Origin: Chloroflexota bacterium
Lineage (GTDB): Bacteria; Chloroflexota; Dehalococcoidia; GIF9; UBA5629
Assembly: GCA_016875925.1 (NCBI GenBank)
Contig: VGOO01000002.1
Location: 4,431-68,430, forward strand
Direction of reading: 5' to 3'
Length of the DNA: 64,000 bases
Shown here: one piece after another, positions 1-64,000 of the stretch
Layout: every line of letters starts with the position of its first letter
Position numbering within the stretch: the first letter of the stretch is position 1
Position numbers and translations under genes: made by a program
The notes under the pieces: model-generated
Databases searched by the model: none
The model's input: the letters and a program-made list of their open reading frames with translations, nothing else
What the model was told of the DNA's origin: nothing

Positions 1-2605
1 CCCAGAGGCTATTCGCTGCCACATTTAATTCCAGACATCTTTCAAAATGGGGAAGGGCTCTGTCAAATTCACAATTGTGGCCAAGAGCAACCGCCATCCA
101 ATAGTGAGAGAAAAGTAAGGTGACAATATCGGTCAAATCCTCGCCGATCTTCAAGGCCTCTTCCAGGTACTTGAAGGCCGTGGGCATATCCGACTCAATA
201 AAATAGCTATATGTCCCCATTATGTTGTATATCCTACCAATCCCCCTTTTATAATCACGCTTCAAAGCCAGCTCAACTACCGGCTCAACGGCCTCCTTTG
301 CCTCAACCCAATAGTTCATTTCAGTGTGATACAGACCAAGTGTCGCCCGGGTATCTATAAGTTTTTTCTCCACGTCCTCGGTGCGCGGCAGTCTCTCCAG
401 GCAAGACACTCTCTTCTCACCATAGGCAATGGCATCATTAAGAGAAGCAGCTTTCTCACTTTTCCTTGCCGCTAGCCGGCAGTACTCGGCACCCCTCTCG
501 TAGTTCTCACCCGTGATGTAGTGAGCGGTCAACTGCTCGTAATGCTCATCCGGGCTGTCTTTATATATCTCCTCGATGGCATCGCCTATGTCCAGGTGAA
601 GCCTCTTTTTCCTCGCCGCCAGTATCGAGTTGTACACCACCTCGCGGGTCAGGGCATGCCTGAAGATATAGGTCGACTTTGGGTATATCCCTCTCTCGTA
701 AATAAGCTCGGCATCCTTCAACGCCGACAGGTGGGACAGTAATTCGTCTTTGGATATGCCGGTTACCCGCTTTATCAGCTCGAAGCCGAACTCCCGCTCG
801 ATGGCCGAGCCTCTCTGCAGCACCGCCCTAGCGGCATCGGGCAGGGAGTCCACCCTGGCCATGATGACATCCTGAATGGTGCCCGGTATGGTTACATCGT
901 GAATATCTCTAGTTAGGCGGTAGACACCATCCTTCTTCTCGATTATCTTGAGGTCTTTGAGCGACTTTATGAACTCTTCGATGAAGAAGGGTACTCCCTC
1001 AGTCTTCTCCAATACCAGCTCCTGGAGCTGTGCCTCCATCTCCTCTGCGCCCAGGAGATAGGCGAGCATGGCCAGGCTCTCCCGGTTGGACAGCCGGTTC
1101 AGGGTAATCTGGCTATGGTACGACCGGCTGCCCCAGGTGTGCACGAACTCGGGACGGTAGGTGAAGATGAGAAGGATTCTGGCTCCGGGTATGCTCTCCA
1201 GCAGGTACTTCAAAACCTCCTCAGAAGTCCTGTCCGTCCAGTGCAGGTCCTCAATGGCCAGAACCAGCGGCCGTATCTCCGAGCCCTTGAGCGGGATTTG
1301 CTTTACCGCCTCCATCATCCGGTCTCTTTTGCCCTCCGGGCTCATGGGTATCTTATCGATGCCGCTGTCCTTGACACCCAGCAGCTCTAGCAGATAGGGC
1401 AGAGTTGAGGCTTCGTCTACACCTAATTGCCTCAGCCCCTGCTTGACCTTGTCCCTGATTTTGTAGTCCTCGTCGCCCTCCCTGACATCGAAGTTCGACT
1501 TCAACAGGTCTATGACCGGGTGGTAGGCCACGTTCTGGCTATATGACAGGCACCTGCCCTCCAGCAGTGTTACATCCTCGCTTCCTATTGCCTTCCTGAA
1601 CTCGTAGAGCAGCCGGGACTTGCCAACGCCGGCTTCGCCCATTATGGAGAAGGCCTGGCCCCTGCCGGCCCTGGCGCGCTCAAGGCCGTCCAGCAGCAGC
1701 TCAAGCTCTTTCTGCCGGCCGACAAAGGGAGTCAGGCCCCGCTCGGCGCTGACATCAAACCTCGTCCTGCTGGTGCTGGGTGCGATAACACGGTACGCCT
1801 TGACTAATTGCTCCTTCCCCTTGACCTGCCTCTCGCCCAGCGCCTCAAACCGGAAGAAGCCCTCGGTGAGTTTGAAGGTGCCCTCGGTGACACAGACCGT
1901 GCCTGGCTCGGCAATGCCTTCCATCCTCGAGGCCAGGTTGACGGTATCGCCCACGGCGGTGAACTCCACCCGGAGGTCGTTCCCCAGCGTGCCGACGACA
2001 ACCGGTCCGGTGTTGATGCCTATGCGCATCCGTAACAGAGGCAGTTCAGTCTCCTCCTTGAGGGCGCTGGTGAACCTGGCCATCTCGCGCTGGATGGCCA
2101 GGGCGGAACGGATAGCACGTTGTGGCGCATCCTCTAAGGCGATGGGCGTCCCGAACAGCGCCATGATGCCATCGCCAGTACCCTTGTTCACCGTGCCCCC
2201 ATACTCGTGGACCTTGTGTATCATCATCTCGAACAGTTCGTCGATCAGGGAGTATAATTTATCCTCTGCCAGCTTCTCGGAGAGTGGTGTGAACCCCTCA
2301 ACGTCGCAGAACATGACGGTGACCTGCCTGCGCTCGCCTTCTATTTTTCCTCTCTGTGCCAGTATCTTCTCGGTGATGTCTCCGGGAAGGTAGCGCTGTA
2401 TTTTATCCAGTTTCTCGTCAAAGGAGAGGGGTTTGAGCATCGGCTCTGGGGTAACGGACAAGTCATGACCGCACTCGCCGCAGAACCTATCCCCGGGAAC
2501 GTTTTCACATCCGCATTGAGGGCAAGGCAGTGAAAGCTTTGCACCACATTGGCGGCAGAATTTCCTCGTCTCAGGATTTTCCGTCTGGCATTTCGGGCAT
2601 TTCAT
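1..2605 (-). CDS. Double zinc-ribbon / class III adenylate-guanylate cyclase / AAA+ (STAND) ATPase / TPR signalling protein; 3' end runs off the window
   Basis: Hand translation of the minus strand from ATG 2605-2603 gives MKCPKCQTENPETRKFCRQCGAKL..CPQCGCENVPGDRFCGECG (two ribbons). The cyclase core follows: RRQVTVMFCDVEGFTPLSEKL..GDGIMALFG..RMRIGINTGPVVVG..EFTAVGDTVNLASRME. Then Walker A GEAGVGKSRL, LVLAIEDLHWTD and helical TPR-like repeats. The frame stays open to position 1. It is absent from the ORF track because no stop lies in the window. Confidence 0.9.
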   Translation of the reverse strand, partial: MKCPKCQTENPETRKFCRQCGAKLSLPCPQCGCENVPGDRFCGECGHDLSVTPEPMLKPLSFDEKLDKIQRYLPGDITEKILAQRGKIEGERRQVTVMFCDVEGFTPLSEKLAEDKLYSLIDELFEMMIHKVHEYGGTVNKGTGDGIMALFGTPIALEDAPQRAIRSALAIQREMARFTSALKEETELPLLRMRIGINTGPVVVGTLGNDLRVEFTAVGDTVNLASRMEGIAEPGTVCVTEGTFKLTEGFFRFEALGERQVKGKEQLVKAYRVIAPSTSRTRFDVSAERGLTPFVGRQKELELLLDGLERARAGRGQAFSIMGEAGVGKSRLLYEFRKAIGSEDVTLLEGRCLSYSQNVAYHPVIDLLKSNFDVREGDEDYKIRDKVKQGLRQLGVDEASTLPYLLELLGVKDSGIDKIPMSPEGKRDRMMEAVKQIPLKGSEIRPLVLAIEDLHWTDRTSEEVLKYLLESIPGARILLIFTYRPEFVHTWGSRSYHSQITLNRLSNRESLAMLAYLLGAEEMEAQLQELVLEKTEGVPFFIEEFIKSLKDLKIIEKKDGVYRLTRDIHDVTIPGTIQDVIMARVDSLPDAARAVLQRGSAIEREFGFELIKRVTGISKDELLSHLSALKDAELIYERGIYPKSTYIFRHALTREVVYNSILAARKKRLHLDIGDAIEEIYKDSPDEHYEQLTAHYITGENYERGAEYCRLAARKSEKAASLNDAIAYGEKRVSCLERLPRTEDVEKKLIDTRATLGLYHTEMNYWVEAKEAVEPVVELALKRDYKRGIGRIYNIMGTYSYFIESDMPTAFKYLEEALKIGEDLTDIVTLLFSHYWMAVALGHNCEFDRALPHFERCLELNVAANSLW

Positions 2606-2945
2606 CTTACATACCACCCGTCACCTGCTACGGTGAGTGACCAGCAGCGCTCAACTTAAACAAAAAGGGCATCAGCAACCGCCTTCAAACAGCGATTCCG
2701 GTGCCCGCTGATTCATCCCATCGGACCTCCAGCCAATACGCGACTATATTTAGGCTACTAAGGTGATCCCTTATACCTGATTTTGATTCTAGTCCCTATT
2801 TATGCGATTGTCAATACTTCTCGTAGCACCAAGGTTATTGAAATTCTTCTGGTTTGTCAGATGGCGTGGTATTGACAAAAAGCACCAAATCGTTGGAGGT
2901 GCAATGAAATGATTTCTTGTTGGATGAGCGGGATTGAACAAAACC

Positions 2946-2981
2946 GAGGAATGTGAAATTCAGCAGAATTGCACATTCCTC
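2946..2981. repeat. Inverted repeat / stem-loop in a 0.9-kb gene-free gap
   Basis: Read directly: gaggaatgtg-a-aattc agca gaatt-g-cacattcctc. Arms of 10+5 bp with one a/g mismatch and a 4-nt loop. Confidence 0.6.
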
Positions 2982-3120
2982 AGTCTTATTTAGCTGCTAT
3001 CCTGTGCTTCAGAGAGAAAAGCGCTTACATTCGGAGTGGGCTGCCTATCATTGATAGTGGCTGGGGATTTACACTCACTCTGGCCGAGGTTGTCTGGAAG
3101 TAACAATCACGATGAACTTG

Positions 3121-3199
3121 CGATGACGACTTGGGCCACCCTCACCTAGTCCTCTCCCGTCAAGGGAGAGGAAGACTAGAGCAGGATCGTCACGCCTCG
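3121..3199 (+). repeat. Intergenic repeat family B, copy 1 (GC hairpin cctctccc-gtcaa-gggagagg)
   Basis: cgatgacgacttgggccaccctcacctagtcctctcccgtcaagggagaggaag..gtcacgcctcg aligns by eye with 3311-3392. Confidence 0.7.
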
Positions 3200-3310
3200 A
3201 TTGCGTATCGACTGGAGTAGGATTCTTACGACGGGGTAGGGATGAGATTCTTCACTGCGTTCAAGAATGACAGGGCCAATGGGATTGCCACGTCCTTCAG
3301 GAGAACGACC

Positions 3311-3392
3311 CGCAATGACGTTTTGGGCCACCCTCACCTTAATCCCCTCCCGTCAAGGGAGAGAAAACTGGAGCAGGAGTGTCATGCCTCGG
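3311..3392 (+). repeat. Intergenic repeat family B, copy 2
   Basis: cgcaatgacgttttgggccaccctcaccttaatcccctcccgtcaagggagagaaaactggagcaggagtgtcatgcctcgg. Same module order as copy 1. It runs directly into A-repeat copy 1. Confidence 0.7.
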
Positions 3393-3448
3393 CAAATCGG
3401 GATGCCTGCAAGATAAATGGTGGGTTTTTCAAACCCACCCTACGGCAC
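3381..3448 (+). repeat. Hairpin repeat family A, copy 1 (ggtgggt-loop-acccacc-ctacgg)
   Basis: gtcatgcctcggcaaatcgggatgcctgcaagataaatggtgggtttttcaaacccaccctacggcac is about 88-90% identical to 4178-4243 by hand alignment. Confidence 0.75.
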
Positions 3449-3510
3449 TAGTGCTGTGCGCTTGACAAGCTGGATGTGTTTGATGTATTCTTTACCCATA
3501 GGGTGTAAGG

Positions 3511-3807
3511 GTGGAAATAGAGTTTTCCTCAAATCGCCTGGCTGATGCCAGTGTGAACTTCTCAGAGGCGAGTCGGCTCTTCGGTGTTCCACTTGGTCGA
3601 AAATATATTCAGCGGCTGGCAATACTGAGGGCTGTGGACAAGTTCACTGAGCTTTATGGGCATCGGGCGTTGAGGTTGCACCCCTTGAAAGGAAACCGTA
3701 CAGGGCAGTACTCGATAGCTCTTACCGGTAACTATAGGCTTATTATTGAAAAGGTCGACGAAGACAGAGTGCGCATTATGGATGTGGAGGATTATCATGG
3801 TGACTAA
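3511..3807 (+). CDS. higB: HigB-type toxin (plasmid-killer / RelE superfamily)
   Basis: 98 aa with a GTG start; an in-frame stop lies 3 codons upstream. LHPLKGNRTGQYSIALTGNYRLIIEKV..VRIMDVEDYH matches the HigB signature. Toxin-first gene order, with an 11-nt overlap with the antitoxin. Confidence 0.8.
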   Translation: MEIEFSSNRLADASVNFSEASRLFGVPLGRKYIQRLAILRAVDKFTELYGHRALRLHPLKGNRTGQYSIALTGNYRLIIEKVDEDRVRIMDVEDYHGD

Positions 3808-4084
3808 GACTAATGCTTATCCTGATATTGCCATCTCACCTGGCGAATACCTGGCGGAGGAAATCAGGGCACGAGGTATCTCTCAGAAGGAGCTAGCCAG
3901 GCGTATGGGACGGCCATTGAACCCGATAAATGAGATTATCAACGGGAAGAAAGCCATTACCGCTGAAACCGCCTTGCAACTCGAGGAAGTTATGCCGGAG
4001 ATACCGGCACGGTTCTGGTTGAACCTGGAGGCTGACTACCAGCTTACCAAGGTCTTGATAAACAAACGCGCCAAAGTTGCCTAA
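3797..4084 (+). CDS. higA: HigA-type antitoxin, XRE helix-turn-helix
   Basis: The start is taken at ATG 3797, because the ORF-track start 3746 lies inside higB. PGEYLAEEIRARGISQKELARRMGRPLNPINEIINGKKAITAETALQLEEV is the typical HigA HTH. Confidence 0.8.
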   Translation: MVTKTNAYPDIAISPGEYLAEEIRARGISQKELARRMGRPLNPINEIINGKKAITAETALQLEEVMPEIPARFWLNLEADYQLTKVLINKRAKVA

Positions 4085-4088
4085 GCGA

Positions 4089-4158
4089 GATGCAGGTTGC
4101 AGGTTTCGAGCTTTGTCCTCCATCTTGCATCTAGGTTCTTGCCTGTTGCCTCACGGCA
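4089..4158 (-). repeat. Degenerate heptanucleotide tandem array H1 (10 units; reverse complement of H2)
   Basis: The reverse complement reads tgccgtg aggcaac aggcaag aacctag atgcaag atggagg acaaagc tcgaaac ctgcaac ctgcatc, in one 7-nt phase. Confidence 0.75.
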
Positions 4159-4177
4159 ATGATGTGTGAGGGTGGTC

Positions 4178-4243
4178 GTCATGCCCCGGTAAATCGGGAT
4201 GCTTGCAAGATAGATGGTGGGTTTTCAAACCCACCCTACGGTG
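4178..4243 (+). repeat. Hairpin repeat family A, copy 2
   Basis: gtcatgccccggtaaatcgggatgcttgcaagatagatggtgggttttcaaacccaccctacgg. It ends 1 nt before the stop of the convergent gene 4244-4705. Confidence 0.75.
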
Positions 4244-4705
4244 CTATTGCTGTGTCGGTGGTGACCACTGGAGTAGCAATGCTTCGGAGGGGACTATCTG
4301 CGCTTGATATGCTCCCACGTGGCCGTATTTGTTACCGTATTGGAATTTGCCGGTTATGCTGATTTTGCCGTAGCGTTCGGTGGGGCCCATCATCTGCTGC
4401 CGGTAGAGCTGGTCAAAGACGTCACGGGGTATGCCTCCTTCTATCCACATCATCTTGCCCGCCGGCACCAGATGCCCTGGAGCGTGTCCGGAGTATTCCA
4501 GCCTTTCGCACAAAACTATGACCTCGAAGCCGTGGAAGTAGAATCCCTCTATTACGATTTGCTTGCCGTTGTACCTGGCTGGGTCAGCGAACAGTTGGTC
4601 GAAGGTGACTTGTGGCGTTTTGGTCGGCTGCATTCCGCTGCAGCTAATGGCCAGACATGAGAGGGATATTGCTAATATGGAGGCTAGTGCAACATACCTG
4701 TTCAT
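4244..4705 (-). CDS. Hypothetical lipoprotein
   Basis: 153-aa ORF with an N-terminal signal peptide and lipobox (ILAISLSCLAISCSG). I recognise no domain. Confidence 0.6.
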   Translation of the reverse strand: MNRYVALASILAISLSCLAISCSGMQPTKTPQVTFDQLFADPARYNGKQIVIEGFYFHGFEVIVLCERLEYSGHAPGHLVPAGKMMWIEGGIPRDVFDQLYRQQMMGPTERYGKISITGKFQYGNKYGHVGAYQAQIVPSEALLLQWSPPTQQ

Positions 4706-4779
4706 GTGTTCCTCTTCGCTAAAGTGTTTGGCAGCCTATATAACATTACGGCACCGCGCATATGTCCAAAGACATGTCT

Positions 4780-5193
4780 CTACGCCCGATTTTTTGGGGC
4801 GACCAGCAGCTTAAGACCATCGACTTCTAGCACTATCACCTCTATCCCTGCATCAAGATGCTTATCAGCACAGCTCGCCTTCCAGAGCACCCCTTGCACC
4901 TTGACGTAGCCCTCTGGTTTTAGCGGGCTTGTCACTGTTCCCTCGCAGCCGACCAGCGACTCAGCGTATTCCCTGCGCGGCAGGAAAAAAGTGGTACGGC
5001 CCAGTCGATACCTGACGTAAGCCAATGTGGCCAGGGCTACCATCAGAATCGCCAGCACCCAGAGCGGAGCACGGATGCCGAAGTAGGGCAGTACCCAGAT
5101 GACGATAATCACCAGCGCCGTTTCCTCGACGAGGGTGCCTACGACAGCCTGGATGGTGTACCACAGGGGTGGTCTATTACTCACACCGCGCAC
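4780..5193 (-). CDS. NfeD-family membrane protein
   Basis: Hydrophobic N-terminal helices followed by a C-terminal OB-like segment, GCEGTVTSPLKPEGYVKVQGVLWKASC..IEVIVLEVDGLKLLV, typical of NfeD. Confidence 0.7.
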   Translation of the reverse strand: MRGVSNRPPLWYTIQAVVGTLVEETALVIIVIWVLPYFGIRAPLWVLAILMVALATLAYVRYRLGRTTFFLPRREYAESLVGCEGTVTSPLKPEGYVKVQGVLWKASCADKHLDAGIEVIVLEVDGLKLLVAPKNRA

Positions 5194-5196
5194 CTA

Positions 5197-5481
5197 TCAT
5201 GTCAGGGCATCATTGTACCTGCCTTCGCCACAAAGGTAGGCACAATTGGGGCAAAATCTGGAATCGCGAGGTACTACCTCGCCGCAGTTGGGGCAGGTAA
5301 GTTCCAGCTTGGTGCCGCACTGCCCGCAAAACTTGTAGTTGCTGGGGTTCTCGGCCCCGCAGTCGGTACAGGCGGCAGCTTTTCTTTCAGCGGCAGCTAG
5401 CCTGTTCCCGCATTCCGTGCAGAAGCGGTTGGTCAAAGCATTTTCTGTGCCACATTGAGGGCAGAGGAAATTTTTATGCAT
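5197..5481 (-). CDS. Multi zinc-ribbon protein
   Basis: 94 aa made almost entirely of CxxC pairs: CPQCG..CTECG, CTDCG..CGQCG, CPNCG..CPNC. Its stop lies 4 nt upstream of the NfeD start. Confidence 0.7.
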   Translation of the reverse strand: MHKNFLCPQCGTENALTNRFCTECGNRLAAAERKAAACTDCGAENPSNYKFCGQCGTKLELTCPNCGEVVPRDSRFCPNCAYLCGEGRYNDALT

Positions 5482-5577
5482 TCAACAGTCTCAAGTGCCA
5501 GCCATGCAGTATCTCACGCACCGGCAGCCAGGCAAAGATTTTATCCTTTTACAGTGCATATCTCAAGAGGCGAGGTT

Positions 5578-5710
5578 CGTCGCTCGTCGCTGGTCGCTCG
5601 TCTAAAGGCAACAGCCGTGAGGCAATAGGCAAGAACCAAGATGCAAGATGAAAGTGGCAAGAAGCAAGATGGAGGATAAAGCTCGAAACTTGCAACTTGC
5701 AACTAACGAC
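5578..5710 (+). repeat. Degenerate heptanucleotide tandem array H2 (19 units)
   Basis: cgtcgct cgtcgct ggtcgct cgtctaa aggcaac agccgtg aggcaat aggcaag aaccaag atgcaag atgaaag tggcaag aagcaag atggagg ataaagc tcgaaac ttgcaac ttgcaac taacgac, all in one phase. Confidence 0.8.
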
Positions 5711-5791
5711 TTTCTGCTGACGACTACTGCAGACCTGAAAGTGCTATACTACACCCGATTTGTGCAGCACAATGCAGTAAGGGGGGAGACC

Positions 5792-6997
5792 ATGGAGAGC
5801 TACAAGGTCTATGGGTATAGGTGGGTTGTCCTGGCTGTGTACATGTATCTATGTGCCCTGACCCAGCTTTACTGGCTGAATTTTGCGGCCATTGATACTT
5901 ACCTGGAAGCGCGTCTGAATATAACTGCCATGAGCGTCGGCGTGCTCACGCTGGTCTTTCCACTGGTACAGGTCTTGCTCACCATTCCCGCCGGCATGGT
6001 CATCGATAGAAAGGGATTTAAATATGGCGTGGGCATTGGCGCGCTGTTTACCGGCATATTCGCTATGCTCCGCCTGGTGAACCCCGGCTCCTACACCATC
6101 CTGCTGGTATCCCAGATAGGCATTTCAATGGGGCAGCCTTTTGTGCTGAACGGCGTTACCAAGCTGGCCATGACCTGGTTTCCTCAGAAAGAGGAGGCCA
6201 CTGCAGTGGGACTGGGTTCGTTAGCTCTGTTCATAGGCATGATGGTGGCTTTGGGGGCAACGCCTATACTGGTAGAGTCATTCAGCTTTGGGACAATGCT
6301 TATGGTCTATGGCATCCTGGGCATTGTGGGCATATTGCTGTTCTATGCTCTGGTGAAATCCAAGCCTGAGACAGCTCCACGCGAGGTAGTAGAGGAAGAG
6401 GAGATTTCCAATTGGGCAGGAATCAAGACGATTCTTAAGATGAGGGACTTTGTCATCCTGGGCTTTGTGGCCTTGATAGGAATAGGCGTGTTCAATGGCC
6501 TGGCTACCTGGCTGGAGAAGATTTTGAATGAGCTGCACGGAATTTCCATGACCGATGCCGGCACCATAGCTGCTGTATTGATACTCAGCGGCATGCTTGG
6601 CTGCATTATCATTCCTATAGTTTCGGATAAGGTGATGAAGAGAAAACCCTTCCTGTTGTTGGCATCTTCTGTGGGAGCCTTGTCCATCGTCTTTCTGATG
6701 TTAGCCAAGGGTTTTGCGCTTAATATGGTCAATGGCGTTGTACTGGGCTTTTTCCTTATCTCTGCTCTGCCCATAATGTTGACCATGTCTGCCGAAATTA
6801 CGGGAGCCAGGTTTGCTGGAATCTCGGTGGGGTATCTGCAACTCCTGGGGAATGCGGCGGCAGTGGCTATTGTTCCGCTGATGGAAGTAATGCGCGGAGC
6901 TACGCAGCACTATGCCTGGCCTTTGGCCTTCCTGGCGATATTGCTGGGCGTATCTTTTGTACTGGCAACCCAGATAAAAGAAACCATGAGGCGCTAG
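5792..6997 (+). CDS. MFS transporter
   Basis: The start is taken at ATG 5792, preceded by aaggggggag. The ORF-track start 5648 translates the heptamer array. Hydrophobic helices run throughout. MFS motif A-like loop: PAGMVIDRKGFKYG. Confidence 0.85.
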   Translation: MESYKVYGYRWVVLAVYMYLCALTQLYWLNFAAIDTYLEARLNITAMSVGVLTLVFPLVQVLLTIPAGMVIDRKGFKYGVGIGALFTGIFAMLRLVNPGSYTILLVSQIGISMGQPFVLNGVTKLAMTWFPQKEEATAVGLGSLALFIGMMVALGATPILVESFSFGTMLMVYGILGIVGILLFYALVKSKPETAPREVVEEEEISNWAGIKTILKMRDFVILGFVALIGIGVFNGLATWLEKILNELHGISMTDAGTIAAVLILSGMLGCIIIPIVSDKVMKRKPFLLLASSVGALSIVFLMLAKGFALNMVNGVVLGFFLISALPIMLTMSAEITGARFAGISVGYLQLLGNAAAVAIVPLMEVMRGATQHYAWPLAFLAILLGVSFVLATQIKETMRR

Positions 6998-7004
6998 AGG
7001 CAGC

Positions 7005-7074
7005 AGGCGTGAGGCAATAAACTAGATGCAAGATGCAAGTGGCAAGGTGCGTCGCTCGGGGCTCGTCGCTCGTG
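7005..7074 (+). repeat. Degenerate heptanucleotide array H3 (10 units)
   Basis: aggcgtg aggcaat aaactag atgcaag atgcaag tggcaag gtgcgtc gctcggg gctcgtc gctcgtg. Confidence 0.75.
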
Positions 7075-7129
7075 ATGGAATATATGTCCAGGGTCACCTG
7101 GGCAGGCGACACCTAAGATAGGAAAGGCT

Positions 7130-7174
7130 GGTCCTTCACGGGAAGGACTGGTGGGTTTGTGAACCCACCCTACG
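7130..7174 (+). repeat. Hairpin repeat family A, copy 3 (subfamily with a ggtccttc..gaaggac 5' flank)
   Basis: ggtccttcacgggaaggactggtgggtttgtgaacccaccctacg. Confidence 0.7.
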
Positions 7175-7182
7175 CAAATCAC

Positions 7183-7231
7183 TTGAAACCTGCAACTTGT
7201 GACTTGCAACTAGCGAAGAGCGAGGAGCGCC
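7183..7231 (+). repeat. Degenerate heptanucleotide array H4 (7 units)
   Basis: ttgaaac ctgcaac ttgtgac ttgcaac tagcgaa gagcgag gagcgcc. It corresponds to the 3' part of H2. Confidence 0.7.
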
Positions 7232-7285
7232 ATGCCCCGTCCATCGTTGCTGAAGGCACACGTGAAGCATTATAATAGCAACCTT

Positions 7286-9445
7286 ATGAAGATACTGAAG
7301 CAAATCAAATACGAACCAGCCAGAGTTGTTGGTGGATACACAGACCGGATACTGAGGATAGACTTGGGCAAAAGCGACATCCATGTCCAGGAACTGTCGC
7401 CCGATTTCAAGCACAAATACATCGGCGGCCGGGGATATGCCCTCAAGCTAATCTGGGATGGTACCACACGGGAAACCCGCTATGATAGTCCTGACAATAT
7501 CCTGGTAATGGCCAGTGGCCCGCTGGGCAATGAGCCGGGGTTTCCCGGCACCGGTAAATTCATTGTAGGCACTATCTCACCTTTGACGGATACCTTTATC
7601 GATTCCAATGTCGGCGGGCACTTTGGCCCTCTTTTGAAACTTGCCGGCTTTGATGCACTGGCGGTTTCCGGCATATCCCAGAAAGACGTGGTCGTTCTGG
7701 TTGACGGCGATGCCCGTACCATCAGTATTGCTGCTGCATCAGTCTATGATGAAGACACAGATGAGGGGGCACTTTCCTTCGGTCAGCAGCTTTTACAGGA
7801 TGCAAATGGTGGAGAGCTTAGCGATGCCATGGCTGCTGTAACTGCCGGGATAGGTGCGCATAACTCCAGGTTTGGGATTGTCAACAGCCTGTTCTTTGAC
7901 CGGCGGCGGAAGCGCATTCGTTCCAAGCAAGCTGGTAGGGGTGGCACGGGGACTGTAATGCGGGCCAAGGGTCTCCGCGGCATTGTGGTGCGCTCCAGCT
8001 TACCCAGAGCAAACGGCAACAATGCCGTGGATAAGGAAGGTGTGCGCCGGGAAGGCTCCAAGCTAAAAGAGGTTGTCTCCAAATGTGATTCACAGCAACT
8101 CAACCTGGGTGCCTGGGGAACCACGGGCTTATCCGAGTTCATGGACAAATTGCACATTTTCCCGATAAACAACTATCAATACGGGCAGAGCCCGGAGTCA
8201 AAAAATCTGTTTGCGCAGGTCTTCCTGGAAAGGTATTTCAGCAAAAAGATACCTGATGGATGTTACTATGGGTGCAATCTCGCTTGCAGTAAAGGCGCCG
8301 AAAATGTGGAACTGACACGCGGCCCCAGGAAAGGAACAAAAGTCAACATCGACGGGCCTGAGTATGAAACCGTTGGTGCTGTCTCTTGTATGGGCATCTT
8401 CGACCCCCAGTTTGTGATGGAATACAACTGGTACTGCGATGAATATGGCCTGGACACCATTTCCACGGGCGTGACCATCGGCTTTTTTATGGAGTGCTTC
8501 CAGCGCGGATTTCTGACTGCTGATGACGTAGGGTACGAACTGACGTTTGGCAACATAGAGGCTGCGGACAGGTTGTTGCACGAAATAGCCAGGGGTAAGG
8601 GTTTCGGCAAAGTAGCGGGGCAAGGCGTGGCCAGAGGCAAGAAGTGGATGGCACAGAGATATGCCAGCCGAAATGGGGCTTCGGAAGAAGCTGCTCTGGC
8701 TGAAATAAGCAAATTCGGCATGGAAGTTAAGGGTCTGGAATTCTCCATGTACATCAGCAAAGAGTCGCTTGCTCAGCAGGGAGGATATGGTTTCGCCCTG
8801 AAAGGACCGCAGCACGACGAAGCATGGCTCATTTTCATTGACCAGGTTCACAAGGAGCTACCGACACTTGAGCACAAGGCTAATGCCTTGAAGTGGTTTC
8901 CCCTCATTCGGACATGGTTCAACGCCACCGGGCTATGCAAGCTACCCTGGATTGACGTACGAAATCCGGAGGCAGCCAAGACCGCTGAGCCGGTAAAAAA
9001 TCTTCCCACCCTGGCTTATTACGTGGGCTATTTCAATGCCACGACAGGGAGCAATAAGAAGCTGGAGGACCTTCTTGATGATTCGGAGAGGCTGTACGTC
9101 CTGCAGAAGCTGATAAACCTGCGCCAGGGAAAGGGAACACGGCCTCATGATCAGATTCCACTGCGGGCGATGGGCCCCGCCTATTTAAATGAGTACCAGT
9201 TTCGAGCTGAGTATTATGATAACTGGCTGAAGGAACAGCTTGGTGATGGCAAATTGCCTGGCAGTCCTGAGGAGAGGCACAAGCTTCTTCTGGAGAAACG
9301 GGCTGAGGCCTACCAGCAACTCTGCGATATCGTCTATGAAAAGAAGGGGTTCCTGTCCAATGCCATCCCAAAGCGGGAGACGGTAGAGAAATTCGGCCTA
9401 ATGGACGAACAGGCAGACCAGCTATTAAAGAAATTCGGCATGTGA
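7286..9445 (+). CDS. Aldehyde:ferredoxin oxidoreductase family (tungsten/molybdopterin, 4Fe-4S)
   Basis: N-terminus GYTDRILRIDLGK..YIGGRGYALKLIW. Cluster motif DGCYYGCNLAC (CxxCxxxC), plus GPEYETVGA and TGLCKL. The likely start is MKILKQ at 7286; the ORF-track start is 7232. Confidence 0.9.
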   Translation: MKILKQIKYEPARVVGGYTDRILRIDLGKSDIHVQELSPDFKHKYIGGRGYALKLIWDGTTRETRYDSPDNILVMASGPLGNEPGFPGTGKFIVGTISPLTDTFIDSNVGGHFGPLLKLAGFDALAVSGISQKDVVVLVDGDARTISIAAASVYDEDTDEGALSFGQQLLQDANGGELSDAMAAVTAGIGAHNSRFGIVNSLFFDRRRKRIRSKQAGRGGTGTVMRAKGLRGIVVRSSLPRANGNNAVDKEGVRREGSKLKEVVSKCDSQQLNLGAWGTTGLSEFMDKLHIFPINNYQYGQSPESKNLFAQVFLERYFSKKIPDGCYYGCNLACSKGAENVELTRGPRKGTKVNIDGPEYETVGAVSCMGIFDPQFVMEYNWYCDEYGLDTISTGVTIGFFMECFQRGFLTADDVGYELTFGNIEAADRLLHEIARGKGFGKVAGQGVARGKKWMAQRYASRNGASEEAALAEISKFGMEVKGLEFSMYISKESLAQQGGYGFALKGPQHDEAWLIFIDQVHKELPTLEHKANALKWFPLIRTWFNATGLCKLPWIDVRNPEAAKTAEPVKNLPTLAYYVGYFNATTGSNKKLEDLLDDSERLYVLQKLINLRQGKGTRPHDQIPLRAMGPAYLNEYQFRAEYYDNWLKEQLGDGKLPGSPEERHKLLLEKRAEAYQQLCDIVYEKKGFLSNAIPKRETVEKFGLMDEQADQLLKKFGM

Positions 9446-9469
9446 GCAGCAAAGGAGCTTTTTTAGGGG

Positions 9470-9715
9470 ATGGTAGTTTCAATTGAGTTTTTTGGCAGGC
9501 AACGCCTGGTTACGCAAACACACAGTATCAAGATGCCTATAACTGGCGAGACGAGGTTGAATGATGCCCTTGAGTATGTCAGGAATCTCTTTCCTGCTCT
9601 CCATCTGGATGACGGCGCAGTTCTGGTAACGGTCAACCATGAAATGGCGTCTCTGGACAGGGTTTTAAATGCCAACGAGACCGTCTCGTTTCTACCGTTT
9701 ATCGGTGGCGGCTAA
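9470..9715 (+). CDS. MoaD/ThiS-family ubiquitin-like sulfur carrier
   Basis: 81 aa ending ..VSFLPFIGGG with a C-terminal Gly-Gly. It lies 24 nt downstream of the AOR gene. Confidence 0.75.
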   Translation: MVVSIEFFGRQRLVTQTHSIKMPITGETRLNDALEYVRNLFPALHLDDGAVLVTVNHEMASLDRVLNANETVSFLPFIGGG

Positions 9716-9790
9716 CAAAGACTTTGCTTGCACTTAAGGCCAGTCAATGGTTCTATTCGGATTAGGTATAGTCGAATTGCCACAGAGAAT

Positions 9791-10165
9791 TCAGCCCTGA
9801 TACTTTGCCTTGAAAGCCACCGAGGTGATCACTTCAATAAGCAACCCGTAAATCATACCAAGTATTATAGTCCCCAGAAACATTCCCACCTTACTAAACT
9901 CTGGACTTTCTGGAGCCATGAGACCGCTGAATGCTAACGGGAGGCTAAAAATCAACCCCATGAAAGTCCCATGAATCGCCCAATGTCGGAGGGAAATACA
10001 GCTGATACCAATGGCAAAACCCATAAGGGTTCGGCTGACTATCACTTGTACTGCCACCGGCCACGCAAGCTCTCCCGGACTGCTGGAAGCCAGGCCGAAA
10101 CACACAAAACCAAACAGTACTCCAGAGATAGTAGCAACGATGATTCTTTTTGTTTTTTGCATCAT
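9791..10165 (-). CDS. Hypothetical integral membrane protein
   Basis: Four hydrophobic segments. The start is taken at ATG 10165, 6 nt after AGGAGG (10172-10177 on the minus strand). Confidence 0.6.
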   Translation of the reverse strand: MMQKTKRIIVATISGVLFGFVCFGLASSSPGELAWPVAVQVIVSRTLMGFAIGISCISLRHWAIHGTFMGLIFSLPLAFSGLMAPESPEFSKVGMFLGTIILGMIYGLLIEVITSVAFKAKYQG

Positions 10166-10194
10166 GATAAACCTCCTATTAATCAATATCAGGT

Positions 10195-10854
10195 TCAGCT
10201 CTCGCCATAAATAGAAGCAAACACGGCTTTCTCCAGCTCCACCACCTCGGCAGGAAGCTGGTTCACCTTTCCCAGCCTCAGTGCGGAGAGGTATATTTGT
10301 GCCGTGCTCTCCAGCAGCTCGGACATAGCCAGCGCTTCGTGCATATCCCGGCCCGTGCAGAGGGCGCCATGATTCGCCATTATCACACCGTTCCTGGGTC
10401 CCAGAGCCGAGACCACGTTCGCTGCCAGTTCCTTGCTGCCGGGGAGGGCGTAGAGGCTGATTTTTATCTCTCCGCCGAGGTAGGTGACCTGCTCATCGAT
10501 AAGGGGAGGTATCTCCATGCCAGCGACTGCTAGGGCGCTGCAGAAGACGGGGTGGCTGTGCATTATGGCATTTATCTTGGGGCGAGCCTGGTACACCGCA
10601 ATGTGCATCGGTGTCTCTATAGACGCACGTAGCTGTCCCTCGATGCGTTCTCCGGCAAAATCGACGACCACTATGTCATCCACATCCAACGAATCGTAGT
10701 AGCGTCCGCTGGGTGTGATGGCTAAGAGGTTCCGACCGTTTGGGTCTTTGAGCCGCAGGCTAACGTTGCCCGCAGTGCCTGTAACCAGCCCTTTTTGCTC
10801 CATGCGGCGAGCTGCTTCTATAACCTCTATCTTTTCAGAATCCCACATGCCCAT
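10195..10854 (-). CDS. Class II aldolase/adducin-family protein
   Basis: GTAGNVSLRL..AITPSG and IETPMHIAVYQARP..AIMHSHP (metal-binding His motifs). The likely start is MGMWDSE at 10854, because the ORF-track N-terminus translates heptamer array H5. Confidence 0.8.
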   Translation of the reverse strand: MGMWDSEKIEVIEAARRMEQKGLVTGTAGNVSLRLKDPNGRNLLAITPSGRYYDSLDVDDIVVVDFAGERIEGQLRASIETPMHIAVYQARPKINAIMHSHPVFCSALAVAGMEIPPLIDEQVTYLGGEIKISLYALPGSKELAANVVSALGPRNGVIMANHGALCTGRDMHEALAMSELLESTAQIYLSALRLGKVNQLPAEVVELEKAVFASIYGES

Positions 10855-10875
10855 ATTATCGCAAAGTTGACAGCA

Positions 10876-10945
10876 GATAGTCGATAGTCGGCAGTCGATA
10901 GTCACTTGTGGCTCGGGACTCGTTGCTCGTCTGTTGCCTGTTGCC
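10876..10945 (+). repeat. Degenerate heptanucleotide array H5 (10 units)
   Basis: gatagtc gatagtc ggcagtc gatagtc acttgtg gctcggg actcgtt gctcgtc tgttgcc tgttgcc. It sits in a divergent promoter region. Confidence 0.75.
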
Positions 10946-11065
10946 CCGCGCCTGAGTTGACAGGCACTCGTGCCCCGCTTAGAATGTCATCTTGATTGGC
11001 CTATCCACAAGAGTGAAGTGCAGCATTGTCGGAGAACCCCACTTTCAATCGATAGGAGGGAAATT

Positions 11066-12679
11066 ATGAAAAAGCTCGCCAGCATCTCGCTTGCCCTGGT
11101 TATCATTGTTGCATTTGCCTTGTCGTCTTGCGCCACTGCTGGGGGCGATTATGACATTGCCATAAATAACGGCCGTGTCATGGACCCGCTAACCGGCTTC
11201 GATGGAGTGGCCAATGTGGGCATCAAGGATGGGAAGATTGCGGCTGTCGTCCCTGCCAAACAAAAGCTCGGGGGGAAGAGGGTAATAAATGCCAGCGGCC
11301 TGGTGGTGGCGCCGGGATTCATCAATATCCACGGGCATGCCACGGGTGGTGGCATTGATGGCGGATTCCACGTCAGGGACGGCATCACTACCGAAATAAC
11401 AGGCAACTGCGGCCGCACCGGCGTCTTTTTCTACGATATGCCGGGGGCTATTCAGTTCACCCCCTATCCCGTAACTGATTTCTTCAGCGAGGTAGAAAAA
11501 CAGGGCCTCGTTATAAACATCGGCACGTATACCGGCAATATCACTCTCAGGGAGGCTATCGGGCTGAAGGATAAGGATGAGCCAACGCCTGAGCAGATTG
11601 CCAGGATGGTCGAGATGACGGGGCAGGAGATGGAAGCCGGTTCGCTGGGCATATCTTATGGGCCATTCTACGCGCCAGGGACCACTTATCAGGAGATGGT
11701 GGATATAGCCAAGGAAACCTTGAAGCACGGCGGGGGCGCTGCCATACATGTGCGCTACGCTATTCCGCCACCCAGGGATATCGAGGCCTGCGAGGAGGCC
11801 ATCAGCCTGTCCAAAGATTCTGGCATTCCCATTCTCATCTCCCACCGAGGCGGCCAGGTGGTGTTTCCTGAAAGCACAGATAAGCTAATTGACCTTATCA
11901 CTAGAGCCAGGGCAGAGGGCGTGCAGGTGTCCAGCGACCTTCAGCCGTACACCGCCAGCAATACTCCGCTGAAGGCGGCTGTCTTCGATATGCCCCTTGA
12001 ACCGTTCGCCAAGTTATTGGATGTCTCCATATCCGATGTGGGTGTGGGTGCAGCCGTGGTGATTGACGGCAATACTGTCATTAAGCCGGGCGATTCCTTC
12101 GCCAGCTTTGAGCAGTTCTATGACATAAGGGACAGGGTCAAGGCAGGCGAGATACCCGACCCCACCGTTATTATGCATATCTATAAGGCGGAGAAAATAG
12201 CCCTGTATTTCAAGTCGCCTTTTGTCATGGTGGAGAACGATGGACTTATCGTCAAAGACCCCAACACCGGCAGGTATACCGGCCATCCCAGGGGCGCCGG
12301 CGCCTTTGCCAAGTTTTTCAGGGAGTATGTGAGGGAGCAGGGCATCTGTGATTTGATGACCGGCATAGCCAAGTGCTCCACCATGGCGGCAGTCTGGCTG
12401 GGCATGGAGAATAAAGGCAGGGTGCAGGTAGGCTGCGATGCCGACCTGACGCTGTTCGACCCTGAGAAAATCACCGATAAAGCCACATACGTAGAGCCGG
12501 GCCAGCCTTCGGAAGGCATACCCTATGTCATCGTCAACGGCATCTTGGCTGTGGACAAAGGAAAGCTTACAGGGTCTAAATCGGGCAAGGTCATCAAGCG
12601 CAACTGGACGGTGCCTGGCGTGCTGCCTGAGTTGGGCAAAGCGGCAACCACCAATATCAACGTGTTACAGCAGCCCTAA
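11066..12679 (+). CDS. Amidohydrolase-family lipoprotein (N-acyl-D-amino-acid deacylase-like)
   Basis: ATG 11066 follows aggaggg. Signal peptide with lipobox FALSSC. Motifs GFINIHGH, DADLTLFDP and PYVIVNG are typical of D-aminoacylase-type amidohydrolases. Confidence 0.8.
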   Translation: MKKLASISLALVIIVAFALSSCATAGGDYDIAINNGRVMDPLTGFDGVANVGIKDGKIAAVVPAKQKLGGKRVINASGLVVAPGFINIHGHATGGGIDGGFHVRDGITTEITGNCGRTGVFFYDMPGAIQFTPYPVTDFFSEVEKQGLVINIGTYTGNITLREAIGLKDKDEPTPEQIARMVEMTGQEMEAGSLGISYGPFYAPGTTYQEMVDIAKETLKHGGGAAIHVRYAIPPPRDIEACEEAISLSKDSGIPILISHRGGQVVFPESTDKLIDLITRARAEGVQVSSDLQPYTASNTPLKAAVFDMPLEPFAKLLDVSISDVGVGAAVVIDGNTVIKPGDSFASFEQFYDIRDRVKAGEIPDPTVIMHIYKAEKIALYFKSPFVMVENDGLIVKDPNTGRYTGHPRGAGAFAKFFREYVREQGICDLMTGIAKCSTMAAVWLGMENKGRVQVGCDADLTLFDPEKITDKATYVEPGQPSEGIPYVIVNGILAVDKGKLTGSKSGKVIKRNWTVPGVLPELGKAATTNINVLQQP

Positions 12680-12883
12680 GCGAGACTGGCTCTTGCTGTC
12701 ATCTCAAAATGCAAACTAACAGCGCAAAAGTCAGTTAAGGGCCCAACGATAACCTCGTCACACAGAGTACCATTTTGTTCAACGGGGCTGACGTTTTCAT
12801 TCTGTACAGTGGCTGTTTGCCAGACTCTTTCCAAGGAGAGACACTTGGGTGCAGCCGAAGCGACTCTATGACAATTGCGATAG

Positions 12884-13366
12884 CTATTTCTTTCTGACGG
12901 GGAATCTGATTTCGGTGAGGAGGTCTTCGGGCCTGGTTTCGGCTGGGTTGGAGAAATAGACTTCTTCGGGCGGGCCACTCATCTCGTATCCGTTCTGCAT
13001 CACCCACTCAGCCATGGCTTTGTAGGTCTCCTCGACTTTCTCAAATGGCCCTTTGTGCATGGTGGAGGCTACTTGAATTGCTGCTACCTGCTTGACGCCC
13101 AGGCCTTGCTCATCAGGCTCGCTGAGAGCTACATCTCCGGCGATGGGGCTGCGCAGCTCCCAGAGGAGTTGGTCTTCGGGAACCTGCCCAGGGGCATTAA
13201 GGTATAAGCCCAGAGGAGGCCCTGCAGGCACGTAACCCTTCTGTCCAATCCATTGATACAGCTTGCCGAAAGCCTCGGGAATCTGGGTGTAAGGTCCCCA
13301 CATGCCGATAAAAGCTACGGTCATGGGCTCGGTTTGTTTTACAGTGACCTGGATTGAAGAAGCCAT
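12884..13366 (-). CDS. GyrI-like small-molecule-binding domain protein
   Basis: VTVKQTEPMTVAFIGMWGPYTQIPEAFGKLYQWI..EVYFSNP has the GyrI/effector-binding fold pattern. The start is taken at MASSIQ (13366). Confidence 0.7.
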   Translation of the reverse strand: MASSIQVTVKQTEPMTVAFIGMWGPYTQIPEAFGKLYQWIGQKGYVPAGPPLGLYLNAPGQVPEDQLLWELRSPIAGDVALSEPDEQGLGVKQVAAIQVASTMHKGPFEKVEETYKAMAEWVMQNGYEMSGPPEEVYFSNPAETRPEDLLTEIRFPVRKK

Positions 13367-13489
13367 GGCTACCCTCCTTATGCGCCAGTTTAGGGTTGTT
13401 TCTGAGTGTATTGTATCACTCCGTATAATCGGGCGCACCCTTCGCTTTGTTCAAGGGCAGGCTCTGGAGGTACGCATAGGAGATAAACC

Positions 13490-13535
13490 GGTCCTTCCGC
13501 CGAAGTACTGGCGGGTTTGAAAACCCGCCCTAAGT
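13490..13535 (+). repeat. Hairpin repeat family A, copy 4 (compensated stem)
   Basis: ggtccttccgccgaagtactggcgggtttgaaaacccgccctaagtg. The stem is ggcgggt/acccgcc instead of ggtgggt/acccacc. Confidence 0.7.
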
Positions 13536-13597
13536 GACTGTATCGCGTCCAGAAAGGCAAGCTCCTCAGCTTTTAGCAAAGATACAGTATCTCCTTT

Positions 13598-14482
13598 CTA
13601 GTGGTGGCGCGTCTCTTTTTGCACTAGCTCCTTATAGGTTGACATAATCTTTTGAGTGATTGGGCCTGGTTTGCCGCTGCCGATAGGCTTTTCGCTGAGG
13701 TAGGTAATGGGCATTATCTCGAGGATGGAACTGGTGCGGAAGACTTCGTCAGCTTGGGTAAGCTCTTCAGGGTGGACTTCTCTCTCTTCGGCTTTGATTT
13801 GCAGGGACCGGGCAAGTTCCAGCACAGCCTCCCTGGTGATTCCGGGCAAGGCGCCACTTTGTAGGGTCGGCGTGACAAGTGTCCTGTCCTTGACCATGAA
13901 GATGTTGCAGGTGCTGCCTTCGGCCAACATGCCTTTTTCGTTGAGAATAAGAGCCTCGTCAAAGCCAGAAGCCTTAGCTTCCTGTATGGCGAGGACATTC
14001 TCCAGGCAGCAGGTGGATTTAATCTGGGATAACGGGGACTGACTGTTGCGCCTGTGGGACGAGATTACGGCCTTGTAGCCGTTCTGGTAGACCTGTGGTG
14101 GCGGTGGCGTGACCTGCCGGGCTACGATGAACACCGTGGGCTGTTCGCAGGTCTGGGGGTTTGGGGTGATGTCGCCAGCACCGGCTGAGATAGTGAGCCT
14201 GATGCGGGCGTCTGCCAGCTTATTGGCTTTAAGCAGGTTGTAGCAGGCCTTCTCCAGGTCGAGGTGAACCAGCCTGGAAGATAAGCCGAGGGCTTTGGCC
14301 GATTTGTCGAGGCGTTCCAGGTGACGGTCAAGGCGGAAGATGGTGCCGTTGTAGGAGCGCATGGTTTCGTAAAGGCCATAGCCGTAGAGGAAGCCGTGGT
14401 CGAAAGCCGATAGGTGGGCATGGGAGCGGGGGACGATGTTGCCATTGAGATAGATGGTTTCTTCCATTGGTTGTCTAATCAT
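13598..14482 (-). CDS. pabC: Class IV aminotransferase; aminodeoxychorismate lyase by operon context
   Basis: HGFLYGYGLYETMRSYNG..FRLDRHLERL and LPGITR motifs. It overlaps the pabA stop by 8 nt. Confidence 0.8.
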   Translation of the reverse strand: MIRQPMEETIYLNGNIVPRSHAHLSAFDHGFLYGYGLYETMRSYNGTIFRLDRHLERLDKSAKALGLSSRLVHLDLEKACYNLLKANKLADARIRLTISAGAGDITPNPQTCEQPTVFIVARQVTPPPPQVYQNGYKAVISSHRRNSQSPLSQIKSTCCLENVLAIQEAKASGFDEALILNEKGMLAEGSTCNIFMVKDRTLVTPTLQSGALPGITREAVLELARSLQIKAEEREVHPEELTQADEVFRTSSILEIMPITYLSEKPIGSGKPGPITQKIMSTYKELVQKETRHH

Positions 14483-15062
14483 TGGGCCAGACGGGGGTGG
14501 TGAAGCGGAGGAAGTTTGCCAGCAGGTCGTAGCCCACTTCGGTGAGAATGGATTCGGGATGTACCTGGATGCCCTCTACTGCATATTCTTTATGCCGCAC
14601 TCCCATTATCTCTCCTTCCTCAGTGCGGGCGGTGACTTTCAGGCATGATGGCAAGCCCTCAGGCTTAATTACCAGGGAGTGGTAGCGACCTGCCAAAAAT
14701 GGATTCTCAATGTTCTGGTAGATGGTTTTTCTGTCGTGGTAAACGAGCGAAGCCTTGCCATGGACGGGAACACTGGCGCGGCCGACGATGCCACCGTAGG
14801 CATGGCCGATGCACTGGTGACCGAGGCAGACTCCCAGTATGGGGATTATGCCGGCGAAGTGACGAATCACATCGTTGGAGATGCCGGCTTCGAGTGGCGT
14901 GCAGGGGCCGGGGGAGATGACGATGTGGCTGGGGGCAAGCGCTTCGATTTCTGCAAGGGTGATTTTGTCGTTGCGGTAGACCAGAGATTCCCAGCCTAGC
15001 TCGCCCAGCCTTTGAACCAGGTTGTAGGCGAAGGAATCGTAGTTGTCGATGACCAGTATCAT
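14475..15062 (-). CDS. pabA: Glutamine amidotransferase component II (PabA/TrpG)
   Basis: MILVIDNYDSFAYNLVQ..PILGVCLGHQ..HPES, a class I GATase triad. Confidence 0.9.
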   Translation of the reverse strand: MILVIDNYDSFAYNLVQRLGELGWESLVYRNDKITLAEIEALAPSHIVISPGPCTPLEAGISNDVIRHFAGIIPILGVCLGHQCIGHAYGGIVGRASVPVHGKASLVYHDRKTIYQNIENPFLAGRYHSLVIKPEGLPSCLKVTARTEEGEIMGVRHKEYAVEGIQVHPESILTEVGYDLLANFLRFTTPVWPND

Positions 15063-16495
15063 GCCGTTCTCACTGCCACTTTGGGTGACAGGCGTAGTGC
15101 CTGTATCAGCGCCTTAGCCTTGTCCAGTGTCTCCTGATATTCTTCTTCAGGGTCTGAATCATAGACAATGCCACCGCCTACCTGAAAGTAGGCTTGTTTA
15201 CCTTTGGTGAGGAAGGTGCGGATGACGATGTTAATGTCTAGGTTACCGTTGAAGCCGAAGTAGCCGATAGCGCCGGTGTAGACGCTCCTCCGGGTTGGTT
15301 CCACCTCGTCAATAATTTCCATAGCCCTGACCTTGGGGGCACCGGTAATGGAGCCACCGGGGAAGGTAGCCTTGAGCAAATCAAGGCGGTTCTTGTTTGG
15401 TCGCAGCTTGCCCACGACGGTGGAGGTAAGGTGAAAGACGGTGGGGAACGTTTCCAGAATGGCCAGCTCGGTGACTCTCACCGTGCCGAACTGGCAGACC
15501 CTGCCTAAATCGTTCCTCTCTAAATCGACTATCATGATATTCTCAGCGCGGTCTTTAACGCTGGAGGTCAGTTCTTGGGCCAGCCTGGCGTCCTCAGTAG
15601 CATCTTTGCCCCGGGGCCTGGTGCCTTTTATAGGGCGTGTCTCCACCCAATCTCCGTCCAGTCTGAGGAATCTCTCCGGGGAGGCGCTTACTACCACCAC
15701 GTCCTCGAAGTTGAGATAGCTGGCGAAAGGGGCGGGGTTGATTTGCCTGAGTCGGCGGTACAGCTCGTAGGGTGGGATGGTCAACTCTGTTTCAAATCGC
15801 TGGGAGATATTTGCCTGGAAGATATCGCCGGCGATGATGTAGTCCCTGGTCTTGGCTACGGCTTTGAGATAATCCTGGGGGGTGAAGTTGCACTTGAGTA
15901 CGGTTTCGGCCAGTGCTGGTGAATTGGATGGCTCTGGCGCTGAGATTGAGATAGGGTCGGCTAACTGCTCCTTCATTTCTTCGAGGCGTTGTGCTGCCCT
16001 TTTCTGCCTTTGTGCTTCATCCAGCTCCGGGAAACCGGTGGAGACGATATAGGTCTTGCCCAGCAGGTTATCGAAAGCCATGATGGTATCGTAGAAGGCG
16101 AAGTAGCTTTCGGGCAGTTTCAGGTCATCTATGGCAGTGGATGGAAGGCGCTCTATGAAGTGGCACAGGTCGTAGCTGAGGTAGCCGACAGCACCTCCAC
16201 AAAAAGGCAAAGTCTGTTGGCAATCCAGGTGATATTTCTCCAGCAGGCTGTGTAGGATGTCAAAAGGGTTGCCCTGTTCGGTTTTCTGGCTTCCCCCAGA
16301 GAGCAGGTTAACTCTGTCGGCATAGCTTTTCGTGACCAGGAAGGGGTTGCTGCCAATGAAGGAATATCTTCCCAGCCTCTGGGGGTGCATGCCGCTGTCC
16401 AGAAAGAAGCTGTATGGCTTGTCCTTGAATAAGTCAAAAGCCATTGGTGGTTTCAGGGTGGTGGAGATTTCGGCGATCAGTGGTTGACGCGACAC
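15059..16495 (-). CDS. pabB: Aminodeoxychorismate synthase component I (chorismate-binding)
   Basis: SPERFL, GTRPRG, FPGGSITGAPK and GGGIVYDS motifs. It overlaps pabA by 4 nt. Confidence 0.9.
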   Translation of the reverse strand: MSRQPLIAEISTTLKPPMAFDLFKDKPYSFFLDSGMHPQRLGRYSFIGSNPFLVTKSYADRVNLLSGGSQKTEQGNPFDILHSLLEKYHLDCQQTLPFCGGAVGYLSYDLCHFIERLPSTAIDDLKLPESYFAFYDTIMAFDNLLGKTYIVSTGFPELDEAQRQKRAAQRLEEMKEQLADPISISAPEPSNSPALAETVLKCNFTPQDYLKAVAKTRDYIIAGDIFQANISQRFETELTIPPYELYRRLRQINPAPFASYLNFEDVVVVSASPERFLRLDGDWVETRPIKGTRPRGKDATEDARLAQELTSSVKDRAENIMIVDLERNDLGRVCQFGTVRVTELAILETFPTVFHLTSTVVGKLRPNKNRLDLLKATFPGGSITGAPKVRAMEIIDEVEPTRRSVYTGAIGYFGFNGNLDINIVIRTFLTKGKQAYFQVGGGIVYDSDPEEEYQETLDKAKALIQALRLSPKVAVRTA

Positions 16496-16532
16496 TCGTT
16501 TCTCTCTCAGCTATAGCACTTTGTGTTGTTGT

Positions 16533-17219
16533 CTAGGGAGCGACACCCCGCTTTGCCCCTCTGCGTGCCTTTTCCTCTGCTACCAGGCCATTCCAACCAT
16601 CGAGAGTTGTTGCCAAGTTATAGAACTTGTCAAAAGAGGTCAGTATATCGTTGATGGGTAAGTCGTCGAATGTACCATAGTCTGTGATATATTCGATATG
16701 TAGCTTGCCGTCGATGCTTCTAGGGTGGAGTATAGCATCATGCTGACCATCAAATTCTACCGGTATCCACCCGTTCTCCTGGCATGTCTGCAGGTCAAAG
16801 GCTGGCGTGGCTTTAGCCCATTTGTTGCCGGTGTAGAGCTCGGTGTACCCGTGGTAAGCGAATACGTTTGTCCTGAGCACTTCCACTGCTTTATCGGAGG
16901 CCAGATGGTTACGGATGTCGGCATGATGTAATCGCGCCGGTATGCCCGATGCCCGAGCCAGGGCTACCAGGAGCACCGCTTTCTGGATGCAGAATCCCTC
17001 TTTTCTATCCAGAGTTGTACTTGCGCGGTAATGTTCCAATGCGTCCAGATGCACGTACATATTGTATTTGATCTCGTCTCTAACAAAGTAGAAAAGGCTT
17101 ATGGCCTTGTCCACGTTGTTGTCTTTGCCTGCGGTAAGGGCTCTAGCCTTTTCAATTATCGATGGATGGTCGCAATCTATTGCCGGGGTAGGCATGAGAA
17201 ATCTCTCCATTTGTTTCAT
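16533..17219 (-). CDS. Transglutaminase-like cysteine protease fold protein
   Basis: EGFCIQKAVLLVALARASGIPARL..YHGYTELY, a Cys/His core. Confidence 0.75.
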   Translation of the reverse strand: MKQMERFLMPTPAIDCDHPSIIEKARALTAGKDNNVDKAISLFYFVRDEIKYNMYVHLDALEHYRASTTLDRKEGFCIQKAVLLVALARASGIPARLHHADIRNHLASDKAVEVLRTNVFAYHGYTELYTGNKWAKATPAFDLQTCQENGWIPVEFDGQHDAILHPRSIDGKLHIEYITDYGTFDDLPINDILTSFDKFYNLATTLDGWNGLVAEEKARRGAKRGVAP

Positions 17220-17224
17220 AGCTA

Positions 17225-18097
17225 CTACCTCCCTAGCACTTTTTTCACGGTAAGCCCGATTTCTGCCGGATTGGGTGCTATAGTAGCCCCAGCGGCGGCC
17301 AATGCAGCCATCTTATCCTGTGCTCTTCCTGAGCTTCCGCTGATGATGGCGCCGGCATGTCCCATCCTTCTTCCTGGTGGAGCGGTAGCACCAGCCACAA
17401 AAGCAACTACTGGCTTGTTCATTTTGGCTTTGATGAACTCGGCTGCCTGCTGCTCGGCGGTGCCTCCGATTTCGCCGATGAGCACCACTGCCCTGGTATC
17501 TTTATCTTGCTGGAACAGCTCCAGTATGTCAACAAAGGTGCTGCCGGGCAATGGGTCACCACCGATGCCCACGCAGGTGGACTGGCCTATATCAAGGCTG
17601 GTGAGCTGGGCTACTGCTTCATAGGTCAGAGTGCCGCTGCGGGAGACAACTCCCACGCTGCCCTTGAGATGTATTTCGCCAGCCATGATACCTACCTTGC
17701 ACTTGCCTGGTGAGATGAGGCCGGGGCAGTTTGGGCCGATGAGCCTGGTATTCTTTCCCTTAAGAAAGCTATGTACGGTTACCATGTCCAATACCGGGAT
17801 GCCTTCGGTGATGCAGACTATCAGCGGCAAGCCAGAGTCTGTTGCTTCCATGATGGCGTCTGCGGCGAAAGCAGGTGGAACGAAGACCATGCTGGCGTTG
17901 GCTCCGGTTTCCCTAGCAGCGGTTTCAACTGTGTTGAATACAGGAACATCGAATATCCTGGTGCCACCTTTTCCTGGGGTGACGCCGGCTACTACTTTGG
18001 TGCCGTACTCCATGCAACGCTGGGTATGAAAGCTGCCCTCGCCTCCGGTTATTCCCTGAACCAGTAATCTCGTCTTTTCGTCAATCAGGATGCTCAA
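17225..18097 (-). CDS. sucD: Succinyl-CoA synthetase alpha subunit
   Basis: [31 protein letters not shown]. Confidence 0.95.
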
Positions 18098-18117
18098 TTA
18101 TTTCCTCCTGGAGAGAT

Positions 18118-19284
18118 TTAGGAACCCTTGGCGGCTGCCACTGCTTTCTTGGCAGCATCGTAGAAGTCGCTAGCTTCAATTAATTTCAGCCTGGATTCGG
18201 CTAGGATGCGCTTACCCTCAGTAACGTTAGTACCGGCTAACCTGACCACCAGCGGCATATCGATGTCCATGTGTTTATGGGCTTCGACTATACCCTGGGC
18301 TATGATGTCCACGCGGGTCATGCCGCCGAAGATGTTAACCATAATTGCCTTCACATTGGGGTCGGTAGTAAATACCTTAAAAGCGCTGACGACGCGGTCA
18401 ACGTTGTTGACGGTGCCGATATCGAGGAAGTTGGCTGGACGGCCGCCGGCATGGGTAATCAGGTCCATCACTGCCATAGCCAGGCCAGCGCCATTGACAA
18501 GACACCCGATATTGCCGTCCATCTTGATGTAGTTTTTGACCCCTAGCTGGTTGGCTTGGACTTCGAGCGGGTCCTCCTGTTTCAGGTCGTGGAGTTGTTC
18601 AATGTCGGTATGGCGGAAGAGGGCATTGTCTTCGAAATTCACCTTGGCATCGAGGGCCAACAGATTGCCGTCAGCGGTGATGACTAACGGGTTGATTTCC
18701 ACCAGTGAACAGTCCTTGGCTTTGAAGAGCTTGTAGAGGTTGCTCATCAGGCTGCTGGCTGGGCGCATCTGCTCCTGGGACAGGTTCATGCCGTAAGCCA
18801 GCTTGCGACCCTGGAAGGGCTGGAATCCTGCTGCCGGGTCGATGAAAGCCTTCAGTATTCTCTCAGGCGTCTTTTGGGCTATCTCTTCGATATCCATGCC
18901 GCCGGCTTCGCTGGCCATCATCACGGGCATGCGGTTGGCGCCATCCACGATGATGCTGAGGTACAGCTCTCGTTTTATTTCCATTGCCTTTTCCACCAGC
19001 ACCTTGCTCACGGGCACGCCTTCGGCGGTGGTTTGATGAGTCACCAGCCTGGTGCCCAGAATTTGGCCTGCGGCCTTTTCGGCTTCCTCAGGGCTGTTGG
19101 CTGCTTTGATGCCGCCGGCTTTGCCCCGGCCGCCGGCATAGACCTGGGCCTTGATGGCCACCTTGCCACCCAGCTTAGAGGCGATGCTTTTGGCTTCGGC
19201 TGGCGAGTCGGCTACGGCGCCTTCAGGTATGGGGATGCCGTATTCGGCTAATAGCGCCTTAGCCTGGTATTCGTGGATTTTCAT
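18118..19284 (-). CDS. sucC: Succinyl-CoA synthetase beta subunit
   Basis: MKIHEYQAKALLAEYGIPIP..GGRGKAGGIK..NIFGGMTR. Confidence 0.95.
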   Translation of the reverse strand: MKIHEYQAKALLAEYGIPIPEGAVADSPAEAKSIASKLGGKVAIKAQVYAGGRGKAGGIKAANSPEEAEKAAGQILGTRLVTHQTTAEGVPVSKVLVEKAMEIKRELYLSIIVDGANRMPVMMASEAGGMDIEEIAQKTPERILKAFIDPAAGFQPFQGRKLAYGMNLSQEQMRPASSLMSNLYKLFKAKDCSLVEINPLVITADGNLLALDAKVNFEDNALFRHTDIEQLHDLKQEDPLEVQANQLGVKNYIKMDGNIGCLVNGAGLAMAVMDLITHAGGRPANFLDIGTVNNVDRVVSAFKVFTTDPNVKAIMVNIFGGMTRVDIIAQGIVEAHKHMDIDMPLVVRLAGTNVTEGKRILAESRLKLIEASDFYDAAKKAVAAAKGS

Positions 19285-19328
19285 ATATATTCCTCCCTGT
19301 AAAGGTTAACTGCACTGTTGGTCTTTGG

Positions 19329-19419
19329 TGGCGGAGGGGGTGGGATTCGAACCCACGTCCCGATACAATCGGGAAACGGTTTTCAAGACCGTCGCCATCG
19401 TCCACTCGGCCACCCCTCC
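19329..19419 (-). tRNA. tRNA-Ser (anticodon UGA)
   Basis: The reverse complement reads GGAGGGGTGGCCGAGTGGACGATGGCGACGGTCTTGAAAACCGTTTCCCGATTGTATCGGGACGTGGGTTCGAATCCCACCCCCTCCGCCA. 7-bp acceptor stem, anticodon loop CU-UGA-AA, long variable arm, T-loop GGTTCGAATCC, encoded CCA. Confidence 0.9.
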
Positions 19420-19530
19420 CAAAAACCATCCTAGTATAGGGAATCAGCTTCACTTTTAGCAACCTGACACCTGAAACAGCAGTACCAGAACAAATCCAAT
19501 CTATTGTCTAATATTAATGTTGGATTGATA

Positions 19531-19851
19531 TTAGGAGGTCAGAGTATTATTGCCCATATCATTCTGCAGCGCTCCTTTGCCATAGCCTTCTTCTTCCAGC
19601 TTTTCCATGAGTCGGGCAGCCCTGGGGTAGCCGATACGCAAGCGGCGCTGCAAAAAGGAAGCTGAGATGTTTTTATATTCTATGGCTAGCTGTCTGGCGG
19701 CTTGCAGCATGGCATCTTCACCGTTTTTTTCAACTGAATTTAGTTGTTCCATGTCCTCAAGCCTGACCGGTTTAACCTCAGGTTTTCTTTGGTTACTCCA
19801 GAAATCGACTATCCTCTCGATTTCAGCATCGGAGATAAAAGTCCCCTTTTC
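19531..19851 (-). pseudogene. Duplicated 3' fragment of ftsK (gamma/winged-helix domain); possibly a stand-alone 73-aa product from an internal ATG
   Basis: It translates as ..GTFISDAEIERIVDFWSNQRKPEVKPVRLEDMEQLNSVEKNGEDAMLQAARQLAIEYKNISASFLQRRLRIGYPRAARLMEKLEEEGYGKG. 19573-19847 aligns without gaps to 21931-22205, with about 13 mismatches in 275 by hand count. Confidence 0.7.
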
Positions 19852-21567
19852 TTATTCATTCATGGCATATTCCCCGTTTAAGGGAAATACATATTTCTCC
19901 CATACCCGGTTGTACTGTGCCTCGTCTCCCTTGGCATTGAGCAGCATAATATCTTTGCAGTAGGCTCTCTGCGCGTCCGTGGTGTTGTGCAGACCATAGA
20001 TCTGCAGGGCAAAGAGGGCGAAGTCGCGCACCATAAAATCGAAGATCTGGTTTACGATGTCCACGTCAATTTTGTCAAAAGCAACCTGTTCCAAGATAAG
20101 CTGGCCGTAGACAACGATGGAAAACATCTCACCCAGGGGCAGGGAGAATGAGGGATCCATATCCTGTGCCGCATCTGGGCCGGCTTTCTCCAGAAACGCC
20201 TTGAATAGCTCGATCTGATCCATAAAGATGGCGACATTCGGAAGTGTTCGGCTGGCGTCGAAGACAGGGCGATAATCGTGGAACTGCACGGCACCTAAAC
20301 CCTTTGTTGGTCCCTGATTGAACAGGAAGAGATCGCCCTTTGCGGAAAAATCGGGCATCACTGGCGAATAGGTAGCAGGATTGAAGAAGTAGTTTTTCAT
20401 GAACTTGCGGATAAGCTGGATATTGACGTGAACCGTTCCCTCCAGCTTGGATGGGCCACGGATGTCCTGGGCGCCCAGGGCGAAATACGTGTCCTTTTCG
20501 AAACCCTTGGCGGCAATGACGTCCCAGAGCAAATTGATGACTTCCTCGGCCTGTAGGGTGACTTTCATCTTGCTGGTCGGGTTATAGAGCAGGTAGCGTC
20601 GGTCAGTTTCATTGGCGTTGCGGAAATAGTCGGTTGCGCGTCGCTGGTAGAGTTTCATCCCCACGATACGGAGCCAGGCATCCATGAAATTCTTCTTCAC
20701 ATGGGGCATGTTGGTAACGGGCATACCGTAAAGGATGCGGTTGGCCGCGTGAGTGATAGCTTCGTAAAAGCAATGCTCGGAAACGCCGATGGAGGCCGGA
20801 CCGATATTGAACTTACCGATGTTGACCGTGTTGAGCGCCGCATCCCAGGCGGACGAGCCTTTCTCGAGAATATCGTCCTCGCCGATGGGGTAATCGTGGA
20901 GGGCAAAGTTGGCAACATATTCCTGATGGGAGATAACGTTCCTCTTGAGTTCGTAAGCCTTATGCCGGTAATTGGTGACGAAAAAGCAGTAGTCGTCCGT
21001 GCCATCCCTGATCCTGCCTAAGGTGGAGACCATCTCTGCCTCATTGCCGTTCCCGATGTAGTATTTTTCACCGTTGGCCAGCCACCCGCCGTCTTTTTGC
21101 GGCGTCAGGGACAATTCGGTGCCGTAGATGTCGGCGCCATGGTCGCGTTCTGACAGGCCGAAGGCGAAGATCGCTCCTTTTTTGAGGAGGGCTGCCGCCT
21201 TCTGCTTGGCCTTCTCGTTGCCGCTCATCCAGATAGGTCCCAAACCCAGAATGCTTACCTGAAAACAGTACCAGTACCCCAGCCCATAAAAGGCCAGAAG
21301 CTCGCTGTAATCATTATTACGAGCCGTATCCCACCGACAGTCAGGATCGCCGCTTCCATAGCGACTCGGCGTGAGGAGTTTGGCGAAGATCTGCTCTTTT
21401 CCGATAAAATCGACAAATTCACGGTACCAGACTTTTTTATTGAAATCTTCCGTCAGACGGGTTTTTCCCATCGTCTCAAAGAAGGCGATGGTCTTCTCCA
21501 TGATAGCCCGGGTTCCCTCATCCGCCGTGAGGCTTCGGTATTTCTTGGGTTGCAGCAAATAATTCAT
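19852..21567 (-). CDS. Acyl-CoA dehydrogenase family protein (long, about 570 aa)
   Basis: AFGLSERDHGADIY, GEKYYIGNGN, and a helical C-terminal domain with ..IRGPSKLEGTVHVN. Confidence 0.75.
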   Translation of the reverse strand: MNYLLQPKKYRSLTADEGTRAIMEKTIAFFETMGKTRLTEDFNKKVWYREFVDFIGKEQIFAKLLTPSRYGSGDPDCRWDTARNNDYSELLAFYGLGYWYCFQVSILGLGPIWMSGNEKAKQKAAALLKKGAIFAFGLSERDHGADIYGTELSLTPQKDGGWLANGEKYYIGNGNEAEMVSTLGRIRDGTDDYCFFVTNYRHKAYELKRNVISHQEYVANFALHDYPIGEDDILEKGSSAWDAALNTVNIGKFNIGPASIGVSEHCFYEAITHAANRILYGMPVTNMPHVKKNFMDAWLRIVGMKLYQRRATDYFRNANETDRRYLLYNPTSKMKVTLQAEEVINLLWDVIAAKGFEKDTYFALGAQDIRGPSKLEGTVHVNIQLIRKFMKNYFFNPATYSPVMPDFSAKGDLFLFNQGPTKGLGAVQFHDYRPVFDASRTLPNVAIFMDQIELFKAFLEKAGPDAAQDMDPSFSLPLGEMFSIVVYGQLILEQVAFDKIDVDIVNQIFDFMVRDFALFALQIYGLHNTTDAQRAYCKDIMLLNAKGDEAQYNRVWEKYVFPLNGEYAMNE

Positions 21568-21612
21568 AAGCCCTCCTTATTTTATGAAGTCGATAATTTT
21601 CTGATAGATCCT

Positions 21613-21747
21613 TTAAATGTACTCCGCAATCTCGTTTTTCTGGACATTTAGCTCTTCGACGTGCTTGACCGAGTTGAGCAGTCCGATTTCTTCATAATAA
21701 CGAATGGTCCGCTTAGGTTGCCCCTTAAAAGGGTACCACTTTTTAAT
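21613..21747 (-). pseudogene. MerR-family HTH remnant (no start codon, about 44 codons)
   Basis: The minus-strand frame reads IKKWYPFKGQPKRTIRYYEEIGLLNSVKHVEELNVQKNEIAEYI*. RTIRYYEEIGLL is the MerR recognition-helix signature. The first helix and the dimerisation helix are absent. Confidence 0.35.
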
Positions 21748-21906
21748 TTAGAGTCGCCACCAGTACAGCTTCTGGACCCGGTGGTCGGCAGTTGAATGCA
21801 CGATGCGGTCGTGGCTGGAAGCTCCTCTTACCAATTAAACAGCACCCATTCTTGATCTCCAGTCTAAATTGATACTGGACTCGTTTTCGGGTGGTAGGTC
21901 AGATTA

Positions 21907-24543
21907 TCACTCATCATATTTTTCTGCCGTTCCTTTGCCATAGCCCTCTTCCTCTAGCCTTTCCATAATTCGGGCAGCCCTGGGGTAGCCGATACGCAGG
22001 CGACGCTGCAAAAAGGAAGCTGAGATGTTTTTATATTCTATGGCTAGCTGCCTGGCGGCTTGCAGCATGGCATCTTCACCGTTTTTTTCAACTGAATTTA
22101 GTTGTTCCATGTCCTCAAACCTGACCGGTTTAACCTCGGGTCTTCTTTGGTTACTCCAGAAATCGACTATCCTTTCGATTTCAGCATCGGAGATAAAAGT
22201 CCCCTGAAGGCGTTTTGGTTTGCTGGCGTCTGTGGGCATGTACAGCATGTCGCCTCTGCCCAGCAGTTTCTCGGCTCCGGCAGAATCGAGAATGGTCCTT
22301 GAGTCCACCTGGGACGTGAGCGCAAAGCTGATGCGCGTGGGGAAATTGGCCTTGATGAGTCCGGTTACTACGTCAACAGATGGACGCTGGGTAGCTACAA
22401 TGAGGTGGATGCCGGTTGCACGTGCCAGTTGGGCTAAGCGGCACAATGTTTGCTCTACCTCGTCAAAAGCTAACATCATCAGGTCAGCCAGCTCATCGAT
22501 GACCAGCACTATATAGGGCATTGTATCGTCATGCTGTCGATTTGCATTGTAGCTATCGATGTTGCGAGCCCCAGCCTGTGCAAACCTGTGGTAGCGGTTG
22601 TCCATCTCCTGCATTAGCCAGCGCAGCGCCAGTATTGCCTTGTCAGAATCCACAACCACTGGAGCTATGAGGTGGGGCAAACTATTGTAATTGACTAGCT
22701 CTACTCGTTTTGGATCAATCATGATCAACTGCAGGTCATCGGGGGTATTGTGTATGAGGAGGCAGCAAATTATAGAGTTGAGGCAGGCGGTCTTGCCGCT
22801 GCCAGTAGCGCCGGCAATAAGTAGATGGGGCATTCTATCCAGGTGGGCAGCTACTGTTTCTCCTCCTGCTCCTTTGCCCAGGGCCAGAGCCAGCTTTGAC
22901 CTGGCATGTGCCTTCTGAAAAGCGGCGCTCTCGATTACACCACGTAGATTGACAAGACTGAAGGTAGTATTGGGCACCTCAATGCCCACCACTGATTTTC
23001 CCGGCACCGGAGCTTCGATTCTAATGCTTGGCGCGGCCAGCGCCAGGGCAAGGTCGTTAGCCAGGGCACTGATACGGTCTACCTTGACCCTGGTCTTTGA
23101 TATCTCCTCAAGCCGGGTGTGAGCATTGCCAAGTTCGTCTCGCTCTCGGACCCTTTTGTATTTGCGGTCCCAACCTGGCTCGACTCCGAACTGGGTTACT
23201 GTTGGCCCAACGTTAATCTGGACTACTTTAGCCTCAACACCGTAGCTGTTTATGGCCTCTTCGATGAGCTGTGCCCGCTTCTCGATGTCACTCTGGCTTA
23301 GCTCTATTTCCGTGGGCTTATCCAGAATATTTACTGGCGGCAGGTACCAGCCACCGGTGGTAAACACCGACTGGTATTTTATTGGCCCATCTGACTCGGG
23401 AGCAAGTATTTTGTGCGCTGGTGGAGGGGTTATGATGGGGGTTTCTGTAACAGTCTGTTTTTCCCGCTGTGGGGGCGTTTCTGTTTTTGGTGGTGTGGCA
23501 ACTACTTCATTAAAAAGCTGTATTTCTCTGGTAGCAGGGACTGCTGGCGTTTTTGGAGGCATAACACTGATGGCTTTGATAACCGGTTGTATTTCCCTGG
23601 GGGGAGGCATTGTGGGAGTTGTTGGAGGCGTGATGCTGAGAGCTTGTGTAATATGTTGCTTCTCTTCCACAGCAGGCACTTCGGTTGTTTCTTGAGGTGC
23701 TGCGCTGACAGCTTCTATGTCTGGCTGTTTTTCCTCGAGAACAGGTGCTTCTTCTGTTATTGGAGGCGTGGTGTCTACTGGTTGCTGTTCCTCAGGCGTA
23801 GGTTCTTCCGGTTGAGGCATGACAACGGGGGCTTGTAAGTCTGACTCCTTTTCCTCTATGCTAGGGATTTCGTCTTCTGTTGTAGGAATGACACTGGTGG
23901 TTTGCGCAACCGGCTGTTTTCCCTCTGTGGCAGGGGCTTCAGGTGTTTCTGGGGGTGTGATGCTGGCAGCTTCCATGACCGACTGTTCCTCCGGAGCAGG
24001 CACTTCGGCTGTTGGAGGTGTGATATCCGTGGCTTGTGTCACTGGCTGTTTTTCCTCGGGAGTGGACACACCGGTTGAAAAGGGCATAATGACTGTGGTT
24101 TCTGTACCTGTTTCTTCTTCCTCAGAGGAGGTCACTTCAGGTGTTTTTTGAGGTGTGGCGCTGATGGTCTCTGTAACAGGTTTTTGCTTTTCGGGAGCGG
24201 GTGCTCCAGCTGAAAAAGGCATAACAACCTTGGCTTCTGTATCTGCCTTTTTCCTTTCGGTTCTAGCGAATTGGTTGTCTGTTTCTGATTTGGTCGGTCC
24301 AGGTTTGAATTTGGGCTGACGCTGGCTGGTGATGCCTGATGGTGGTGCCAGCGGTGGTGTAGCCGGTGACCTCGCTGTTTGAGGCTTAGGTGGTTTTCCC
24401 TGTGGCGGCATTGCCTGCCGCTTGCTGCCGAAAAGAAAACCACAACTGGGGCAACGACCGGTTGCCTTGTTTATCTTTATCCCGCAACGTGGGCAATTGT
24501 TAGGATTTGTTATAGTTCGTTCTATATTGGATGGTCTTGGCAC
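21907..24543 (-). CDS. ftsK: FtsK/SpoIIIE DNA translocase with an N-terminal zinc ribbon and a repetitive P/T/E-rich linker
   Basis: N-terminus CPRCGIKINKATGRCPSCG. Walker A LIAGATGSGKTACLNS, Walker B YIVLVIDELADLMM, ATQRPSVDV, and gamma domain ISASFLQRRLRIGYPRAARIMERLEEEG. Confidence 0.9.
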   Translation of the reverse strand: MPRPSNIERTITNPNNCPRCGIKINKATGRCPSCGFLFGSKRQAMPPQGKPPKPQTARSPATPPLAPPSGITSQRQPKFKPGPTKSETDNQFARTERKKADTEAKVVMPFSAGAPAPEKQKPVTETISATPQKTPEVTSSEEEETGTETTVIMPFSTGVSTPEEKQPVTQATDITPPTAEVPAPEEQSVMEAASITPPETPEAPATEGKQPVAQTTSVIPTTEDEIPSIEEKESDLQAPVVMPQPEEPTPEEQQPVDTTPPITEEAPVLEEKQPDIEAVSAAPQETTEVPAVEEKQHITQALSITPPTTPTMPPPREIQPVIKAISVMPPKTPAVPATREIQLFNEVVATPPKTETPPQREKQTVTETPIITPPPAHKILAPESDGPIKYQSVFTTGGWYLPPVNILDKPTEIELSQSDIEKRAQLIEEAINSYGVEAKVVQINVGPTVTQFGVEPGWDRKYKRVRERDELGNAHTRLEEISKTRVKVDRISALANDLALALAAPSIRIEAPVPGKSVVGIEVPNTTFSLVNLRGVIESAAFQKAHARSKLALALGKGAGGETVAAHLDRMPHLLIAGATGSGKTACLNSIICCLLIHNTPDDLQLIMIDPKRVELVNYNSLPHLIAPVVVDSDKAILALRWLMQEMDNRYHRFAQAGARNIDSYNANRQHDDTMPYIVLVIDELADLMMLAFDEVEQTLCRLAQLARATGIHLIVATQRPSVDVVTGLIKANFPTRISFALTSQVDSRTILDSAGAEKLLGRGDMLYMPTDASKPKRLQGTFISDAEIERIVDFWSNQRRPEVKPVRFEDMEQLNSVEKNGEDAMLQAARQLAIEYKNISASFLQRRLRIGYPRAARIMERLEEEGYGKGTAEKYDE

Positions 24544-24931
24544 AGTAGTTCACCTGGACTTCGTGCTATTGTCCCAATCAGATTAACCCTCCCCCACCTC
24601 TTGGTGTCTTTATCTGCAACTTGTTCCCTGTTCATCTTCATTAGTTGCTATATATAATAACCTCTTTTGTTATGCTTCGTTTATTGGATGCCTCGGAAAA
24701 TTGCTATCTGGCTTCTTCAGAGCGGCCTTCTCATTCTGATTATCCATAATTTGGGTTATGTGATTCCATTAATTGTACCACTTCTTAAGCTTGAGTTATG
24801 GCGCAATAGCATTAAAGTAGCAGCTCCAAAGTTATATTTTGGGATGAGAGGGTGGTTCGCCGCCTCGCCATTGACAGAATAAGTCAGAAGTAAATGGAGA
24901 GAGTCAAAGATGAAGGCTGCTGTGAATTCGG

Positions 24932-24940
24932 TGGTATAAT
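24932..24940 (+). promoter_or_regulatory. Candidate extended -10 promoter element (TGgTATAAT)
   Basis: tggtataat lies 21 nt upstream of ATG 24961. I saw no good -35, and the leader would be very short. Confidence 0.3.
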
Positions 24941-24960
24941 GGGTGGTCAGGAGGTAGCCG

Positions 24961-25638
24961 ATGCAAATCGATATCTTGGGCATATGCGGCAGCCCTGTTA
25001 AAGGGGGCAACACTGAGGTTTTCCTGAGTGAATGTTTGAAAGCAACTGAGGCTGAGGGCGATGTGAATACGAAGCTGATTTCACTGGCTGGCAAGGATAT
25101 CAAGGATTGCAGGCACTGTAACTGGTGTCTGAGGAAGCAGGAGGAGAACAAGTTCTGTGCGCAGCAGGATGATATGCAGGAGATATATCAGGCGATGGTA
25201 GAAGCAGATGCTGTGCTTTTTGCCAGTCCAGCCTATATCGGCAGGCTTTCTGGATATATGGCTTGCATGATAGACAGGTTGCGTGCTTTTGTGTATGGGA
25301 ACCAATATGGGGGAAAGTTGAAGAATAAGGTTGGTGGCGCCTTGGCGGTAGCCTGGGGCAGAAATTCGGGGCTGGAGACCACGCTGCTTAGTCTGGTATC
25401 TGCTATATTCATACTGGGGATGATACCTGTAATACCACTGGCGAGTCCTGGTTCGCCATTTGGTGCTGCTGGGGTTTCCAGCGAGGGGGGGACGGGGAGA
25501 TTTAATCGCGAGGATAAACTGCTGGTGTTGAGGGATGAGTATGGGCTGGTAGGCGCCAGGGGGCTGGGTAAGAGGCTAGTTGAGGTAACCAGGCTGCTTA
25601 AGGTGGGTGGGGGAGCCCTTTCTGGCCAGGGGAGGTAG
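24961..25638 (+). CDS. Flavodoxin-fold NADPH-dependent FMN reductase / iron-sulfur flavoprotein-like
   Basis: ILGICGSPVKGGNTEVFL, Cys cluster CRHCNWCLRKQEENKFC, and LFASPAYIGRLSG. Confidence 0.8.
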   Translation: MQIDILGICGSPVKGGNTEVFLSECLKATEAEGDVNTKLISLAGKDIKDCRHCNWCLRKQEENKFCAQQDDMQEIYQAMVEADAVLFASPAYIGRLSGYMACMIDRLRAFVYGNQYGGKLKNKVGGALAVAWGRNSGLETTLLSLVSAIFILGMIPVIPLASPGSPFGAAGVSSEGGTGRFNREDKLLVLRDEYGLVGARGLGKRLVEVTRLLKVGGGALSGQGR

Positions 25639-25643
25639 CACGG

Positions 25644-27344
25644 TTATTGAATGGAGTTGATGATTTCCTCGATTTCCTCCAGGCTGTTGAAACGGCCTTG
25701 TTTGATTTTCCTGATGATGCCACTGGTATCAATGAAGTAGGTGGTGGGGAAAGCTTCCGGCTGATATAGCGCATCAGTTTGTCCTTCCAGATCAAGCAAG
25801 GCCGGCAAGGTCAACCTGTTTTTGTTCATGTAATTTCTGACTGTCTGAGGGTCTTCTCTGAAATTAACAAACAACATTGCCAGCTTATCACTTGGCCATT
25901 TGTCGTATAGTGCCTGTAAGTATGGGTTTTCGGCATGGCACGCTCCGCAGTAAGTTAGCCAGAAGTTCACCATAACTATCTTTCCACTAAAGTTGCTCAG
26001 CCTGACAGTAGCACTGTCCAGAGTAGGTAAAGAGAAATCGGGGGCGCGCATACCCACCTTGTTGCCCTCTGGCACAGTCAGCGTCCGAACACTGGCTAGG
26101 ACGAACTCGGACTCATGACCCGCAGCATCCTTTGACTTCAGCGTGATTCTGTATTCGGTACCCGATTTCAGTCCTTTCAAAGTTATGTTGTGGTCGACTG
26201 TAAATCTGTCGCTGGGTGCCTCAATTTTGTTGGGCCACTGGTCTATGGGATATTCGGCATGGCTGGTAGCAGGCTCGTCAGTAGTCCAGGTTATGGTCAG
26301 GCTGGAATCGGTGACGTCAGCAATTTTGACATTTGATATGGCTGGTGGAGAGGTATCAACCAATGTGATAAAGGTGTACTCGCGAGACAGGGAGGGTTTT
26401 TCCCCCTCAGCATCGAAGCTGGCAAATGTCCTGAAGCGGTAGGTGGTTTCTGATTCTAAGTTTGCTATAGTTATGGAGTGGGTGGTGGCTGTGGTATCCT
26501 CGTGCGGCGTTGCGATGAGGTTGGAGGCGTTGCCGGGGTTGGCATTAGCCTTGTAAATCATCAGCCAACCTGTGGCAGGTTTGTCGGTGGCAAAGCTGAC
26601 CTCAGCGCGCTTGTCAGTTACCATTGTGACCTGCACATCCGAAATGGTTGGGCGGGCGCTCTGGATTTTCTGCCTATTCTTGATGTTGCTCAAAATGGTT
26701 TCTATTTCGTACTGGGTCTGAAAAAGTCCGGGTAAGATTAATCTTATTATGCCCTTCTCATCCAGGAATACGTGTGTTGGGTTGTAGATGACACCATAGC
26801 TAGCGGTGGTAGTGTGGGACGGGTCAATTGCTATGGGAAAAGTAACGCCCTTTTCGTTAGCCAACTTCTGGGCTGCTTCTCGGTCTGAATCAGGCACGAT
26901 TGCCAACACCATTACTTCTCTATCTGCCCATCTCAGTTTAATCTTCTGAAGCTGCTCGGCGAGGTATATCTTCTCCCAGTCTGTAGTGGGGTCCCATTCA
27001 GCAGGGCGCCAGAAGCCGATTAAAGCCACATTGCCGCGCAGGTCACTGGAGCTTACGGTCTGACCATCTATGGTCTGGAGGTTGAAGTCCGGAGCTTGAT
27101 TACCCAGTTCATATCCTGCTTCTGGAGCGGCGGCCATTGTCGCCAAGCCCCAAAGTGCCAGCACTATTAAGCATGTTGCAATTCCGCCTGTGATGAAGAT
27201 ATGGCGTCGAGCTAAGTGAGCTACGGATACGAGCGGCGTCAGAAATCGCCGAGCTTTAGAGGCTGGACGCTTGGGAGTTGGTTGCTTCTTTTTTCTGGTC
27301 GTCGGTTTGCGTTTTTTAGTGGCATCTTTTGTCATTCCTGTCAC
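25644..27344 (-). CDS. Membrane-anchored protein: basic N-tail, TM helix, Cys-less thioredoxin-like domain, 2 FN3-like domains, TlpA-like thioredoxin (CGAC)
   Basis: KKRKPTTRKKKQPTPKRP, then TM GGIATCLIVLALWGLA. GNQAPDFNLQTIDG..LIGFWRPAEWDP has no CxxC. FN3-like LTITWTTDEPATSHAEY. C-terminal GMRAPDFSLP..VNFWLTYCGACHAENP. Confidence 0.8.
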   Translation of the reverse strand: MTGMTKDATKKRKPTTRKKKQPTPKRPASKARRFLTPLVSVAHLARRHIFITGGIATCLIVLALWGLATMAAAPEAGYELGNQAPDFNLQTIDGQTVSSSDLRGNVALIGFWRPAEWDPTTDWEKIYLAEQLQKIKLRWADREVMVLAIVPDSDREAAQKLANEKGVTFPIAIDPSHTTTASYGVIYNPTHVFLDEKGIIRLILPGLFQTQYEIETILSNIKNRQKIQSARPTISDVQVTMVTDKRAEVSFATDKPATGWLMIYKANANPGNASNLIATPHEDTTATTHSITIANLESETTYRFRTFASFDAEGEKPSLSREYTFITLVDTSPPAISNVKIADVTDSSLTITWTTDEPATSHAEYPIDQWPNKIEAPSDRFTVDHNITLKGLKSGTEYRITLKSKDAAGHESEFVLASVRTLTVPEGNKVGMRAPDFSLPTLDSATVRLSNFSGKIVMVNFWLTYCGACHAENPYLQALYDKWPSDKLAMLFVNFREDPQTVRNYMNKNRLTLPALLDLEGQTDALYQPEAFPTTYFIDTSGIIRKIKQGRFNSLEEIEEIINSIQ

Positions 27345-27381
27345 CTTTTAGTTCAGAGTGTGGTGTGGTTTGCCGCCAGCG

Positions 27382-29340
27382 CTAGAGAGACCTGATGAGT
27401 TCTTCTATTGCTGCCAGATTTGGGAAACTGCCTTGCTTGGTCTCTCTGATAATGCCCTCTCGGTCTATGAAGAATGTTCTCGGTATGCTGCTAACATCAT
27501 ACCTGCTGCCCACGGCGCCCTCTATATCGAGCAGTATAGTGAAAGTAAAGCGCTCGCCGGCGAGGAAATTTCTCACTGTACTGATGTTTTCCTCGAGGTT
27601 GACTGCCAGCACGACCAGTTCATCTTCCTTCCATGTCCTGGTGATATCCTGGAAATAGGGCATTTCGCCAACACACGGGCTGCACCAGGTAGCCCAGAAG
27701 TTTAGCACCACCTTCTTGCCTCGCAAGCTCTTCAGGCTTATCTCCTCGCCGTTGATGGTTTTAAGGGTGAAATCCGGGGCGCGATTGCCTATTTTGGGGC
27801 CGACGGGCAGAGATGCCTGAGTCCTTAATGTATTGTCCAGTGATGTGGCTTCATTCCCGCTGGCATCTGTGGATTTGACCTTGAAATGATAAAGCGTGTT
27901 CGGCTCCAGACCGGTTAGGATTACGCTGTGGCTAGTGGTCATTTGGTTGTCCAGTGGTGAGGTTTTTCCATAGGTCTCGCTGAGGCCGTATTCTACCTGG
28001 CTAGTAGCTGGCTCGTTGGTAGCCCAGGTGATGGTGACGCTGGTTTCTTCTATCTTGGAAGCGCTCACTTCCGTAAGGATGGGTGGAGTGGTATCGGACT
28101 GCGCTAGCGTGGTGAGTTCTTTTTCCAGCGAGGCTTCTTTGCCATTGGCGTCTTTGGATAGGAGAGTAAGGTGATAAGTGGTACTGGCCTTCAGGTTGTG
28201 TAAGGGTACCCAGTGTTTGGTAACTAACGGTGCCTGGAGCTCAGTCCAGGTGCAAAAGCCGCTGGGGTCGCAGACTATTACCTGGGCGCTGGTGGGTTTG
28301 TCTGTTTCCCAGGTAACGATGGCGCCTGTGTCAGTGATGGAGGATAGCTGGACATTCTTGATTGTTGCGGGCTTTTCTCCAAATGACAACCGCGGGGTGG
28401 ATATGTTCTGTGGAAGGGATATAGCCGGTTTCCAGACCTGGGTGATGATGTAGTATCCGGTGATAAACAGCGTGACGGAAATCAAAAGGGCGAGGAGGGT
28501 TCTGAGCATACCGCCTGTTCTAGGCGCCGGAATAGCATACCCTCTGGCTGCCAGCGACCGGGAATCCCCTTGGAACGCTCTTGATGGCACGGGGTAGTTC
28601 ACGGCTGCCGGCGCGGCGATAGCTGTTCCCATAGCTGGTGCTAGTGGTTGTTGAGCAGATACTCGAGGAGTTGCTGGAGACTGGCTATAGCTGTCGGGCT
28701 TGTTTACAGCATGCGGGATTGGAACAGGAACGGATTGCACTGCGTAGCCCTGTTGTGCTCTGGCGCCGGTAATATATCCTCCGGAATAGGACTGTTGTAT
28801 TGTTCCTAGCACAGCTTGGGGTCTTGGCACCTGTGGTTGTGCTGATGTTGGTGTTGGTGGTGTCATCGGCCTGTATGGGGATGCTTGCGGTGTCATTTGG
28901 TGTGGCATCTGTGGAGTTTGTGGTGGTCCTTCGTGTGGCATGCTTCTGCCTATGAGCAGACCACAGCTAAAGCACTGGGTATTGGCGGCACTTAAACTGG
29001 CACTGCATCTGGGGCAATTACGGTGGGTTGCAGATGTGCGGCTTGGAGTGAGCTGGGGTGTTGCTGGTTGTGGTCTGGATGGTGGTTGATATTGTGGTTG
29101 GGGGGTGTACGGCCTAGGTGGGACAGGAGGCATTTGTGGCTGTTGAACTGCTGTGTATTGCTGGGCTGCCCGAGCCCAGGTATTGCTGCCGCAGAGGAAA
29201 CCGCATGTGGGGCAGAATCTGGATTTGTCAGGAAGGATGGCATGACAACGAGTACACCACCGGGTGCCGCATCTCCAGCAAATTCGCTGCCCCGGGGGGT
29301 TCTGTGCCTGGCACCTGGGACATAAAACTATGTTCTGCAC
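27382..29340 (-). CDS. Zinc-ribbon (x3) / P,Q-rich / TM / 2 FN3-like / TlpA-like thioredoxin (WCSPC) protein
   Basis: CPRCQAQNPPGQRICWRCG, CTRCHAI..CPTCG, CPRCSAS..CFSCG. TM LLALLISVTLFITGYYII. VTITWATNEPATSQVEYG. GNRAPDFTLKT..LNFWATWCSPCVGEMP. Confidence 0.85.
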   Translation of the reverse strand: MQNIVLCPRCQAQNPPGQRICWRCGTRWCTRCHAILPDKSRFCPTCGFLCGSNTWARAAQQYTAVQQPQMPPVPPRPYTPQPQYQPPSRPQPATPQLTPSRTSATHRNCPRCSASLSAANTQCFSCGLLIGRSMPHEGPPQTPQMPHQMTPQASPYRPMTPPTPTSAQPQVPRPQAVLGTIQQSYSGGYITGARAQQGYAVQSVPVPIPHAVNKPDSYSQSPATPRVSAQQPLAPAMGTAIAAPAAVNYPVPSRAFQGDSRSLAARGYAIPAPRTGGMLRTLLALLISVTLFITGYYIITQVWKPAISLPQNISTPRLSFGEKPATIKNVQLSSITDTGAIVTWETDKPTSAQVIVCDPSGFCTWTELQAPLVTKHWVPLHNLKASTTYHLTLLSKDANGKEASLEKELTTLAQSDTTPPILTEVSASKIEETSVTITWATNEPATSQVEYGLSETYGKTSPLDNQMTTSHSVILTGLEPNTLYHFKVKSTDASGNEATSLDNTLRTQASLPVGPKIGNRAPDFTLKTINGEEISLKSLRGKKVVLNFWATWCSPCVGEMPYFQDITRTWKEDELVVLAVNLEENISTVRNFLAGERFTFTILLDIEGAVGSRYDVSSIPRTFFIDREGIIRETKQGSFPNLAAIEELIRSL

Positions 29341-29601
29341 TCTAATACCGTTATTGGAACGTTGCTGAGCTTGTGGTCAGCGTCACCTCCGCACTTTGCC
29401 GCCTCTATTTCTGCGAGATACAGCATAAAGATACATCCCTATTATACAGTCAAGTCAAGATATAGCAAAACGCTCGGGTATGCAATAGCGTGTGAAGACA
29501 GAATGTTTCTTTGTCAGTTGCACTAGCCAGGTTTAGTGTGAGGGGCAATTAGTGAAGCTGATAGATAATGATTACATGTTGGTCGCCTGCGGCTAAGACA
29601 G

Positions 29602-31329
29602 CTATATCGAATCCATTATCTGTTTTATTTGCCCCGGCCTTATGAAGCGCTGCATATCGATTTTCCTTATGATGCCGTCTTCATCGATAAATACGTGCAT
29701 GGGCAATGTCCACACTGGATAGGCTTTCTGGTCCGCTGTCGGTGCATATATAAAAGTGGGCTGGAGGGGTCCCCCTTTCAGGTCTTCGCTGTATTTTTCC
29801 TCCAGGCTTCGGAACCTTCTATTTGTATTCTGAATTCTGTCTTCGCGTGTTGCTAGCCGGTCTTCGTATACGTCGATGCAAACAGTAACTATTTCCCAAT
29901 CTTTGAGATAAGCATATTCTGCCAAGTCGCCTGTCAATCTGGTCGGGTCTGCCTTTTTAACCTCAATGCTCTTTTCATGGACATCTCGAATCCAGGCAAA
30001 CTCGTAAATACAGGCCCCGCAATACGTTGACCAGAAGTCAAGGAATATCTTTCGACCCTCCTGGCCGTCCTTTGGCAAGAATTGGCTCAGTTCGAATTCA
30101 CCGTTGTCGTTCAGATGCAGGTCTTTTATCCAATCTCGATTGCCTCCTTGGTATGGCACAAGGACAAGGTTGCGGGCGCGCGTGCCCACCTGATGACCTT
30201 CGTAAATTTTGGATTGTGTATTGAACATATGAATCTTAGCATCCGCAGGGTTGCCGCACTGATTGGTCGCCTCTATACGCGCATAATACGAAGTGAGAGG
30301 CTTGAGTCCAGGGATTCTAGCAGTGTGTGTTAAATGGTCAGTAGTTCTTGATGGTATGGGCTCGCTGTAAATGTCCGTATGCTCTTGTCTGTATCTGACC
30401 GTGCAGGTTGTCGGCTCGTTGGTCGTCCATTCTATAGTTGCGCTAACGTCGCTGTATTTGCGGGTCTTTACCTGCGATATGATTGGGGCAATTGTGTCTT
30501 CGCATTTGAAGTGGGCTATGACATGTTTGTTTCTATCCATAGTGACATCTATGGCTAAAGACGAAGGGGTGGATGGCTCGTCTAAATCCCCTGTCCATTT
30601 ATCGAATTTGTATCCCGGGGCAGGTTCGGCCGTTAATTTCACTTTAGCATTTTGCCTGTAGCTTGTTTCTTCAGGTTCAATACGCACCATACCCTTCTTT
30701 AAGTCATCTGGTTCTGTGGTCAGGGTGAATGTCGTTTGGATACTTGTTGGTGCTGGTGGTGGTGCTGCTGCTGGTGGTGACGATAGTGATGAGTCACCTC
30801 CAGTATTTCGGAGGTGTGATATTAAGGAACCCATGCCCACTACGATTCCTGCCAGTAGGCCAAACAGCAGCAAGCCGGCCAGTACAGGTCTTAGATATCG
30901 CGCAATAGGTGGGATACGCCACTCCCAGGGTTCGGAGTAGGTTGTCTTAGACTGCTTTACCTTTGGGGTTTTCGGTTCGCGGTATTCTATCTCGTCTAGC
31001 ATAGGACTCCGTGGCATTATATTTCGAGGCTCGCTTTCAAATTGGCGTGGCGTTTTGTCCGTGAATGGCTTTGTGCCTGAGGATGTTGGTGGGGGTGATG
31101 TGGGGTGACCTGGGATAGCTGGTTCTTGTGGTATTTGTTGGGCATGTCTGGGCGCGCTTGTGCCGTGTAGATTGCCGCATCTCGGGCAGCGTCCTGTTTT
31201 TGGGTCGACCTTGCCACCGCATCCCTGTTTCTGGCAAATCTGCTGCACAGGTTGTTCTTTGGGCGGTTGGGAGTGACGGCGCGGGTCAGGTGGTTGGGTG
31301 TACTTGGGGGTGAAATCCATGGGTGACAT
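29602..31329 (-). CDS. Zinc-ribbon / P-rich / TM / beta-sandwich repeats / thioredoxin-like (YCGAC) protein
   Basis: GCGGKVDPKTGRCPRCG. TM LAGLLLFGLLAGIVVGMG. PGYKFDKWTGD (InlB-B-repeat-like). ATIEWTTNEPTTCTVRY. LDFWSTYCGACIYEF. The first ATG is 31329; the ORF-track start 31389 is a TTG. The start is uncertain. Confidence 0.8.
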   Translation of the reverse strand: MSPMDFTPKYTQPPDPRRHSQPPKEQPVQQICQKQGCGGKVDPKTGRCPRCGNLHGTSAPRHAQQIPQEPAIPGHPTSPPPTSSGTKPFTDKTPRQFESEPRNIMPRSPMLDEIEYREPKTPKVKQSKTTYSEPWEWRIPPIARYLRPVLAGLLLFGLLAGIVVGMGSLISHLRNTGGDSSLSSPPAAAPPPAPTSIQTTFTLTTEPDDLKKGMVRIEPEETSYRQNAKVKLTAEPAPGYKFDKWTGDLDEPSTPSSLAIDVTMDRNKHVIAHFKCEDTIAPIISQVKTRKYSDVSATIEWTTNEPTTCTVRYRQEHTDIYSEPIPSRTTDHLTHTARIPGLKPLTSYYARIEATNQCGNPADAKIHMFNTQSKIYEGHQVGTRARNLVLVPYQGGNRDWIKDLHLNDNGEFELSQFLPKDGQEGRKIFLDFWSTYCGACIYEFAWIRDVHEKSIEVKKADPTRLTGDLAEYAYLKDWEIVTVCIDVYEDRLATREDRIQNTNRRFRSLEEKYSEDLKGGPLQPTFIYAPTADQKAYPVWTLPMHVFIDEDGIIRKIDMQRFIRPGQIKQIMDSI

Positions 31330-31428
31330 CTTTCTAATTATACAAATCGGCAGGGTAAATTTAAATTGTGTGGCTTGTTTAAGTAACAATCCGTGTCAAC
31401 TTCATATCATTGGTGTGCTGCCTTGACG

Positions 31429-31764
31429 CTATCTGATGATTTTTGGTTCCATCTTGCCGAAATAACCGCAGGCTTTGTTGTTGGGGCAGCGTCCGTGGGC
31501 GATGTTCGTTGGGTTACCACAGCGGGGGCAGGCGTATTGTGCTGTCTTGCCGGGCAATGTTTCATCTTTTTTTAAGGGAGATTCGAGTTTGCTCTTTGGC
31601 GGAGGAACGGTCACAGTTGCGCCCATGTGGTTAATGGCGCGGAGGCGGATATCACGGTGCTCCATCTGGCCGATATAGCCACAGTGGGGACAATTGCCAG
31701 CGGCAAATCTGATTCTGGCTTCACATTTGGGGCAGGTGTAGCGATATTTGAACTCGTCTTGCAT
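31429..31764 (-). CDS. Small double zinc-ribbon protein
   Basis: 111 aa: CPKCEARIRFAAGNCPHCG and CPRCGNPTNIAHGRCPNNKACG. Confidence 0.65.
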   Translation of the reverse strand: MQDEFKYRYTCPKCEARIRFAAGNCPHCGYIGQMEHRDIRLRAINHMGATVTVPPPKSKLESPLKKDETLPGKTAQYACPRCGNPTNIAHGRCPNNKACGYFGKMEPKIIR

Positions 31765-31778
31765 GTCTTGAGTCGTTA

Positions 31779-33044
31779 TTAGGCTGGCTTGATTACTTCT
31801 ATGCCCATATAGGGCATTAGCACATCCGGGATCGCTATGCTGCCATCGGCTTGCTGATAGTTTTCCATTATGGCGATAACCACTCGTGGGAGCGCAAGCC
31901 CTGAGCCGTTCAAGGTGTGGACGAATGCAGGTTTGGCTTCTGGCGCTGGACGATAGCGGATGTTAGCACGCCTGGCCTGAAAGTCAGTACAGTTGCTGCA
32001 AGAGCTGACCTCCAGCCATTCGTTGCAGCCTGGAGCCCACATTTCGATATCGAATGACTTGGCGGAGGCGAAACCCAGGTCTGCGGTGCAAAGTTGCAGC
32101 ACGCGATAGGGTATGTTCAACCTGCGGCAGACCTCCTCGGCATTGTCCAGCATCTTCTGGAGTTCATGGTCGGACATTTGGGGCTCGGTGAATTTGTATA
32201 GCTCTACCTTGTCAAACTGGTGGCCCCTCTTGATGCCGCGGGTATCTTTGCCGGCTGCCATTTTCTCGCGCCGGAAGCAGGCGGTGTGCGAGACGTAGTA
32301 AACTGGCAAAGTGCCCTGCGGAAGGATTTCATCGCGGTGCAAATTGGTCAAGGGCACTTCCGCTGTGGGCACAAACCAATAGTCGTCCTCTTCGTCGTGA
32401 TACAGGTTGTCGGCGAATTTGGGCAGATTTCCCGAGCCTATTACACATTCCCGTTTCACCATAAAGGGAGGGTATATCTCAGTATAGCCATGCCCTTTTA
32501 CATGTAGGTCCAGCATGAAGGAGATGAGCGAGCGCTGGAGAAGAGAGCCTGTGCCTCTGAGAACGTAGAAGCGGGTGCCTGACAGTTTCACACCTCGTTG
32601 GAAATCGATGATGCCCAGCTTTTCTCCCAGTTCCCAGTGGGGCAAGGGCTTGAAAGAAAACTCTCGTGGCTTGCCCCAGGAGCGGACCACTACATTGTCT
32701 TCCGCATCTTTGCCGAGGGGGACATCATCTGTCGGGATATTTGGCAATCGCAGGAGGTGGTCTTCAAGCTGAGCTGCCAGTTGAGCTATTTCTACCTCCA
32801 GGGAGTCTATCTTGTGCCCGATTTGGCGCATGTCGGCGATAAGCTCTGGCGGCTTCTCTGCCATTTTGCTGATTTGCTTACTTACTTCATTGCGTTTGGC
32901 TCTGAGGCTCTCCATCTCGTGGAGAAGCTGGCGGTGTTGCTTATCCAATGCTATGATTTGGTCAAGTGGAGCTTTATCGCCTCGCTTTTCCAGAGCTTGG
33001 CGGATGATATCAGGATTTTCGCGGACCAGTTTTATATCCAGCAT
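31779..33044 (-). CDS. serS: Seryl-tRNA synthetase
   Basis: MLDIKLVRENPD.., a coiled-coil N-arm, and class II motifs FRRE.. and GSGLALPR. Confidence 0.95.
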   Translation of the reverse strand: MLDIKLVRENPDIIRQALEKRGDKAPLDQIIALDKQHRQLLHEMESLRAKRNEVSKQISKMAEKPPELIADMRQIGHKIDSLEVEIAQLAAQLEDHLLRLPNIPTDDVPLGKDAEDNVVVRSWGKPREFSFKPLPHWELGEKLGIIDFQRGVKLSGTRFYVLRGTGSLLQRSLISFMLDLHVKGHGYTEIYPPFMVKRECVIGSGNLPKFADNLYHDEEDDYWFVPTAEVPLTNLHRDEILPQGTLPVYYVSHTACFRREKMAAGKDTRGIKRGHQFDKVELYKFTEPQMSDHELQKMLDNAEEVCRRLNIPYRVLQLCTADLGFASAKSFDIEMWAPGCNEWLEVSSCSNCTDFQARRANIRYRPAPEAKPAFVHTLNGSGLALPRVVIAIMENYQQADGSIAIPDVLMPYMGIEVIKPA

Positions 33045-33065
33045 GGTTAGTGTAGTGCCTCTTGA

Positions 33066-34556
33066 TTACTTTGTCTTCAACTGTGGGAACAGGATAACCT
33101 CGCGAATGGATTGTTTGTCTGCTAGCAGCATTACCAATCTGTCAATCCCTATTCCCAGTCCACCGGTTGGTGGCATTCCATATTCTAAGGCTAAAAGGAA
33201 GTCTTCGTCTATAATGTCGATTTCTAGAGCTTCACCTTTGGTTGTTTTCGGTGCTTTTGCTTTTGCTTGCTTGTGAAATCGTTCTCTTTGCTCTAGGGGG
33301 TCGTTGAGTTCGGTGAAGGCATTGGCGATTTCCATGCCGGCGATGAACCCTTCAAAACGTTCCACTAATTGGCTTCCGTCTCGTTTTCTCTTTGCCAGTG
33401 GCGACATATCGATAGGGTAATCTACAAGGAATGTTGGTTGTATCAAGTGTGGTTCAACAAAGGTGGAGATGAGTTCGTCAATCAGTCTTCCTCTGTCCTT
33501 TGTGGAGTCGACATCCATACCTAGCTCTCGCATCTTGGCTTGCATTGATTTTGTATCTGGATATTCTTCGAAGTCGATTTTGCATCGTTCCTTGATGGCC
33601 TGGCGCAGGGAGAGACGTTTCCAGGGTGGAGCCAGGTTGATGTGCTTTCCATCGAATGTAATCTCGGTGTTGCCGGTAGTCTCCTTGGCGATGTGGCAGA
33701 CCATGTCTTCAACCATAACCATGACATCGTTGTAGTCGGCGTAAGCCTGGTAGCTTTCTAGCATGGTGAACTCGGGATTGTGTCTGGTGGAGACTCCTTC
33801 GTTGCGAAACACGCGGCCGATTTCATAGACTTTGTCGAGGCCACCTATGATCAGCCGTTTGAGATGAAGCTCTAGGGCTATGCGAAGGTATAGGTCTTCG
33901 TCGAGGGCATGATGGTGAGTTTGAAAGCGGCGTGCCAGTGCCCCACCTGCTACAGGTTGCAATACTGGCGTTTCCACTTCGATGAACCCGTGTTCGTTGA
34001 GGTATTTTCGAATGGAATTGATGACGCGGCTGCGAAGCAAGAATATGGGCTTTACTTCTTCGTTGGATATCAGGTCGAGATAGCGCTGACGGTAGCGCTT
34101 CTCCACATCAGCCAGGCCATGCCATTTCTCAGGCAATGGTTGAAGGGACTTAGCCAGGAGGGTGTAATCTGTCACGTCCAGGGTGATTTGTCCTGTTTTG
34201 GTTTTGAAAAGCTTTCCTTTGGCTCCGACGAAATCGCCGATGTCTAGCTCGTGTAGAAACTGGAATTTGTCCTCGCCCAGGTGGTCATGGCTAAAATAAA
34301 GCTGGATTTTGCCAGAACAGTCGCGGATGTCCAGGAACGCTATTTTGCCCATGAGGCGCATGGCGGTGATGCGACCTGCCAGGCTCAACTCATCCGCTGT
34401 GATATCTGTTTTTTTATCTTGGGATTCGAAGAGAGCTATTGCCTCCTGGGTAGTGTGGGTGCGATCGTAGGAATGTGGGTACGGGTCTTTTCCTTGGCTG
34501 CGGATTCTTGCCAGCTTGTCCAGACGTTGCTGGGCAATTTGTTCCAATCTAGCCAT
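33066..34556 (-). CDS. lysS: Lysyl-tRNA synthetase, class II
   Basis: OB anticodon domain ..GRITAMRLMGKIAFLDIRD. Motifs FRNEG and GGLGIGIDRLVMLL. Confidence 0.95.
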   Translation of the reverse strand: MARLEQIAQQRLDKLARIRSQGKDPYPHSYDRTHTTQEAIALFESQDKKTDITADELSLAGRITAMRLMGKIAFLDIRDCSGKIQLYFSHDHLGEDKFQFLHELDIGDFVGAKGKLFKTKTGQITLDVTDYTLLAKSLQPLPEKWHGLADVEKRYRQRYLDLISNEEVKPIFLLRSRVINSIRKYLNEHGFIEVETPVLQPVAGGALARRFQTHHHALDEDLYLRIALELHLKRLIIGGLDKVYEIGRVFRNEGVSTRHNPEFTMLESYQAYADYNDVMVMVEDMVCHIAKETTGNTEITFDGKHINLAPPWKRLSLRQAIKERCKIDFEEYPDTKSMQAKMRELGMDVDSTKDRGRLIDELISTFVEPHLIQPTFLVDYPIDMSPLAKRKRDGSQLVERFEGFIAGMEIANAFTELNDPLEQRERFHKQAKAKAPKTTKGEALEIDIIDEDFLLALEYGMPPTGGLGIGIDRLVMLLADKQSIREVILFPQLKTK

Positions 34557-34561
34557 GATAC

Positions 34562-35029
34562 TCAGCTAACTTCGATTATTAGTAGCTTGAGCTTTCCGGC
34601 AGGAGTTTGCACTTCAACCTCGTCGCCCACCTTCTTGCCCAAGAGCGCTCGTCCTACAGGGGATTCATTTGAGATCTTGCCGTTAGCGGGATTCGATTCG
34701 GCGCTGCCCACTATGGTGAACTGGTCAATTTTACCATCCTGGTTCTGGATTAGCACTTTGTCACCAAGCTCGACCACTCCGGGCACTGCTGCTGCCTCTA
34801 TAACGATGGCATTTCTGAGGGTGTTCTCAAGCATGAGGATTCTGCCCTCTATAAAAGCCTGTTCATTCTTGGCATCCTCGTACTCGGCATTGTTTTCAGT
34901 TCCGCCCATTTCTCGGGCGCGCTTAATCTTAGCAGCGACCTCTTCCCTTTTAACAGAAACCAGGTGCTCCAGCTCAGCCTTGAGTTTGCTTAGACCCTCT
35001 TCGGTAACGAGAATTTTCTTCTGGCTCAT
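34562..35029 (-). CDS. greA: Transcription elongation factor GreA
   Basis: LVTEEGLSKLKAELEHL..EDAKNEQAFIEGRI..SPVGRALLGKKVGDEVEV. Confidence 0.95.
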   Translation of the reverse strand: MSQKKILVTEEGLSKLKAELEHLVSVKREEVAAKIKRAREMGGTENNAEYEDAKNEQAFIEGRILMLENTLRNAIVIEAAAVPGVVELGDKVLIQNQDGKIDQFTIVGSAESNPANGKISNESPVGRALLGKKVGDEVEVQTPAGKLKLLIIEVS

Positions 35030-35187
35030 TTGACTTCCCCTGCTTCCAAATTAGAAAAACTGAGAGCCTGGGGGGCTCTCAGTGGGCTGTTGAAGCTTGA
35101 GAGACATTATATTCCGCTGCGAGCCAGTTGTAAAGTGCACGCAAAAACTAATATAATAGCGAAGCTTCGGATGACCAGGAGGAAATC

Positions 35188-36225
35188 ATGGTTGCTTTGT
35201 ATGTCACTTCTGTTGAGGCAGCGGGCAAAACTGCTCTTTGTGCTGGCATCGGCAAAAAACTTGTTGCCCAGGGCAAGAAAGTAGGCTACTTCAAGCCTGT
35301 TCAGCTTTCTGAACCGGGTGGAAGTGACGGCAGAGATATAGCCTTTGTGAAAGAGGCTTTGGGATTAACCGAATCTACTGATGTTATTTGTCCTTTGCAT
35401 TTGTCTCGTAAAGAGTTATGGCAGGGCTTGACCGGCGATGAGGCAGATTTTGTGCAAGGGCTAAAGCGTGCCTATGGCAAGGTGTCCAAGGGGAAAGACA
35501 TTGTGTTGGTTGAGGGCCTGAGTGAAGTGGGCAAGGACAAGGTATCCACACTGGCTTGTCAGAATATATCCGAAGCCCTGGATACCAGGGTGGTAATAGT
35601 GCTACGTTATTTCCCGTTCATGGAGGTGGGAGAGCTCACGAAAGTTGCCAGGAAATTAGGGCAACGGCTTTTGGGAGTCATCATAAACTTTGCGCCTGAA
35701 TCCAGTGTGGAGGCTGTAAGGCAACATCTTACCGAGTCATTCAAGAAGAGTGGTGTGAGGGTGTTGGGCGTTATTCCAGAAGTGCGTAGTTTGCTCGGGG
35801 TAAGCGTGAAGGAGTTAGCCGATGCTCTGGAAGGGGAGATTGTTACATGTAAGGATAAAGCCGATGCCTTGGTAGAGAACGTTATGTTGGGGGCTATGAC
35901 ACCTGATTCGGGGATAGACTACTTCAGCCGTAAGGCGAACAAAGCGGCTATTGTTCGGGGTGACCGGCCTGATATACAGTTGGCAGCGCTGGAGACGTCA
36001 ACCAGGTGTTTGGTTTTGACCGGTAACGCGAAGCCGTTGCCGGCAGTGGCGGTTCAGGCTGAGGACAAATGTGTGCCTCTGGTGCTGGTGAGACAGGGTG
36101 TTTCTGAGGTTGTTTCCGGTGTCGAGAAGGCTCTGGTCAGAGCTAGTTTTGACACATCACAGAAGCTGATGAAATTTGAGAGCGCACTCGAGAAAAGCCT
36201 CGACTTGAAGGTGCTCTTTTCCTAG
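35188..36225 (+). CDS. Phosphotransacetylase N-terminal-like protein (BioD/CobQ-like P-loop + DRTGG domain), no catalytic PTA domain
   Basis: LYVTSVEAAGKTALCAGIGKKL..GYFKP, and later ..AAIVRGDRPDIQLAAL..CLVLTGN (DRTGG-like). Confidence 0.65.
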   Translation: MVALYVTSVEAAGKTALCAGIGKKLVAQGKKVGYFKPVQLSEPGGSDGRDIAFVKEALGLTESTDVICPLHLSRKELWQGLTGDEADFVQGLKRAYGKVSKGKDIVLVEGLSEVGKDKVSTLACQNISEALDTRVVIVLRYFPFMEVGELTKVARKLGQRLLGVIINFAPESSVEAVRQHLTESFKKSGVRVLGVIPEVRSLLGVSVKELADALEGEIVTCKDKADALVENVMLGAMTPDSGIDYFSRKANKAAIVRGDRPDIQLAALETSTRCLVLTGNAKPLPAVAVQAEDKCVPLVLVRQGVSEVVSGVEKALVRASFDTSQKLMKFESALEKSLDLKVLFS

Positions 36226-36239
36226 TTGGGTCTTTAGAG

Positions 36240-36458
36240 CTATTCTTTGTTATCCATTCCCAGGAGAGCCTTGGCTTTTTGTGCCATATCTGCTGGTACC
36301 TGGACTTCCACCTGGCCTAGACCATCGATTATTAGACCGAACACAATACCTGCGCTCTCGTATTTGAGCACTGCTTGAATACCGTTGCTCTCCAGTCTGC
36401 CTTTTATTATCTCGGCTTCCGGCTGTCCACTGGCTGTGTAAACAGTGACCATTTTCAT
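36240..36458 (-). CDS. DUF2007-like small protein
   Basis: MKMVTVYTASGQPEAEIIKGRLESNGIQAVL..VEVQVPADMAQKAKALL. The start is taken at the internal ATG 36458, which keeps it clear of the hairpin. Confidence 0.55.
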   Translation of the reverse strand: MKMVTVYTASGQPEAEIIKGRLESNGIQAVLKYESAGIVFGLIIDGLGQVEVQVPADMAQKAKALLGMDNKE

Positions 36459-36474
36459 GTTGACGAGACAAAGC

Positions 36475-36516
36475 AAATCCTAGCTTGAGAGCCGCTTGGC
36501 TTCCAAGCTAGGATTT
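36475..36516 (-). other. Intercistronic stem-loop (13-bp stem, terminator-like, weak U tract)
   Basis: aaatcctagcttg..(loop with inner stem agcc/ggct)..caagctaggattt. It lies between the Cys-rich gene's stop (36550) and the DUF2007 start. It is followed by ttttt-gg on the plus strand and gctttgtct on the minus strand. Confidence 0.4.
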
Positions 36517-36549
36517 TTGGCGACTTATATTATGGTGCTGTGGTAAATT

Positions 36550-37230
36550 TTAATTGTTTACGCCAGGGTTGGCGCAGAGGTTATCCTGTAAGCAGTATGT
36601 CTGGGCACAGTGCTCAGTATGTGGACATCCTGAAGTGCCCCAGTCACCGCCGGTGCCACCGCCGTAGCAAGCGCTGGTTCCGAAGTGGGAAGGATGGTCA
36701 TTATTGACCCTGGCATGATTGCCGATGTCGCATCCAGCCCAGGATTTGTTGGCGAATGCGAGGCTGACGCCCCAGCAGCAGCAGCATGTTGCTTGCTTGT
36801 AGATAGCTTTTTCGGGACAGTCTTGCCGACAGTCAGGAACCAAGCCGCATGATTGAGCAGTCAGCGATTTCTCGCATGCAGCAGGATCTGAACATGTTGC
36901 GCAATGGCCAGAATCCTCTGTTCGACATGCTGGGCAGCCGCAATAGCAGGCATTGGGTCCGATAGTGTTGCAGTCGATATACGTGCCGATGTTTGGTCCG
37001 GCAAGCCCTGCCAGGCGCGACATAGCCTGGATTGGAGTCCTGCCCCAGTGTTTCAGGTAGAGGTTTCTCGAGTTCTCGTTGTCCCACCACTTGGGATGGG
37101 GGTCAAACTCGCCTACAGCAAGTCCTCCTGTGCATTCTCCAGGCGGTGCATCCGCCAACACTGGAAGCGGTATCAGCACCAATGAGACTGCCAGCATGAG
37201 GCCAAATAAAGCACCCAAAATTCTCCTCAA
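36550..37230 (-). CDS. Secreted cysteine-rich protein of unknown function (22 Cys)
   Basis: Signal peptide MRRILGALFGLMLAVSLVLIPLPVLA. Cys clusters NACYCGCPACR, GHCATCSD, PDCRQDCPE, ATCCCCWG and EHCAQTYCLQDNLC. Confidence 0.65.
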   Translation of the reverse strand: MRRILGALFGLMLAVSLVLIPLPVLADAPPGECTGGLAVGEFDPHPKWWDNENSRNLYLKHWGRTPIQAMSRLAGLAGPNIGTYIDCNTIGPNACYCGCPACRTEDSGHCATCSDPAACEKSLTAQSCGLVPDCRQDCPEKAIYKQATCCCCWGVSLAFANKSWAGCDIGNHARVNNDHPSHFGTSACYGGGTGGDWGTSGCPHTEHCAQTYCLQDNLCANPGVNN

Positions 37231-37308
37231 ATTTCACCTCCGTTTTGAGTTTTGCCATGATTTTACAAGGTGAAAAGGCCTTTGTCAATAGGCAAAAGAG
37301 AAAGATGC

Positions 37309-37337
37309 TTGAAAATCGTCCTGGCAATATATACAAT
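37309..37337 (+). promoter_or_regulatory. Candidate sigma-70-type promoter of speH-speE (TTGAAA-17 nt-TACAAT)
   Basis: ttgaaa at 37309-37314, a 17-nt spacer, tacaat at 37332-37337, about 83 nt upstream of the TTG start. Confidence 0.4.
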
Positions 37338-37419
37338 TACGCCTTGTTGCCATCGAAAACGGCACGATTGGAGGTGAGATCTTCGGCAACTAAAAAATCT
37401 TAAAAGGAGGGACGGTGAT

Positions 37420-37791
37420 TTGAATGCTCTCGGAAGACACTTGTTGCTGGAACTGAAAGACTGCAACCCGGAGGTGCTCAATGACCTGGAGTTTCTCAAA
37501 AGTAGTCTTACCGAAACCGCTGTCCAGATTGGAGCTACCGTAATTGGCGATTCGTTCCATCAGTTTAGCCCCCAGGGCGTGAGCGGTGTGGTGATTATCT
37601 CTGAGTCTCATCTGTTCATCCATACCTGGCCAGAGTATAGCTATGCCGCAGTGGATGTGTTCACCTGCGGGGAAAAGGTCGACCCGATGCTAGCAGTGAA
37701 ACCGCTAGTTGAGAAGCTGGGGTCGAAGTCCTCCTCGGTCATAGAATTGAAGAGGGGGATTTTACAGGATATCGAGCTTGCTGTGAGTTGA
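37420..37791 (+). CDS. speH: S-adenosylmethionine decarboxylase proenzyme (small prokaryotic class)
   Basis: GRHLLLELKDC.., the self-cleavage motif VVIISESHLFIHTWPE, and AVDVFTCG. TTG start 9 nt after aaggagg. Confidence 0.9.
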   Translation: MNALGRHLLLELKDCNPEVLNDLEFLKSSLTETAVQIGATVIGDSFHQFSPQGVSGVVIISESHLFIHTWPEYSYAAVDVFTCGEKVDPMLAVKPLVEKLGSKSSSVIELKRGILQDIELAVS

Positions 37792-37792
37792 C

Positions 37793-38758
37793 ATGAATGA
37801 CCCTGATAACCCTGACAAACGTAAATGGCTGCGTGATGCGGTTAGCCCTGACCTAGTCCAGTTTCACAGCATCAAGCAGATAATATATTCAGGGCGAACT
37901 GAATTCCAGAAAGTCGACGTTGTCGATACTGGAAGCTTTGGCGTTTGCCTGGTACTTGATGGCAGGATACAGTCCAGCGAGAGAGATGAGTTCATTTATC
38001 ATGAGACGCTGGTGCATCCTGCAATGTTAAGCCATCCAAATCCAGAGACTGTGTTAATTGCTGGTGGGGGTGAGGGCGCTACACTGCGCGAGGTGCTGGC
38101 ACATAAGACGGTGAAAAAAGCAGTGATGGTAGATATCGATAAGCAGGTAATAGATATCTGCCGTCGCTTTCTTGTTGATTTTCATCAGGGTTCCTTTGAT
38201 GACCCTCGAACGGAACTCGTGATTGCAGATGCACGGAAATACCTGGAGGAAACAAAAGGCGAGTTCGATGTGGCCATTATTGACCTTGTGGAGCCATTGG
38301 AAGCAGGCCCGGCCTGTCTGCTGTACACAAGAGAGTTTTATCAGCTCGTGAGGGGGAGCTTGAAGCCAGGTGGTATCATGAGCGTTCAGTCGGGGGCTTC
38401 TGGCTGGACAAGCCCGGATAATTTCGCTGCCATCATCAGCACCCTGAGGAGCGTTTTCCCCATAGTTTGTCCCTATCAGGTATATGTGCCTTCTTTTGTG
38501 GAGCTGTGGGGATTTGCCGCTTGTTCGGATAGCCTGAATTCCACATCGCTATCTGCCGAGGAAATCGACCGCAGGATTGCTACCAGGCTGAACAGGGAGT
38601 TGAAGTTCTTCGATGGGACGATTTGTCCTACTCTGTTTGCCTTGCCCAAATATCTGCGCCAACAATTGGCTACTAACAGCAGGATTATAACCGATAGTGA
38701 GCCTATAATTACCTATTCAGAGCGCGATGGTATCTCGTCTTTTCTGCCACGAACCTAG
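37793..38758 (+). CDS. speE: Spermidine synthase
   Basis: LVLDGRIQSSERDEFIYHE, GGGEGATLREVL, VMVDID and IIDLVEP. Confidence 0.9.
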   Translation: MNDPDNPDKRKWLRDAVSPDLVQFHSIKQIIYSGRTEFQKVDVVDTGSFGVCLVLDGRIQSSERDEFIYHETLVHPAMLSHPNPETVLIAGGGEGATLREVLAHKTVKKAVMVDIDKQVIDICRRFLVDFHQGSFDDPRTELVIADARKYLEETKGEFDVAIIDLVEPLEAGPACLLYTREFYQLVRGSLKPGGIMSVQSGASGWTSPDNFAAIISTLRSVFPIVCPYQVYVPSFVELWGFAACSDSLNSTSLSAEEIDRRIATRLNRELKFFDGTICPTLFALPKYLRQQLATNSRIITDSEPIITYSERDGISSFLPRT

Positions 38759-38779
38759 CCGGTAGAGACCGGCCAGGTT

Positions 38780-39397
38780 CTACATCGGTCCGCAATCAAA
38801 ATTTTTGTGATCTTCTTGTTGTCTATGGCGGCTGATCTCCATGATAATAAAGTTGCAGCCATTGTAATGGAGCGTTCCTTTGCGGATGAAGCCACATTTC
38901 TCGAAGCACTTGTGTGCTCTGGTATTCCAGTCCAGCGTCTTGAGGAACATGCTTTGCCATGGAGTCTGTGTGAATACGTAGTCTATAACTGTTGTTACAG
39001 CGTCTGTGCCGTAACCCTGGTTCCAGCAGGACTTTTCGCCTATCATAATTCCCAGTTCAGCTTCGTTCTTGCTGTTATCGCAGTTGAACAGGCTTAAGTT
39101 GCCGATATGCTTTCCATCCTGCGTTTCTATAGCAAATCGTAAACCTGGCGCCGGATAGCGTAATTGCTCGGTGTAATCGTTGAGAAATTCCTCGAATGAG
39201 TTTTTCATTGTGGGAGCGGCATCCAGATGGCATAGTTCAGCGTCTGTGCGCCAGACATAATCGGCGGCTGCATCCTGCAGACGTTTTGGGCGCAGCTTTA
39301 CCTTCTTGCCTACGAGTGTAGTTGTGGTTATATTTCCTGTGAAAGAGGGTCCTCGCAAAGCAAGAGCTCCTTCAAAGCGGCTGTGGCTGCCTCGCAA
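38780..39397 (-). CDS. GNAT-family N-acetyltransferase (RimJ/RimL-like)
   Basis: VKLRPKRLQDAAADYVW..AELGIMIGEKSCWNQGYGTDAV..KCGF. The ATG at 39397 overlaps the upstream gene by 70 nt, so the true start is uncertain. Confidence 0.7.
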   Translation of the reverse strand: MRGSHSRFEGALALRGPSFTGNITTTTLVGKKVKLRPKRLQDAAADYVWRTDAELCHLDAAPTMKNSFEEFLNDYTEQLRYPAPGLRFAIETQDGKHIGNLSLFNCDNSKNEAELGIMIGEKSCWNQGYGTDAVTTVIDYVFTQTPWQSMFLKTLDWNTRAHKCFEKCGFIRKGTLHYNGCNFIIMEISRHRQQEDHKNFDCGPM

Positions 39398-40260
39398 ATT
39401 CGTACATTCTGGGTTTTTGTTAACCTCTTCAGTATTTTCTTGGCTTGGTCGCCACCTATTTCGCCTATGGCTTTTATAGCTGCCTCTTGAACTTCTACGT
39501 CTTCATCCGTAGTCAATTTGCTGAGTTGTGGCACTGCTTCTTCAGCACCAAGCTCTCCAAGGGCGGCGGCAGCATTGTAGCGCATTTCTGGCTTGCTATT
39601 GCTCAGTTCCGACAGCAGGGGTTCTAGCCAAGCTCGGTCGCAGTTGCGTCCCATTGCGTATATGGCACTAGCTTTGAGCTTCAAATCTTTGCTGTGATAA
39701 GCATGCTCTATGAGTTCTTTAACACGAGGCTTGCTCAGAGGAGCTATTGCCTCCAGTGCTTGCCGTTTAACTTCAGTGTTCTCTGCCTGGTTATCCAGAA
39801 CCTGGAGCAAAGTTGAATATATCTTGTCTGTATGTACAGTGGCAAGCTTGCCTAACTCGGCAAGCAGGGAGAAGTTGCTCAAGGAAGTGGCTGCGGCGGC
39901 ACGTACACTCGCTGACCTGTCCTCTTTTAGCACTTTGGTCAGTGGCGCGATGACGGCCTCGTCCTCCTCTATTTCCAGTCCTATCACAGCCTGTCTTCGA
40001 ATTTGCTCGTCGGGGTCGCCGAGGCAGAAAAGGAAAATGTTTGTGAAATTGAGGCGAAAGTCGGTCTCACTCAGGTGGACTAGTCCGGAGATGACCTGCT
40101 GCTGTCTTTCTGTGCCTGAATTAGCCCAGGCTAATTTCAAGACTTGGAGGTCATTGTTGCTAAGGTCCGACAGGAGGGCTAACTTCGAGGCTTTCAGGTG
40201 CTTGTTTGGGTCGAGAATATCTGCGATAAGCAGGCTTTTGGGAGATGCTTCTGCTGTCAT
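39328..40260 (-). CDS. HEAT-repeat (PBS-lyase-like) protein
   Basis: Repeated ..VRAAAATSLSNF.., ..MRYNAAAALGELGAEEAVPQL.. and ..VQEAAIKAIGEIGG... Confidence 0.75.
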   Translation of the reverse strand: MTAEASPKSLLIADILDPNKHLKASKLALLSDLSNNDLQVLKLAWANSGTERQQQVISGLVHLSETDFRLNFTNIFLFCLGDPDEQIRRQAVIGLEIEEDEAVIAPLTKVLKEDRSASVRAAAATSLSNFSLLAELGKLATVHTDKIYSTLLQVLDNQAENTEVKRQALEAIAPLSKPRVKELIEHAYHSKDLKLKASAIYAMGRNCDRAWLEPLLSELSNSKPEMRYNAAAALGELGAEEAVPQLSKLTTDEDVEVQEAAIKAIGEIGGDQAKKILKRLTKTQNVRICEAATAALKELLLCEDPLSQEI

Positions 40261-41076
40261 TTAATCTCCGTTGTCCTCCTCTTCTTCCTCCTCCAGGTCT
40301 TCCTCTTCCTCAGGCGGCCATACCGGCTTGGTGTAGCGGTCTATGAATTCTCCCATAGCTTCAGCAGCGAGCTTTTTCATCTCCTCTTCAGATTCCTTAG
40401 CCACTGTTGTAAGCTCGCTTAAATCGACATCTATATTCAAGACTTTGGCCAGCGCGTCGGCAACTGCTAGGGCAGCCTTGGGGTTAGGTATTCGCGTGGC
40501 ATACATAGGCACTTCGCCAAGCAGGCAGACACCCTCCATTTTCCTTTCCTTGGAAACTCCCAGGAAAAGGCCGTTTAGGCCAGCAATCTGAAGGTTGCCC
40601 CGCAGAACCAGATTGAATTTCTTCAACTCGTCGATTGCATTCTGGCTGGTGGCTGCTAGCCAAACCCTTGGTTGCTCTGTGTGGTGGATTCTGGCAATAG
40701 CGGCGGCGCAGGTATATACTCGTTTAGCCTTGAACTGCTGGGCAACATCGAGCACGCAGTGAGCTAACTCATAGCCTTTGATGCCTGGTTGCTCATCTCC
40801 GATGAATAGGAGCAAGTCTCTTTCCGATTTGGTGTTGTGCCAGTAATAGAACTTGCTCTCTGGGAATTGGGGTGTCTCGATTATGTTGTTCTTGACCATG
40901 ACACCGATGGGGTCGAAGAAGTCAAAAGGCTCGATTTCGCCTATCTCCTCGGCACCGAGTTTGTCTTTTATGTACCTGGCGATTATGAGCGCCACATTGC
41001 CGATACCAGGCCAGGCTGCTAGAAGGTCACAGGACTTGATATGTGGCTCTTTATAGATTATCACCGGACCTTCCAT
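40261..41076 (-). CDS. PAC2 (proteasome-assembly-chaperone-2-like) family protein with an acidic tail
   Basis: LLAAWPGIGNVALIIARYI.., LLLFIGDEQP, and a C-terminus PPEEEEDLEEEEEEDNGD. Confidence 0.7.
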   Translation of the reverse strand: MEGPVIIYKEPHIKSCDLLAAWPGIGNVALIIARYIKDKLGAEEIGEIEPFDFFDPIGVMVKNNIIETPQFPESKFYYWHNTKSERDLLLFIGDEQPGIKGYELAHCVLDVAQQFKAKRVYTCAAAIARIHHTEQPRVWLAATSQNAIDELKKFNLVLRGNLQIAGLNGLFLGVSKERKMEGVCLLGEVPMYATRIPNPKAALAVADALAKVLNIDVDLSELTTVAKESEEEMKKLAAEAMGEFIDRYTKPVWPPEEEEDLEEEEEEDNGD

Positions 41077-41085
41077 GTCTATTCC

Positions 41086-42390
41086 TCAGCCATTCTTTGT
41101 TGTAACCGAGAGTTCAAGGCAATAGAGATGGGGTGTATAGAGAAAGCCGCCAACCCATCTGGCATCCTTGCCTATCCCCCCCAGTTTTTTCAGGACATCG
41201 AACGCATTGCCTGAGACCATGGTATTTTTGACTCGACCGGTTATCTCGCCTCTCTCAATTTTATAGCCAAGCAACACGTTGCCGCTGAAGTCTCCATTCA
41301 GGATGTTACCTTGTTCGGCACCCATCAAGAAGTCTATGACCAGTCCCTCTTTTATGTCCTTGACCATGTCTTTGTAGGAGAGGTTGCCCGGGGTTGCTAC
41401 CAGCGAGTTTGGCGATGGTGTGGGCATGCCCCCTGCCCTGGTTCCGTTACCTGTGCTTTTCTTGCCGGCAAGTGCGGCTGTTTGCAGGTCATAATAGAAA
41501 TTTGAGATTACTCCGCTTTCGACAAGTGGTGTGCGCTGGCCAGGCACGCCTTCATCGTCGCAGGGGCAACTGGCTACCTGGTAGGGAAGAGTAGCATCGT
41601 CCCAAAGCGAGAAGGATTTATCAAAGACCTGTTTGCCTACTTTATCTTTCAATGGTGAGGCGCCCTCGAGCACGGTTTTCCCGTTGAATGCTGCTACCAG
41701 TGGTGACAGAAGGGCGCTGGCTACTCCCAGCGGCGTGAAGACGACAGGCATTGGCCCAGGGGATATGTCGGTATTTATCCTGGCTAATTCCAGTTGCCTG
41801 GTGACTTCTGCCACAACTATCTCTGGGCTGCGTATGGGATGGCACGAGCTCTGGCTATCGCCGACGAAGAGCATATCATCATTCCGTACCAGCACACCTT
41901 CGAGGCTGATATTGAAGAAGCTCTTTTGATATTCGGCTCTGTTGCCCTGTGAGTTGGCGATGTGTACCGATGTGATGCCTTTACTCACTGCTGCTTCACA
42001 TACCAACTCGGGAGTGTGTTTGAGAAGGGTATCAATCATCTGCTGTCCTATCTGCACCATGTCTTCTATGGCTAGTCTGTCCACCTGTGGGTCTAAAACT
42101 TGGACTGCGGGATAGGACTGGCTACCTGGGAAATCGAATCTAGCCTCGGCGCCGAATGTACAGGTTTCCAACGCCATATCAACCATTTTCTCTGGTTTAG
42201 CAAAGCCGTTGACCTGGGCAAACCCAATCCTGCCGTTTTTAATCAGCCGCAACGCTGTGGTGGTACTTTCTTTGGTATGGATTTGCTTTAGGCGATTGCC
42301 TTCGAAGCGGACTGGCGTTGTCTTTGTTGTGGCATGGAAGACCTCGGCCTGTTCGGCAACTTTTTTAGCTTGAGATAGAATGTCTTCCAT
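41086..42390 (-). CDS. pmbA: TldE/PmbA metalloprotease subunit
   Basis: TldD/PmbA-fold family by length and motifs (..GNGTRAGG..PSPNSL..). The start is taken at MEDILSQ (42390), 4 nt after the tldD stop. Confidence 0.8.
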   Translation of the reverse strand: MEDILSQAKKVAEQAEVFHATTKTTPVRFEGNRLKQIHTKESTTTALRLIKNGRIGFAQVNGFAKPEKMVDMALETCTFGAEARFDFPGSQSYPAVQVLDPQVDRLAIEDMVQIGQQMIDTLLKHTPELVCEAAVSKGITSVHIANSQGNRAEYQKSFFNISLEGVLVRNDDMLFVGDSQSSCHPIRSPEIVVAEVTRQLELARINTDISPGPMPVVFTPLGVASALLSPLVAAFNGKTVLEGASPLKDKVGKQVFDKSFSLWDDATLPYQVASCPCDDEGVPGQRTPLVESGVISNFYYDLQTAALAGKKSTGNGTRAGGMPTPSPNSLVATPGNLSYKDMVKDIKEGLVIDFLMGAEQGNILNGDFSGNVLLGYKIERGEITGRVKNTMVSGNAFDVLKKLGGIGKDARWVGGFLYTPHLYCLELSVTTKNG

Positions 42391-42394
42391 TTTG

Positions 42395-43768
42395 TTAGCT
42401 ACCCCCGACCAGGCAATGGCGAATTCTGATATGTGGGCTGCCGTTGGAAACTGGCAGTGGTGATTGTCCTGCTTTGCCACAGCCGCCTCCCTGGTTCATA
42501 TCCAGGTCATTTCCGATGGCGTCGATATTGGCCAATGTAGTGAAGACATTGCCGCTTAGCACCACTGGGCGAAGCAGTTCTGCGATTTTGCCATTGCGTA
42601 CCATGTAGGCTTCGCCTGCGGAGAAAGTGAACATCTCAAGGCTGGTGGTACCCCCATACCAGTCCTTGGCGTAAATGCCTTCTTTTATCTCACTGAGCAT
42701 ATCCTCGAGAGCGACTTCACCTGGCTCGATAAATGTGTTGGTCATACGCACTATGGGGGGATAGCGGTAGTTTATGGCGCGGGCGTTGCCTGTGGGCTTT
42801 TCTCCCATCATGGCTGCTGTTTCGCGTGAATGGAGTCTGCTTTCCAGGACTCCTTCCCTGATTAGATAGGTCTTTGTGGCTGGGACACCCTCGTCGTCAT
42901 ATTTGTAGCTGCCTCGTAGTCCCGGGACAGCAGCGCCATCGACGATATTGAGATGCTTGCTGCCGAATTTGCGCCCCAGAACCATAAGTTCCTGCAATCT
43001 CTTGTTTTCGTGGACATGGTCAGCTTCTGAGAGGTGGCCGAAGGCTTCATGGGCGAATACACCAGCCAGTACAGGGTCCAGAATGACGGTATATTCCCCA
43101 CCTTTAGCTTGTGGGGCTGAAAGTAGATTGACTGCTCGCTGTGCCATGTCCTTTACTTTTGGTTGTAGACCCTCGATGGCTGAGAAATCACCGAGACTGC
43201 CTATGCTCAGGCCGACCTGCTGCACCTGTCCATCTGCTGTGGCGATGGCTGCCAGGCGCAAGCCTACGTCTATCCTTTCCTGTTCGATATAGGTGCCTTC
43301 GGAATTGGCAAAGCAGACCTTCTTCTGGCTATCGTGATATCCGATGGTTGATGTCTGTATCTTTGGTGTGCTCAGGATGAGGTCGTTGTATTCGTCTAGC
43401 AGCTCCTTTTTGGGAGCTAAGGGTACATCCAGTGGAGACTTCTTGGATTTGGCGGTTACCTTATCTAGCATCGGCGGCATCGGGCTGAATTTGCTTTCTT
43501 CTTTGTCTACTAACTTAGCTTGCTTCACAGCCAACTTGACTTTGTCACTCAGCTCTTTGGTGTCATTGAAACTAACGAAGCCCCAGCCGCCTTTCACCAG
43601 GGCGCGGACGTTGCCTCCCAAGCTAGAGGTCTTGCCGATCTCCTCGAGACGCTTGCCCCGATATACGATTCGGGTCAGCGAGCTCTCTTCCAGCCGAATC
43701 TCCAGGTACTCAGCATCGTGCTCCTTCAGGGCGCTGGTGAGCAGGTCTTGTGTTCTGCCGTTTGGCAA
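42395..43768 (-). CDS. tldD: TldD metalloprotease
   Basis: The HEAFGHLSEAD metal-binding motif (HExxxH-type of TldD), and GGGCGKAGQ near the C-terminus. Confidence 0.9.
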   Translation of the reverse strand: MPNGRTQDLLTSALKEHDAEYLEIRLEESSLTRIVYRGKRLEEIGKTSSLGGNVRALVKGGWGFVSFNDTKELSDKVKLAVKQAKLVDKEESKFSPMPPMLDKVTAKSKKSPLDVPLAPKKELLDEYNDLILSTPKIQTSTIGYHDSQKKVCFANSEGTYIEQERIDVGLRLAAIATADGQVQQVGLSIGSLGDFSAIEGLQPKVKDMAQRAVNLLSAPQAKGGEYTVILDPVLAGVFAHEAFGHLSEADHVHENKRLQELMVLGRKFGSKHLNIVDGAAVPGLRGSYKYDDEGVPATKTYLIREGVLESRLHSRETAAMMGEKPTGNARAINYRYPPIVRMTNTFIEPGEVALEDMLSEIKEGIYAKDWYGGTTSLEMFTFSAGEAYMVRNGKIAELLRPVVLSGNVFTTLANIDAIGNDLDMNQGGGCGKAGQSPLPVSNGSPHIRIRHCLVGGS

Positions 43769-43872
43769 GTTTATCCTTTTATACCGGGCGTGTTGTTGTC
43801 CGGCTTTTCTTTATGCCGTTGAATATGCCTAATTATATGGATAGATGGTGTAAAGAGACAACTTCTGTCACT

Positions 43873-45222
43873 CTAAGGCTGCGCCGGGAGGCGATTCTTG
43901 CTGTGAAAATAATCTATGGCTTCAGCTACAACGAACAAGGAGCCCGTGACCAGGATAAGGTCGGCTTTGTCTGACCTGGAAAGGGATTGGGATAGGGCTT
44001 TGTTGACGGTTCTGGCCGTGTTTGGATTTACACCTTGTTTGGTGAATTCTTGTACCACCAATGCGGATACAGCAGCCCGTGGGTGGGTGGAAGTGGTAAC
44101 GGTTACGTGGTCGGCTATGCGCTTTAGCTCTGAGACCATCCCTTGAGTGTCCTTATCGCAAGATGTGCCGAAGACAACGTGGCATTTCCCAAAGCTAAAG
44201 CAGTCTTTTATAGCTTCTGCTAGCCTTTTCATAGAGTGAGCGTTGTGGGCTCCGTCTACCACCACAGTTGGCTCATGTTGCAGGATTTGCAGCCTGCCTG
44301 GCCAGCTTACCTGTCTAAAACCTTTAGTGATGGCTACGGCTGGGATGCTCATTCCTAGCTCGCAGAGCGCCTCAAGAGCAGCTACGGCTGTAGCTGCATT
44401 TTCCATCTGGTGTGCGCCTATTAGAGGAATGGTCAGTTCATATTTCCCATTTCTGCCAAAAACCGTTAGCGATTGGCATTTCAAGTTGCATCCCGTGCTA
44501 TTCCAGGTTACGTCTTTGCCTACTTGAATCAGTTTTGCCCTTTGCTGTCGGCAGGTTCGCTTGATTATTTTGGCTGCCTCTTCAGTTTGAGGTGAGCTGA
44601 CAACAATGCAGCCGGACTTGATGATGCCTGCTTTCTCAGCTGCTATCTGGGCTATGGTGTTTCCTAGGACCTCAGTATGGTCCAGGCTAAGTGAGGTGAT
44701 GATACAGACATCACCCTTTGCCACGTTGGTGGCATCCAGGCGTCCTCCCAAGCCGACCTCTAGCACCTGGAAGTCAACGCGGTTTTTCTTGAAATAGGCA
44801 AAGACCAGTGCGGTCAGAATTTCGAAAGTGGTCAATTGGCCGAAGGCGGCCTCGTGATTTATCCTGTCAACTATCGGCTGAAGCTCTGTGGTGAAGGCGG
44901 CGAAGTCTGCCTCGGATATCAAGCGGCTATTTATTCTGACGCGTTCTCTAATGGTATGGAGATGGGGCGAGGTGAATAATCCTGTCTTGTAGCCTGAAGC
45001 TATGAGTGCCTGGGCAACCATGGCTGCGGTGCTGCCTTTTCCTTTGGTACCGGCGATGTGAACGGTTTTTGTCCCCAGGTGGGGGTTGCCTAAAGGTTGT
45101 AGTAGCTTTTCCATTCGCCGCAGGTCATAGTTGGCTGCAGTGTAGGCGATACCTGGAATCTTCTCGTAGTCGGTGAAGCTCAGGATGTAGTCTTGGGCCT
45201 GGCGGTAATTCATTTGAGTCAC
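43873..45222 (-). CDS. folC: Folylpolyglutamate synthase / dihydrofolate synthase
   Basis: HIAGTKGKGST (Mur-ligase P-loop), ..LEVGLGGRLDATN.., and DGAHN. Confidence 0.9.
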   Translation of the reverse strand: MTQMNYRQAQDYILSFTDYEKIPGIAYTAANYDLRRMEKLLQPLGNPHLGTKTVHIAGTKGKGSTAAMVAQALIASGYKTGLFTSPHLHTIRERVRINSRLISEADFAAFTTELQPIVDRINHEAAFGQLTTFEILTALVFAYFKKNRVDFQVLEVGLGGRLDATNVAKGDVCIITSLSLDHTEVLGNTIAQIAAEKAGIIKSGCIVVSSPQTEEAAKIIKRTCRQQRAKLIQVGKDVTWNSTGCNLKCQSLTVFGRNGKYELTIPLIGAHQMENAATAVAALEALCELGMSIPAVAITKGFRQVSWPGRLQILQHEPTVVVDGAHNAHSMKRLAEAIKDCFSFGKCHVVFGTSCDKDTQGMVSELKRIADHVTVTTSTHPRAAVSALVVQEFTKQGVNPNTARTVNKALSQSLSRSDKADLILVTGSLFVVAEAIDYFHSKNRLPAQP

Positions 45223-45302
45223 TATTATAGCATCGGTGCCTTGGGCTTATGTAGCACAAGGGCTTGGTTATCTTGGCTTCATAGTATATAATCCTACTGA
45301 AG

Positions 45303-46109
45303 ATGACCTTCGTTGACAAGCTGCTGGCTGCCAGCAGGAAGAACAAGAGCCTGCTCTGTATTGGGCTTGACCCTGACCCCCAGCTTATGCCCAAGGTAAG
45401 CCTTATTGATTTCAACAAAGCGATCATCGATGCTACTGCTGACATGGTCTGTGCTTACAAGCCCAACCTGGCTTTTTACGAGGCATTGGGTATTGATGGC
45501 ATCAAGGCTTTGCACAAAACGGTTGAGCATGTACCGAGCCATATCCCTATAATCGGTGATGGCAAGCGAGGCGATATCGGAAATACAGCTAAAGCCTATG
45601 CCCAGGCATTGTTTGAGGTTTTTGATTTTGATGCGGCAACTGTCAACCCTTATCTTGGATTTGACTCTATCGAGCCTTTCATCGTGTATGTAGACAAGGG
45701 GGTTTTCTTGCTGTGTCGGACTTCAAATCGCGGGGCAACAGATTTTCAGAGTATTGCTGATGCCGACGGCATCCCGCTATACGAAAGCGTGGCGCGCAAG
45801 GCGGAAGAGTGGAATGTGAAAGGCAATATTGGCCTGGTGGTAGGGGCTACCTATCCTGAAGAGTTGAAGCAGGTGCGCAAGCTATGCCCAGAGATGCCGC
45901 TGCTTATTCCCGGGATAGGAGCACAGAGTGGTGATCTGGCCGCGGCGGTGGGATATGGGGTCAATTGTAAAGGGGAGAAGGCTATTATAGCCGTCTCGCG
46001 GCAGATCCTATATGCCTCGCAAGGTAAAGACTTTGCCGAAGGCGCACGGCGTATCGCTCAAGAGCTACGTGACAAAATTAACGATTTAGCAAGGCGAGCT
46101 GTTCACTAG
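45303..46109 (+). CDS. pyrF: Orotidine-5'-phosphate decarboxylase (type 2)
   Basis: LLCIGLDPD, ..YKPNLAFYE.., IIGDGKRGDIGNT and LCRTSN. Confidence 0.9.
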   Translation: MTFVDKLLAASRKNKSLLCIGLDPDPQLMPKVSLIDFNKAIIDATADMVCAYKPNLAFYEALGIDGIKALHKTVEHVPSHIPIIGDGKRGDIGNTAKAYAQALFEVFDFDAATVNPYLGFDSIEPFIVYVDKGVFLLCRTSNRGATDFQSIADADGIPLYESVARKAEEWNVKGNIGLVVGATYPEELKQVRKLCPEMPLLIPGIGAQSGDLAAAVGYGVNCKGEKAIIAVSRQILYASQGKDFAEGARRIAQELRDKINDLARRAVH

Positions 46110-46119
46110 CGTTGTCCAG

Positions 46120-46329
46120 ATGGAAATTAGAATTGGCGATATAGTTCGCCTACGCAAGAAACATCCGTGTGGGGGTGACCAGTGGCAGGTATTGTCGTTT
46201 GGTGTTGATGTCAAAATCAAGTGCTTTACTTGTCAGCGACTGGTTCTCCTGGACAGGGGAGTCTTCGAGCGGCGCGTCAAGGATGCTGTTTTGAGGGGTG
46301 ATGCTTCCGCCAGTCCTGCGGCTGATTGA
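46120..46329 (+). CDS. DUF951-family small protein
   Basis: IGDIVRLRKKHPCGGDQWQVLSFGVDVKIKCFTCQRLVLLDRGVFERRVK. Confidence 0.7.
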   Translation: MEIRIGDIVRLRKKHPCGGDQWQVLSFGVDVKIKCFTCQRLVLLDRGVFERRVKDAVLRGDASASPAAD

Positions 46330-46627
46330 TGGTCTGTACCTAAATATGCGTATTTCTTGATTTCAATGGTTTTCCTTTTTAGGGCATGTCTTGACAAAAA
46401 AGCAGATTCTGTATAGTCTTAAACTAATAGAACTTCCCAGTTATCCTCGCTGAATTTCCAGATGGCTTAGAGGCAATGTGGGGGGATAATAGCATCTTTT
46501 TGGTGAATGTCAGCTATTTTTGTTTTGTCACTCTAAGTTCTGTTAGTTGTTTGTACTGTTTCTTCAGATGGCGAAATAGAGGTCAAGAGGCAGTTGCAGA
46601 ATAGGCAAAGTGAGGTAGTACGGGCGG

Positions 46628-47818
46628 ATGAAAGCGGTACAACGCTATAAAATACTGTATGACATAGCGCAGAAGCTGAACTCCGATTTGGCATCGGAAG
46701 CAGTGCTACATACCATCGTGGAGAATATGTGCGCTGCAGCAGGAGCTAAGGGCTGTTCTTTGATGTTGATGGCGCCTGATCGGCAGCAGTTGATTCATAC
46801 CGTGGCCCACGGGCTGAGCGACTGGTACGTTCGTAAGGGGCCGGTCAGGGTGGATGACGCTATTGCACAGTCACTTGCTGGCAAGCCTGTGGCTATTCTT
46901 GACGCAACCACAGACCCTCGTGTTCAGTACCGGGAGCAAGCGAAGAAGGAAGGTATAGTGTCAATACTCTCCTTGCCTTTGATGCGACGCGGTAAGGTAA
47001 TTGGGCTGGTGCGTATCTATACTGCGGAGCCGCGTAGATTTACTGCTGGTGACGTGGAGTTTTTCAGTGCTTTAGCTGACCTGGGTGCTGTGGCGTTAGA
47101 GAGGGTTGAATTGTTGGAGGATGAAAAGAAGCAGTTTCTTCGCTTTGTCAGTACGGCTGCTCATGACCTTAAAGCCCCTCTTGCCGCCATACAGAGTTTT
47201 CTGGGAGTAATGCTTGCTGGCTATGCGGGAGAGCTGAACGAGAAACAGAAGCATATGATGCAGAGGGCTAGCCAGAGAATTGCGGAGTTGCTTAACCTTA
47301 TCAGTAATCTCCTGGATATTCCACGCATTGAGATGGGGCAGATAGTCCACGAGATGACCGAAGTCTCGCTGGCACAGGTGATTGAGAGTTTTGCCGAGGA
47401 AGCTTCCAGCCTGGCGAAACAGAAAGGACTACTGTTTTCTTTGCAGGTTTCCCCAGACTTGCCCTGTGTGTACGGTTCTCAACCCAGGCTGCAGCAGGTT
47501 GTAACCAACCTAGTTAACAATGCCGTTAACTACACCGCCGAAGGCGAAGTGGAGATAAGGGCGATGGCTATTGACAGTGAAGTGCTGGTGGAAGTTGTTG
47601 ATACAGGCTGTGGCATTCCACAAGATGACTTGCCCAAGGTGTTTCAGGATTTCTTCCGTGGCAGCAACGTAGAATACAAAGGGACAGGTCTGGGACTTTC
47701 TATCTGCCGAAGAATTGTGGAGGCGCACGGTGGCAGGATATGGGCAGAGAGCCCTTGCCTGGAGACAGGCAAAGGCAGTAAATTTTGCTTTACTATTCCC
47801 AGGAAGGTGAAGGTATAG
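46628..47818 (+). CDS. GAF-domain sensor histidine kinase
   Basis: GAF-like N-terminal half. H-box FVSTAAHDLKAPL. N/G boxes LVNNAVNYT and DTGCGIP..GTGLGLSI. Confidence 0.9.
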   Translation: MKAVQRYKILYDIAQKLNSDLASEAVLHTIVENMCAAAGAKGCSLMLMAPDRQQLIHTVAHGLSDWYVRKGPVRVDDAIAQSLAGKPVAILDATTDPRVQYREQAKKEGIVSILSLPLMRRGKVIGLVRIYTAEPRRFTAGDVEFFSALADLGAVALERVELLEDEKKQFLRFVSTAAHDLKAPLAAIQSFLGVMLAGYAGELNEKQKHMMQRASQRIAELLNLISNLLDIPRIEMGQIVHEMTEVSLAQVIESFAEEASSLAKQKGLLFSLQVSPDLPCVYGSQPRLQQVVTNLVNNAVNYTAEGEVEIRAMAIDSEVLVEVVDTGCGIPQDDLPKVFQDFFRGSNVEYKGTGLGLSICRRIVEAHGGRIWAESPCLETGKGSKFCFTIPRKVKV

Positions 47819-47899
47819 GTGTAGCATCATAAAGGCTGTGTATTGTTTTTCAAAATAGTATTTGGATGTCTGATATAATCTTGTTAGGTAGCAACGGAA

Positions 47900-48304
47900 A
47901 TGGGTACAAAGAAGATATTAGTAGCCGATGACGACCCTGATATCCTTGATGTGGTCGGCATGATACTCGAAACTCAAGGGTATACGGTTATACTTGCTCA
48001 TGGTGGGGTGGAGTGTCTGGATAAGCTCCGCGCTGAGAAGCCAGACCTGATGATACTCGACCTTCTTATGCCCAAGATGGATGGCTTTGCGGTGTACAAA
48101 GAGCTTCAATTGCCTTCTTGGTCCGAGTATCGGGGCGTGCCTATCATCATACTGAGTTCGGTGCGCGAAGAAGCCAGTCGCCGTCGTTACGAGTTGGAAA
48201 CAGGCAGAAAACTCAGTCCCGACGAGTATCTGGAGAAGCCGGTTATGCCGGATGTCTTGCTCAGCAGGGTAGAGAAGGTACTTGAGCGCAAGCAACAGGT
48301 TTAA
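47900..48304 (+). CDS. Stand-alone response-regulator receiver protein
   Basis: KILVADDDPD..PDLMILDLLMPKMDG..EKP. No output domain. Confidence 0.9.
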   Translation: MGTKKILVADDDPDILDVVGMILETQGYTVILAHGGVECLDKLRAEKPDLMILDLLMPKMDGFAVYKELQLPSWSEYRGVPIIILSSVREEASRRRYELETGRKLSPDEYLEKPVMPDVLLSRVEKVLERKQQV

Positions 48305-48331
48305 GAGAAAAGATATCGAGGAGGTGATGAA

Positions 48332-48721
48332 ATGACACAGAAGGCCAAGGTGCTACTTGTCGATGACGATAAAGACTTCGTCGAGGCGACCAAGATGGTT
48401 TTGGAGAGCAAGCCTTATGAAGTCCTTGTTGCCTATAATGGTGACGAGGGCCTAGTGAAGGCGCGGAAAGAGAAACCCGACCTGATTATTCTAGACATTA
48501 TCATGCCGGTCAAGGACGGCTTCACTGCCGCTGAGCAGTTTAAGAAAGACCCGGAGCTTAAGAAGATACCTATCATAATGCTGACCAGTTTTGCTCAAAA
48601 GGTTGGCGAAACTTCTCTTAGCATGAGCCAAGGCCTGACGCTGGATACTGAGGACTATGTAGATAAGCCGGTATCACCGGAGGAGTTGCTGAAAAGGGTA
48701 GAGAGACTGCTAAAAAAATAG
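48332..48721 (+). CDS. Stand-alone response-regulator receiver protein
   Basis: KVLLVDDDKD..PDLIILDIIMPVKDG..DKP. No output domain. Confidence 0.9.
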   Translation: MTQKAKVLLVDDDKDFVEATKMVLESKPYEVLVAYNGDEGLVKARKEKPDLIILDIIMPVKDGFTAAEQFKKDPELKKIPIIMLTSFAQKVGETSLSMSQGLTLDTEDYVDKPVSPEELLKRVERLLKK

Positions 48722-48728
48722 CCTTGGC

Positions 48729-49265
48729 CTAGCGGTGGGTTTCTCTTGTTTTGTCCTCATTAGCGAACCGGCGGCGAAGGTCCCTGAATCTGGCACCGAT
48801 TACGCGTACCAGTCCTTTCATGACCTCGTAGCCAATGGCCGGATTGCAATCGAGCAGTCCGACTAGCTCTGTGCCAGACACGATTAGCACGGTTGATGGT
48901 TTGATGCATAATGCGGACATGGTCAGAGAGTGTGGGGCTACTAAGGAGGACCAGCCAAAAATGTCTCCGGTGGTGACGGTATCCACCGGCACGTCTTTTA
49001 TGCTATCCGGGGGATCATCTGTCTGGATAGTTACCAGGAGACTTATTTCACCCTCTTCGAGGACATAAAAGCAATTAGCTGTGGCGTCCTGGCGGAAAAC
49101 GTAATCACCTGGTTTGTAGGTATTTCTTTGCCATGAAGACAAGCTGGCTATTTTTTGTACGTCACTATCGTCAAGGCCTACGAAGACCTCACATCTTTTT
49201 AAGACAGGGGCAACGTTTATCATGTTATGGCTATGGTATGGCTCTAAAAAGGATGATTGATTCAT
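48729..49265 (-). CDS. Cyclic-nucleotide-binding domain protein
   Basis: YKPGDYVFRQDATANCFYVLEEGEISL..GDIFGWSSLV has the cNMP beta-roll pattern. Confidence 0.75.
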   Translation of the reverse strand: MNQSSFLEPYHSHNMINVAPVLKRCEVFVGLDDSDVQKIASLSSWQRNTYKPGDYVFRQDATANCFYVLEEGEISLLVTIQTDDPPDSIKDVPVDTVTTGDIFGWSSLVAPHSLTMSALCIKPSTVLIVSGTELVGLLDCNPAIGYEVMKGLVRVIGARFRDLRRRFANEDKTRETHR

Positions 49266-49339
49266 TATACCCAGACCTGGCTATGGGGTAAAGCTGACTT
49301 GGTGCGAAGAGGTGCGAGAGATTGGGCGTGGAGAGACCT

Positions 49340-49368
49340 TTGACAGGTGATAAATGTTGTAGTAAACT
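49340..49368 (+). promoter_or_regulatory. Candidate sigma-70-type promoter (TTGACA-17 nt-TAAACT) upstream of the fdhA-like operon
   Basis: ttgaca at 49340-49345, a 17-nt spacer, taaact at 49363-49368, about 170 nt upstream of the TTG start at 49539. Confidence 0.4.
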
Positions 49369-49538
49369 GTGTGGTCAATTGGGAGGTAGAGGCAGCAACC
49401 ACTACAAAAACATCTCTATTTCTTCCTTGAGGGTGCTGTTGTAAATCCTTCTTTGTTTTGCGTTTAGCACGTAATAGCACTGTGGTGGGGGTGATATCAG
49501 GAGGCCGAACGGAAAATCGTTAATGTGGGAGGGCGGAA

Positions 49539-52157
49539 TTGGAGACTGTTACCATCACCCTTAATGGGCGAGAGGTAAGTGGTCAACAGGGAATGACTAT
49601 CCTGGACCTGGCCAAGGAATCTGGCCTGGTTATTCCTACGTTGTGCCATGACCCAAATCTTGCCTCCTACGGCGCCTGTCGTATTTGCATTGTGGAAGAT
49701 GAACGTTCAGGCGCTTTGATGGCATCCTGTGTTACGCCGATAGCCCCCGGGATGGTAATCAATACCCAGTCTCCGCGGGTGCTGGAACGCCGTGCTATCC
49801 TCGTTGAGCTCATGCTGGCCAGTCATCCTGACTCCTGTCTGGTATGCGATAAAGGCAACCGTTGCCAACTGCGCAATATAGCCTCTGGCCTCGGTGTAGG
49901 GCTAGTCAGGCTGCAGAGGATTCCCCAATTTGCCAGCATTGAAGAAGTCAATCCTTTCATCGAAAGGGATTTAAGCAAGTGTATCCTCTGTGCCAAGTGT
50001 ATACGTGCCTGTGAAGACCTGGTATGTGAGGGAGCTCTAGACTATCTCGGTCGTGGCTTTGCCTCAAAACCTGCTACATTAGGCGACCAGCCATTAGAAA
50101 AGTCCGAGTGCACTTTCTGTGGCACGTGTGTGGCGATGTGTCCCACCGGCGCTATTATGGAGAAGGAGAAGAGCTACAGGGGCACCAGTGCCACACGGGT
50201 GCGTACGGTCTGTCCTGCTTGTAGCTGTGGTTGTGGGATCTCTTTTGATGTGAATGGTGAGCGTCTGGTGCGTGCTGTGCCTGATGAAGATAGCCCCATA
50301 AATAAAGGCACGCTTTGTATCAGAGGAAGCTATGGCTATGATTTCGTTCATAGTCCGGAGAGGCTGACCACTCCACTGGTTAAAGTCAACGGTAACTTTG
50401 AGGTTGTATCATGGGAAGAGGCTTTGAGGCTGGTGGCGGATGGGTTCAAGCGAATTAAAGAGACCGGCGGCCCCGGTAGCCTGGCGGTTTTCGGCTCTTC
50501 TAAGTGTACTAATGAGGATAATTATTTATTGCAGCGGTTTGCCCGCTGCGTGCTGGGGACAAACAATATAGACAACGGTAGCCGACTGGATGGGTTTACC
50601 AGCTTTGTTGGCAGCACCAAGCCGATTGGTGATATAGAAGAGTCACAGGTCATCCTGGTCATCGGGACTGACCCCGCTTCTTCAGCCCCTTTGGTAGGCT
50701 ATGCCATAAGGCGCGCTGTTAGACAAAAAGGCGCCAGGTTGCTTGTTGTAGGCCCTTGCCAGACAGTGCTTAATTCCTGGGCACATCTGCGGCTGCAACC
50801 TAGGGCTGGCACTGATGTGGCTCTGGTAAACGGAATGGTCAAGACCATCATCGAAGAGAAGCTGTTTGACAAAGATAGCGTAATAAAGCGAGTGGACAAT
50901 TTCGAGGCATTGGCCAAGGCGTTACAGGATTTCACTGCGGAGAATACTGAAGATGTTACGGGTGTAAGTTGGGGCGATATAGTCCAGGCTGCAAAAATAT
51001 TTGCTGGAGCTAGAAAGGCATCTATTGTATATGACAATGGGATTGGTCAGCAGGGCAATGTGATGGCTGCCTTGACAAATTTAGCCTTGTTGACAGATAT
51101 GGGTGATGGTGCTCGATGCTTATATATGCTTCGGCGAGATAGCAATGGGCAAGGCGCTTGTGATATGGGGAGTCTGCCCGATTGTCTTCCTGGCTATCAG
51201 TCCTTGACAGATGCCATGATAAGGGAAAAGTTCGAAGCTCGCTGGGGATGCCGGCTGCCGACCGAAGCTGGCCTGGCTGCTTTTGAAATGGTTAAGGCGG
51301 CAGAGGCGGGCAGCATCAGGGGCATGTATATAGTTGGAGAGAACCCGGCAGTTAGCTTCCCCAATTCTGATGTGGTAAGACAGGCGCTTGAATCGTTAGA
51401 TTTCCTGGTGGTACAGGATATGTTCCTAACCAAGACTGCCAAGTTGGCAAAAGTAGTTCTGCCTGCAGCTAGCTTTGTTGAAAAAGAGGGGACATTTACC
51501 AACTTTGAGGGCAGAGTGCAGCGGCTCAGAAAAGCCTTTAACCCATTAGGTGATAGTTTGCCAGACTGGGAGATCGTACTTCGGCTGGCTAATAAAATGG
51601 ACTATCCCATGGCTTATCTTGCTCCTAAGGAGGTCATGGATGAGATAGCGGAGTTGGTTCCTTTGTATAGTGGCGTGAGCTATACAAGGCTCGATGTTAA
51701 AGGCCCGCGGGATGTGCGTGTCAATTACAGGCAGTCTGAACATAAGCAGTTTTTGTTGTTAGAGCAAGTTCCACAGCCTATCGAGTCAGGCGATGTTTTT
51801 CCCTTCACGCTTTTAGTGGGAAACGTGCTTTACCAGTTTGGAACAGGCACCCGAAGCTCCAGGTCGGCTCGATTGAAGAAATTCGTGCCTGAGGCGTTTG
51901 TGGAGATTAATCCGGCTGATGCCAGGAAACTAAAGGTCAAAGATGGCAATAAGGTCAGAGTGTCGTCTCTCGTAGGTCAAGTGACTGTAGCAGCCAGAAT
52001 AACAGAGTCGGTGGGCAAGGGTAGTTTGTTCATGCCAGCTTCTTGGCCGGAGTCTCCCGTATTTGGTCTATTCGATTTTGTTACAGACAACCAAACAAGG
52101 ACTTTGGCTGTGAAGTCATGTTCAGTGAAACTAGAGAGGGTAAGTGCTGATGGCTAA
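49539..52157 (+). CDS. NuoG/FdhA-like Fe-S molybdopterin-oxidoreductase-fold subunit lacking the formate-dehydrogenase catalytic Sec/Cys-His
   Basis: 2Fe-2S N-terminus (CHDPNLASYGACRIC). 4Fe-4S motifs CILCAKCIRAC and CTFCGTCVAMCP. MopB cluster CPACSCGC..LCIRG. The active-site region reads GTNNIDNGSRLDGFTSF instead of ..CARxU/CHxPS... TTG start after gggaggg. Confidence 0.85.
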   Translation: METVTITLNGREVSGQQGMTILDLAKESGLVIPTLCHDPNLASYGACRICIVEDERSGALMASCVTPIAPGMVINTQSPRVLERRAILVELMLASHPDSCLVCDKGNRCQLRNIASGLGVGLVRLQRIPQFASIEEVNPFIERDLSKCILCAKCIRACEDLVCEGALDYLGRGFASKPATLGDQPLEKSECTFCGTCVAMCPTGAIMEKEKSYRGTSATRVRTVCPACSCGCGISFDVNGERLVRAVPDEDSPINKGTLCIRGSYGYDFVHSPERLTTPLVKVNGNFEVVSWEEALRLVADGFKRIKETGGPGSLAVFGSSKCTNEDNYLLQRFARCVLGTNNIDNGSRLDGFTSFVGSTKPIGDIEESQVILVIGTDPASSAPLVGYAIRRAVRQKGARLLVVGPCQTVLNSWAHLRLQPRAGTDVALVNGMVKTIIEEKLFDKDSVIKRVDNFEALAKALQDFTAENTEDVTGVSWGDIVQAAKIFAGARKASIVYDNGIGQQGNVMAALTNLALLTDMGDGARCLYMLRRDSNGQGACDMGSLPDCLPGYQSLTDAMIREKFEARWGCRLPTEAGLAAFEMVKAAEAGSIRGMYIVGENPAVSFPNSDVVRQALESLDFLVVQDMFLTKTAKLAKVVLPAASFVEKEGTFTNFEGRVQRLRKAFNPLGDSLPDWEIVLRLANKMDYPMAYLAPKEVMDEIAELVPLYSGVSYTRLDVKGPRDVRVNYRQSEHKQFLLLEQVPQPIESGDVFPFTLLVGNVLYQFGTGTRSSRSARLKKFVPEAFVEINPADARKLKVKDGNKVRVSSLVGQVTVAARITESVGKGSLFMPASWPESPVFGLFDFVTDNQTRTLAVKSCSVKLERVSADG

Positions 52158-52638
52158 GTCGGCAAAGAAACAAGGTGTTGACCTGGGGCGAATAGATGAG
52201 CTGATAAAAGAATGCCTGCGGCAAAAGTGGGCTCTGATTCCTCTGCTTCAGAGGATACAGGGAGAGTTTGGTTATATACCACCAGAGGCTACATTGCGCA
52301 TAGCCAATGCTTTGGGGTTGTATCCTGTGCAGGTGCAGGGTGTGATTTCCTTTTATTCTCAGCTCTATACAAAACCACAGGGAAGGAACGTGGTCAGAGT
52401 GTGTCGGGGTACTGCCTGTCATGTGCGTGGAGGCAAGACTATCCTTAAGCTGGTGAAGCAGTATCTGGGGATTGAGGAGGGAGAAACCACGCCTGATTAT
52501 GAATATACACTGGAGACGGTCGCCTGCATTGGCGTGTGTGCTCTGGCGCCGAATCTGGTTATCGGTACCACCACCTATGGGCATGTGAATCCCAGGAAAG
52601 TGGCTCAGATATTTGAGGGTAGGAAGGGTGGGGAATAG
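52144..52638 (+). CDS. NuoE/HydC-like 2Fe-2S thioredoxin-fold subunit
   Basis: LIPLLQRIQGEFGYIP.., VRVCRGTACHVRGG and ETVACIGVCALAP. It overlaps the upstream stop. Confidence 0.9.
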   Translation: MLMAKSAKKQGVDLGRIDELIKECLRQKWALIPLLQRIQGEFGYIPPEATLRIANALGLYPVQVQGVISFYSQLYTKPQGRNVVRVCRGTACHVRGGKTILKLVKQYLGIEEGETTPDYEYTLETVACIGVCALAPNLVIGTTTYGHVNPRKVAQIFEGRKGGE

Positions 52639-52639
52639 C

Positions 52640-55600
52640 ATGGCAACTCACAGAACTGTTTTTGTTTGCCAGGGCACGGGCTGTGTTTCTGGTGGTGGCG
52701 ATGCCGTCTACGAGGCGCTTAAAGCTGAGGTTGAACGTCATAAAGTGGCGGGAGTGGAAGTTGATTTCACTGGTTGCCACGGCTTCTGTGAACAAGGACC
52801 CAATGTAGTTATTGAACCTGAAGGCATCTTCTATACACGCGTGCAACCAGAAGACGCCGCGGAAATCGTCGCATCCCACTTTCGTGATAATAAACCCGTG
52901 GAGCGCCTCTTCTATTGTGATCCTGTCACAGGGCAAAGGATACCTTACTATGCAGAGATAAATTTCTATAAGAAGCAACAGCGCGTCATCCTACGCAACT
53001 GTGGGCGCATTAATCCAGAGAAGATAGACCATTACATTGAAGCTGGTGGTTATAGGGCGTTGCGGAAGGTGCTGTTGATGAAACCTGAAGAAGTAATTGA
53101 GGAAATCAAAAAGTCGGGGCTGCGGGGCAGGGGAGGTGCTGGCTTCCCCACTGGGCGAAAGTGGGAATTCTGCAGAGCTAGTCCTGGGTCAATTAAATAT
53201 GTCATCTGTAATGCAGATGAAGGTGACCCGGGCGCCTTTATGGACCGCTCCATCCTGGAGGCAGACCCTCATGCTGTTATCGAAGGTCTGGCTATTGCCG
53301 GATATGCAATAGGTGCCAGAGAAGGTTATATATATGTGCGTGCCGAATATCCGCTGGCGGTGAAGCGTTTCCGCATTGCGCTAGAGCAAGCGCAGCAGAG
53401 GGGCTTTTTGGGCATCGGTATCCTTGGCTCGAACTTTAGTTTTGTCATCCACGTTAAGGAGGGCGCTGGTGCTTTTGTCTGCGGCGAAGAAACGGCACTA
53501 ATTGCTTCTATTGAGAGCAAACGTGGTATGCCACGTCCCCGTCCACCCTTCCCGGCGCAATCCGGACTGGATGGCAAGCCCAGCAATATCAACAATGTGA
53601 AGACGTTGGCCTCAGTGTCTGTGATTATAGATAAGGGAGCAGAATGGTTCGCCAGTTTAGGTACGGAGAAAAGCAAGGGGACTGCAGTCTTTGCTCTGAC
53701 TGGCAAGATAGCCAATAGTGGCCTGGTGGAAGTGCCAATGGGCACGCCTTTGTCTACGGTTATCTTCGACATCGGAGGCGGAATCCCTCGTGGCAAGCGC
53801 TTCAAAGCGGTGCAGACTGGTGGTCCTTCGGGCGGTTGTATTTCCACCAGATTTATTGATACGCCAGTGGACTACGACTCGCTGGCTCAGCTTGGCTCAA
53901 TAATGGGCTCTGGTGGCATGGTAGTTATGGATGAGGCCACCTGTATGGTGGAGGTTGCCAGATATTTTCTGAGTTTCACCCAAGATGAATCATGTGGCAA
54001 GTGTGTACCCTGTAGACTGGGAACCAGGCAAATGCTGGAGATATTGACCAGGATTACGCAGGGTAAAGGACAAGATAGCGATATAGCAACATTGCTTAGT
54101 ATTGCCAAGACAGTGAAGGAAAGCTCGCTGTGTGGCTTGGGGCAGACCTGTCCTAACCCGGTGCTGACCACCATAAACTATTTTCGTGACGAATACGAAA
54201 CCCACATAAAAGAAAAGAGGTGTCCGGCTGCTGTCTGCGATTCTCTGATGATATCGCCCTGTCAGCATACCTGTCCAGTGGGCATCAATATTCCCAAATA
54301 TGTTGCTCATATTGCTAGTGGCGAACCCCTGGAGTCTGTGGAAACCATCCGGGAGAGGAACCCATTCCCGGCTATATGCGGTCGTATCTGCCATCATCCC
54401 TGCGAGGGCAGATGTCGTCGTGGTGAGCTGGATGAACCGGTGGCCATCAGGTCACTAAAGCGCTTTGCTTCCGATTGGTATTTCGATAACATTTCTAAGT
54501 TGCCTCCGCCCGAACCATTTCCCAGGACTAGACCTCAAAAGGTGGCAGTCATAGGGGCAGGGCCGACGGGACTCAGTTGTGCCTATTATCTTGCCCAGAT
54601 GGGATATGGTGTTACCGTCTTCGAGGCCTTGCCGGTAGGCGGTGGAATGCTTTCTGTGGCTATTCCTGATTTCCGGTTGCCTCGTAAAGTTATCGAACAG
54701 GAGATAGAGTACATCGCCAGGCGTGGTGTTGACATAAGATATAATACTCCTATAGGTGCTAATCTTACCGTCGATGATTTGAAGAAAGATGGCTTTGCTG
54801 CCGTGTTTGTAGCTGCTGGTGCTCAGCGCAGCCAGCGCGTGGGAATACCTGGTGAGCTGGAAGATGTGGAGGGTTTTCACTATGGGCTGCGATTCCTGCG
54901 AGATGTGAAGGTAGGTAAGCAGGTTAGGGTCGGGAAGAAGGTGGCTGTCATCGGTGGTGGCAATGTGGCGTTAGATGCAGCGCGAACCTCGCTGCGGCTT
55001 GGTGCAGATGAGGTTAGCATTTTTTACAGGAGGTCTCGTGAGGAAATGCCAGTGACAGAGGTGGAATATGAGGAGGCGGTGACCGAGGGAATACAAATCA
55101 GTTTCCTGGTCAGCCCAACTCGCATCGTTAATGATAACTGGAAAGTTACTGGCTTACAGTGTATCCGCATGCAGTTGGGAGAGATGGACGCCAGCGGTCG
55201 ACGCCGGCCACTGCCAATTCCTGGGTCCGAGTTCTTTGCGGAGGCGGACACAGTAATAGCCGCTGTTGGCCAAGCGCCTGACCTATCTTTTTTGCCTCCC
55301 GATAGTGCTTTGGAGCGGACCAGGTGGGAGACTCTGGCGGTTGATAGCAATACACTGGCTACCAATGTCCCTGGTGTCTTTGCCGGTGGAGATTTTGTGA
55401 CTGGTCCTGGTATGGTGATAGAGGCTATTGCTGCTGGCAGGAGGGGGGCGCTGGCTATAGATAAATACCTCAAGGCCGATACGTCAAGGGTGGAGATGTA
55501 TGACATGAAGACGGAGGTTATCCTGGAAGCTGCTACTAAGCCTGAAGAGGAGGCGTGGGAGTCACAAAAGAGGTTGGAGGTGCCCAGGTTGCCTACAGAG

Positions 55601-55699
55601 GAAAGGAAGAGCGGCTTTGAAGAAATAGAGCTCAGTTTCTCGGAGGAGATAGCTGTGCAAGAGGCCAAGCGATGCCTCAGGTGTGACCTGGAGAGATGA
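52640..55699 (+). CDS. Fusion protein: 2Fe-2S domain + NuoF/HydB-like (FMN, NAD(H), 4Fe-4S) + GltD/NfnB-like FAD/NAD(P)H oxidoreductase
   Basis: CQGTGC..GCHGFC. GLRGRGGAGFPTGRKW. NADEGDPGAFMDR. SCGKCVPCR. CGLGQ. Then ICGRICHHPCEGRCRRG, VAVIGAGPTGLSCAYYL and VAVIGGGNVALDAART. ATG 52640 is 1 nt after the nuoE-like stop. Confidence 0.9.
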   Translation: MATHRTVFVCQGTGCVSGGGDAVYEALKAEVERHKVAGVEVDFTGCHGFCEQGPNVVIEPEGIFYTRVQPEDAAEIVASHFRDNKPVERLFYCDPVTGQRIPYYAEINFYKKQQRVILRNCGRINPEKIDHYIEAGGYRALRKVLLMKPEEVIEEIKKSGLRGRGGAGFPTGRKWEFCRASPGSIKYVICNADEGDPGAFMDRSILEADPHAVIEGLAIAGYAIGAREGYIYVRAEYPLAVKRFRIALEQAQQRGFLGIGILGSNFSFVIHVKEGAGAFVCGEETALIASIESKRGMPRPRPPFPAQSGLDGKPSNINNVKTLASVSVIIDKGAEWFASLGTEKSKGTAVFALTGKIANSGLVEVPMGTPLSTVIFDIGGGIPRGKRFKAVQTGGPSGGCISTRFIDTPVDYDSLAQLGSIMGSGGMVVMDEATCMVEVARYFLSFTQDESCGKCVPCRLGTRQMLEILTRITQGKGQDSDIATLLSIAKTVKESSLCGLGQTCPNPVLTTINYFRDEYETHIKEKRCPAAVCDSLMISPCQHTCPVGINIPKYVAHIASGEPLESVETIRERNPFPAICGRICHHPCEGRCRRGELDEPVAIRSLKRFASDWYFDNISKLPPPEPFPRTRPQKVAVIGAGPTGLSCAYYLAQMGYGVTVFEALPVGGGMLSVAIPDFRLPRKVIEQEIEYIARRGVDIRYNTPIGANLTVDDLKKDGFAAVFVAAGAQRSQRVGIPGELEDVEGFHYGLRFLRDVKVGKQVRVGKKVAVIGGGNVALDAARTSLRLGADEVSIFYRRSREEMPVTEVEYEEAVTEGIQISFLVSPTRIVNDNWKVTGLQCIRMQLGEMDASGRRRPLPIPGSEFFAEADTVIAAVGQAPDLSFLPPDSALERTRWETLAVDSNTLATNVPGVFAGGDFVTGPGMVIEAIAAGRRGALAIDKYLKADTSRVEMYDMKTEVILEAATKPEEEAWESQKRLEVPRLPTEERKSGFEEIELSFSEEIAVQEAKRCLRCDLER

Positions 55700-55738
55700 T
55701 GGGCTTTGCTTTGAGGCGAAGCGGTGCTTTAGGAGAGT

Positions 55739-56389
55739 GTGACTATGAAATCTATAACTAAACAAAAACCGTTTGAGGAGACCAAGGGACAACTGGATGG
55801 ACTGGATAGGGTTTTTATTATAGGCTGTGGCACCTGCACTACCATGACCAAGACTGGTGGTCGGGACGAAGTGCTGGCTATGAAAGAAAAGCTGCAAGAG
55901 CTAGGCAAGATAGTTACCGGTTGGACGGTTATTCCCACTGCTTGTGACGAGATGACTGAGGTTGCCGTTAAGGAGAATAACGAAGCTATTGGCAATTCTG
56001 GCTGCCTGCTGGTGATGTCCTGTGCATTAGGGGTGCACAAGGTAAGTTCGTATCTTGACAAACCGGTAATACCCGGGGTGGATACGCTATTCATTGGCCT
56101 GGAAGATGAACCGGGAAATTTCCACGAGGTCTGTGCCCAGTGTGGCCAGTGCGTTTTGGGAGAGACAGCGGGAATTTGCCCTATAACCGCCTGTCACAAA
56201 GGTTTGGTTAATGGCCCCTGTGGAGGCACCAATAGGGGCAAGTGTGAGGTGGACAAGGAAAAGGATTGCGCCTGGACTTTGATATATCAGCGGCTAAATG
56301 CGCAGGGTCGGCTTGAACTGATGCGTAAACAGCAGCCGCCGAAGAATTTCCAAGCGGCACCCAGACCGCGGACGGTCAAGATTGTCTGA
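55739..56389 (+). CDS. metV: MetV (methylene-THF reductase C-terminal-domain-type Cys-rich subunit)
   Basis: IIGCGTCTT.., CAQCGQCVLGETAGICPITACHKGLVNGPCGGTNRGKCEVDKEKDCAW. GTG 55739 or ATG 55745. Confidence 0.85.
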   Translation: MTMKSITKQKPFEETKGQLDGLDRVFIIGCGTCTTMTKTGGRDEVLAMKEKLQELGKIVTGWTVIPTACDEMTEVAVKENNEAIGNSGCLLVMSCALGVHKVSSYLDKPVIPGVDTLFIGLEDEPGNFHEVCAQCGQCVLGETAGICPITACHKGLVNGPCGGTNRGKCEVDKEKDCAWTLIYQRLNAQGRLELMRKQQPPKNFQAAPRPRTVKIV

Positions 56390-56396
56390 GTGAGGG

Positions 56397-57287
56397 ATGG
56401 CTATGGTGACTAAATTTAAGGAAGCGCTTAATTCTGGGAAGTTTGTGGTAACCAGCGAGATTGGGCCGCCCAAAGGCACAAACATTGAAAACATGTTGCA
56501 TCATATTGACCTGCTTAAGGACAAGGTAGATGCCATGAATGTTACTGACCATCAAAGCTCGGTGATGCGGTTTCCGTCTATCGGCGGTTGCCTATCTGTC
56601 AGGGAACGTGGCGGCGAACCTATATTGCAGATGACCTGCCGCGACCGTAATCGTTTGGCTCTTCAAGCTGAGCTTCTTTTTGCCTATACCAGGGGTGTCC
56701 GAAATGTGCTCTGCCTGACTGGAGACGCTGTGCCTGTCGGCGACCATAAGGAAGCTAAAGGCGTTTTTGACCTTGATTCATCTCAGTTGCTGAGGGCTAT
56801 ACGTCAACTTGAATCGGGTAAAGATTTGGGAGGTAATGACCTGGACGGCGCTGTCGAGTTCTGCGCTGGCGCCATAGTGACGCCGGAGGCCAATCCCATA
56901 GAACCTCAGTTGATCAAATTTGAGAAGAAGGTGGAAGCCGGAGCCGAGTTTTTTCAGACGCAGGCTATTTACGACCTGGATAATTTCGCCAAATTTATGA
57001 AGTATGCTCGGAAATTCCCGGTGAAGATACTGGCTGGAATAGTGCTGTTGACCTCAGCGAGGATGGCCAAGTATATGACAGACAATGTCCCTGGCATTTT
57101 TGTGCCGCAAAACTTGATTGATGAGCTGGCAGCAGCACCTAAGGGTGAGGCGCTGAAGAAGGGCATTGAGATCGCCGGCAGGATGATTGCGGCGTTGAAG
57201 AAAGACTCTGTTTGCGATGGTGTCCATGTCATGGCCATAGGTAAGGAAGAGGTGGTTCCTGAGATTTTGGCTGAGGCTGGGCTATGA
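56397..57287 (+). CDS. metF: Methylenetetrahydrofolate reductase
   Basis: FVVTSEIGPPKG, NVTDHQSS, LQMTCRDRNR, LCLTGD and FQTQAIYD. Confidence 0.9.
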   Translation: MAMVTKFKEALNSGKFVVTSEIGPPKGTNIENMLHHIDLLKDKVDAMNVTDHQSSVMRFPSIGGCLSVRERGGEPILQMTCRDRNRLALQAELLFAYTRGVRNVLCLTGDAVPVGDHKEAKGVFDLDSSQLLRAIRQLESGKDLGGNDLDGAVEFCAGAIVTPEANPIEPQLIKFEKKVEAGAEFFQTQAIYDLDNFAKFMKYARKFPVKILAGIVLLTSARMAKYMTDNVPGIFVPQNLIDELAAAPKGEALKKGIEIAGRMIAALKKDSVCDGVHVMAIGKEEVVPEILAEAGL

Positions 57288-57395
57288 TTTGAACGCCAGT
57301 CCTTTACCCCTCCTGCTCAATATCCTACAATGTGACCTCTAGCGGGTCAGTCGAATTTCTATTAGGTAACTGTCTGTTCCAGAGGAGGTATCGCT

Positions 57396-58175
57396 ATGGC
57401 CAAAATTGAGATTGAGAGCAAAGGGCGTGCTTTCATCGTGACCATTAACAGGCCCGAAGTACGCAATGCGGTAGATGGGGAAACTGCGGAACTGCTGTGC
57501 AAGGCAGTGGATACCTTTCGGAAAGATGATGGTCTCGATGTCTTGATACTTACCGGAGCTGGTGATGTGTCCTTCTGCGCAGGGGCTGACCTGAGGAAGG
57601 TGGAGAGCCTGATATCCTGGAAATATTCTGAAACGTGCGGGCCCATGGGCATTAGCCGTATTACCGATGTCCGCAAGCCGACCATAGCTGCTGTGAACGG
57701 CTATTGCCTGGCTGGGGGGTTGGAGCTGGCCTGCTGGTGTGATTTTCGTATTGCCAGTCGCAATGCCAGCTTTGGCGTGGTTAACCGCCGCTGGGGAGTA
57801 CCCCTGATTGATGGCGGCACCCAGCGTTTGTGGCGGGTAGTGGGTCTGGGAAATGCGCTTTACATGATAGAGACCGGCGTGCAGATAGATGCTGAACATG
57901 CGCTGCGAATTGGCCTGGTTCAGGAGATCGTGTCGCAAGGACAAGCTCTTTCAAGGTCTTTGGAATTGGCCAAGTCTATTTCTAGCTATCCCCAGGTGAG
58001 CCTGCGCAATGACCGCCGCAGCGTGTACGAGGGCTTGTCGTTACCATTGCCTGAGGGGTTAAGACTGGAGAAGCGCTTGCATAAAGACAGCATAAAAGAC
58101 CCTGGCATGGCCGAGGGCATCCGCCGCTACTCTGATGGTCGGCGTCCCCAGCCACCTCGTCCGGAATCTCGCTGA
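57396..58175 (+). CDS. Enoyl-CoA hydratase/isomerase (crotonase) family
   Basis: FIVTINRPEVRNA.., LTGAGDVSFCAGADL and AAVNGYCLAGGLELA. Confidence 0.9.
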   Translation: MAKIEIESKGRAFIVTINRPEVRNAVDGETAELLCKAVDTFRKDDGLDVLILTGAGDVSFCAGADLRKVESLISWKYSETCGPMGISRITDVRKPTIAAVNGYCLAGGLELACWCDFRIASRNASFGVVNRRWGVPLIDGGTQRLWRVVGLGNALYMIETGVQIDAEHALRIGLVQEIVSQGQALSRSLELAKSISSYPQVSLRNDRRSVYEGLSLPLPEGLRLEKRLHKDSIKDPGMAEGIRRYSDGRRPQPPRPESR

Positions 58176-58184
58176 CAAGGTATT

Positions 58185-59960
58185 TTAGGGCACCAGTGTT
58201 TTGCCCTTGCTGTTGCGGAACAGGAAATCTAATAGGGGCTTAAAGACCAGGTTTTCACGGTGTCCGGGACGGTCTACGGCAGCACAGGCTATGTCGAGAT
58301 GGTTATAGCCCGGAGCCATAATGGTCACAAATTCGGTGGAGGCGATGCTGCTCTTGTATTCGTCCCAGCCGGAAATATGGGGAACATCGCCATGTGGTGC
58401 GCCGAAGGCAATTACGGGCACGTCTACCTTGGGGTTATGGAAAAAGGTCAACCCAACGTCTTTATTGAATGGTGTCCCAGCAGCTCCGATGTCCAACCTA
58501 AGACGCGATGGGAAATACCATTCGGTGTAGTTGGACGGGCCACGGTAGAGCACGCGGGCGAAGTCCTGGATGTCGGTCATTTCTTCGATTATGGTAGTGT
58601 AGATGACCTTGCCGTTTGTGCTGCGATAGTCAGGGTCATTAGCGTTGCCTATTTCATCGAAATTCACCCAGGAGTAGAGAGGGCCTTTTCCTAGTTCATT
58701 TCGCGGGCCAGCATCCCAGGGGATGAACAGGTTATCGAGGTCTATTCCGCGTATACCTAACAGCTTGGACAGCGAGCCGGGGAAGCTCTTCTTGACCACG
58801 GGGCCACCCTGAAGGAATCCCATGCTAACTTGTAGCATCTTGACCGGCTGGAAGTTGTCATCCATGAATACCCCCAGCAATGCCTCGTTGGTGTATCTGA
58901 AATCGGAGACTGCAGGCTTGCCGGATATGAAGTGAATCAAATCCCTGGAATGGAGTAGCTGTAGTAGCGCAGCCACCTCTTGAGAATAGGGGACATTTTT
59001 GAACAAGGTGGATTCTTCGTCTGGATGGGCAGCCGCCGACATGGCCATTATCTCCAGCAAAGCCATGGCTTCAGGGGAAACGCCCTGGAAGAAATCGAGC
59101 CGTGGTGCTATGCCGGCACGGATATCCTGTAGTCGCTGATTGTAGTCTTCTTGGCTGATGTTGCTAAAGCCTTTGATGTCCCAGTAGAATACGGGACCAT
59201 CCAGCAGAACTAAGCCGGCGCAGTTACGGTATCCGGCGTCTTCGAGTGTGTTTGGGTTTCCATCAAAGTCCCAGCCGGCGAATAGTGCTGTGAGTGGAGT
59301 GCCCAGGGAATGCCCACCGATGAACACTGTCTTCCGGCGCTCCCCCGGGTCTGGTATTTTGCTGGTGATAATCTGGTAAATATCCTCCATGGCTAGCTTC
59401 AGGCCGAACTCAGAAAGATAAGGAACGTCTTGCTCCTTGAGGAAGCCCTGGAATGTCTTGTCTTTGATGGTGCTGCCTCGATAGTAGTAGTCAATGGCTA
59501 TCTTTGGGTCAGGGAGTTCACCGGATTCTTCGGCGGCGTTCATGCCGGTGAGGTCCTCCAGGCAGTTTGGCCTGCGGTCGATAGCCCAAACCTCAAGACT
59601 TTCCTTGCCTTGGGCTTCTGACATGGAGACCAGTTGCCTGCCCATATACTCGAACTCGTTGGCGCCGCCCATGTAACCCGGCATCAGCACTAGGATGGCA
59701 TTTACTTCCTTGGGCTTGCCGTCAGACGTGGCTGGCCTGTATCTAATAAAGTGGATGTAATCGCAGGAGTCGGGTGGCACACCGTTATCTCTGGGTGCAG
59801 GGGAATAGATTGTCTCCTCTTCTACGATTACCTTCTGTGGGATGGATTGTCGTGCTGCCGGGGATTTGGGGTTCTCTGGTACTGGCCCCCCAGGGCTGTA
59901 GCAGCCGCTAAGTAGAATTAGACAGGCTAGAACGAGCCATAGGATGTGCGTTTTATTCAT
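58185..59960 (-). CDS. Large alpha/beta-hydrolase-like lipoprotein (lipase/esterase nucleophile motif)
   Basis: Lipobox LILLSGC. GxSxG motif FIGGHSLGTP. 591 aa. Confidence 0.65.
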   Translation of the reverse strand: MNKTHILWLVLACLILLSGCYSPGGPVPENPKSPAARQSIPQKVIVEEETIYSPAPRDNGVPPDSCDYIHFIRYRPATSDGKPKEVNAILVLMPGYMGGANEFEYMGRQLVSMSEAQGKESLEVWAIDRRPNCLEDLTGMNAAEESGELPDPKIAIDYYYRGSTIKDKTFQGFLKEQDVPYLSEFGLKLAMEDIYQIITSKIPDPGERRKTVFIGGHSLGTPLTALFAGWDFDGNPNTLEDAGYRNCAGLVLLDGPVFYWDIKGFSNISQEDYNQRLQDIRAGIAPRLDFFQGVSPEAMALLEIMAMSAAAHPDEESTLFKNVPYSQEVAALLQLLHSRDLIHFISGKPAVSDFRYTNEALLGVFMDDNFQPVKMLQVSMGFLQGGPVVKKSFPGSLSKLLGIRGIDLDNLFIPWDAGPRNELGKGPLYSWVNFDEIGNANDPDYRSTNGKVIYTTIIEEMTDIQDFARVLYRGPSNYTEWYFPSRLRLDIGAAGTPFNKDVGLTFFHNPKVDVPVIAFGAPHGDVPHISGWDEYKSSIASTEFVTIMAPGYNHLDIACAAVDRPGHRENLVFKPLLDFLFRNSKGKTLVP

Positions 59961-60058
59961 CTTCTTACCTCCTTATGTGCCTGAATAGTCCGGTGAATCT
60001 ATCATATATTCAAGCGGGGCTGAAGCCCCATGCCATGGATTATCTGAAGGACTGTCCG

Positions 60059-61315
60059 TCAAGCTTCGGCGTCTTTCTGAAGGATATAGCTGCGGGCGAT
60101 TTTGAGAGTTGCTTCTACTACTTCAGGCTCGATGTATTTTGTCAGGTCATTCTTGGTGTGGTACACCATGTCTTTCCCAAAGGCGTTGACATCGAAGCTC
60201 ATAGCAGCCATGTTGGTGGCTTCTACGCCGATTTCTCCAAAAGCTGCTGCGTCGGTGCTGCCGCCACCGAAGGGCATGCCGGAGACTACGGCTGGATAGC
60301 CCAGTGCGTGGGCGATATCAACGCAATCCTGAGCCACCTGACGGGAGAGCTTGACCGTGGTGTTCAGGTCGTGGGCGAGGAAATTGATGTCCTTGACCTT
60401 GTAGAGAGTATCAATGTTAAAGACGTAGGTCTTAGTGCCCAGCAGCTCATCCCTGTGTTTCCTGCAGAAGGCTCTGGCGCCGCGCAATCCTGCTTCCTCG
60501 GCGTCGAAGGATACTATCATCAGACGGGTGTGCTGCAGGATGTTTTTGCCTGTTTTTTTGGCTTCCTGGAATATCCTGGCTACCTCGTTGGTGGTTGCTA
60601 CTGCAATCATGTTGTCCCCTGCCCCTGGTGACACCTGACCAGTGGTGAAAAAGGCTAGCGGTAGCACCAGGATGCTGCAGATGACCAGAGCCAGTGGTAT
60701 AGATGGGTGTGCCCAGGCGGGAGGTGGGACATCGAACAGCATCAGGACTGTCCATATCAGGGATACCAGAAATCCCACGATGAGAAACAGGATACCCCCT
60801 TGCATGAAAGTGGAGTAGAACTTGGGCATGTGGGCAATTAACTGGAAGACGTAGGCGGCGTCATGATGGGCGCTCAGTATAACTTGCTGTTTTACCTTGC
60901 CTTCGGGCTCGATTTTGCCATAGACATTGTATCCTCTAGCCCTGGGGAAAAGCGGGTCGAGCAAGTGCCAGTAGCGCACAAACTGTCCGTAAAAGGCAAA
61001 GATGACCACGGCGAAGCCGATGAGTGCTGGCACCGGATACCGGAACAGCAGCAGGAAGGAGCAGATTATCCCGATAATCACAATGGCTGGGATGTATTTC
61101 AGGAAGCTTTTTGGGTGGCAAGTAAATTCTTCAATATCTACGGAGCCTTGGTCACAGTTCCTGGAGAACTCCTCTTTCAATCGCATTGCAGTCTCAAGAC
61201 ATGCCCTTGTTCCTGTCAGCCTGCTGGGGTAGCGCTCTACGATTTTGTCGGTTAGATTGAAAACATGTTTCACGTTGTCTCTGGTTATTTCCGACTTGCC
61301 GTTGTTTTTGCCCAT
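60059..61315 (-). CDS. Membrane-embedded M28-family metallopeptidase
   Basis: ILSAHHDAAY, SFDAEEAGLRGARAF and GGGSTDAAAF, with several TM helices in the middle. Confidence 0.75.
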   Translation of the reverse strand: MGKNNGKSEITRDNVKHVFNLTDKIVERYPSRLTGTRACLETAMRLKEEFSRNCDQGSVDIEEFTCHPKSFLKYIPAIVIIGIICSFLLLFRYPVPALIGFAVVIFAFYGQFVRYWHLLDPLFPRARGYNVYGKIEPEGKVKQQVILSAHHDAAYVFQLIAHMPKFYSTFMQGGILFLIVGFLVSLIWTVLMLFDVPPPAWAHPSIPLALVICSILVLPLAFFTTGQVSPGAGDNMIAVATTNEVARIFQEAKKTGKNILQHTRLMIVSFDAEEAGLRGARAFCRKHRDELLGTKTYVFNIDTLYKVKDINFLAHDLNTTVKLSRQVAQDCVDIAHALGYPAVVSGMPFGGGSTDAAAFGEIGVEATNMAAMSFDVNAFGKDMVYHTKNDLTKYIEPEVVEATLKIARSYILQKDAEA

Positions 61316-61487
61316 CGTTCACCTCTACGCAGTTGCTTGTTGCAGATTGGTTGTGCTGTTACCTGCATATGATACCAGTCTTTGGTTCAAATGCAAGTGT
61401 TATTTCCCTGTTTAAAAATGGCATGTGTATTTTACCTTTTTGATGAAAAATATGGACATTAAGAAGGCCGGGGGCTAAACTTTTGTC

Positions 61488-62264
61488 ATGGCTAGCAGAG
61501 GCCGTCCACGGCTGGTGATGGTTACGCAGGGCGAGGTAGCCCTTGATGGGCGGACGGTTTCCTATGTTGTGAAGCGCAGCGCCAGGGCGCGGAATATAAG
61601 GCTTGAGATAAGGAGAGGGCAGGGCCTTGTAGTAGTTATCCCGCGGGTGTGTCCGGTGGGGCGGGTAGCCGAAGTATTGAAGGCAAAGAAGCGTTGGATT
61701 TTGCGTAACTTGGCCAGGCAAAGTCAACTGCTTCCACAACTGTGTGGACGGGGGATAAAGTTTGGCGATGTTGTCTCCTATCTTGGTCGGCCGTTGATGG
61801 TGGTGGCGGGGAAGAACCGCGGTGTGGCGTGTGCCAGACTGGAACGGAACCGGCTGGTAGTGAATGGCGTGTCATCTGGGGGAGAAATAGGCCCAGTGCT
61901 GGAGCAATGGTATCGAGTACAGGCTGCCAGTCTGATACTGGAAAGGGTAGGGAAATGGGGCACTGAGCTTGGTGTAAATCCCGGCAAAGTGACCATTCGA
62001 GGGCAGAGGACAAGGTGGGGAAGCTGCTCTCGAAAAGGGAATCTCAGCTTCAATTGGAAGCTGGTAATGGCACCGGAGGCAGTTATTGACTATGTGGTCA
62101 TTCATGAACTTGCTCATCTAAAGGAAATGAACCACTCTAAGAGGTTCTGGCGGCTGGTAGCCCAACATTGTCCGGAGTGCCGCTATTGTAGAAAATGGCT
62201 CAGGACGCATGAAGCCGAGCTTAGCAGCGGATTGTTTGCTCGTCAGATGCCACTCAGCATATAG
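61488..62264 (+). CDS. YgjP/DUF45 (M48-like, HExxH) metal-dependent hydrolase
   Basis: VVIHELAHLKEMNHSKRFW, TRWGSCS. The true start may be downstream. Confidence 0.75.
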   Translation: MASRGRPRLVMVTQGEVALDGRTVSYVVKRSARARNIRLEIRRGQGLVVVIPRVCPVGRVAEVLKAKKRWILRNLARQSQLLPQLCGRGIKFGDVVSYLGRPLMVVAGKNRGVACARLERNRLVVNGVSSGGEIGPVLEQWYRVQAASLILERVGKWGTELGVNPGKVTIRGQRTRWGSCSRKGNLSFNWKLVMAPEAVIDYVVIHELAHLKEMNHSKRFWRLVAQHCPECRYCRKWLRTHEAELSSGLFARQMPLSI

Positions 62265-62411
62265 CGGTCTGTCATATATCTCGACTTGCGAGCCGCTTAT
62301 CCCCTTACATTCCGTGCGAACATTGGCATTATGGGTGTTGCCTTCTATAATATAGGCAATGGATGAAGTGGCATATTTGGCAACAGGTCACAGAAAGCCA
62401 GGGTAATCGTT

Positions 62412-63116
62412 ATGAAGCCCAGCATAAAGCTAGACGGTGTCTCCAAAATCTACACCATGGGGGAAATCGATGTGGTGGCACTCAATAACGTTTCCTTCGA
62501 AATCTCTCCTGGTGAATTTCTGGTGCTCCTGGGCCCGAGCGGGTCGGGCAAGACCACACTGCTCAACTTGATAGGCGGGTTGGATAAACCAAGCTCCGGG
62601 CTGATTGAGGTCAATGGCTTTAAGGTCTCCAGGATGAATAGGAGCCAGTTGACGCACTACCGTCGAACACAGGTAGGGTTTATTTTCCAGACTTTTAACT
62701 TGATTCCTACGCTAACAGCCAAGGAGAACGTTGAATTTGCTGCCGATTTGGTGACGAATCACCCCTCTGCAGAACAGCTTATGGAGAGCGTCGGTCTGGG
62801 GCACAGGTTAAACCACTTTCCCAGCGAACTATCCGGTGGCGAGAACCAGCGTGTGGCTATTGCGCGAGCACTTGCCACCGACCCTGCGATAATGCTTTGT
62901 GATGAGCCTACAGGCAGCCTGGATTTCGAGACAGGCAAGCGGATTTTCAAGCTTCTTCGGGAGCTAAACAAAACACAGCAAAAGACTGTGGTGGTGGTGA
63001 CGCATAATGCGACTGTAGGTGAGATAGCAGACCGTGTGCTGAAGATGCGGGATGGGCGTATTGCCAAGACTATTATCAATGAGCATCCCCTTGACCCGGA
63101 TAAACTGGAATGGTAG
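62412..63116 (+). CDS. ABC transporter ATP-binding protein (MacB/LolD/FtsE-like)
   Basis: GPSGSGKTTLLN, LSGGENQRVAIARAL and MLCDEPTGSLD. Confidence 0.95.
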   Translation: MKPSIKLDGVSKIYTMGEIDVVALNNVSFEISPGEFLVLLGPSGSGKTTLLNLIGGLDKPSSGLIEVNGFKVSRMNRSQLTHYRRTQVGFIFQTFNLIPTLTAKENVEFAADLVTNHPSAEQLMESVGLGHRLNHFPSELSGGENQRVAIARALATDPAIMLCDEPTGSLDFETGKRIFKLLRELNKTQQKTVVVVTHNATVGEIADRVLKMRDGRIAKTIINEHPLDPDKLEW

Positions 63117-64000
63117 CTGTGCCAAAGCTGCACCTAAAGCTCCTGCGCGATATCAAGTCGGCAAAAATACAATATGGGGCTGTAGCCTTCATCATTTTTC
63201 TTGGCATTACTATATTCATTTGTGGCTACGAGGCATACCTGAACCTCGATATCTCCTACAACTCATATTTTGACCGACTCAATATGGGAGATTACTGGAT
63301 ATCCGTTGACGAGATAGATAACAGGGCAGTGCGGCAGTTGAACGAGATTCCAGGGGTGGCAGCGATTGGTCGGATTAGAGGCGATGTGAATGTGGACATG
63401 GGAGGGGAAACTGGTGAGAAGGTGGCAGGGCATGTGATTTCGCTGCCATCGCTTCATTTGCCCGATGTGAATTTGGTGCAAATAGAATCGGGTGGATACT
63501 TTAGCCCTGAATTCGGACGAGAAATCCTGGTTGAGAACCATTTTGCCGATTACCACAAGATACAGCCTGGCGATTGGCTTACTCTGGAATATCAGGGAGT
63601 GAAGGCCAAGTTCCGGGTCATGGGCATAGTGGTCAGCCCCGAATATCTCTGGGTGACCAAGAGTGCCCAGGATGCTATGCCTTCCCCGCGTACCTTTGGG
63701 GTCTTTTTTATGCCAGAATCCACCGCCGAGCAAATCTTCGGTATGGATGGCAAGAGTAGTGAGCTTGTTCTCAGGGTGGCACCGGGAGTAGACAGAGGAA
63801 AAGTGCTGGACAGGGTAAAGGGGATTCTGCGGCGGCACGACATCGGGCGGATAACCTCGAAGGATGACCCTGTCAAAGTACGTGCCAGGGAAATTGATAT
63901 TATAAGAGGTGTACGCACTGCCTATATGACGGCGCGGAAGGACCTGCCCAGCGTTCAGCTCTTAAGACAGGACCTGGAGGGTTTTGCCATGCTCGCCTTC
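63110..64000 (+). CDS. FtsX-like ABC permease (MacB-type large periplasmic loop), 3' end runs off the window
   Basis: Hand translation from ATG 63110 (ATGGTAG overlap with the ATPase stop) gives MVAVPKLHLKLLRDIKSAKIQYGAVAFIIFLGITIF..GDYWISVDE..VSPEYLWV... The frame stays open to 64000. It is absent from the ORF track because no stop lies in the window. Confidence 0.85.
   Translation, partial: MVAVPKLHLKLLRDIKSAKIQYGAVAFIIFLGITIFICGYEAYLNLDISYNSYFDRLNMGDYWISVDEIDNRAVRQLNEIPGVAAIGRIRGDVNVDMGGETGEKVAGHVISLPSLHLPDVNLVQIESGGYFSPEFGREILVENHFADYHKIQPGDWLTLEYQGVKAKFRVMGIVVSPEYLWVTKSAQDAMPSPRTFGVFFMPESTAEQIFGMDGKSSELVLRVAPGVDRGKVLDRVKGILRRHDIGRITSKDDPVKVRAREIDIIRGVRTAYMTARKDLPSVQLLRQDLEGFAMLAF

Follow-up and report, generated by a model that had tools for sequence, protein, structure and literature searches.

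Degenerate heptanucleotide repeat arrays in five spacers of a Dehalococcoidia gene cluster

Five spacers lying between 4 and 11 kb of a 64-kb stretch of DNA (the window) from a lake Dehalococcoidia genome are built largely from 7-nt units, which raises the question of what these tracts are, how they came to resemble each other and whether they act on the promoters that several of them adjoin. Repeats of this unit length have been on record in bacteria since 1990. The tracts, and the spacer that separates two of them, are as follows.

4089 to 4158, no strand: tract A, heptads immediately past the HigA stop codon, the genes on either side converging; lag-7 identity 0.60, z 6.2
5566 to 5729, no strand: tract B, some 23 heptads in one phase that fill the spacer separating the divergent promoters of the DZR operon and MFS; lag-7 identity 0.66, z 10.4
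6998 to 7075, no strand: tract C, heptads from 1 nt past the MFS stop codon; lag-7 identity 0.62
7076 to 7179, minus strand: non-periodic spacer of about 105 nt between tracts C and D; a gap in the L085 alignment
7180 to 7235, plus strand: tract D, heptads ending about 12 nt 5' of the AOR -35 box; lag-7 identity 0.67
10869 to 10945, no strand: tract E, heptads between the divergent aldolase and amidohydrolase promoters; lag-7 identity 0.68

Extent and setting of the arrays

The five tracts are real heptanucleotide arrays, longer than chance allows. Their lag-7 identities were measured over the limits given by a sequence-only reading of this DNA (A 4089-4158, B 5578-5710, C 7005-7074, D 7183-7231, E 10876-10945) and stand against 0.24-0.26 in per-tract shuffles, with z values of 6.2 to 10.4; lag 14 was the sole other lag above 0.36, and no period other than 7 shows such a signal. 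When the whole window was scanned with a sliding segment of 42 nt and a period-7 identity threshold of 0.62, peaks appeared at 4091-4139, 5566-5714, 6998-7075, 7178-7243 and 10861-10930 and nowhere else; the roughly 20 further spacers that measure 80 nt or more are without any. The signal is far above that of shuffled sequence: 102 window positions reached the threshold, whereas 200 dinucleotide-preserving shuffles averaged 0.01 such positions and never gave more than 2. Tandem Repeats Finder independently confirmed period-7 arrays in all five tracts. The 64 kb contain ten perfect 7+7 tandem duplications, of which seven fall within the tracts. These results bear out the five in-phase tracts that the earlier reading had proposed, and every example unit it quoted is present; its limits for B and C were slightly too narrow (5566-5729 and 6998-7075 being the true ones).

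Changes of unit within a tract keep the phase, since C occupies column 4 in all ten units of tract C, and G column 5 in all ten units of tract E. Similarity falls monotonically over lags 7, 14 and 21, and a 21-nt super-period is absent. The tract sequences are identical across three independent metagenome assemblies and are therefore not assembly artefacts; the own-population assemblies (n=3) show no unit variation, but they are nearly identical throughout the region.

All five tracts lie outside coding regions when true starts and stops are set from orthologues, as had been claimed from the sequence. Public gene calls extend the MFS, AOR and aldolase ORFs into the tracts, and the orthologues place the true starts downstream, so that the annotated proteins carry false N-terminal extensions. 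L018, a sister species, differs here by a 7-nt unit, which excludes the annotated aldolase start, GTG 10905. By Pfam, the flanking genes encode HigB, HigA (helix-turn-helix), NfeD, a double zinc ribbon, MFS, AOR, ThiS and aldolase. Tracts A and C follow stop codons, and B, D and E occupy the DNA just 5' of five predicted promoters, ending within about 15 nt of their -35 boxes.

5538 to 5566, minus strand: predicted promoter of the DZR-NfeD-lipoprotein operon, TTGAGA-17-TAAAAT
5742 to 5750, plus strand: predicted extended -10 box of the MFS promoter, TGCTATACT
7247 to 7276, plus strand: predicted AOR promoter, TTGCTG-18-TATAAT
10855 to 10884, minus strand: predicted aldolase promoter, TCGACT-18-GATAAT with TG
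10957 to 10985, plus strand: predicted amidohydrolase promoter, TTGACA-17-TAGAAT, 11/12 matches, 12 nt 3' of tract E

These promoters are conserved among relatives. The DZR-operon promoter region is the same in the sister species L085 at 45/45 nt; conservation in L085, L087 and L089 is about 95% over the block from 5733 to the true MFS start (ATG 5792); the AOR promoter is kept in L085 and L089 and recurs across Dehalococcoidia AOR loci, many of which have it as TTTGCY...TATAAT; and both hexamers of the amidohydrolase promoter are kept in L018. The true AOR start (ATG 7286) lies 9 nt past the predicted -10 box, implying that the mRNA would be leaderless or nearly so. Tract B runs from the DZR -35 box to a point 13 nt short of the extended -10 box of MFS, and in tract E a junction between heptads itself makes up the aldolase -35 box.

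The earlier suggestion that gain or loss of units would shift promoter and leader spacing in 7-bp steps holds in its first half: units come and go in multiples of 7 nt, the difference being 21 nt for A against B, 7+7 nt for tract C against its orthologue and 7 nt for the strain pair. The tracts, however, lie 5' of the predicted -35 boxes, neither in leaders nor between -35 and -10, and unit changes would thus alter the length of the upstream spacer and the distance between divergent promoters rather than the spacing of core promoter or leader. A phase-variation contingency repeat was considered and rejected, as the tracts lie 5' of predicted -35 boxes or after stop codons, and are neither in-frame nor between -35 and -10.

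Unit families and their copying between spacers

The alignments indicate that the tracts are paralogous copies of a small set of modules, not independent arrays. The main unit families are GGCAAGA/CTTGCAA and GACTATC/GACGAGC (complement GCTCGTC). Tract B runs through CGTCGCT x4, GGCAAnA/TGCAAGA, CTTGCAA x2 and a degenerate GACGACT tail, and tract A is a reverse-complement copy of its core, 21 nt (3 units) shorter, with inverted-repeat identities of 80% to 5640-5704 and 95% to 5614-5650 and a single 21-nt gap in the gapped alignment. The units of tract C grade from GGCAAnA/TGCAAGA into GCTCGTC, those of tract D read ACTTGAA ACCTGCA ACTTGTG ACTTGCA ACTAGCG AAGAGCG AGGAGCG, and tract E passes from GATAGTC x4 through GCTCGnn to TGTTGCC x2. 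Copies differ by 7, 7+7 or 21 nt, the families are found on both strands (A versus B), and neighbouring units are the most alike, likeness dropping with distance. The centre of A and B is an imperfect palindrome, whose hairpin alone folded better than shuffles (z -3.3); C, D and E showed no gain.

The nearest genomes are Dehalococcoidia/Chloroflexota metagenome-assembled genomes, and related lineages share units at the same spacers even though their fourfold-degenerate sites are only 57-74% identical, which argues against purely neutral arrays, as these should have drifted. GACTATC/GACTAGC/GACGAGC, CTTGCAA/CTTGAAA, GGCAAGA and the 12-mer GAAACCTGCAAC recur across those lineages, and copies occupy orthologous spacers in four to five of them. 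In L087/L088 and L089 the spacer orthologous to tract B is likewise occupied by arrays of these units, but it is mostly replaced in L085, in which the DZR-MFS promoters are near-identical while the tract interior is replaced, and which also holds an inverted partial copy. Against its L085 orthologue tract C shows two 7-nt gaps, and the 7076-7179 spacer is part of an insertion of about 125 nt. Tract D can be aligned with a module 5' of the MFS promoter in L087. At the left end of tract E, 42 of 43 nt are the same in L018, where the interior is replaced or interrupted by about 126 nt. L085 lacks both tract A and the HigBA genes, and the L088 MFS-AOR spacer has no heptads; every spacer is array-free in one related lineage or more, so that no array is essential by itself.

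The unit-number polymorphism between strains that the sequence-only reading had anticipated was found: L087 and L088, whose MFS genes are 99.2% identical, differ by exactly one 7-nt unit. The locus therefore offers a natural series of five related lineages with the same units and promoters, in which unit number, order and orientation vary and one strain pair differs by one unit, and in which neutral slippage can be set against a binding function.

Known heptad systems and the origin of the tracts

Since they consist of 7-nt units repeated beyond chance, lie in non-coding DNA and vary in unit number between close relatives, the tracts belong to a known class, the heptanucleotide tandem repeats, in a new host, Dehalococcoidia; the locus adds a phylum-level host to that class. 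The literature searched gave no report of heptad arrays in Dehalococcoidia, in agreement with the earlier expectation. The STRR repeats of heterocystous cyanobacteria, offered in that reading as the only analogue, are a fair one, but other heptanucleotide repeats are described in several bacteria. Like STRR arrays, the tracts are intergenic tandem 7-nt units, with several families per genome, in both orientations and often degenerate; unlike them, they are short, with 2-4 perfect units and in-phase unit changes, their composite is found only locally, and their host is not a heterocystous cyanobacterium. The STRR units are reportedly CCCCART, TTKGTCA and CAACAGT (Mazel, 1990), none of which occurs as a tandem dimer in the window or the sampled loci. 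STRR arrays are also said to be interrupted by other small repeats (Elhai, 2008), and the present arrays are likewise interrupted, REP-like hairpins included. The STRR heptanucleotide repeats are also cited in PMC4692102.

We also surveyed loci totalling 1.17 Mb, drawn from Dehalococcoidia, Desulfobacterota and, in one uncertain case, Planctomycetota. In their non-coding DNA 33 segments had period 7, compared with 0-3 for each of periods 4, 5, 8, 10, 11 and 13, and 33 of the 38 period-7 segments were non-coding. The Desulfobacterota loci held many heptad arrays, and arrays of other genomes use many different units in every type of spacer. The spacers were tandem (+/+ 12, -/- 6), convergent (8) and divergent (6) alike, so the 5' bias suggested by the window does not hold in general. 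In these loci the dominance of period 7 agrees with the published pattern, in which, according to PMC4679880 (summarising Mrazek 2007), heptanucleotides are the commonest long simple-sequence-repeat class in most repeat-rich prokaryotic genomes surveyed. As summarised in PMC4679880 and PMC4692102, the repeats surveyed by Mrazek, Guo and Shah (2007) resemble ours in lying between genes, in their scattered occurrence among genomes and in differing in length even between close relatives, and slippage is put forward as their origin. That survey scored near-perfect repeats, whereas ours are degenerate, composite and built of clade-shared units, and the two summaries do not list Dehalococcoidia among its repeat-rich genomes.

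Further heptads have been described. Geobacter metallireducens carries four tandem GGACCGG at 49 sites and five tandem MTYCTGA at 15/16 sites, which its authors suggest may be global regulatory sites (PMC2700814); these are likewise short arrays (4-5 heptads) at many sites in both orientations, but they form genome-wide families, whereas the composite here was found around one gene cluster only, and the units differ. Marine Beggiatoaceae have TAACTGA repeats within a few nt 5' of start codons (PMC4679880), and Xanthomonas and Nostoc have GGGAATC/GGGGAYT repeats, GGGAATC being able to form G-quadruplexes (PMC4692102). The tracts share with these the heptamer direct repeats near gene starts, the occurrence across related species and the extensive variation in length at orthologous spacers; they differ in that one unit dominates each of those genomes, and in lacking start-codon placement and a G-quadruplex feature. 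Repeats whose unit number varies among strains also occur in promoter regions of two pathogens: TTTTGAT lies 5' of ctxAB (Vibrio cholerae), and hmw1A/hmw2A of Haemophilus influenzae have 7-bp repeats. At these single loci either a protein that binds the repeats or a change in expression has been demonstrated, whereas our arrays are known from sequence.

With modest confidence, we favour the view that the tracts are degenerate STRR or long simple-sequence-repeat arrays, microsatellite-like and made by slippage in a 7-nt register. Replication slippage or unequal exchange would generate the arrays, and ectopic recombination or gene conversion may have spread modules among the spacers flanking the MFS gene and its neighbours, in line with the modules copied between nearby spacers in either orientation. 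The tract-bearing spacer DNA is probably not transcribed, and the direct effect would be a varied length and sequence of the DNA just 5' of the five -35 boxes. The persistence of units might partly come from promoter-proximal units, which coincide in part with promoter sequence under selection and from which the array would be reseeded.

Some observations count against slippage. The tract E 21-mer GATAGTCGATAGTCGGCAGTC is exact in L028, a distant Chloroflexi, again 5' of an AOR gene, and the same match extends to 27 exact nt when the sister species L018 is the query. Tracts B, D and E abut -35 boxes, and some unit positions are more conserved than others. The choice of 7 as the register is also left unexplained by slippage.

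More tentatively, the heptads could be cooperative binding arrays, in which a putative protein would place one dimer on each 7-bp unit in either orientation; the tracts would then serve the promoters of MFS, AOR, the DZR operon, aldolase and amidohydrolase as upstream regulatory platforms, and unit number would tune occupancy. The units are conserved across lineages beyond neutral expectation, the arrays end close to the five -35 boxes, the composite was found only at this gene cluster in the sequence sampled, and L028 and L032 bear the same units 5' of the same conserved AOR promoter. Within arrays AC or GC forms an anchor at 7-nt intervals, and conservation is uneven across unit columns (permutation p 0.007-0.03 in three arrays, most arrays not being significant). 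The heptad of the operator/parS sites on plasmid pSM19035 is reportedly WATCACW, which is absent from the window and loci. Its omega/ParB ribbon-helix-helix protein binds contiguous 7-bp units, direct or inverted, at least four being needed (PMC9499535), an experimental precedent that the tracts, with 7-23 contiguous in-phase units on both strands, would resemble in architecture only. However, each site is array-free in some close lineage that retains the promoter, A and C follow stop codons (A between convergent genes), and between L087 and L088 single bases differ in the arrays about as often as they do at fourfold-degenerate sites. Moreover, the neighbourhoods in the window, L028 and L032 share no DNA-binding gene, Pfam found no ribbon-helix-helix domain in the flanking genes (part of the small ORFs scanned), and a single regulator cannot explain the many-unit arrays in all spacer types of other genomes.

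We consider doubtful a slippage-tunable binding code, in which a putative protein of the clade would polymerise on 7-bp units with an anchor dinucleotide every 7 bp. If true, unit gain or loss would be a heritable, built-in expression dial at five promoters, and the code would explain why units stay constant despite changing number, order and orientation.

It is improbable that the tracts are copies of a MITE-like, non-autonomous mobile element with a heptad body, alike through recent transposition. Copies in both orientations (A versus B, and the partial copy in L085), the palindromic A/B centre, the position of tract A at the end of the inserted HigBA cassette and the exact 21-mer at a non-orthologous site in L028 fit this idea, but the occupation of orthologous spacers in four to five lineages implies old, not recent, insertions. 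An exact-pattern scan of a metagenome collection for the core matched only the orthologous sister-species locus plus one chance match, the core pattern is absent from the viral contigs scanned, about 20 annotated ORFs (some 3.5-24.5 kb of the window) include no transposase, and no clear terminal inverted repeats or target-site duplications were visible on reading the copies and their alignments. Least credible is action as RNA, either as structured UTRs or as a platform for a ring-shaped RNA-binding protein such as HutP, whose sites are triplets with 4-nt spacers: tract E would read UAG-N4-UAG-N4-CAG-N4-UAG, a trinucleotide anchor recurs every 7 nt and A and C probably lie in 3' untranslated regions, but B, D and E lie 5' of conserved predicted promoters and are thus probably untranscribed, C, D and E have no significant fold, orientation relative to flanking genes is inconsistent, and Rfam gave only a tRNA-Ser in the window at the gathering threshold and no tract match at E up to 5.

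REP-like hairpins beside the tracts

A second type of repeat occurs in the window.

4216 to 4239, minus strand: GTAG-tagged REP-like hairpin, 3' of tract A
3419 to 3443, 7150 to 7173 and 13510 to 13533: further copies of the hairpin

The copy at 7150-7173, inside the spacer that separates tracts C and D, reads GTAGGGTGGGTTCACAAACCCACC on the minus strand; GTAGGGTGGGTTTnnnAACCCACC occurs at 3419, 4216 and 7150, and a TTAG variant at 13510. GTAG-tagged REPs are defined by a GTAG tetranucleotide beside a palindrome of 20-40 bp, in multiple copies (PMC3733652), and judging by their sequence it is the hairpins, not the heptads, that correspond to this definition. With 0.2 matches expected, the hairpin pattern gave nine in the window; they come from four sites, most of which were counted once on each strand.

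Position of the period-7 tracts in the window

The window derives from deep-water metagenomes of a freshwater lake (JGI Ga0194110, Ga0194111 and Ga0194125), which from the sample labels K_/M_DeepCast we take to be Lake Tanganyika, and its nearest genomes are those of uncultured Dehalococcoidia/Chloroflexota. Five tracts (A to E) built of in-phase 7-nt units, here called heptads, lie among the following genes and predicted promoters:

3511-4084, HigB/HigA (toxin-antitoxin genes)
4089-4158, tract A
4244-5481, minus strand, lipoprotein, NfeD and triple zinc-ribbon protein (DZR, double zinc ribbon)
5197-5481, the small triple zinc-ribbon protein, in one operon with the membrane NfeD protein and the lipoprotein
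5566-5538, minus strand, predicted promoter of the DZR operon, TTGAGA-17-TAAAAT
5566-5729, tract B
5742-5750, predicted MFS promoter, extended -10, TGCTATACT
5792-6997, MFS transporter
6998-7075, tract C
7180-7235, tract D
7247-7276, predicted AOR promoter, TTGCTG-18-TATAAT, with the ATG 9 nt beyond
7286-9445, tungsten-type aldehyde:ferredoxin oxidoreductase (AOR)
9470-9715, ThiS/MoaD-like protein
9791-10186, minus strand, small membrane protein (hyp131)
10195-10848, minus strand, class II aldolase
10884-10855, minus strand, predicted aldolase promoter, TCGACT-18-GATAAT
10869-10945, tract E
10957-10985, predicted amidohydrolase promoter, TTGACA-17-TAGAAT
11066-12679, amidohydrolase

The sequence-only reading that first reported the five tracts was confirmed in its observation and supported in part in its interpretation. 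Lag-7 identity was 0.60-0.68 in all of them, against 0.24-0.26 for shuffles of the same tract (z 6.2-10.4), and at every lag other than 7 and its harmonic 14 it did not exceed 0.36. A sliding scan of the whole 64 kb (42-nt windows) detected the signal only at 4091-4139, 5566-5714, 6998-7075, 7178-7243 and 10861-10930; 102 positions reached the threshold of at least 0.62, while the mean of 200 dinucleotide-preserving shuffles was 0.01, and some 20 further spacers in the window, each 80 nt or longer, lacked the signal. Tandem Repeats Finder also reported period-7 arrays in all five tracts, which together span about 400 nt and contain seven of the ten perfect 7+7 duplications of the window. Chance was ruled out by the shuffles, and an assembly artefact by the identity of the tract sequence across contigs assembled independently from three separate metagenome samples.

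Public gene calls translate part of this heptad DNA as N-terminal extensions of MFS (5648-5791), AOR (7232-7285) and aldolase (10849-10905), making MFS 449 aa (NCBI) or 435 aa (JGI) long versus 401 aa for its homologues, AOR 737 versus 719 aa and aldolase 236 versus 217 aa. These extensions are not conserved: for AOR, no in-frame ATG precedes the start in L085, which represents a sister species of the same lake, and a 7-nt unit difference from the other sister-species locus, L018, breaks the aldolase extension. Judged from the orthologues, the three extensions are false, and we rejected a coding nature of the tracts, as the earlier reading had done from the period alone.

Promoters were predicted by consensus scans and by conservation in relatives. 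Tract B exactly occupies the stretch that separates the DZR promoter so predicted from the divergent MFS promoter, tract E fills that between the divergent aldolase and amidohydrolase promoters, and tract D ends about 12 nt 5' of the predicted AOR -35 box. The stop codons of HigA and MFS lie 1-5 nt before the starts of tracts A and C. From these ends, the arrays (in-phase runs of heptads) are located upstream of predicted -35 boxes or in 3' spacers, and none of the five falls in a leader or between -35 and -10. Tracts B, D and E thus have the upstream position, and A and C directly follow stop codons; the expected gain and loss of units was seen, but no tract is placed where it would alter leader or -35/-10 spacing in 7-nt steps. 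The idea that the units are tandem -35-like hexamers aimed at the downstream gene was discarded, as the fit of five of seven half-tracts was not significant and did not carry over to other genomes.

Little or no leader seems to be present in the AOR (7247-7288) and aldolase (10846-10884) genes, whose ATG follows the predicted -10 box by 9 nt and 0-6 nt, respectively. In most other Dehalococcoidia AOR orthologues the promoter motif is kept and the leader measures 50-100 nt, with a conserved GGCTAATC motif.

Unit families and their turnover in relatives

The units belong to a small number of families. One comprises GGCAAnA/TGCAAGA, whose complement CTTGCnn matches CTTGCAA/CTTGAAA units; another comprises GACTATC/GACTAGC/GACGAGC, read on the other strand as GATAGTC and GCTCGTC. 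Both grade into one another in phase inside single arrays, and the phase is held as the unit changes, with C at one column in 10/10 units of tract C and G at one column in 10/10 units of tract E. Similarity is highest between neighbouring units and falls over lags 7, 14 and 21; a 21-nt super-period, corresponding to two helical turns, was not seen in the tracts.

The tracts also share sequence among themselves. The core of tract B recurs in reverse complement as tract A (80% identity over 65 nt, 95% over 37 nt), the sole internal difference being one 21-nt gap, or three units. A core of about 95 nt, GYCGTGAGGCAAYAGGCAAGAACCNAGATGCAAGATG ... GAGGAYAAAGCTCGAAACYTGCAACYTGCA, can be aligned among tract B, tracts C plus D and the sister species' MFS-AOR spacer; between MFS and AOR in the window, an insertion of some 125 nt with a GCTCGTC module and a REP-like hairpin divides this element into C and D.

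The orthologous locus was compared in four relatives: L085 and L018, L087/L088 (one species, two sequencing runs) and L089, with MFS fourfold-degenerate identities to the window of 74% for L085, 65-67% for L087/L088 and 57% for L089. The promoter blocks beside the tracts were near-identical in relatives (DZR, 45/45 nt; MFS promoter and leader, about 95%), unlike the tract interiors, which were rearranged or replaced. The DZR-MFS spacer carries arrays in the window, L087/L088 and L089, and in L085 it holds mostly other hairpin repeats and, of the core, an inverted remnant. Between MFS and AOR, the window, L085 and L089 have arrays and L088 lacks them. Alignment of tract C with the orthologous tract in L085 shows two 7-nt gaps. 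The unit-number polymorphism proposed as a check was found between L087 and L088, 99.2% identical in MFS, whose array differs by exactly one 7-nt unit and two substitutions, with about 66 nt of promoter and leader downstream of it identical.

The same units and the 12-mer GAAACCTGCAAC occur in all lineages compared, at times in the other of the two spacers; tract D, upstream of AOR in the window, aligns with a module upstream of MFS in L087. Two more distant Chloroflexi share units as well: the exact 21-mer GATAGTCGATAGTCGGCAGTC stands between MFS and AOR in L028, and in L032 a GGCAAnA array precedes the conserved AOR promoter also seen in the window. More distant MFS orthologues (82-84% amino-acid identity, different gene context) had no arrays. 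In L028, a groundwater Chloroflexi genome, heptads occupy 2950-3160, from the MFS stop codon to the AOR -10 box (GATAGTC, then GAATCTT units), and start again within the AOR leader as GACTCTn units.

Heptanucleotide repeats in other genomes and the probable origin of the tracts

Period 7 was also scanned in 1.17 Mb, comprising the window and 80 AOR loci of species-representative genomes, with crude gene calling.

Segments detected by period in the 1.17 Mb sample
Period 7: 33 non-coding, 5 coding
Periods 4, 5, 10 and 11: 0 non-coding, 0 coding
Period 8: 3 non-coding, 0 coding
Period 13: 1 non-coding, 0 coding
Period 14 (harmonic of 7): 12 non-coding, 3 coding
Periods 6, 9 and 12: 0 non-coding each; 11, 8 and 6 coding, respectively

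At least one tract was present in 13 of the 80 loci, from Dehalococcoidia, several Desulfobacterota and one Planctomycetota, this last case being uncertain because the segment lies within a crudely called ORF. Tracts occupied tandem (+/+ 12, -/- 6), convergent (8) and divergent (6) spacers, which argues against a 5' bias in this sample, and AATC-containing heptads were common to nine loci from three phyla. L060 was very rich in heptad arrays, with 8 tracts in 22 kb, including TTCACCC x12 beside GCATAGC units (3796-3986); further array-rich loci of Desulfobacterota and Dehalococcoidia were L058, L064, L078 and L032.

STRR are heptanucleotide repeats of heterocystous cyanobacteria. The tracts of the window differ from STRR proper in both units and host and cannot be assigned to them, and the named heptamers STRR1-3, TAACTGA, GGGAATC, GGACCGG, MTYCTGA, WATCACW and TTTTGAT were all absent here. 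The earlier reading knew STRR as the only analogue, but other heptanucleotide repeats are published: multicopy elements in Geobacter metallireducens (PMC2700814), TAACTGA in Beggiatoaceae (PMC4679880) and GGGAATC/GGGGAYT in Xanthomonas and Nostoc (PMC4692102); in Nostoc, heptamer repeats affect recF and recO expression (bioRxiv 10.1101/2022.06.06.494920). In the survey of Mrazek (2007), as summarised in PMC4679880 and PMC4692102, heptanucleotides outnumber the other classes of long simple sequence repeats in most of the repeat-rich prokaryotic genomes examined, and polymerase slippage is their proposed cause. For this group, a full-text literature search on heptanucleotide or simple sequence repeats in Dehalococcoid-/Chloroflex- found no description. 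The tracts belong to this established and ordinary repeat class, in a new host, with unusually informative natural variants and a hint of unit constraint.

With modest confidence, we favour the reading of the tracts as degenerate heptanucleotide tandem repeats, generated by slippage or unequal exchange in 7-nt register, whose modules would have moved among the MFS-flanking and neighbouring spacers by ectopic recombination or gene conversion. Their anatomy is that of tandem repeats, as shown by the decay of similarity with lag, the recent perfect duplications and the indels in multiples of 7. That every spacer is without an array in some lineage, that arrays also follow stop codons and that other genomes hold many unrelated units in all contexts suggest a mutational phenomenon in which no single array is essential. 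Its direct consequence would be variable DNA immediately upstream of five predicted -35 boxes.

The main rival, a protein binding cooperatively to contiguous heptads in either orientation, is a possible but less likely explanation. The mechanism is proven for the ribbon-helix-helix protein omega/ParB of pSM19035, which requires at least four contiguous 7-bp units (PMC9499535). Arrays adjoin predicted -35 boxes, and neutral concerted evolution would hardly keep the units conserved where neutral sites have diverged by 26-43%. Conservation within the unit is also uneven (permutation p 0.007-0.03 in three arrays, non-significant in most others), which is suggestive only, because the arrays cannot count as independent samples. 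Against such binding, every site can do without its array, single-base differences within the L087/L088 array are about as frequent as at fourfold-degenerate sites, and no candidate binding protein was seen among the annotated neighbouring genes; nor was a common regulator gene found near the arrays of L028 and L032. To assign this function to the small triple zinc-ribbon protein (5197-5481) is pure speculation, as its operon also encodes a membrane NfeD protein and a lipoprotein.

A MITE-like element is unlikely: an exact-pattern scan of the metagenome collection with the composite core hit nothing but the sister species' orthologous locus, which speaks against a high-copy mobile element. An RNA role seems very improbable, since general secondary structure of the tracts was rejected by folding, with the A/B central hairpin alone beating shuffles, and Rfam gave no match in the tracts at gathering or permissive thresholds. 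Phage origin (no match in two viral-contig scans), an integron attC at the HigBA 3' end (no core-site pattern read in tract A, and no cassette end at any other tract) and inversion between the A/B repeats (no invertase gene, identical gene order in the sister species) were discarded.

Other repeats and gene content around the tracts

A hairpin, GTAGGGTGGGTTTnnnAACCCACC, occurs on the minus strand at 3419-3443, 4216-4239, 7150-7173 and 13510-13533 (the last with TTAG); these four copies all lie within the first 14 kb and match the GTAG-tagged REP class, and two were flagged as terminator-like. One lies in each copy of a direct repeat of about 85 nt (3377-3460 and 4174-4260, 87-89% identical) enclosing 3460-4173, that is, the HigBA genes and tract A. 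As L085 has a single repeat copy and no HigBA, HigBA plus tract A looks like a recent cassette insertion. The short contig L086 ends exactly at the flanking repeat, and the only other contig with this HigA, sought for joint transfer of tract A and HigBA, was the same locus and stops at that repeat. A weak fluoride-riboswitch match inside the start of higB (3513-3547; 20.2 bits versus a gathering score of 34, E 0.05) is probably due to chance.

Some 900 nt without a called gene (2606-3510) are dense in other small repeats, including the pair 3120-3173/3312-3366 with a GCRATGACG...GGGCCACCCTCACCT...CCCGTCAAGGGAGAG hairpin; in L085 and L087 the DZR-MFS spacer is filled by hairpin repeats of a similar kind, the CGCAATGAC type. 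The SARP domain of SARP-LAL regulators binds heptameric direct repeats. Positions 1-2605 (minus strand, cut by the window start) encode a 1125-aa protein with double zinc ribbon, guanylate-cyclase, AAA_16 and TPR domains, whose C-terminal part resembles that of those regulators and in which no DNA-binding domain was recognized.

The small membrane-protein gene (9723-10188) is missing in L018, where the ThiS-aldolase gap is 47 nt. In the more distant relatives L091 and L093 the aldolase comes immediately after MFS, and AOR-ThiS may therefore have been inserted in the clade of the window. Finally, 196 of the 205 differences from the strain contig L001 fall within 17001-18824, the last 1.8 kb compared (sucC/sucD region), which looks like a recombination import; the remaining 17 kb are almost identical.

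Follow-up and report, generated by a model that had tools for sequence, protein, structure and literature searches.

A foreign module, made up of the remnant of a MerR-type gene and a gene of the acyl-CoA dehydrogenase (ACAD) family, has probably been joined behind ftsK in a Dehalococcoidia genome by illegitimate recombination, with duplication of the ftsK 3′ end, followed by gene conversion between the two copies and by exchange of the cassette between lineages. The locus lies in a stretch of 64 kb, called the window here, which has no other long repeat beside the ftsK 3′ pair. The same architecture recurs in at least five diverged contigs of other samples (L087, L088, L090, L181 and L182), at 77–96% sequence divergence, and L087 and L181 serve below as the sister lineage. 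Judged by sequence, the host of the locus is a member of the Dehalococcoidia. The nearest relatives of its FtsK are Dehalococcoidia MAGs, with 80 relatives at 73–92% identity in the motor.

All features of the ftsK–ACAD–tRNA-Ser–sucC locus are on the minus strand. The intact ftsK encodes 878 amino acids from a GTG start and matches Pfam FtsK_alpha, FtsK_SpoIIIE and FtsK_gamma, the last at 58.1 bits (cut-off 30.6), as well as NCBIfam PRK10263. A zinc-ribbon N-terminus and a repetitive linker rich in P, T and E precede the alpha, motor and gamma domains. An earlier sequence-only reading had placed the end of this gene at 21907, as is the case (ORF 24543→21907), and had described a duplication of the ftsK 3′ end of 275 bp with ~13 mismatches and ~95% identity. 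By repeat search it is an ungapped direct repeat of 278 nt with 14 mismatches (95%), at 19570–19847 and 21928–22205, in which the longest mismatch-free run is 67 nt (19694–19760/22052–22118). Copy B (21928..22205) is the last 92 codons of the intact gene, comprising linker and gamma winged helix, and copy A (19570..19847) is a displaced ftsK 3′ fragment that has lost its head. Past the ftsK stop codon a weaker, gapped similarity continues for ~65 nt, and with this decayed segment the duplicated unit reaches ~21862 on the copy B side and ~19505 on the copy A side. The two copies have different C-terminal tails because of a 2-nt indel, a CT insertion in copy A, within this weaker similarity. All full-length FtsKs examined have the tail in the copy B frame.

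The same reading was also right that the ACAD stop codon TAA (19854–19852) is in frame with, and abuts, a headless gamma fragment (19851→19531) lying beside tRNA-Ser. This tRNA-Ser(tga) gene was identified by ARAGORN and by Rfam tRNA at 19419→19329, and sucC (19284→18118) starts 44 nt after it. A promoter-like sequence, TTGCTA-18-TATACT (19433..19462), is found ahead of tRNA-Ser; an 84-bp repeat of L087 and the homology to the lineage of another contig, L097, both begin at this site. There is no second partial copy of tRNA-Ser in the window, which would mark the ends of an island.

The ACAD-family ORF (21567→19852) encodes 571 amino acids. It matches Pfam Acyl-CoA_dh_1 at 49.5 bits (cut-off 22.4); Acyl-CoA_dh_M remains under its cut-off (27.5 vs 33.3 bits), there is no match to the N-terminal ACAD domain in Pfam, and every NCBIfam equivalog is far under its cut-off. 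Its named homologues, at 81–89%, are assigned to Smithellaceae, Smithella, Syntrophus or Deltaproteobacteria, and its protein identity to Syntrophales/Smithellaceae genes is 85–90%. In those donor-type genomes the neighbourhood of the gene is conserved and of diderm core type, with LptD, AsmA, rplM and rpsI. The Dehalococcoidia copies are 92–96% identical among themselves and are nested within a donor diversity of 78–86%. These comparisons indicate that the DNA between the repeats was acquired horizontally, the ACAD gene coming from a Syntrophales-type donor. The gene is under purifying selection (omega 0.11 vs L087 and 0.04 vs L093). Base composition was uninformative as a signal of transfer, with a GC3 of 0.67 in ACAD vs 0.57–0.69 in host genes, and a search for viral carriage of ACAD gave no viral match.

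Upstream of ACAD lies what had been taken for a MerR-like remnant (21595..21714); it derives from the gene found ahead of ACAD in donor-type contigs, of which it keeps a truncated end. In two of these, L093 and L177, a gene encoding a fusion of an AMP-binding (acyl-CoA-synthetase) protein with MerR is immediately upstream of ACAD. By tblastn and blastn the remnant is the 5′-truncated and internally deleted 3′ end of this fusion gene, retaining residues 573–592 and 655–678 of the 680-aa L093 protein, and L087 carries the same remnant. In a further contig, L179, an intact 55-aa mini-MerR ORF and ACAD are set in unrelated flanks. With the DNA between the repeats foreign and the MerR piece a remnant of a donor gene, the proposal that the locus is the footprint of an insertion or duplication holds.

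The two ends of the insert differ in what they reveal. At the right junction (19837..19845) the ftsK linker and the donor sequence on the 3′ side of ACAD have in common a 9-nt microhomology, GGGACTTTT: donor L177 reads TAGGACGACGGGACTTTTCC, ftsK reads CAGGGGACTTTTATC and the window reads TAAGAAAAGGGGACTTTTATC. On this evidence the right joint, and the right joint only, agrees with microhomology-mediated illegitimate insertion. On the left, spacer U (21714..21861, ~148 nt) separates the end of the duplicated unit from the point at which donor homology sets in. Its conservation in the sister lineage is 96%, L087 being the sole match among the sequences compared, and it has no homology to the donors, the L179 flanks, the region downstream of copy A or L097; the left junction is therefore not classifiable. 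Spacer U was considered as a structured RNA or riboswitch and rejected, with no Rfam match and a fold z-score of 0.04. The contig L180, of 1.9 kb, carries a decayed MerR remnant and ACAD with the complete terminator hairpin of the donor. Behind the hairpin come 49 nt like the ftsK post-stop segment (alignment score 40–42 vs a shuffle maximum of 30–36), which are the tie of this contig to ftsK, and no gamma coding sequence.

The high identity of the repeats had implied a recent duplication. This was not borne out, and by its distribution the duplication is old: a lineage whose flanks differ from those of the window by a dS of 0.65–0.78 shares the arrangement, and copies A and B in that lineage (L087/L181) are 82% and 77–78% identical. 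The post-stop segments of the two copies have diverged, and the 2-nt CT frameshift in the tail of copy A is common to the window and the sister lineage. When 276 nt were compared between the window and L087, nine sites were concerted, that is, the same in both copies of a genome and different between the genomes (Aw=Bw≠A87=B87), while none had the orthology pattern and none the cross pattern. The L087 and L181 haplotypes are 99% identical overall and differ by a patch in copy A which in L087 matches ftsK. The pattern of sites and the patch indicate that the two copies evolve in concert by gene conversion, to which the 95% identity of the window copies is due. The identity of a repeat pair, even when high, thus gives no date for its duplication.

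A second discordance separates the cassette from its flanks. When the window is compared with L087, ACAD has a dS of 0.124, and the FtsK motor, SucC and SucD have values of 0.645, 0.726 and 0.782. The cassette, together with the copy B post-stop segment, is 96% identical between the lineages, whereas ftsK, the copy A tail and sucCD are 74–90% identical, and mismatch density jumps at ~21930–22050 and at 19850. The low dS of ACAD relative to its surroundings argues for exchange of the cassette between diverged lineages by recombination; replacement of the flanks, rather than of the cassette, could also have produced the discordance. In copy A the 5′ part differs strongly from one lineage to the other, unlike the neighbouring ACAD, and extra steps of conversion or decay are assumed for this reason.

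From these observations we infer the following history. A Syntrophales-type module, consisting of the truncated MerR remnant and ACAD, would have entered an ancestor of this Dehalococcoidia lineage and been joined just behind ftsK by illegitimate, microhomology-mediated recombination. The first step was most likely an insertion right after the ftsK stop codon. Later, templated repair or gene conversion probably placed a copy of the gamma-coding part on the right flank, up to GGGACTTTT, so that the insert would have on both sides ~345 nt from the 3′ end of ftsK, consisting of its last 98 codons and the post-stop segment. With the 3′ end present on both sides, ftsK is still intact and a redundant, promoterless gamma fragment, presumably for the most part a by-product, lies between ACAD and tRNA-Ser. 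Since then gene conversion has occurred repeatedly, in the direction from ftsK to the fragment, and the cassette would have moved between diverged lineages by homologous recombination. Single-step models, namely tandem duplication, one Campbell integration or one allelic import, each misfit the divergence of at least one segment, and no exact order of events is claimed on that account.

Both of the processes proposed have precedents. Illegitimate and homology-facilitated illegitimate recombination, with microhomology at the joints, is known in naturally transformable bacteria, where it usually deletes or replaces recipient DNA. The present locus resembles these cases in that foreign DNA is present without a recombinase of its own, a 9-nt joint connects donor and target, and the donor genes at the ends are truncated; it differs in the duplication of ~345 nt of target on both sides and in having one classified junction. 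Segmental duplicates that evolve in concert by gene conversion include the duplicated tuf genes and rRNA operons. Here too the copies within a genome are closer than the orthologues (nine sites vs none), and a patch distinguishes near-identical haplotypes, but the partner is a headless fragment of an essential gene with a frameshifted tail, and the conversion tract is bounded by a foreign insert.

The state before insertion was sought among relatives. Within 6 kb of ftsK, none of 80 GTDB species-level loci has tRNA-Ser, sucC, ACAD or a second gamma copy, and synteny around ftsK is not conserved within the closest group. A metagenome scan anchored on sucC gave one close relative, L097, among the matches listed, and there thiL, not ftsK, is upstream of tRNA-Ser. 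The comparison suggested by the sequence-only reading, with relatives in which ftsK directly adjoins tRNA-Ser, therefore yielded none in the 80 loci or the sucC-anchored matches listed. No empty allele, either ftsK followed by tRNA-Ser or ftsK with native downstream DNA, was found in the relatives examined, and for this reason the state before insertion is deduced rather than observed. Among the proteins retrieved there was no full-length FtsK with the ..ALQN.. tail of the fragment, as a naive or deletion allele would have; this is a weak negative, since the protein matches were confined to query-like lengths.

The fragment may be more than a by-product. It is possible, if on balance unlikely, that it is a maintained gene. 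Transcripts reading through from ACAD would then yield a free gamma domain of 59–73 amino acids that works in trans, with XerCD/dif or KOPS-like motifs as examples of its targets. Against Pfam FtsK_gamma (PF09397) the fragment reaches a full score of 62.5 bits (cut-off 30.6, E=3e-17), and it can be aligned with the FtsK gamma structures 2J5P, 2VE8 and 5DCF, with phmmer hits to the first two. It shares the three-helix core of the gamma subdomain (PF09397; 2J5P, 2VE8/2VE9; the XerD-gamma fusion 5DCF), and its ..SFLQRRLRIGYPRAARxMEKLEEEG.. is aligned to the recognition helix; it differs in being detached from the motor, in its apparently short wing and in its frameshifted tail. The short wing is deduced from the match to profile positions 3–48 of 63 only, which the parent FtsK shares. 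Within copy A a 73-aa ORF starting with ATG (19752→19531) encodes the gamma helices and then the frameshifted tail ..KGALQNDMGNNTLTS. The interval between ACAD and the fragment has no terminator, and isolated gamma was able to activate XerCD-dif recombination in Escherichia coli (PMC3130261).

The substitutions point both ways. The comparison of dN and dS between the copies, which had been proposed as a check, favoured maintenance in that the differences are skewed to synonymous or conservative changes (nine synonymous to five nonsynonymous in the window, omega 0.14), and not in that the three codon changes of copy A specific to the window each alter the amino acid. In the last ~30 codons of the unconverted sister haplotype, the ~4 fragment-specific changes are all synonymous as read by eye from the alignment. 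Against maintenance, the sister lineage has ATA in place of the start ATG, and its ORF begins at another ATG and has 59 aa; one sister haplotype has an in-frame TAG upstream, and the other has D>G, E>H, Q>L and A>V in helix 1. The tail of the fragment is frameshifted in both lineages, the Shine-Dalgarno-like GAGGA is just 1 nt from the ATG, and gene conversion by itself could keep the sequence intact. Gamma-only proteins elsewhere are short matches that mostly represent cuts at contig edges or an ftsK split by a frameshift (L091, L178); L092 alone resembles another headless fragment of independent origin. That a free gamma domain functions here is possible, with weak support from its sequence.

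A doubtful alternative for the origin of the locus is integration of the Campbell type, in which a circle carrying the ftsK 3′ end, spacer U, the MerR remnant and ACAD entered the ftsK 3′ end by a single homologous crossover. Recombination between the repeats could release such a cassette and let it enter related genomes anew, and integration and re-entry would explain both the direct repeats around the cargo and the young age of the cassette relative to its flanks. Loop-out appears mechanistically possible from the sequence, and the 278 nt at 95% identity with a 67-nt identical run would suffice for RecA-type recombination. However, the tail of copy A would then have to be the original host end, and the ALQN-type tail occurs in fragments and in no full-length FtsK. 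The 5′ part of copy A, expected to be young, is not, the naive ftsK–tRNA-Ser target is absent from the 80 relatives and the sucC-anchored contigs listed, and neither circle nor deletion junction was seen in assembled sequence. The broader proposal of a recombinase-free, homology-borne mobile ACAD unit, re-entering diverged Dehalococcoidia at the ftsK gamma end and displacing a gamma domain that perhaps acts in trans as a winged-helix protein, is likewise improbable. If true, such a unit would regenerate the essential ftsK at each entry by single crossover.

Known types of element with their own recombinase fit less well. The insert, consisting of the MerR remnant and ACAD only, and the genes within ~10 kb have no integrase or transposase in their Pfam lists, and no terminal inverted repeats were found at the cassette ends, the one pair between positions 18 and 24 kb (21 nt, 76%) being elsewhere. 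The transposase and terminal inverted repeats of a transposon or insertion sequence are thus lacking, as are the adjacent recombinase and short identical att cores of a site-specific integrative element. A decayed element of the latter kind, an island which brought a replacement for the ftsK 3′ end and from which the integrase and most other genes have since disappeared, would account for the typical position at the 3′ end of an essential gene beside a tRNA gene, with the target ORF regenerated. The sister-lineage tRNA-Ser moreover looks like an active integration hotspot, where an 84-bp repeat occurs together with two kinds of cargo and with a site that is empty. [quoted passage not shown] Their repeats are 12–54 bp (PMC4701971) vs 278–345 nt here, where moreover the 3′ end of ftsK is involved and neither the insert nor its vicinity encodes a recombinase. 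The cargo gene's own 3′ flank is fused to ftsK at a microhomology, the other side is a truncated donor gene with no element backbone, and none of the 80 relatives has a second gamma copy near ftsK. Such an origin is very unlikely.

An assembly or binning artefact, in which a collapsed repeat led to a chimera of a Syntrophales contig bearing ACAD and a Dehalococcoidia contig, can be practically dismissed. In its favour, ACAD is foreign to the phylum and short-read unitigs end within the repeat. Against it, the arrangement recurs in assemblies made independently of each other and in a sister lineage that has diverged. The joins are 100% identical in two JGI assemblies, each inner junction is spanned by unitigs of four SRA runs, and the junction bases match neither donor nor host alone. 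The source metagenomes are JGI 3300020221 and 3300020222, and SRR7989281, SRR7979708, SRR7979709 and SRR7008010. The assembly error named beforehand as a possible refutation did not materialize.

The locus, with the module joined behind ftsK by illegitimate recombination as its probable origin, is a clear but ordinary scar of genome evolution and no new type of system. It is a well-resolved natural case of gene acquisition across phyla in uncultured freshwater Dehalococcoidia, whose donor context and subsequent conversion and exchange are legible in the sequence, together with one junction and what is likely an intermediate form. It is also a candidate locus for the use of essential-gene ends as portable homology arms for cassettes, and for expression of a detached FtsK gamma domain.

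On the minus strand lie, in order, ftsK (24543→21907), encoding FtsK_alpha, FtsK_SpoIIIE and FtsK_gamma domains, a 340-nt spacer, a 571-aa ORF of the acyl-CoA dehydrogenase family (ACAD; 21567→19852), a headless in-frame FtsK_gamma fragment (19851→19531) holding a 73-aa ORF with an ATG at 19752, tRNA-Ser(tga) (19419→19329), and sucC and sucD. The ungapped duplication of the ftsK 3′ end around ACAD, put at about 95% identity in the sequence-only reading, was confirmed by a repeat search of the window. The direct repeat (19570-19847/21928-22205) spans 278 nt at 95% identity, with 14 mismatches and a longest identical run of 67 nt, and is the sole long repeat within the window. Gapped similarity between the fragment (copy A) and the end of the intact gene (copy B) runs about 65 nt beyond the ftsK stop, to ~21862 and ~19505. 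It contains a 2-nt (CT) indel, because of which the ftsK tail reads ..KGTAEKYDE and the fragment tail ..KGALQNDMGNNTLTS. Two shorter repeat families occur at 3381-3458/4178-4254 (55 nt and 36 nt, 87-89% identity, 797 nt apart) and 5602-5675/6994-7046 (53-nt units rich in GCAAGATG). The ftsK linker (23516-23962) comprises about five 69-nt periodic units that have diverged to 61-71% identity and encode P/T/E-rich repeats; these could account for the unequal ftsK lengths called in two contigs sequence-identical to the window (834 aa in L001 and 771 aa in L002, vs. 878 aa from the GTG start).

An assembly artefact, which the sequence-only reading had raised against its own claim, is excluded by two JGI metagenome contigs that match the window at 100% (Ga0194125_10000990 and Ga0194127_10010768), by unitigs of four SRA runs that cover 19818-21999 and so span both inner junctions, and by five contigs from other samples (L087, L088, L090, L181 and L182) with the same architecture in diverged sequence. 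The origin is presumably Lake Tanganyika, as sample and MAG names suggest.

All relatives of FtsK were from Dehalococcoidia/Chloroflexota MAGs, with 73-92% identity in the motor. No named Chloroflexota relative of the ACAD protein was present among its best 120 matches. Its own small clade is 90-96% identical, and the named matches outside that clade (81-89%) belong to Smithellaceae, Smithella, Syntrophus, Desulfobacteraceae or ‘Deltaproteobacteria’. In Smithellaceae the gene stands in a conserved core context (FadR/GntR, LptD, AsmA, rplM, rpsI). Directly upstream of the two closest donor-type ACADs, on contigs L093 (89% protein identity) and L177 (90%), is a gene for a 680-aa fusion of AMP-binding (acyl-CoA synthetase) and MerR. 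The MerR-like remnant read from the window proved genuine: it aligns to residues 573-592 and 655-678 of the fusion protein and is therefore the end of the donor's upstream gene, 5′-truncated and internally deleted. ACADs in Dehalococcoidia contexts share 92-96% nucleotide identity with one another vs. 78-86% with the donors, and thus nest inside donor diversity. With omega at 0.11 against L087 and 0.04-0.05 against L093, ACAD is under purifying selection. Base composition was uninformative as a signal of foreign origin. No integrase, transposase or terminal inverted repeat was found at the insert or in neighbouring genes, and ACAD had no viral match.

After the ACAD stop, donor L177 reads ..TAG GACGACGGGACTTTTCCACGTCG.., the ftsK linker ..CTTCAGGGGACTTTTATCTCC.., and the window's ACAD/copy-A junction ..TAA GAAAAGGGGACTTTTATCTCC..; their comparison places the right joint on a 9-nt microhomology, GGGACTTTT, inside the donor terminator hairpin. 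Segment U (148 nt, 21714-21861), between the duplicated unit and the MerR remnant, matched L087 alone among the sequences retrieved, so that only the right junction can be classified. Two short contigs look like earlier stages. L179 has an intact 55-aa mini-MerR ORF, with the internal deletion seen in the window, and ACAD between unrelated flanks. L180 has the decayed MerR remnant in common with the window and retains the entire donor hairpin after ACAD; beyond it, 49 nt resemble the post-stop ftsK segment, without gamma-coding sequence (local alignment score 40-42 vs. a shuffle maximum of 30-36). These contigs point to an initial insertion immediately after the ftsK stop; the right-hand repeat would have grown leftwards in a second step, of the type expected from templated repair or gene conversion, across the gamma-coding region as far as the microhomology. 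In L179, an exact 15-nt direct repeat, AAACTGCTGCTCGGT (12-26/2373-2387), flanks mini-MerR and ACAD in a context unrelated to ftsK; its chance occurrence is roughly estimated at ~0.003, and its spacing, 2361 nt, is near the window's 2358 and L181's 2360.

In the sister lineage, represented by haplotypes L087 and L181, copies A and B are 82% and 77-78% identical, respectively; in both lineages the post-stop segments have diverged strongly. The window and L087 have the CT frameshift of the copy-A tail in common, and all full-length FtsKs examined retain the other frame (tails ..GTAESNGQ, ..GAAESDGQ and ..GAAEKYDE); the duplication is therefore older than the lineage split, and copy A is the redundant copy. 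Among 276 aligned coding positions in the four copies, the window copies agree with each other and oppose both L087 copies at 9 sites, and none supports orthology of the window and L087 fragments. L087 and L181 are 99% identical overall, yet unlike in a copy-A patch at ~126-190, which equals ftsK in L087 and is old and diverged in L181. The patch is direct evidence that ftsK sequence has been copied into the fragment by gene conversion, and conversion, not recent duplication, thus accounts for the window's 95% identity. The conversion tract stops just short of the frameshifted tail.

Between the window and L087, dS is 0.645 for FtsK alpha+motor, 0.726 for SucC, 0.782 for SucD and 0.124 for ACAD; non-coding U and the MerR remnant differ by ~4%. 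Mismatch density shifts within copy B, at ~21930-22050, and for a second time precisely where ACAD meets copy A, near 19850. Since both lineages have the same junctions and the cassette has diverged little, the cassette, or alternatively its flanks, must have been exchanged by homologous recombination after the split. No single-step history fitted every segment, and an exact history is not claimed.

The sequence-only reading had proposed a comparison of relatives for ftsK directly beside tRNA-Ser. Within 6 kb of ftsK, the 80 species-level relatives showed no tRNA-Ser, sucC or ACAD and no second gamma copy, and neither they nor L097 give evidence of an ancestral ftsK-tRNA-Ser linkage. L097, the closest sucC relative among the matches listed (dS 0.36), has thiL upstream of tRNA-Ser, and is homologous to the window from 19463-19466 on, where the -35 box of the tRNA promoter lies. 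The tRNA-Ser-sucCD linkage is old (L099, L100). Two full-length ftsK genes occur in several related Dehalococcoidia genomes: L011 (in tandem, 6001-10244), L007/L028 (UBA5620) and L017/L046 (TCS170221_bin_292). The closest FtsK group (L007-L031) has no flanking genes in common with the window, and more distant relatives retain homologues of window genes 40261-43480 with ftsK ~3 kb downstream of them. Paralogy and relocation of ftsK thus seem frequent in the clade.

At tRNA-Ser itself, L087 (4385-6258, ~window 19466-19329) has an 84-bp direct repeat, 98.8% identical, bracketing a 1.65-kb insert. The repeat comprises the tRNA-Ser promoter and the tRNA 5′ half up to the anticodon loop, and starts at the base where L097/window synteny begins. 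The insert has a 351-aa ORF whose only match, below threshold, is restriction-endonuclease-like (AHJR-like). L181 shares its first 168 nt and then carries other cargo (a CARDB-domain ORF); L182 has an empty site. The anticodon loop looks like a hotspot of site-specific integration that restores the tRNA 5′ half and promoter. A further 0.9-kb insert in L087 (6259-7176), between tRNA-Ser and sucC and absent from the window, has two small ORFs (127 and 89 aa), probably for membrane proteins. At this position L099 carries 3.7 kb, and the 3′ flank of tRNA-Ser is thus variable as well.

The fragment scores above the cut-off of the gamma profile, with a match to profile positions 3-48 of 63 as in the parent FtsK, and aligns to solved gamma domains; no terminator was found between it and ACAD. 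In E. coli, XerCD-dif can be activated by a gamma domain on its own (PMC3130261). Comparison of the window copies, as had been proposed, gave 9 synonymous and 5 non-synonymous differences (K/R, L/F, L/I, K/R, A/T), mostly synonymous or conservative. In the last ~30 codons of the unconverted L181 haplotype, about four fragment-specific changes, in an alignment read by eye, are all synonymous (roughly p = 0.004-0.01 under neutrality). Most of the conservation can be accounted for by conversion from the parent gene, which is itself under selection. The window-specific copy-A changes are all non-synonymous, the tail is frameshifted, and the 73-aa ORF has a poor ribosome-binding context. The sister lineage has ATA in place of this start codon, and its ORF runs for 59 aa from a different ATG; there, an in-frame TAG lies upstream in one haplotype, and helix 1 of the other carries D>G, E>H, Q>L and A>V. 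A functional free gamma domain from the fragment seems unlikely.

Another Dehalococcoidia MAG (GCA_016783225.1; L092, 1-850) has a gamma-only ORF of 64 aa (77 aa between stops) that lies 72 nt beyond an HpaB-family gene at the contig start, possibly a further independent instance of a headless ftsK fragment behind a metabolic gene. In L178 (1380-1480) and L091 (6121-8222, a long-read assembly as its contig naming suggests), ftsK is broken just before the gamma domain by a 35-nt deletion and a 264-nt gap, respectively, probably through sequencing errors or as pseudogenes. Gene callers report gamma-only proteins from such split genes, which inflates the apparent number of stand-alone gamma proteins.

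By its sequence, the A/B homology is enough for RecA-type recombination, and the predicted loop-out product would be an intact ftsK with a frameshifted tail. No deletion allele was found among the FtsK proteins retrieved, whose lengths are similar to the query, and the duplicated arrangement has persisted through substantial divergence with ACAD under selection. A recombinase-free cassette that travels between genomes by means of homology carried in its copy of the ftsK 3′ end, and that may also keep a free gamma domain, is improbable. The locus does not qualify as a site-specific island, since no recombinase was found and its repeats measure 278-345 nt, vs. 12-54 bp in streptococcal ICEs; those ICEs target the 5′ end of ftsK (PMC4701971), whereas the window repeats come from its 3′ end. 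A transposon fails the defining tests, with neither transposase nor terminal inverted repeat. In mechanism, the locus resembles an illegitimate capture of foreign DNA, joined at a microhomology, after which the duplicated segment evolved in concert. It is one more example of known processes and not a novel type of system.

Follow-up and report, generated by a model that had tools for sequence, protein, structure and literature searches.

Stalked, ResA-like thioredoxin proteins encoded in a tandem array downstream of serS in Dehalococcoidia

Downstream of serS in a 64-kb stretch of DNA from an uncultured Dehalococcoidia bacterium (the window), we identified an array of genes for a 111-aa protein with two zinc ribbons (Z) and for three single-pass membrane proteins that are paralogues of one another (C, B, and A), each of which combines beta-sandwich domains with a C-terminal ResA/TlpA-like thioredoxin domain. 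We propose with moderate confidence that they represent lineage-specific, outward-facing thiol-disulfide oxidoreductases on stalks, probably reductants, with the ribbon-bearing members as possible organizers. The array is a previously undescribed variant of the well-known ResA-like enzyme type.

On the minus strand, serS is followed by the four genes in the order Z, C, B, A, and their open reading frames were confirmed at 31429..31764 (Z), 29602..31329 (C), 27382..29340 (B), and 25644..27335 (A), in agreement with the original prediction of four co-directional genes headed by a double-ribbon protein; all features given below are on the same strand. Z starts 14 nt past the serS stop codon. GC content is uniform across the region and the flanking genes are housekeeping genes, which argues for a core-genome function rather than an island. 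A and B are 38% identical across 334 aligned aa (E = 2e-72), the E values for B/C and A/C are 2e-24 and 5e-19, and a comparison of the C-type with the B-type profile gave 2e-74. Judged from these alignments, the paralogy of A, B, and C is far beyond chance. Homologue N-termini support the GTG at 29340 as the start of B (652 aa) and place the probable starts of C and A at 31329 (575 aa) and 27335 (563 aa); the open reading frames reach a TTG at 31389 and a GTG at 27344, respectively. Public gene calls clip the zinc ribbons off B (P0001, 519 aa) and C (466 aa). Each large protein has only one hydrophobic helix (residues 49–67 in A, 282–300 in B, and 169–187 in C) with K/R residues on its N-terminal side. 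A, B, and C are type II, single-pass membrane proteins with a predicted N-in/C-out topology, as originally proposed.

Protein Z is soluble, contains two Cys4 ribbons, and matches Pfam UPF0547 (6.3e-08, 33 bits versus a 29-bit cut-off); its eight cysteines are invariant among orthologues. It aligns end to end with residues 23–116 of P0160 (E = 8e-16) and on this evidence is a free-standing paralogue of the C-type cytoplasmic domain, a relationship missed by the original prediction. Z is found in every type-1 locus with an intact gap between serS and the C-type gene (n = 16, window included).

Protein C consists of one cytoplasmic zinc ribbon (CQKQGC...CPRCG, 31177..31236), a P-rich linker, a TM helix (30829..30885 by hydrophobicity; residues 143–174 of the 575-aa numbering in the AF2 model), two beta domains, and a thioredoxin-like domain with insertions. 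The first beta domain is an InlB B-repeat-like Flg_new_2 domain (PF18998, 30493..30735; 2e-11, 44.1 bits versus a 23.6-bit cut-off; pLDDT ∼88), which the original prediction had missed. The second (30199..30492) stays below the Pfam cut-offs for fn3 and Pur_ac_phosph_N and is assigned as FN3 by its alignment to the second FN3 domain of B, its AF2 model (pLDDT ∼90), and Foldseek matches that are FN3. The thioredoxin-like domain (29605..30177) carries YCGAC, a Glu three residues further on, a cysteine in TVCID, and a cis-Pro (LPMHVFID). The C-type domain has a third invariant cysteine beyond the YCGAC pair, which had also been overlooked. Pfam does not recognize this domain because of its insertions, its AF2 model is of medium confidence (pLDDT 50–79), and Foldseek with C returned FN3 matches only and none for the thioredoxin domain.

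In protein B, three zinc ribbons and P/Q-rich disordered linkers precede the TM helix (28441..28497 by hydrophobicity; residues 277–302 in the AF2 model), two FN3 domains, and a ResA-like thioredoxin domain. Pfam detects DZR (1.5e-10), Zn_Ribbon_1, fn3 (3.9e-12), Pur_ac_phosph_N (5.5e-14), and AhpC-TSA (9.6e-30). Ribbons 1 and 2 form the DZR match (29203..29322; 41.5 bits versus a 27.3-bit cut-off; pLDDT 78–88), with C29, C43, C46, and G47 invariant in the alignment, and ribbon 3 (CPRCSASLSAANTQCFSCGLLIG) lies at 28963..29016. The FN3 domains occupy 28111..28362, with a hairpin cysteine pair (C357/C363) present in a subset of homologues only, and 27823..28077, as identified by Pfam and the AF2 model. 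The thioredoxin domain (27385..27798) contains WCSPC (553–556), Glu559, equivalent to Glu80 of ResA, and a cis-Pro (IPRTFFID). The AF2 model predicts the ribbons with confidence, contains a single TM helix followed by both FN3 domains, and reaches pLDDT values above 90 in the thioredoxin domain.

Protein A begins with a ribbon-free tail (34% K+R) before its TM helix (27144..27200 by hydrophobicity). A Redoxin-like domain of residues ∼78–222 (FWRPAEWDPTTDWEK, 26679..27113) lies between this helix and an FN3 pair (26100..26666); it contains no cysteine (FWRPAEWDP) and is present in 8/8 A-type clusters. The distal thioredoxin domain (25647..26063) is of the active type, with YCGAC (466–469), Glu472, and FPTTYFID. 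Pfam reports AhpC-TSA in two stretches (2.5e-43) and fn3 (3.6e-14). The domain layout first suggested for the large proteins was thus borne out by Pfam and the single TM helix but lacked this Cys-less second thioredoxin fold of A. The motifs ITWxT[ND]EP, WCSPC/YCGAC/YCGAC, and ID..GIIR..Q/M..F are all present as described.

The best match to the B thioredoxin domain is ResA, both by structure (Foldseek, TM 0.92–0.94, rmsd 1.1–1.3 Å, 36% identity) and by sequence (phmmer against 1st9, 4e-25). Next come StoA, Etrx1/2, and CcmG, each of them an extracytoplasmic reductant. Conservation extends to the FWxTWCxPC motif, to the Glu three positions past CxxC, which does not vary in alignments A1, A2, and A4, and to the cis-Pro. 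ResA, StoA, and DsbE are the top NCBIfam matches. Since databases label the proteins simply as "redoxin domain-containing protein" or, in some JGI annotations, as "peroxiredoxin", and Pfam reports AhpC-TSA, one could take the proteins for peroxiredoxins. We consider this highly improbable: the active site has the TlpA/ResA-type WCxxC/YCxxC instead of the peroxiredoxin motif PxxxT/SxxC, and peroxiredoxin models score far lower.

The same features bear on the direction of catalysis, which is not readable from sequence alone; we propose from them that the enzymes are probably reductants. The original prediction had named dedicated oxidative folding as one of two options; here, DsbA-like oxidants would form the disulfides of surface proteins. 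Oxidant activity is known for some TlpA-like proteins of Gram-positive bacteria and for some monoderm proteins of the TlpA/CcmG fold, and the cysteine pair in the first FN3 domain of some members suggests that disulfides form outside the cell. However, WCxPC together with the Glu80 equivalent and the best matches are those of ResA-type reductants, neither DsbB nor VKOR was found in the annotated flanks, and names of related MAGs suggest oxygen-poor sources (deep lake water, peat, fen, Black Sea 750 m). Oxidative folding is unlikely.

Given that ResA of B. subtilis is the top match in both sequence and fold comparisons, the proteins might also be ordinary ResA/CcmG orthologues for cytochrome c maturation. 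Yet the scores of B (120.3) and A (166.6, two domains summed) are under the 170-bit cut-off of the NCBIfam ResA model (PRK03147), and no resB, resC, ccsA, or ccdA gene occurs in any annotated flank, nor a CxxCH motif among the larger open reading frames of the window. In addition, each genome encodes three to six paralogues, of which some lack CxxC, and an FN3 stalk would distance the domain from a membrane-embedded haem-handling complex. We therefore regard a role as plain ResA/CcmG orthologues as very unlikely. Neither finding named at the outset as speaking against a new architecture, membership of a ccm/res operon or cytoplasmic thioredoxin domains, was obtained where tested, and literature searches found no characterized family member.

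The architecture is not rare: it defines a conserved family that is widespread in Dehalococcoidia and has multiple paralogues. The order greA-lysS-serS-Z-C-B(-A)-sucCD is kept across many Dehalococcoidia MAGs, a variant three-gene array downstream of serS also occurs, and genomes carrying the serS array have a second four-gene array elsewhere; one 1.76-Mb chromosome encodes at least six such proteins. Active-site motifs are paralogue-specific and conserved between genomes: WCxPC in B-type proteins, F/YCGAC with the third cysteine and insertions in C-type proteins, or lost. This pattern argues for a division of labor rather than redundancy. To our knowledge, the motifs CGAC, CPEC, and CKEC have no characterized precedent.

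With one exception, every complete array that was mapped has a ribbon-bearing member, even if the thioredoxin domain of that member has lost CxxC. In B, ribbons 2 and 3 are the sole conserved parts of an otherwise disordered, variable cytoplasmic region. In the second array type, a conserved non-catalytic NFWQDIQQSRN replaces CxxC in the ribbon-bearing member. The FtsK encoded next to B carries an N-terminal ribbon of the same subtype as B ribbon 3 in place of its membrane domain. Together with the relationship of Z to the C-type tail, these observations would suit a transmembrane sensor or organizer, in which the ectodomain detects a redox cue or ligand, the ribbons relay it to a cytoplasmic partner, and Z is a soluble competitor or co-factor. 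Such redox sensing, part of the original prediction, is a minority possibility that we consider improbable: an output domain is not recognizable, the annotated flanks contain no conserved sigma factor, kinase, or regulator, A-type and several other members lack ribbons, and the ribbons are not of the ZAS/zf-HC2 type according to Pfam.

For stalked oxidoreductases, our preferred reading, we envisage that the CxxC domains mainly reduce or isomerize disulfides of exported or surface proteins. One or two Flg_new_2 or FN3 domains form the stalk carrying the terminal thioredoxin domain, which would place the active site several nanometres out from the membrane, within the envelope (wall-less or S-layer) of these anaerobes. 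Recharging would proceed via a CcdA/DsbD-type membrane electron conduit encoded elsewhere. Against this reading, no ccdA, resB/C, dsbB, or vkor, no other CcdA/DsbD electron donor, and no candidate substrate gene is present in the 10 kb around any Pfam-annotated locus, and by TM count the window contains no such donor. The Cys-less thioredoxin folds may be binding modules, comparable to the non-catalytic b/b' domains of protein disulfide isomerase. The cytoplasmic ribbons are presumably protein-interaction modules without a part in electron transfer that assemble or position the array; ribbon-bearing members may thus act as organizers, and Z, as a soluble copy of the ribbon domain, possibly joins the ribbons in array assembly.

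Parts of this architecture are known from other systems. Monoderm bacteria have proteins, such as S. aureus TcaA, that consist of a DZR/zinc ribbon, a TM segment, and an ectodomain. By description, these resemble the array proteins in their N-terminal Cys4 ribbon, their one TM helix, and the size of the extracellular portion, which is large in both, but the ectodomain differs. Protein disulfide isomerase (a-b-b'-a') likewise unites redox-inactive and active thioredoxin folds in one polypeptide, an analogy only, since the A-type domains are of the TlpA type, separated by two FN3 domains, and membrane-anchored. The S. pneumoniae proteins Etrx1 and Etrx2 are also paralogous surface thioredoxin-like proteins of similar fold in an organism without an outer membrane. 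Unlike the array proteins, they are lipoproteins that lack both a stalk and a cytoplasmic domain, and they are encoded alongside CcdA and MsrAB, partners that are absent from the annotated array flanks. B. subtilis ResA and the TlpA/CcmG/DsbE/StoA group come closest: they likewise have a single N-in/C-out anchor and a thioredoxin fold with TlpA-type additions, and FWxTWCxPC, the Glu at +3, and the cis-Pro are common to both. In contrast to this group, the array proteins occur as tandem paralogues with distinct or lost CxxC motifs and no res/ccm operon, extend 50–280 residues with up to three zinc ribbons into the cytoplasm, and carry one or two beta-sandwich stalk domains between anchor and catalytic domain.

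The array comprises four co-directional genes on the minus strand, which follow greA (34562-35029), lysS (33066-34556) and serS (31779-33044) in the order Z, C, B, A. Z (31429-31764) encodes a soluble protein of 111 aa with two zinc ribbons, while the other three genes encode paralogous single-pass membrane proteins with a C-terminal thioredoxin-like domain: C (ORF 29602-31389; 575 aa from the most likely start, ATG 31329), B (27382-29340; 652 aa) and A (ORF 25644-27344; 563 aa from the likely start at 27335). These start sites were chosen because the N-termini of homologues align there, with matching sequences MQP.I.LC for B, MSPMD for C and MTEKTTKKRK for A. On an identical JGI contig, the public gene calls for B and C omit the parts that encode ribbons. 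The ribbon-encoding 5′ ends of both genes are also often missing from the public calls on related contigs, several of which contain a Z orthologue that annotation pipelines did not call (e.g., at 6414-6758 of locus L003 and 5553..5897 of L085).

Five nucleotides from the stop codon of A ends a convergent gene (24961-25638, plus strand) for an FMN_red family protein (Isf-like FMN reductase), which carries an iron-sulfur flavoprotein-like CxxCxxC...C motif. The same neighbor follows the array at L006, L011, L022 and L085. GC content is uniform throughout the window. Scans for promoters and terminators gave hints at the level of consensus only: two σ70-like matches (10/12) were found on the minus strand, one at 29441-29468 inside the 261-nt gap between C and B, and one at 31337-31365, ending about 7 nt ahead of the proposed ATG of C, so close that a transcript starting from it, if it is used, would be near-leaderless.

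The domains expected in the original prediction were recovered by Pfam. B contains a DZR match (residues 7-47; PF12773, 41.5 bits against a cut-off of 27.3), a third ribbon at about 107-129, two FN3/Pur_ac_phosph_N domains and an AhpC-TSA/Redoxin domain at 517-645. In A, AhpC-TSA/Redoxin is matched twice, at about 80-226 and at 430-546, with two FN3 domains in between. The thioredoxin-like matches (PF00578/PF08534) reach 147.4 bits for A and 103.5 bits for B at a cut-off of 26 bits, and the FN3 matches (PF00041) 53.2 and 46.6 bits at a cut-off of 25. C shows a Flg_new_2 (InlB B-repeat) match and an FN3 match that stays below the cut-off at 22.1 bits; this FN3 domain is modeled at a pLDDT of about 90 and has FN3 matches in Foldseek. 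Z scores 33 bits with UPF0547 (cut-off 29) and 26 bits with DZR, just under the threshold. The ribbons display paired CxxC...CxxC (Cys4) patterns, predicted from sequence to bind zinc.

The three membrane proteins are clearly related. A and B share 38% identity across 334 aa (E 2e-72), B matches C with an E value of 2e-24 and A matches C with 5e-19; the first thioredoxin-like domain of A is itself 32% identical to that of B (E 4e-17). No direct Pfam match covers the thioredoxin domain of C, and the AF2 model of this part is of medium confidence (pLDDT 50-79), with Foldseek matches to FN3 only and none to thioredoxin. Its homology to the domain of B was therefore taken from profile comparison: C aligns with B-type proteins (homologues of B in related genomes) across the whole thioredoxin domain (hhalign E 2e-74), and C orthologues match Redoxin. 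The AF2 model of B shows ribbons 1 and 2 at a pLDDT of about 85 and ribbon 3 at about 70, disordered P/Q-rich stretches at residues 56-105 and 132-276, a transmembrane helix at 277-302, and both FN3 domains and the thioredoxin domain above 90.

In each of the three proteins, a single hydrophobic helix is preceded by basic residues, and hence an N-in/C-out topology is predicted. The N-terminus is K/R-rich (34% K+R in the tail of A) or consists of Cys4 ribbons, and extracellular-type FN3 and Flg_new_2 domains follow on the C-terminal side. The thioredoxin domains of A, B and C are thus predicted to be extracytoplasmic, as the original prediction had also supposed, and not cytoplasmic. A C-x5-C pair lies in a β-hairpin of the first FN3 domain of B (residues 357-363; window 28252-28272), and its carriers include two homologues, P0050 and P0076, that have no thioredoxin CxxC. 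A catalytic role of this pair, as in the DsbD α domain, was discarded, since some B-type homologues have the pair and others do not; it is probably a structural disulfide.

What kind of thioredoxin fold do these proteins carry? The active sites are WCSPC in B, with the motif FWATWC-x-PC, and YCGAC in both C and domain 2 of A, and the cis-Pro loops read IPRTF, LPMHV and FPTTY, respectively. Domain 1 of A has no cysteine at all (FWRPAEWDP) and so lacks a CxxC. By sequence, the nearest solved relative is ResA of B. subtilis (4e-25), and in Foldseek the modeled thioredoxin domain of B superimposes on ResA with a TM score of 0.92-0.94, an rmsd of 1.1-1.3 Å and 36% identity. Three residues past the second cysteine, at the position of Glu80 in ResA, each protein has a glutamate: E559 (B), E472 (A) and E463 (C). 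It does not vary in any of the three alignments, homologues that have lost CxxC included.

This glutamate would suit a true ResA acting in cytochrome c maturation (system II), but we consider such a role very unlikely. The best NCBIfam matches are ResA, StoA and DsbE, every one under its equivalog or subfamily cut-off; the ResA model PRK03147 demands 170 bits and gives 120.3 for B, 166.6 for A (the sum of two domains) and 27.7 for C. Moreover, neither resB/resC (ccsBA) nor ccdA lies within 10 kb of the array at seven loci: PF05140, PF01578 and PF02683 are absent over this distance at L001-L005, L085 and L015, and the Pfam-annotated genes there include no CcdA/DsbD, ResB, ResC/CcsA, DsbB or VKOR. 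A census of transmembrane helices found no CcdA-like 6-TM ORF in the window, and none of its larger ORFs contains a CxxCH motif. The array is thus not a characterized ResA/CcmG system embedded in a ccm/res operon. Some sources label the proteins as peroxiredoxins, a name that traces to a generic Pfam entry and does not fit the active site. We regard a peroxiredoxin function as exceedingly improbable, since the sites of A, B and C are of the WCxxC/YCxxC type without the peroxidatic PxxxT/SxxC motif, and the peroxiredoxin models of NCBIfam, whose cut-offs are 140-270 bits, give scores of 15-49.

With respect to other possible partners, the Pfam-annotated genes within 10 kb at the seven loci, and those next to the second array described below, encode transporters and metabolic enzymes only, and we found no conserved regulator in the annotated flanks. 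A zinc-binding anti-σ factor (ZAS, zf-HC2; HxxxCxxC with an adjacent ECF σ factor gene) was rejected as an explanation of the ribbons, because no array protein matches zf-HC2 and the flanks contain no σ factor.

A protein search returned 342 relatives, many with the full ribbon-FN3-Redoxin architecture and all under generic names. In agreement with the original view that the architecture is not a characterized one, full-text literature searches found no account of stalked ribbon/FN3/thioredoxin proteins. Among 185,579 species genomes, full-length matches occur in Dehalococcoidia/Chloroflexota MAGs only; elsewhere, the matches were confined to FN3 repeats or isolated thioredoxin domains. Loci mapped with HMMs built from our own alignments fall into three layouts. 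In type 1, conserved at 16 loci including the window, the order is greA-lysS-serS-Z-C-B-(A)-(FMN_red)-sucCD; an A-type gene is restricted to the window lineage, UBA5620, L022 and L085. Type 1b has three genes after greA-lysS-serS, without Z and with the ribbons on the last gene. Type 2 lies elsewhere in the genome and consists of a small Trx gene, then ribbon+2FN3+Trx, FN3-Trx and Trx-Trx genes. It occupies an unrelated locus flanked by transporters (L015, CP070642.1, 1390720-1409050; L013-L019, L021 and L033). Types 1 and 2 coexist in single genomes such as CP070642.1 (1.76 Mb; L009 and L015), CAYNVO01 and JBEKIW01. Therefore, the thioredoxin-array family is a conserved expansion of the core genome and not peculiar to the window.

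The active sites differ by position. In type 1, most C-type genes encode F/YCGAC (12 of the 17 listed), every intact B-type gene but one encodes WCxPC, and A-type proteins combine a Cys-free domain 1 with a variable domain 2. In type 1b, the first gene shows mostly CPEC, often as YCPEC, the second WC[TSN]PC, and the ribbon-bearing gene a variable site. In type 2, the small Trx has mostly NCKEC and the remaining members mostly [ST]CxAC and NCxAC, while the ribbon-bearing member has lost CxxC in all cases; where it would be, most carry a conserved NFWQ[DN][IV]QQ[SC]R motif (NFWQDIQQSRN type). This conservation by array position across genomes indicates that the array members are functionally specialized.

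Whether its thioredoxin domain is active or not, a ribbon-bearing member is present in all complete arrays mapped except L047. The subtype CPxCG-x8-GxCxxCG[LF]L.G with a Pro-rich linker is common to B, C and Z. All eight cysteines are kept in Z orthologues, and Z accompanies the Flg_new_2-type C gene at every assessable locus. Over its entire length, it aligns with the N-terminal cytoplasmic domain of P0160, a C-type protein (33% identity, E 8e-16) whose genome also contains a separate Z missed by annotators. The full three-ribbon tail of B is confined to the thioredoxin-array family: its 135-aa cytoplasmic module, compared with 1.84 billion representatives, gave few full-length matches, all of them B-type proteins or fragments. 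The other matches were short and of a generic ribbon kind, and thus exactly this tail occurs with no other class of ectodomain.

Zinc-ribbon modules recur in the source genome. A 94-aa ORF (5197-5481, minus strand) consists almost entirely of zinc ribbons and lies directly upstream of a small membrane ORF (4780-5193, minus strand), putatively NfeD-like by appearance. Beyond the FMN reductase gene, ftsK (21907-24543, minus strand) encodes a protein that lacks a transmembrane helix and has at its N-terminus a single zinc ribbon (CPRCGIKINKATGRCPSCGFLFG; about 24427-24495) of the subtype of B ribbon 3, followed by a repetitive P/T/E-rich linker of about 360 aa and a normal α/β/γ motor. None of the 71 full-length close relatives in metagenomes (motors 64-84% identical) has the ribbon, and all of them contain 3-4 TM helices, which rules out the ribbon-FtsK as a general form; judged by these relatives, it is specific to the source organism. 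A small ORF (19534-19851, minus strand; about 73-106 aa) between an acyl-CoA dehydrogenase gene and the adjoining tRNA-Ser(TGA) (19329-19419) is annotated as an FtsK_gamma-only protein on the identical JGI contig.

The domain composition, paralogy, conservation, paralogue-specific motifs and ResA-like fold of the array are direct observations. To explain them, we propose that the CxxC domains act mainly as reductants or isomerases held off the membrane by β-sandwich stalks, that a CcdA-type donor encoded elsewhere would recharge them, that the Cys-less thioredoxin folds may serve as binding modules, and that the zinc ribbons could mediate assembly or positioning; as a joint reading, we give this an even chance of being right. 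The two functions originally suggested fare less well: a transmembrane sensor or organizer is unlikely, and we see an equally small chance that the array supplies the oxidant for the folding of surface proteins. The ribbon common to B, C, Z and the TM-less FtsK allows a more specific and unlikely proposal, in which ribbon-bearing members are not just enzymes but transmembrane organizers docked to a shared cytoplasmic or septal site. They would couple, in space or in function, a cytoplasmic process to the thiol-redox chemistry outside or to the ligands bound by the CxxC-less folds. This process would be, for example, cell division or chromosome segregation in the wall-less Dehalococcoidia.

Cultured relatives of the organisms that carry the array have no conventional cell wall and display redox enzymes on the outer face of the membrane. 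Small Dehalococcoidia genomes such as the 1.76-Mb chromosome nevertheless retain two conserved arrays that together encode no fewer than six stalked ResA-like proteins, with differentiated or inactivated active sites, which implies an important and specialized envelope redox function. The array is also of interest for N-terminal ribbon-plus-TM modules, which abound in monoderm bacteria and, to our knowledge, have no explained function; the conserved ribbons, the soluble paralogue Z and the TM-less FtsK offer a tractable entry to their role. There is a good understanding of extracytoplasmic thiol-redox systems in Proteobacteria, Firmicutes and Actinobacteria, whereas those of Chloroflexota are, as far as we know, essentially unstudied. 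The array is not categorically new; it belongs to a familiar class of enzymes, of which it is a real, conserved and uncharacterized variant in architecture.
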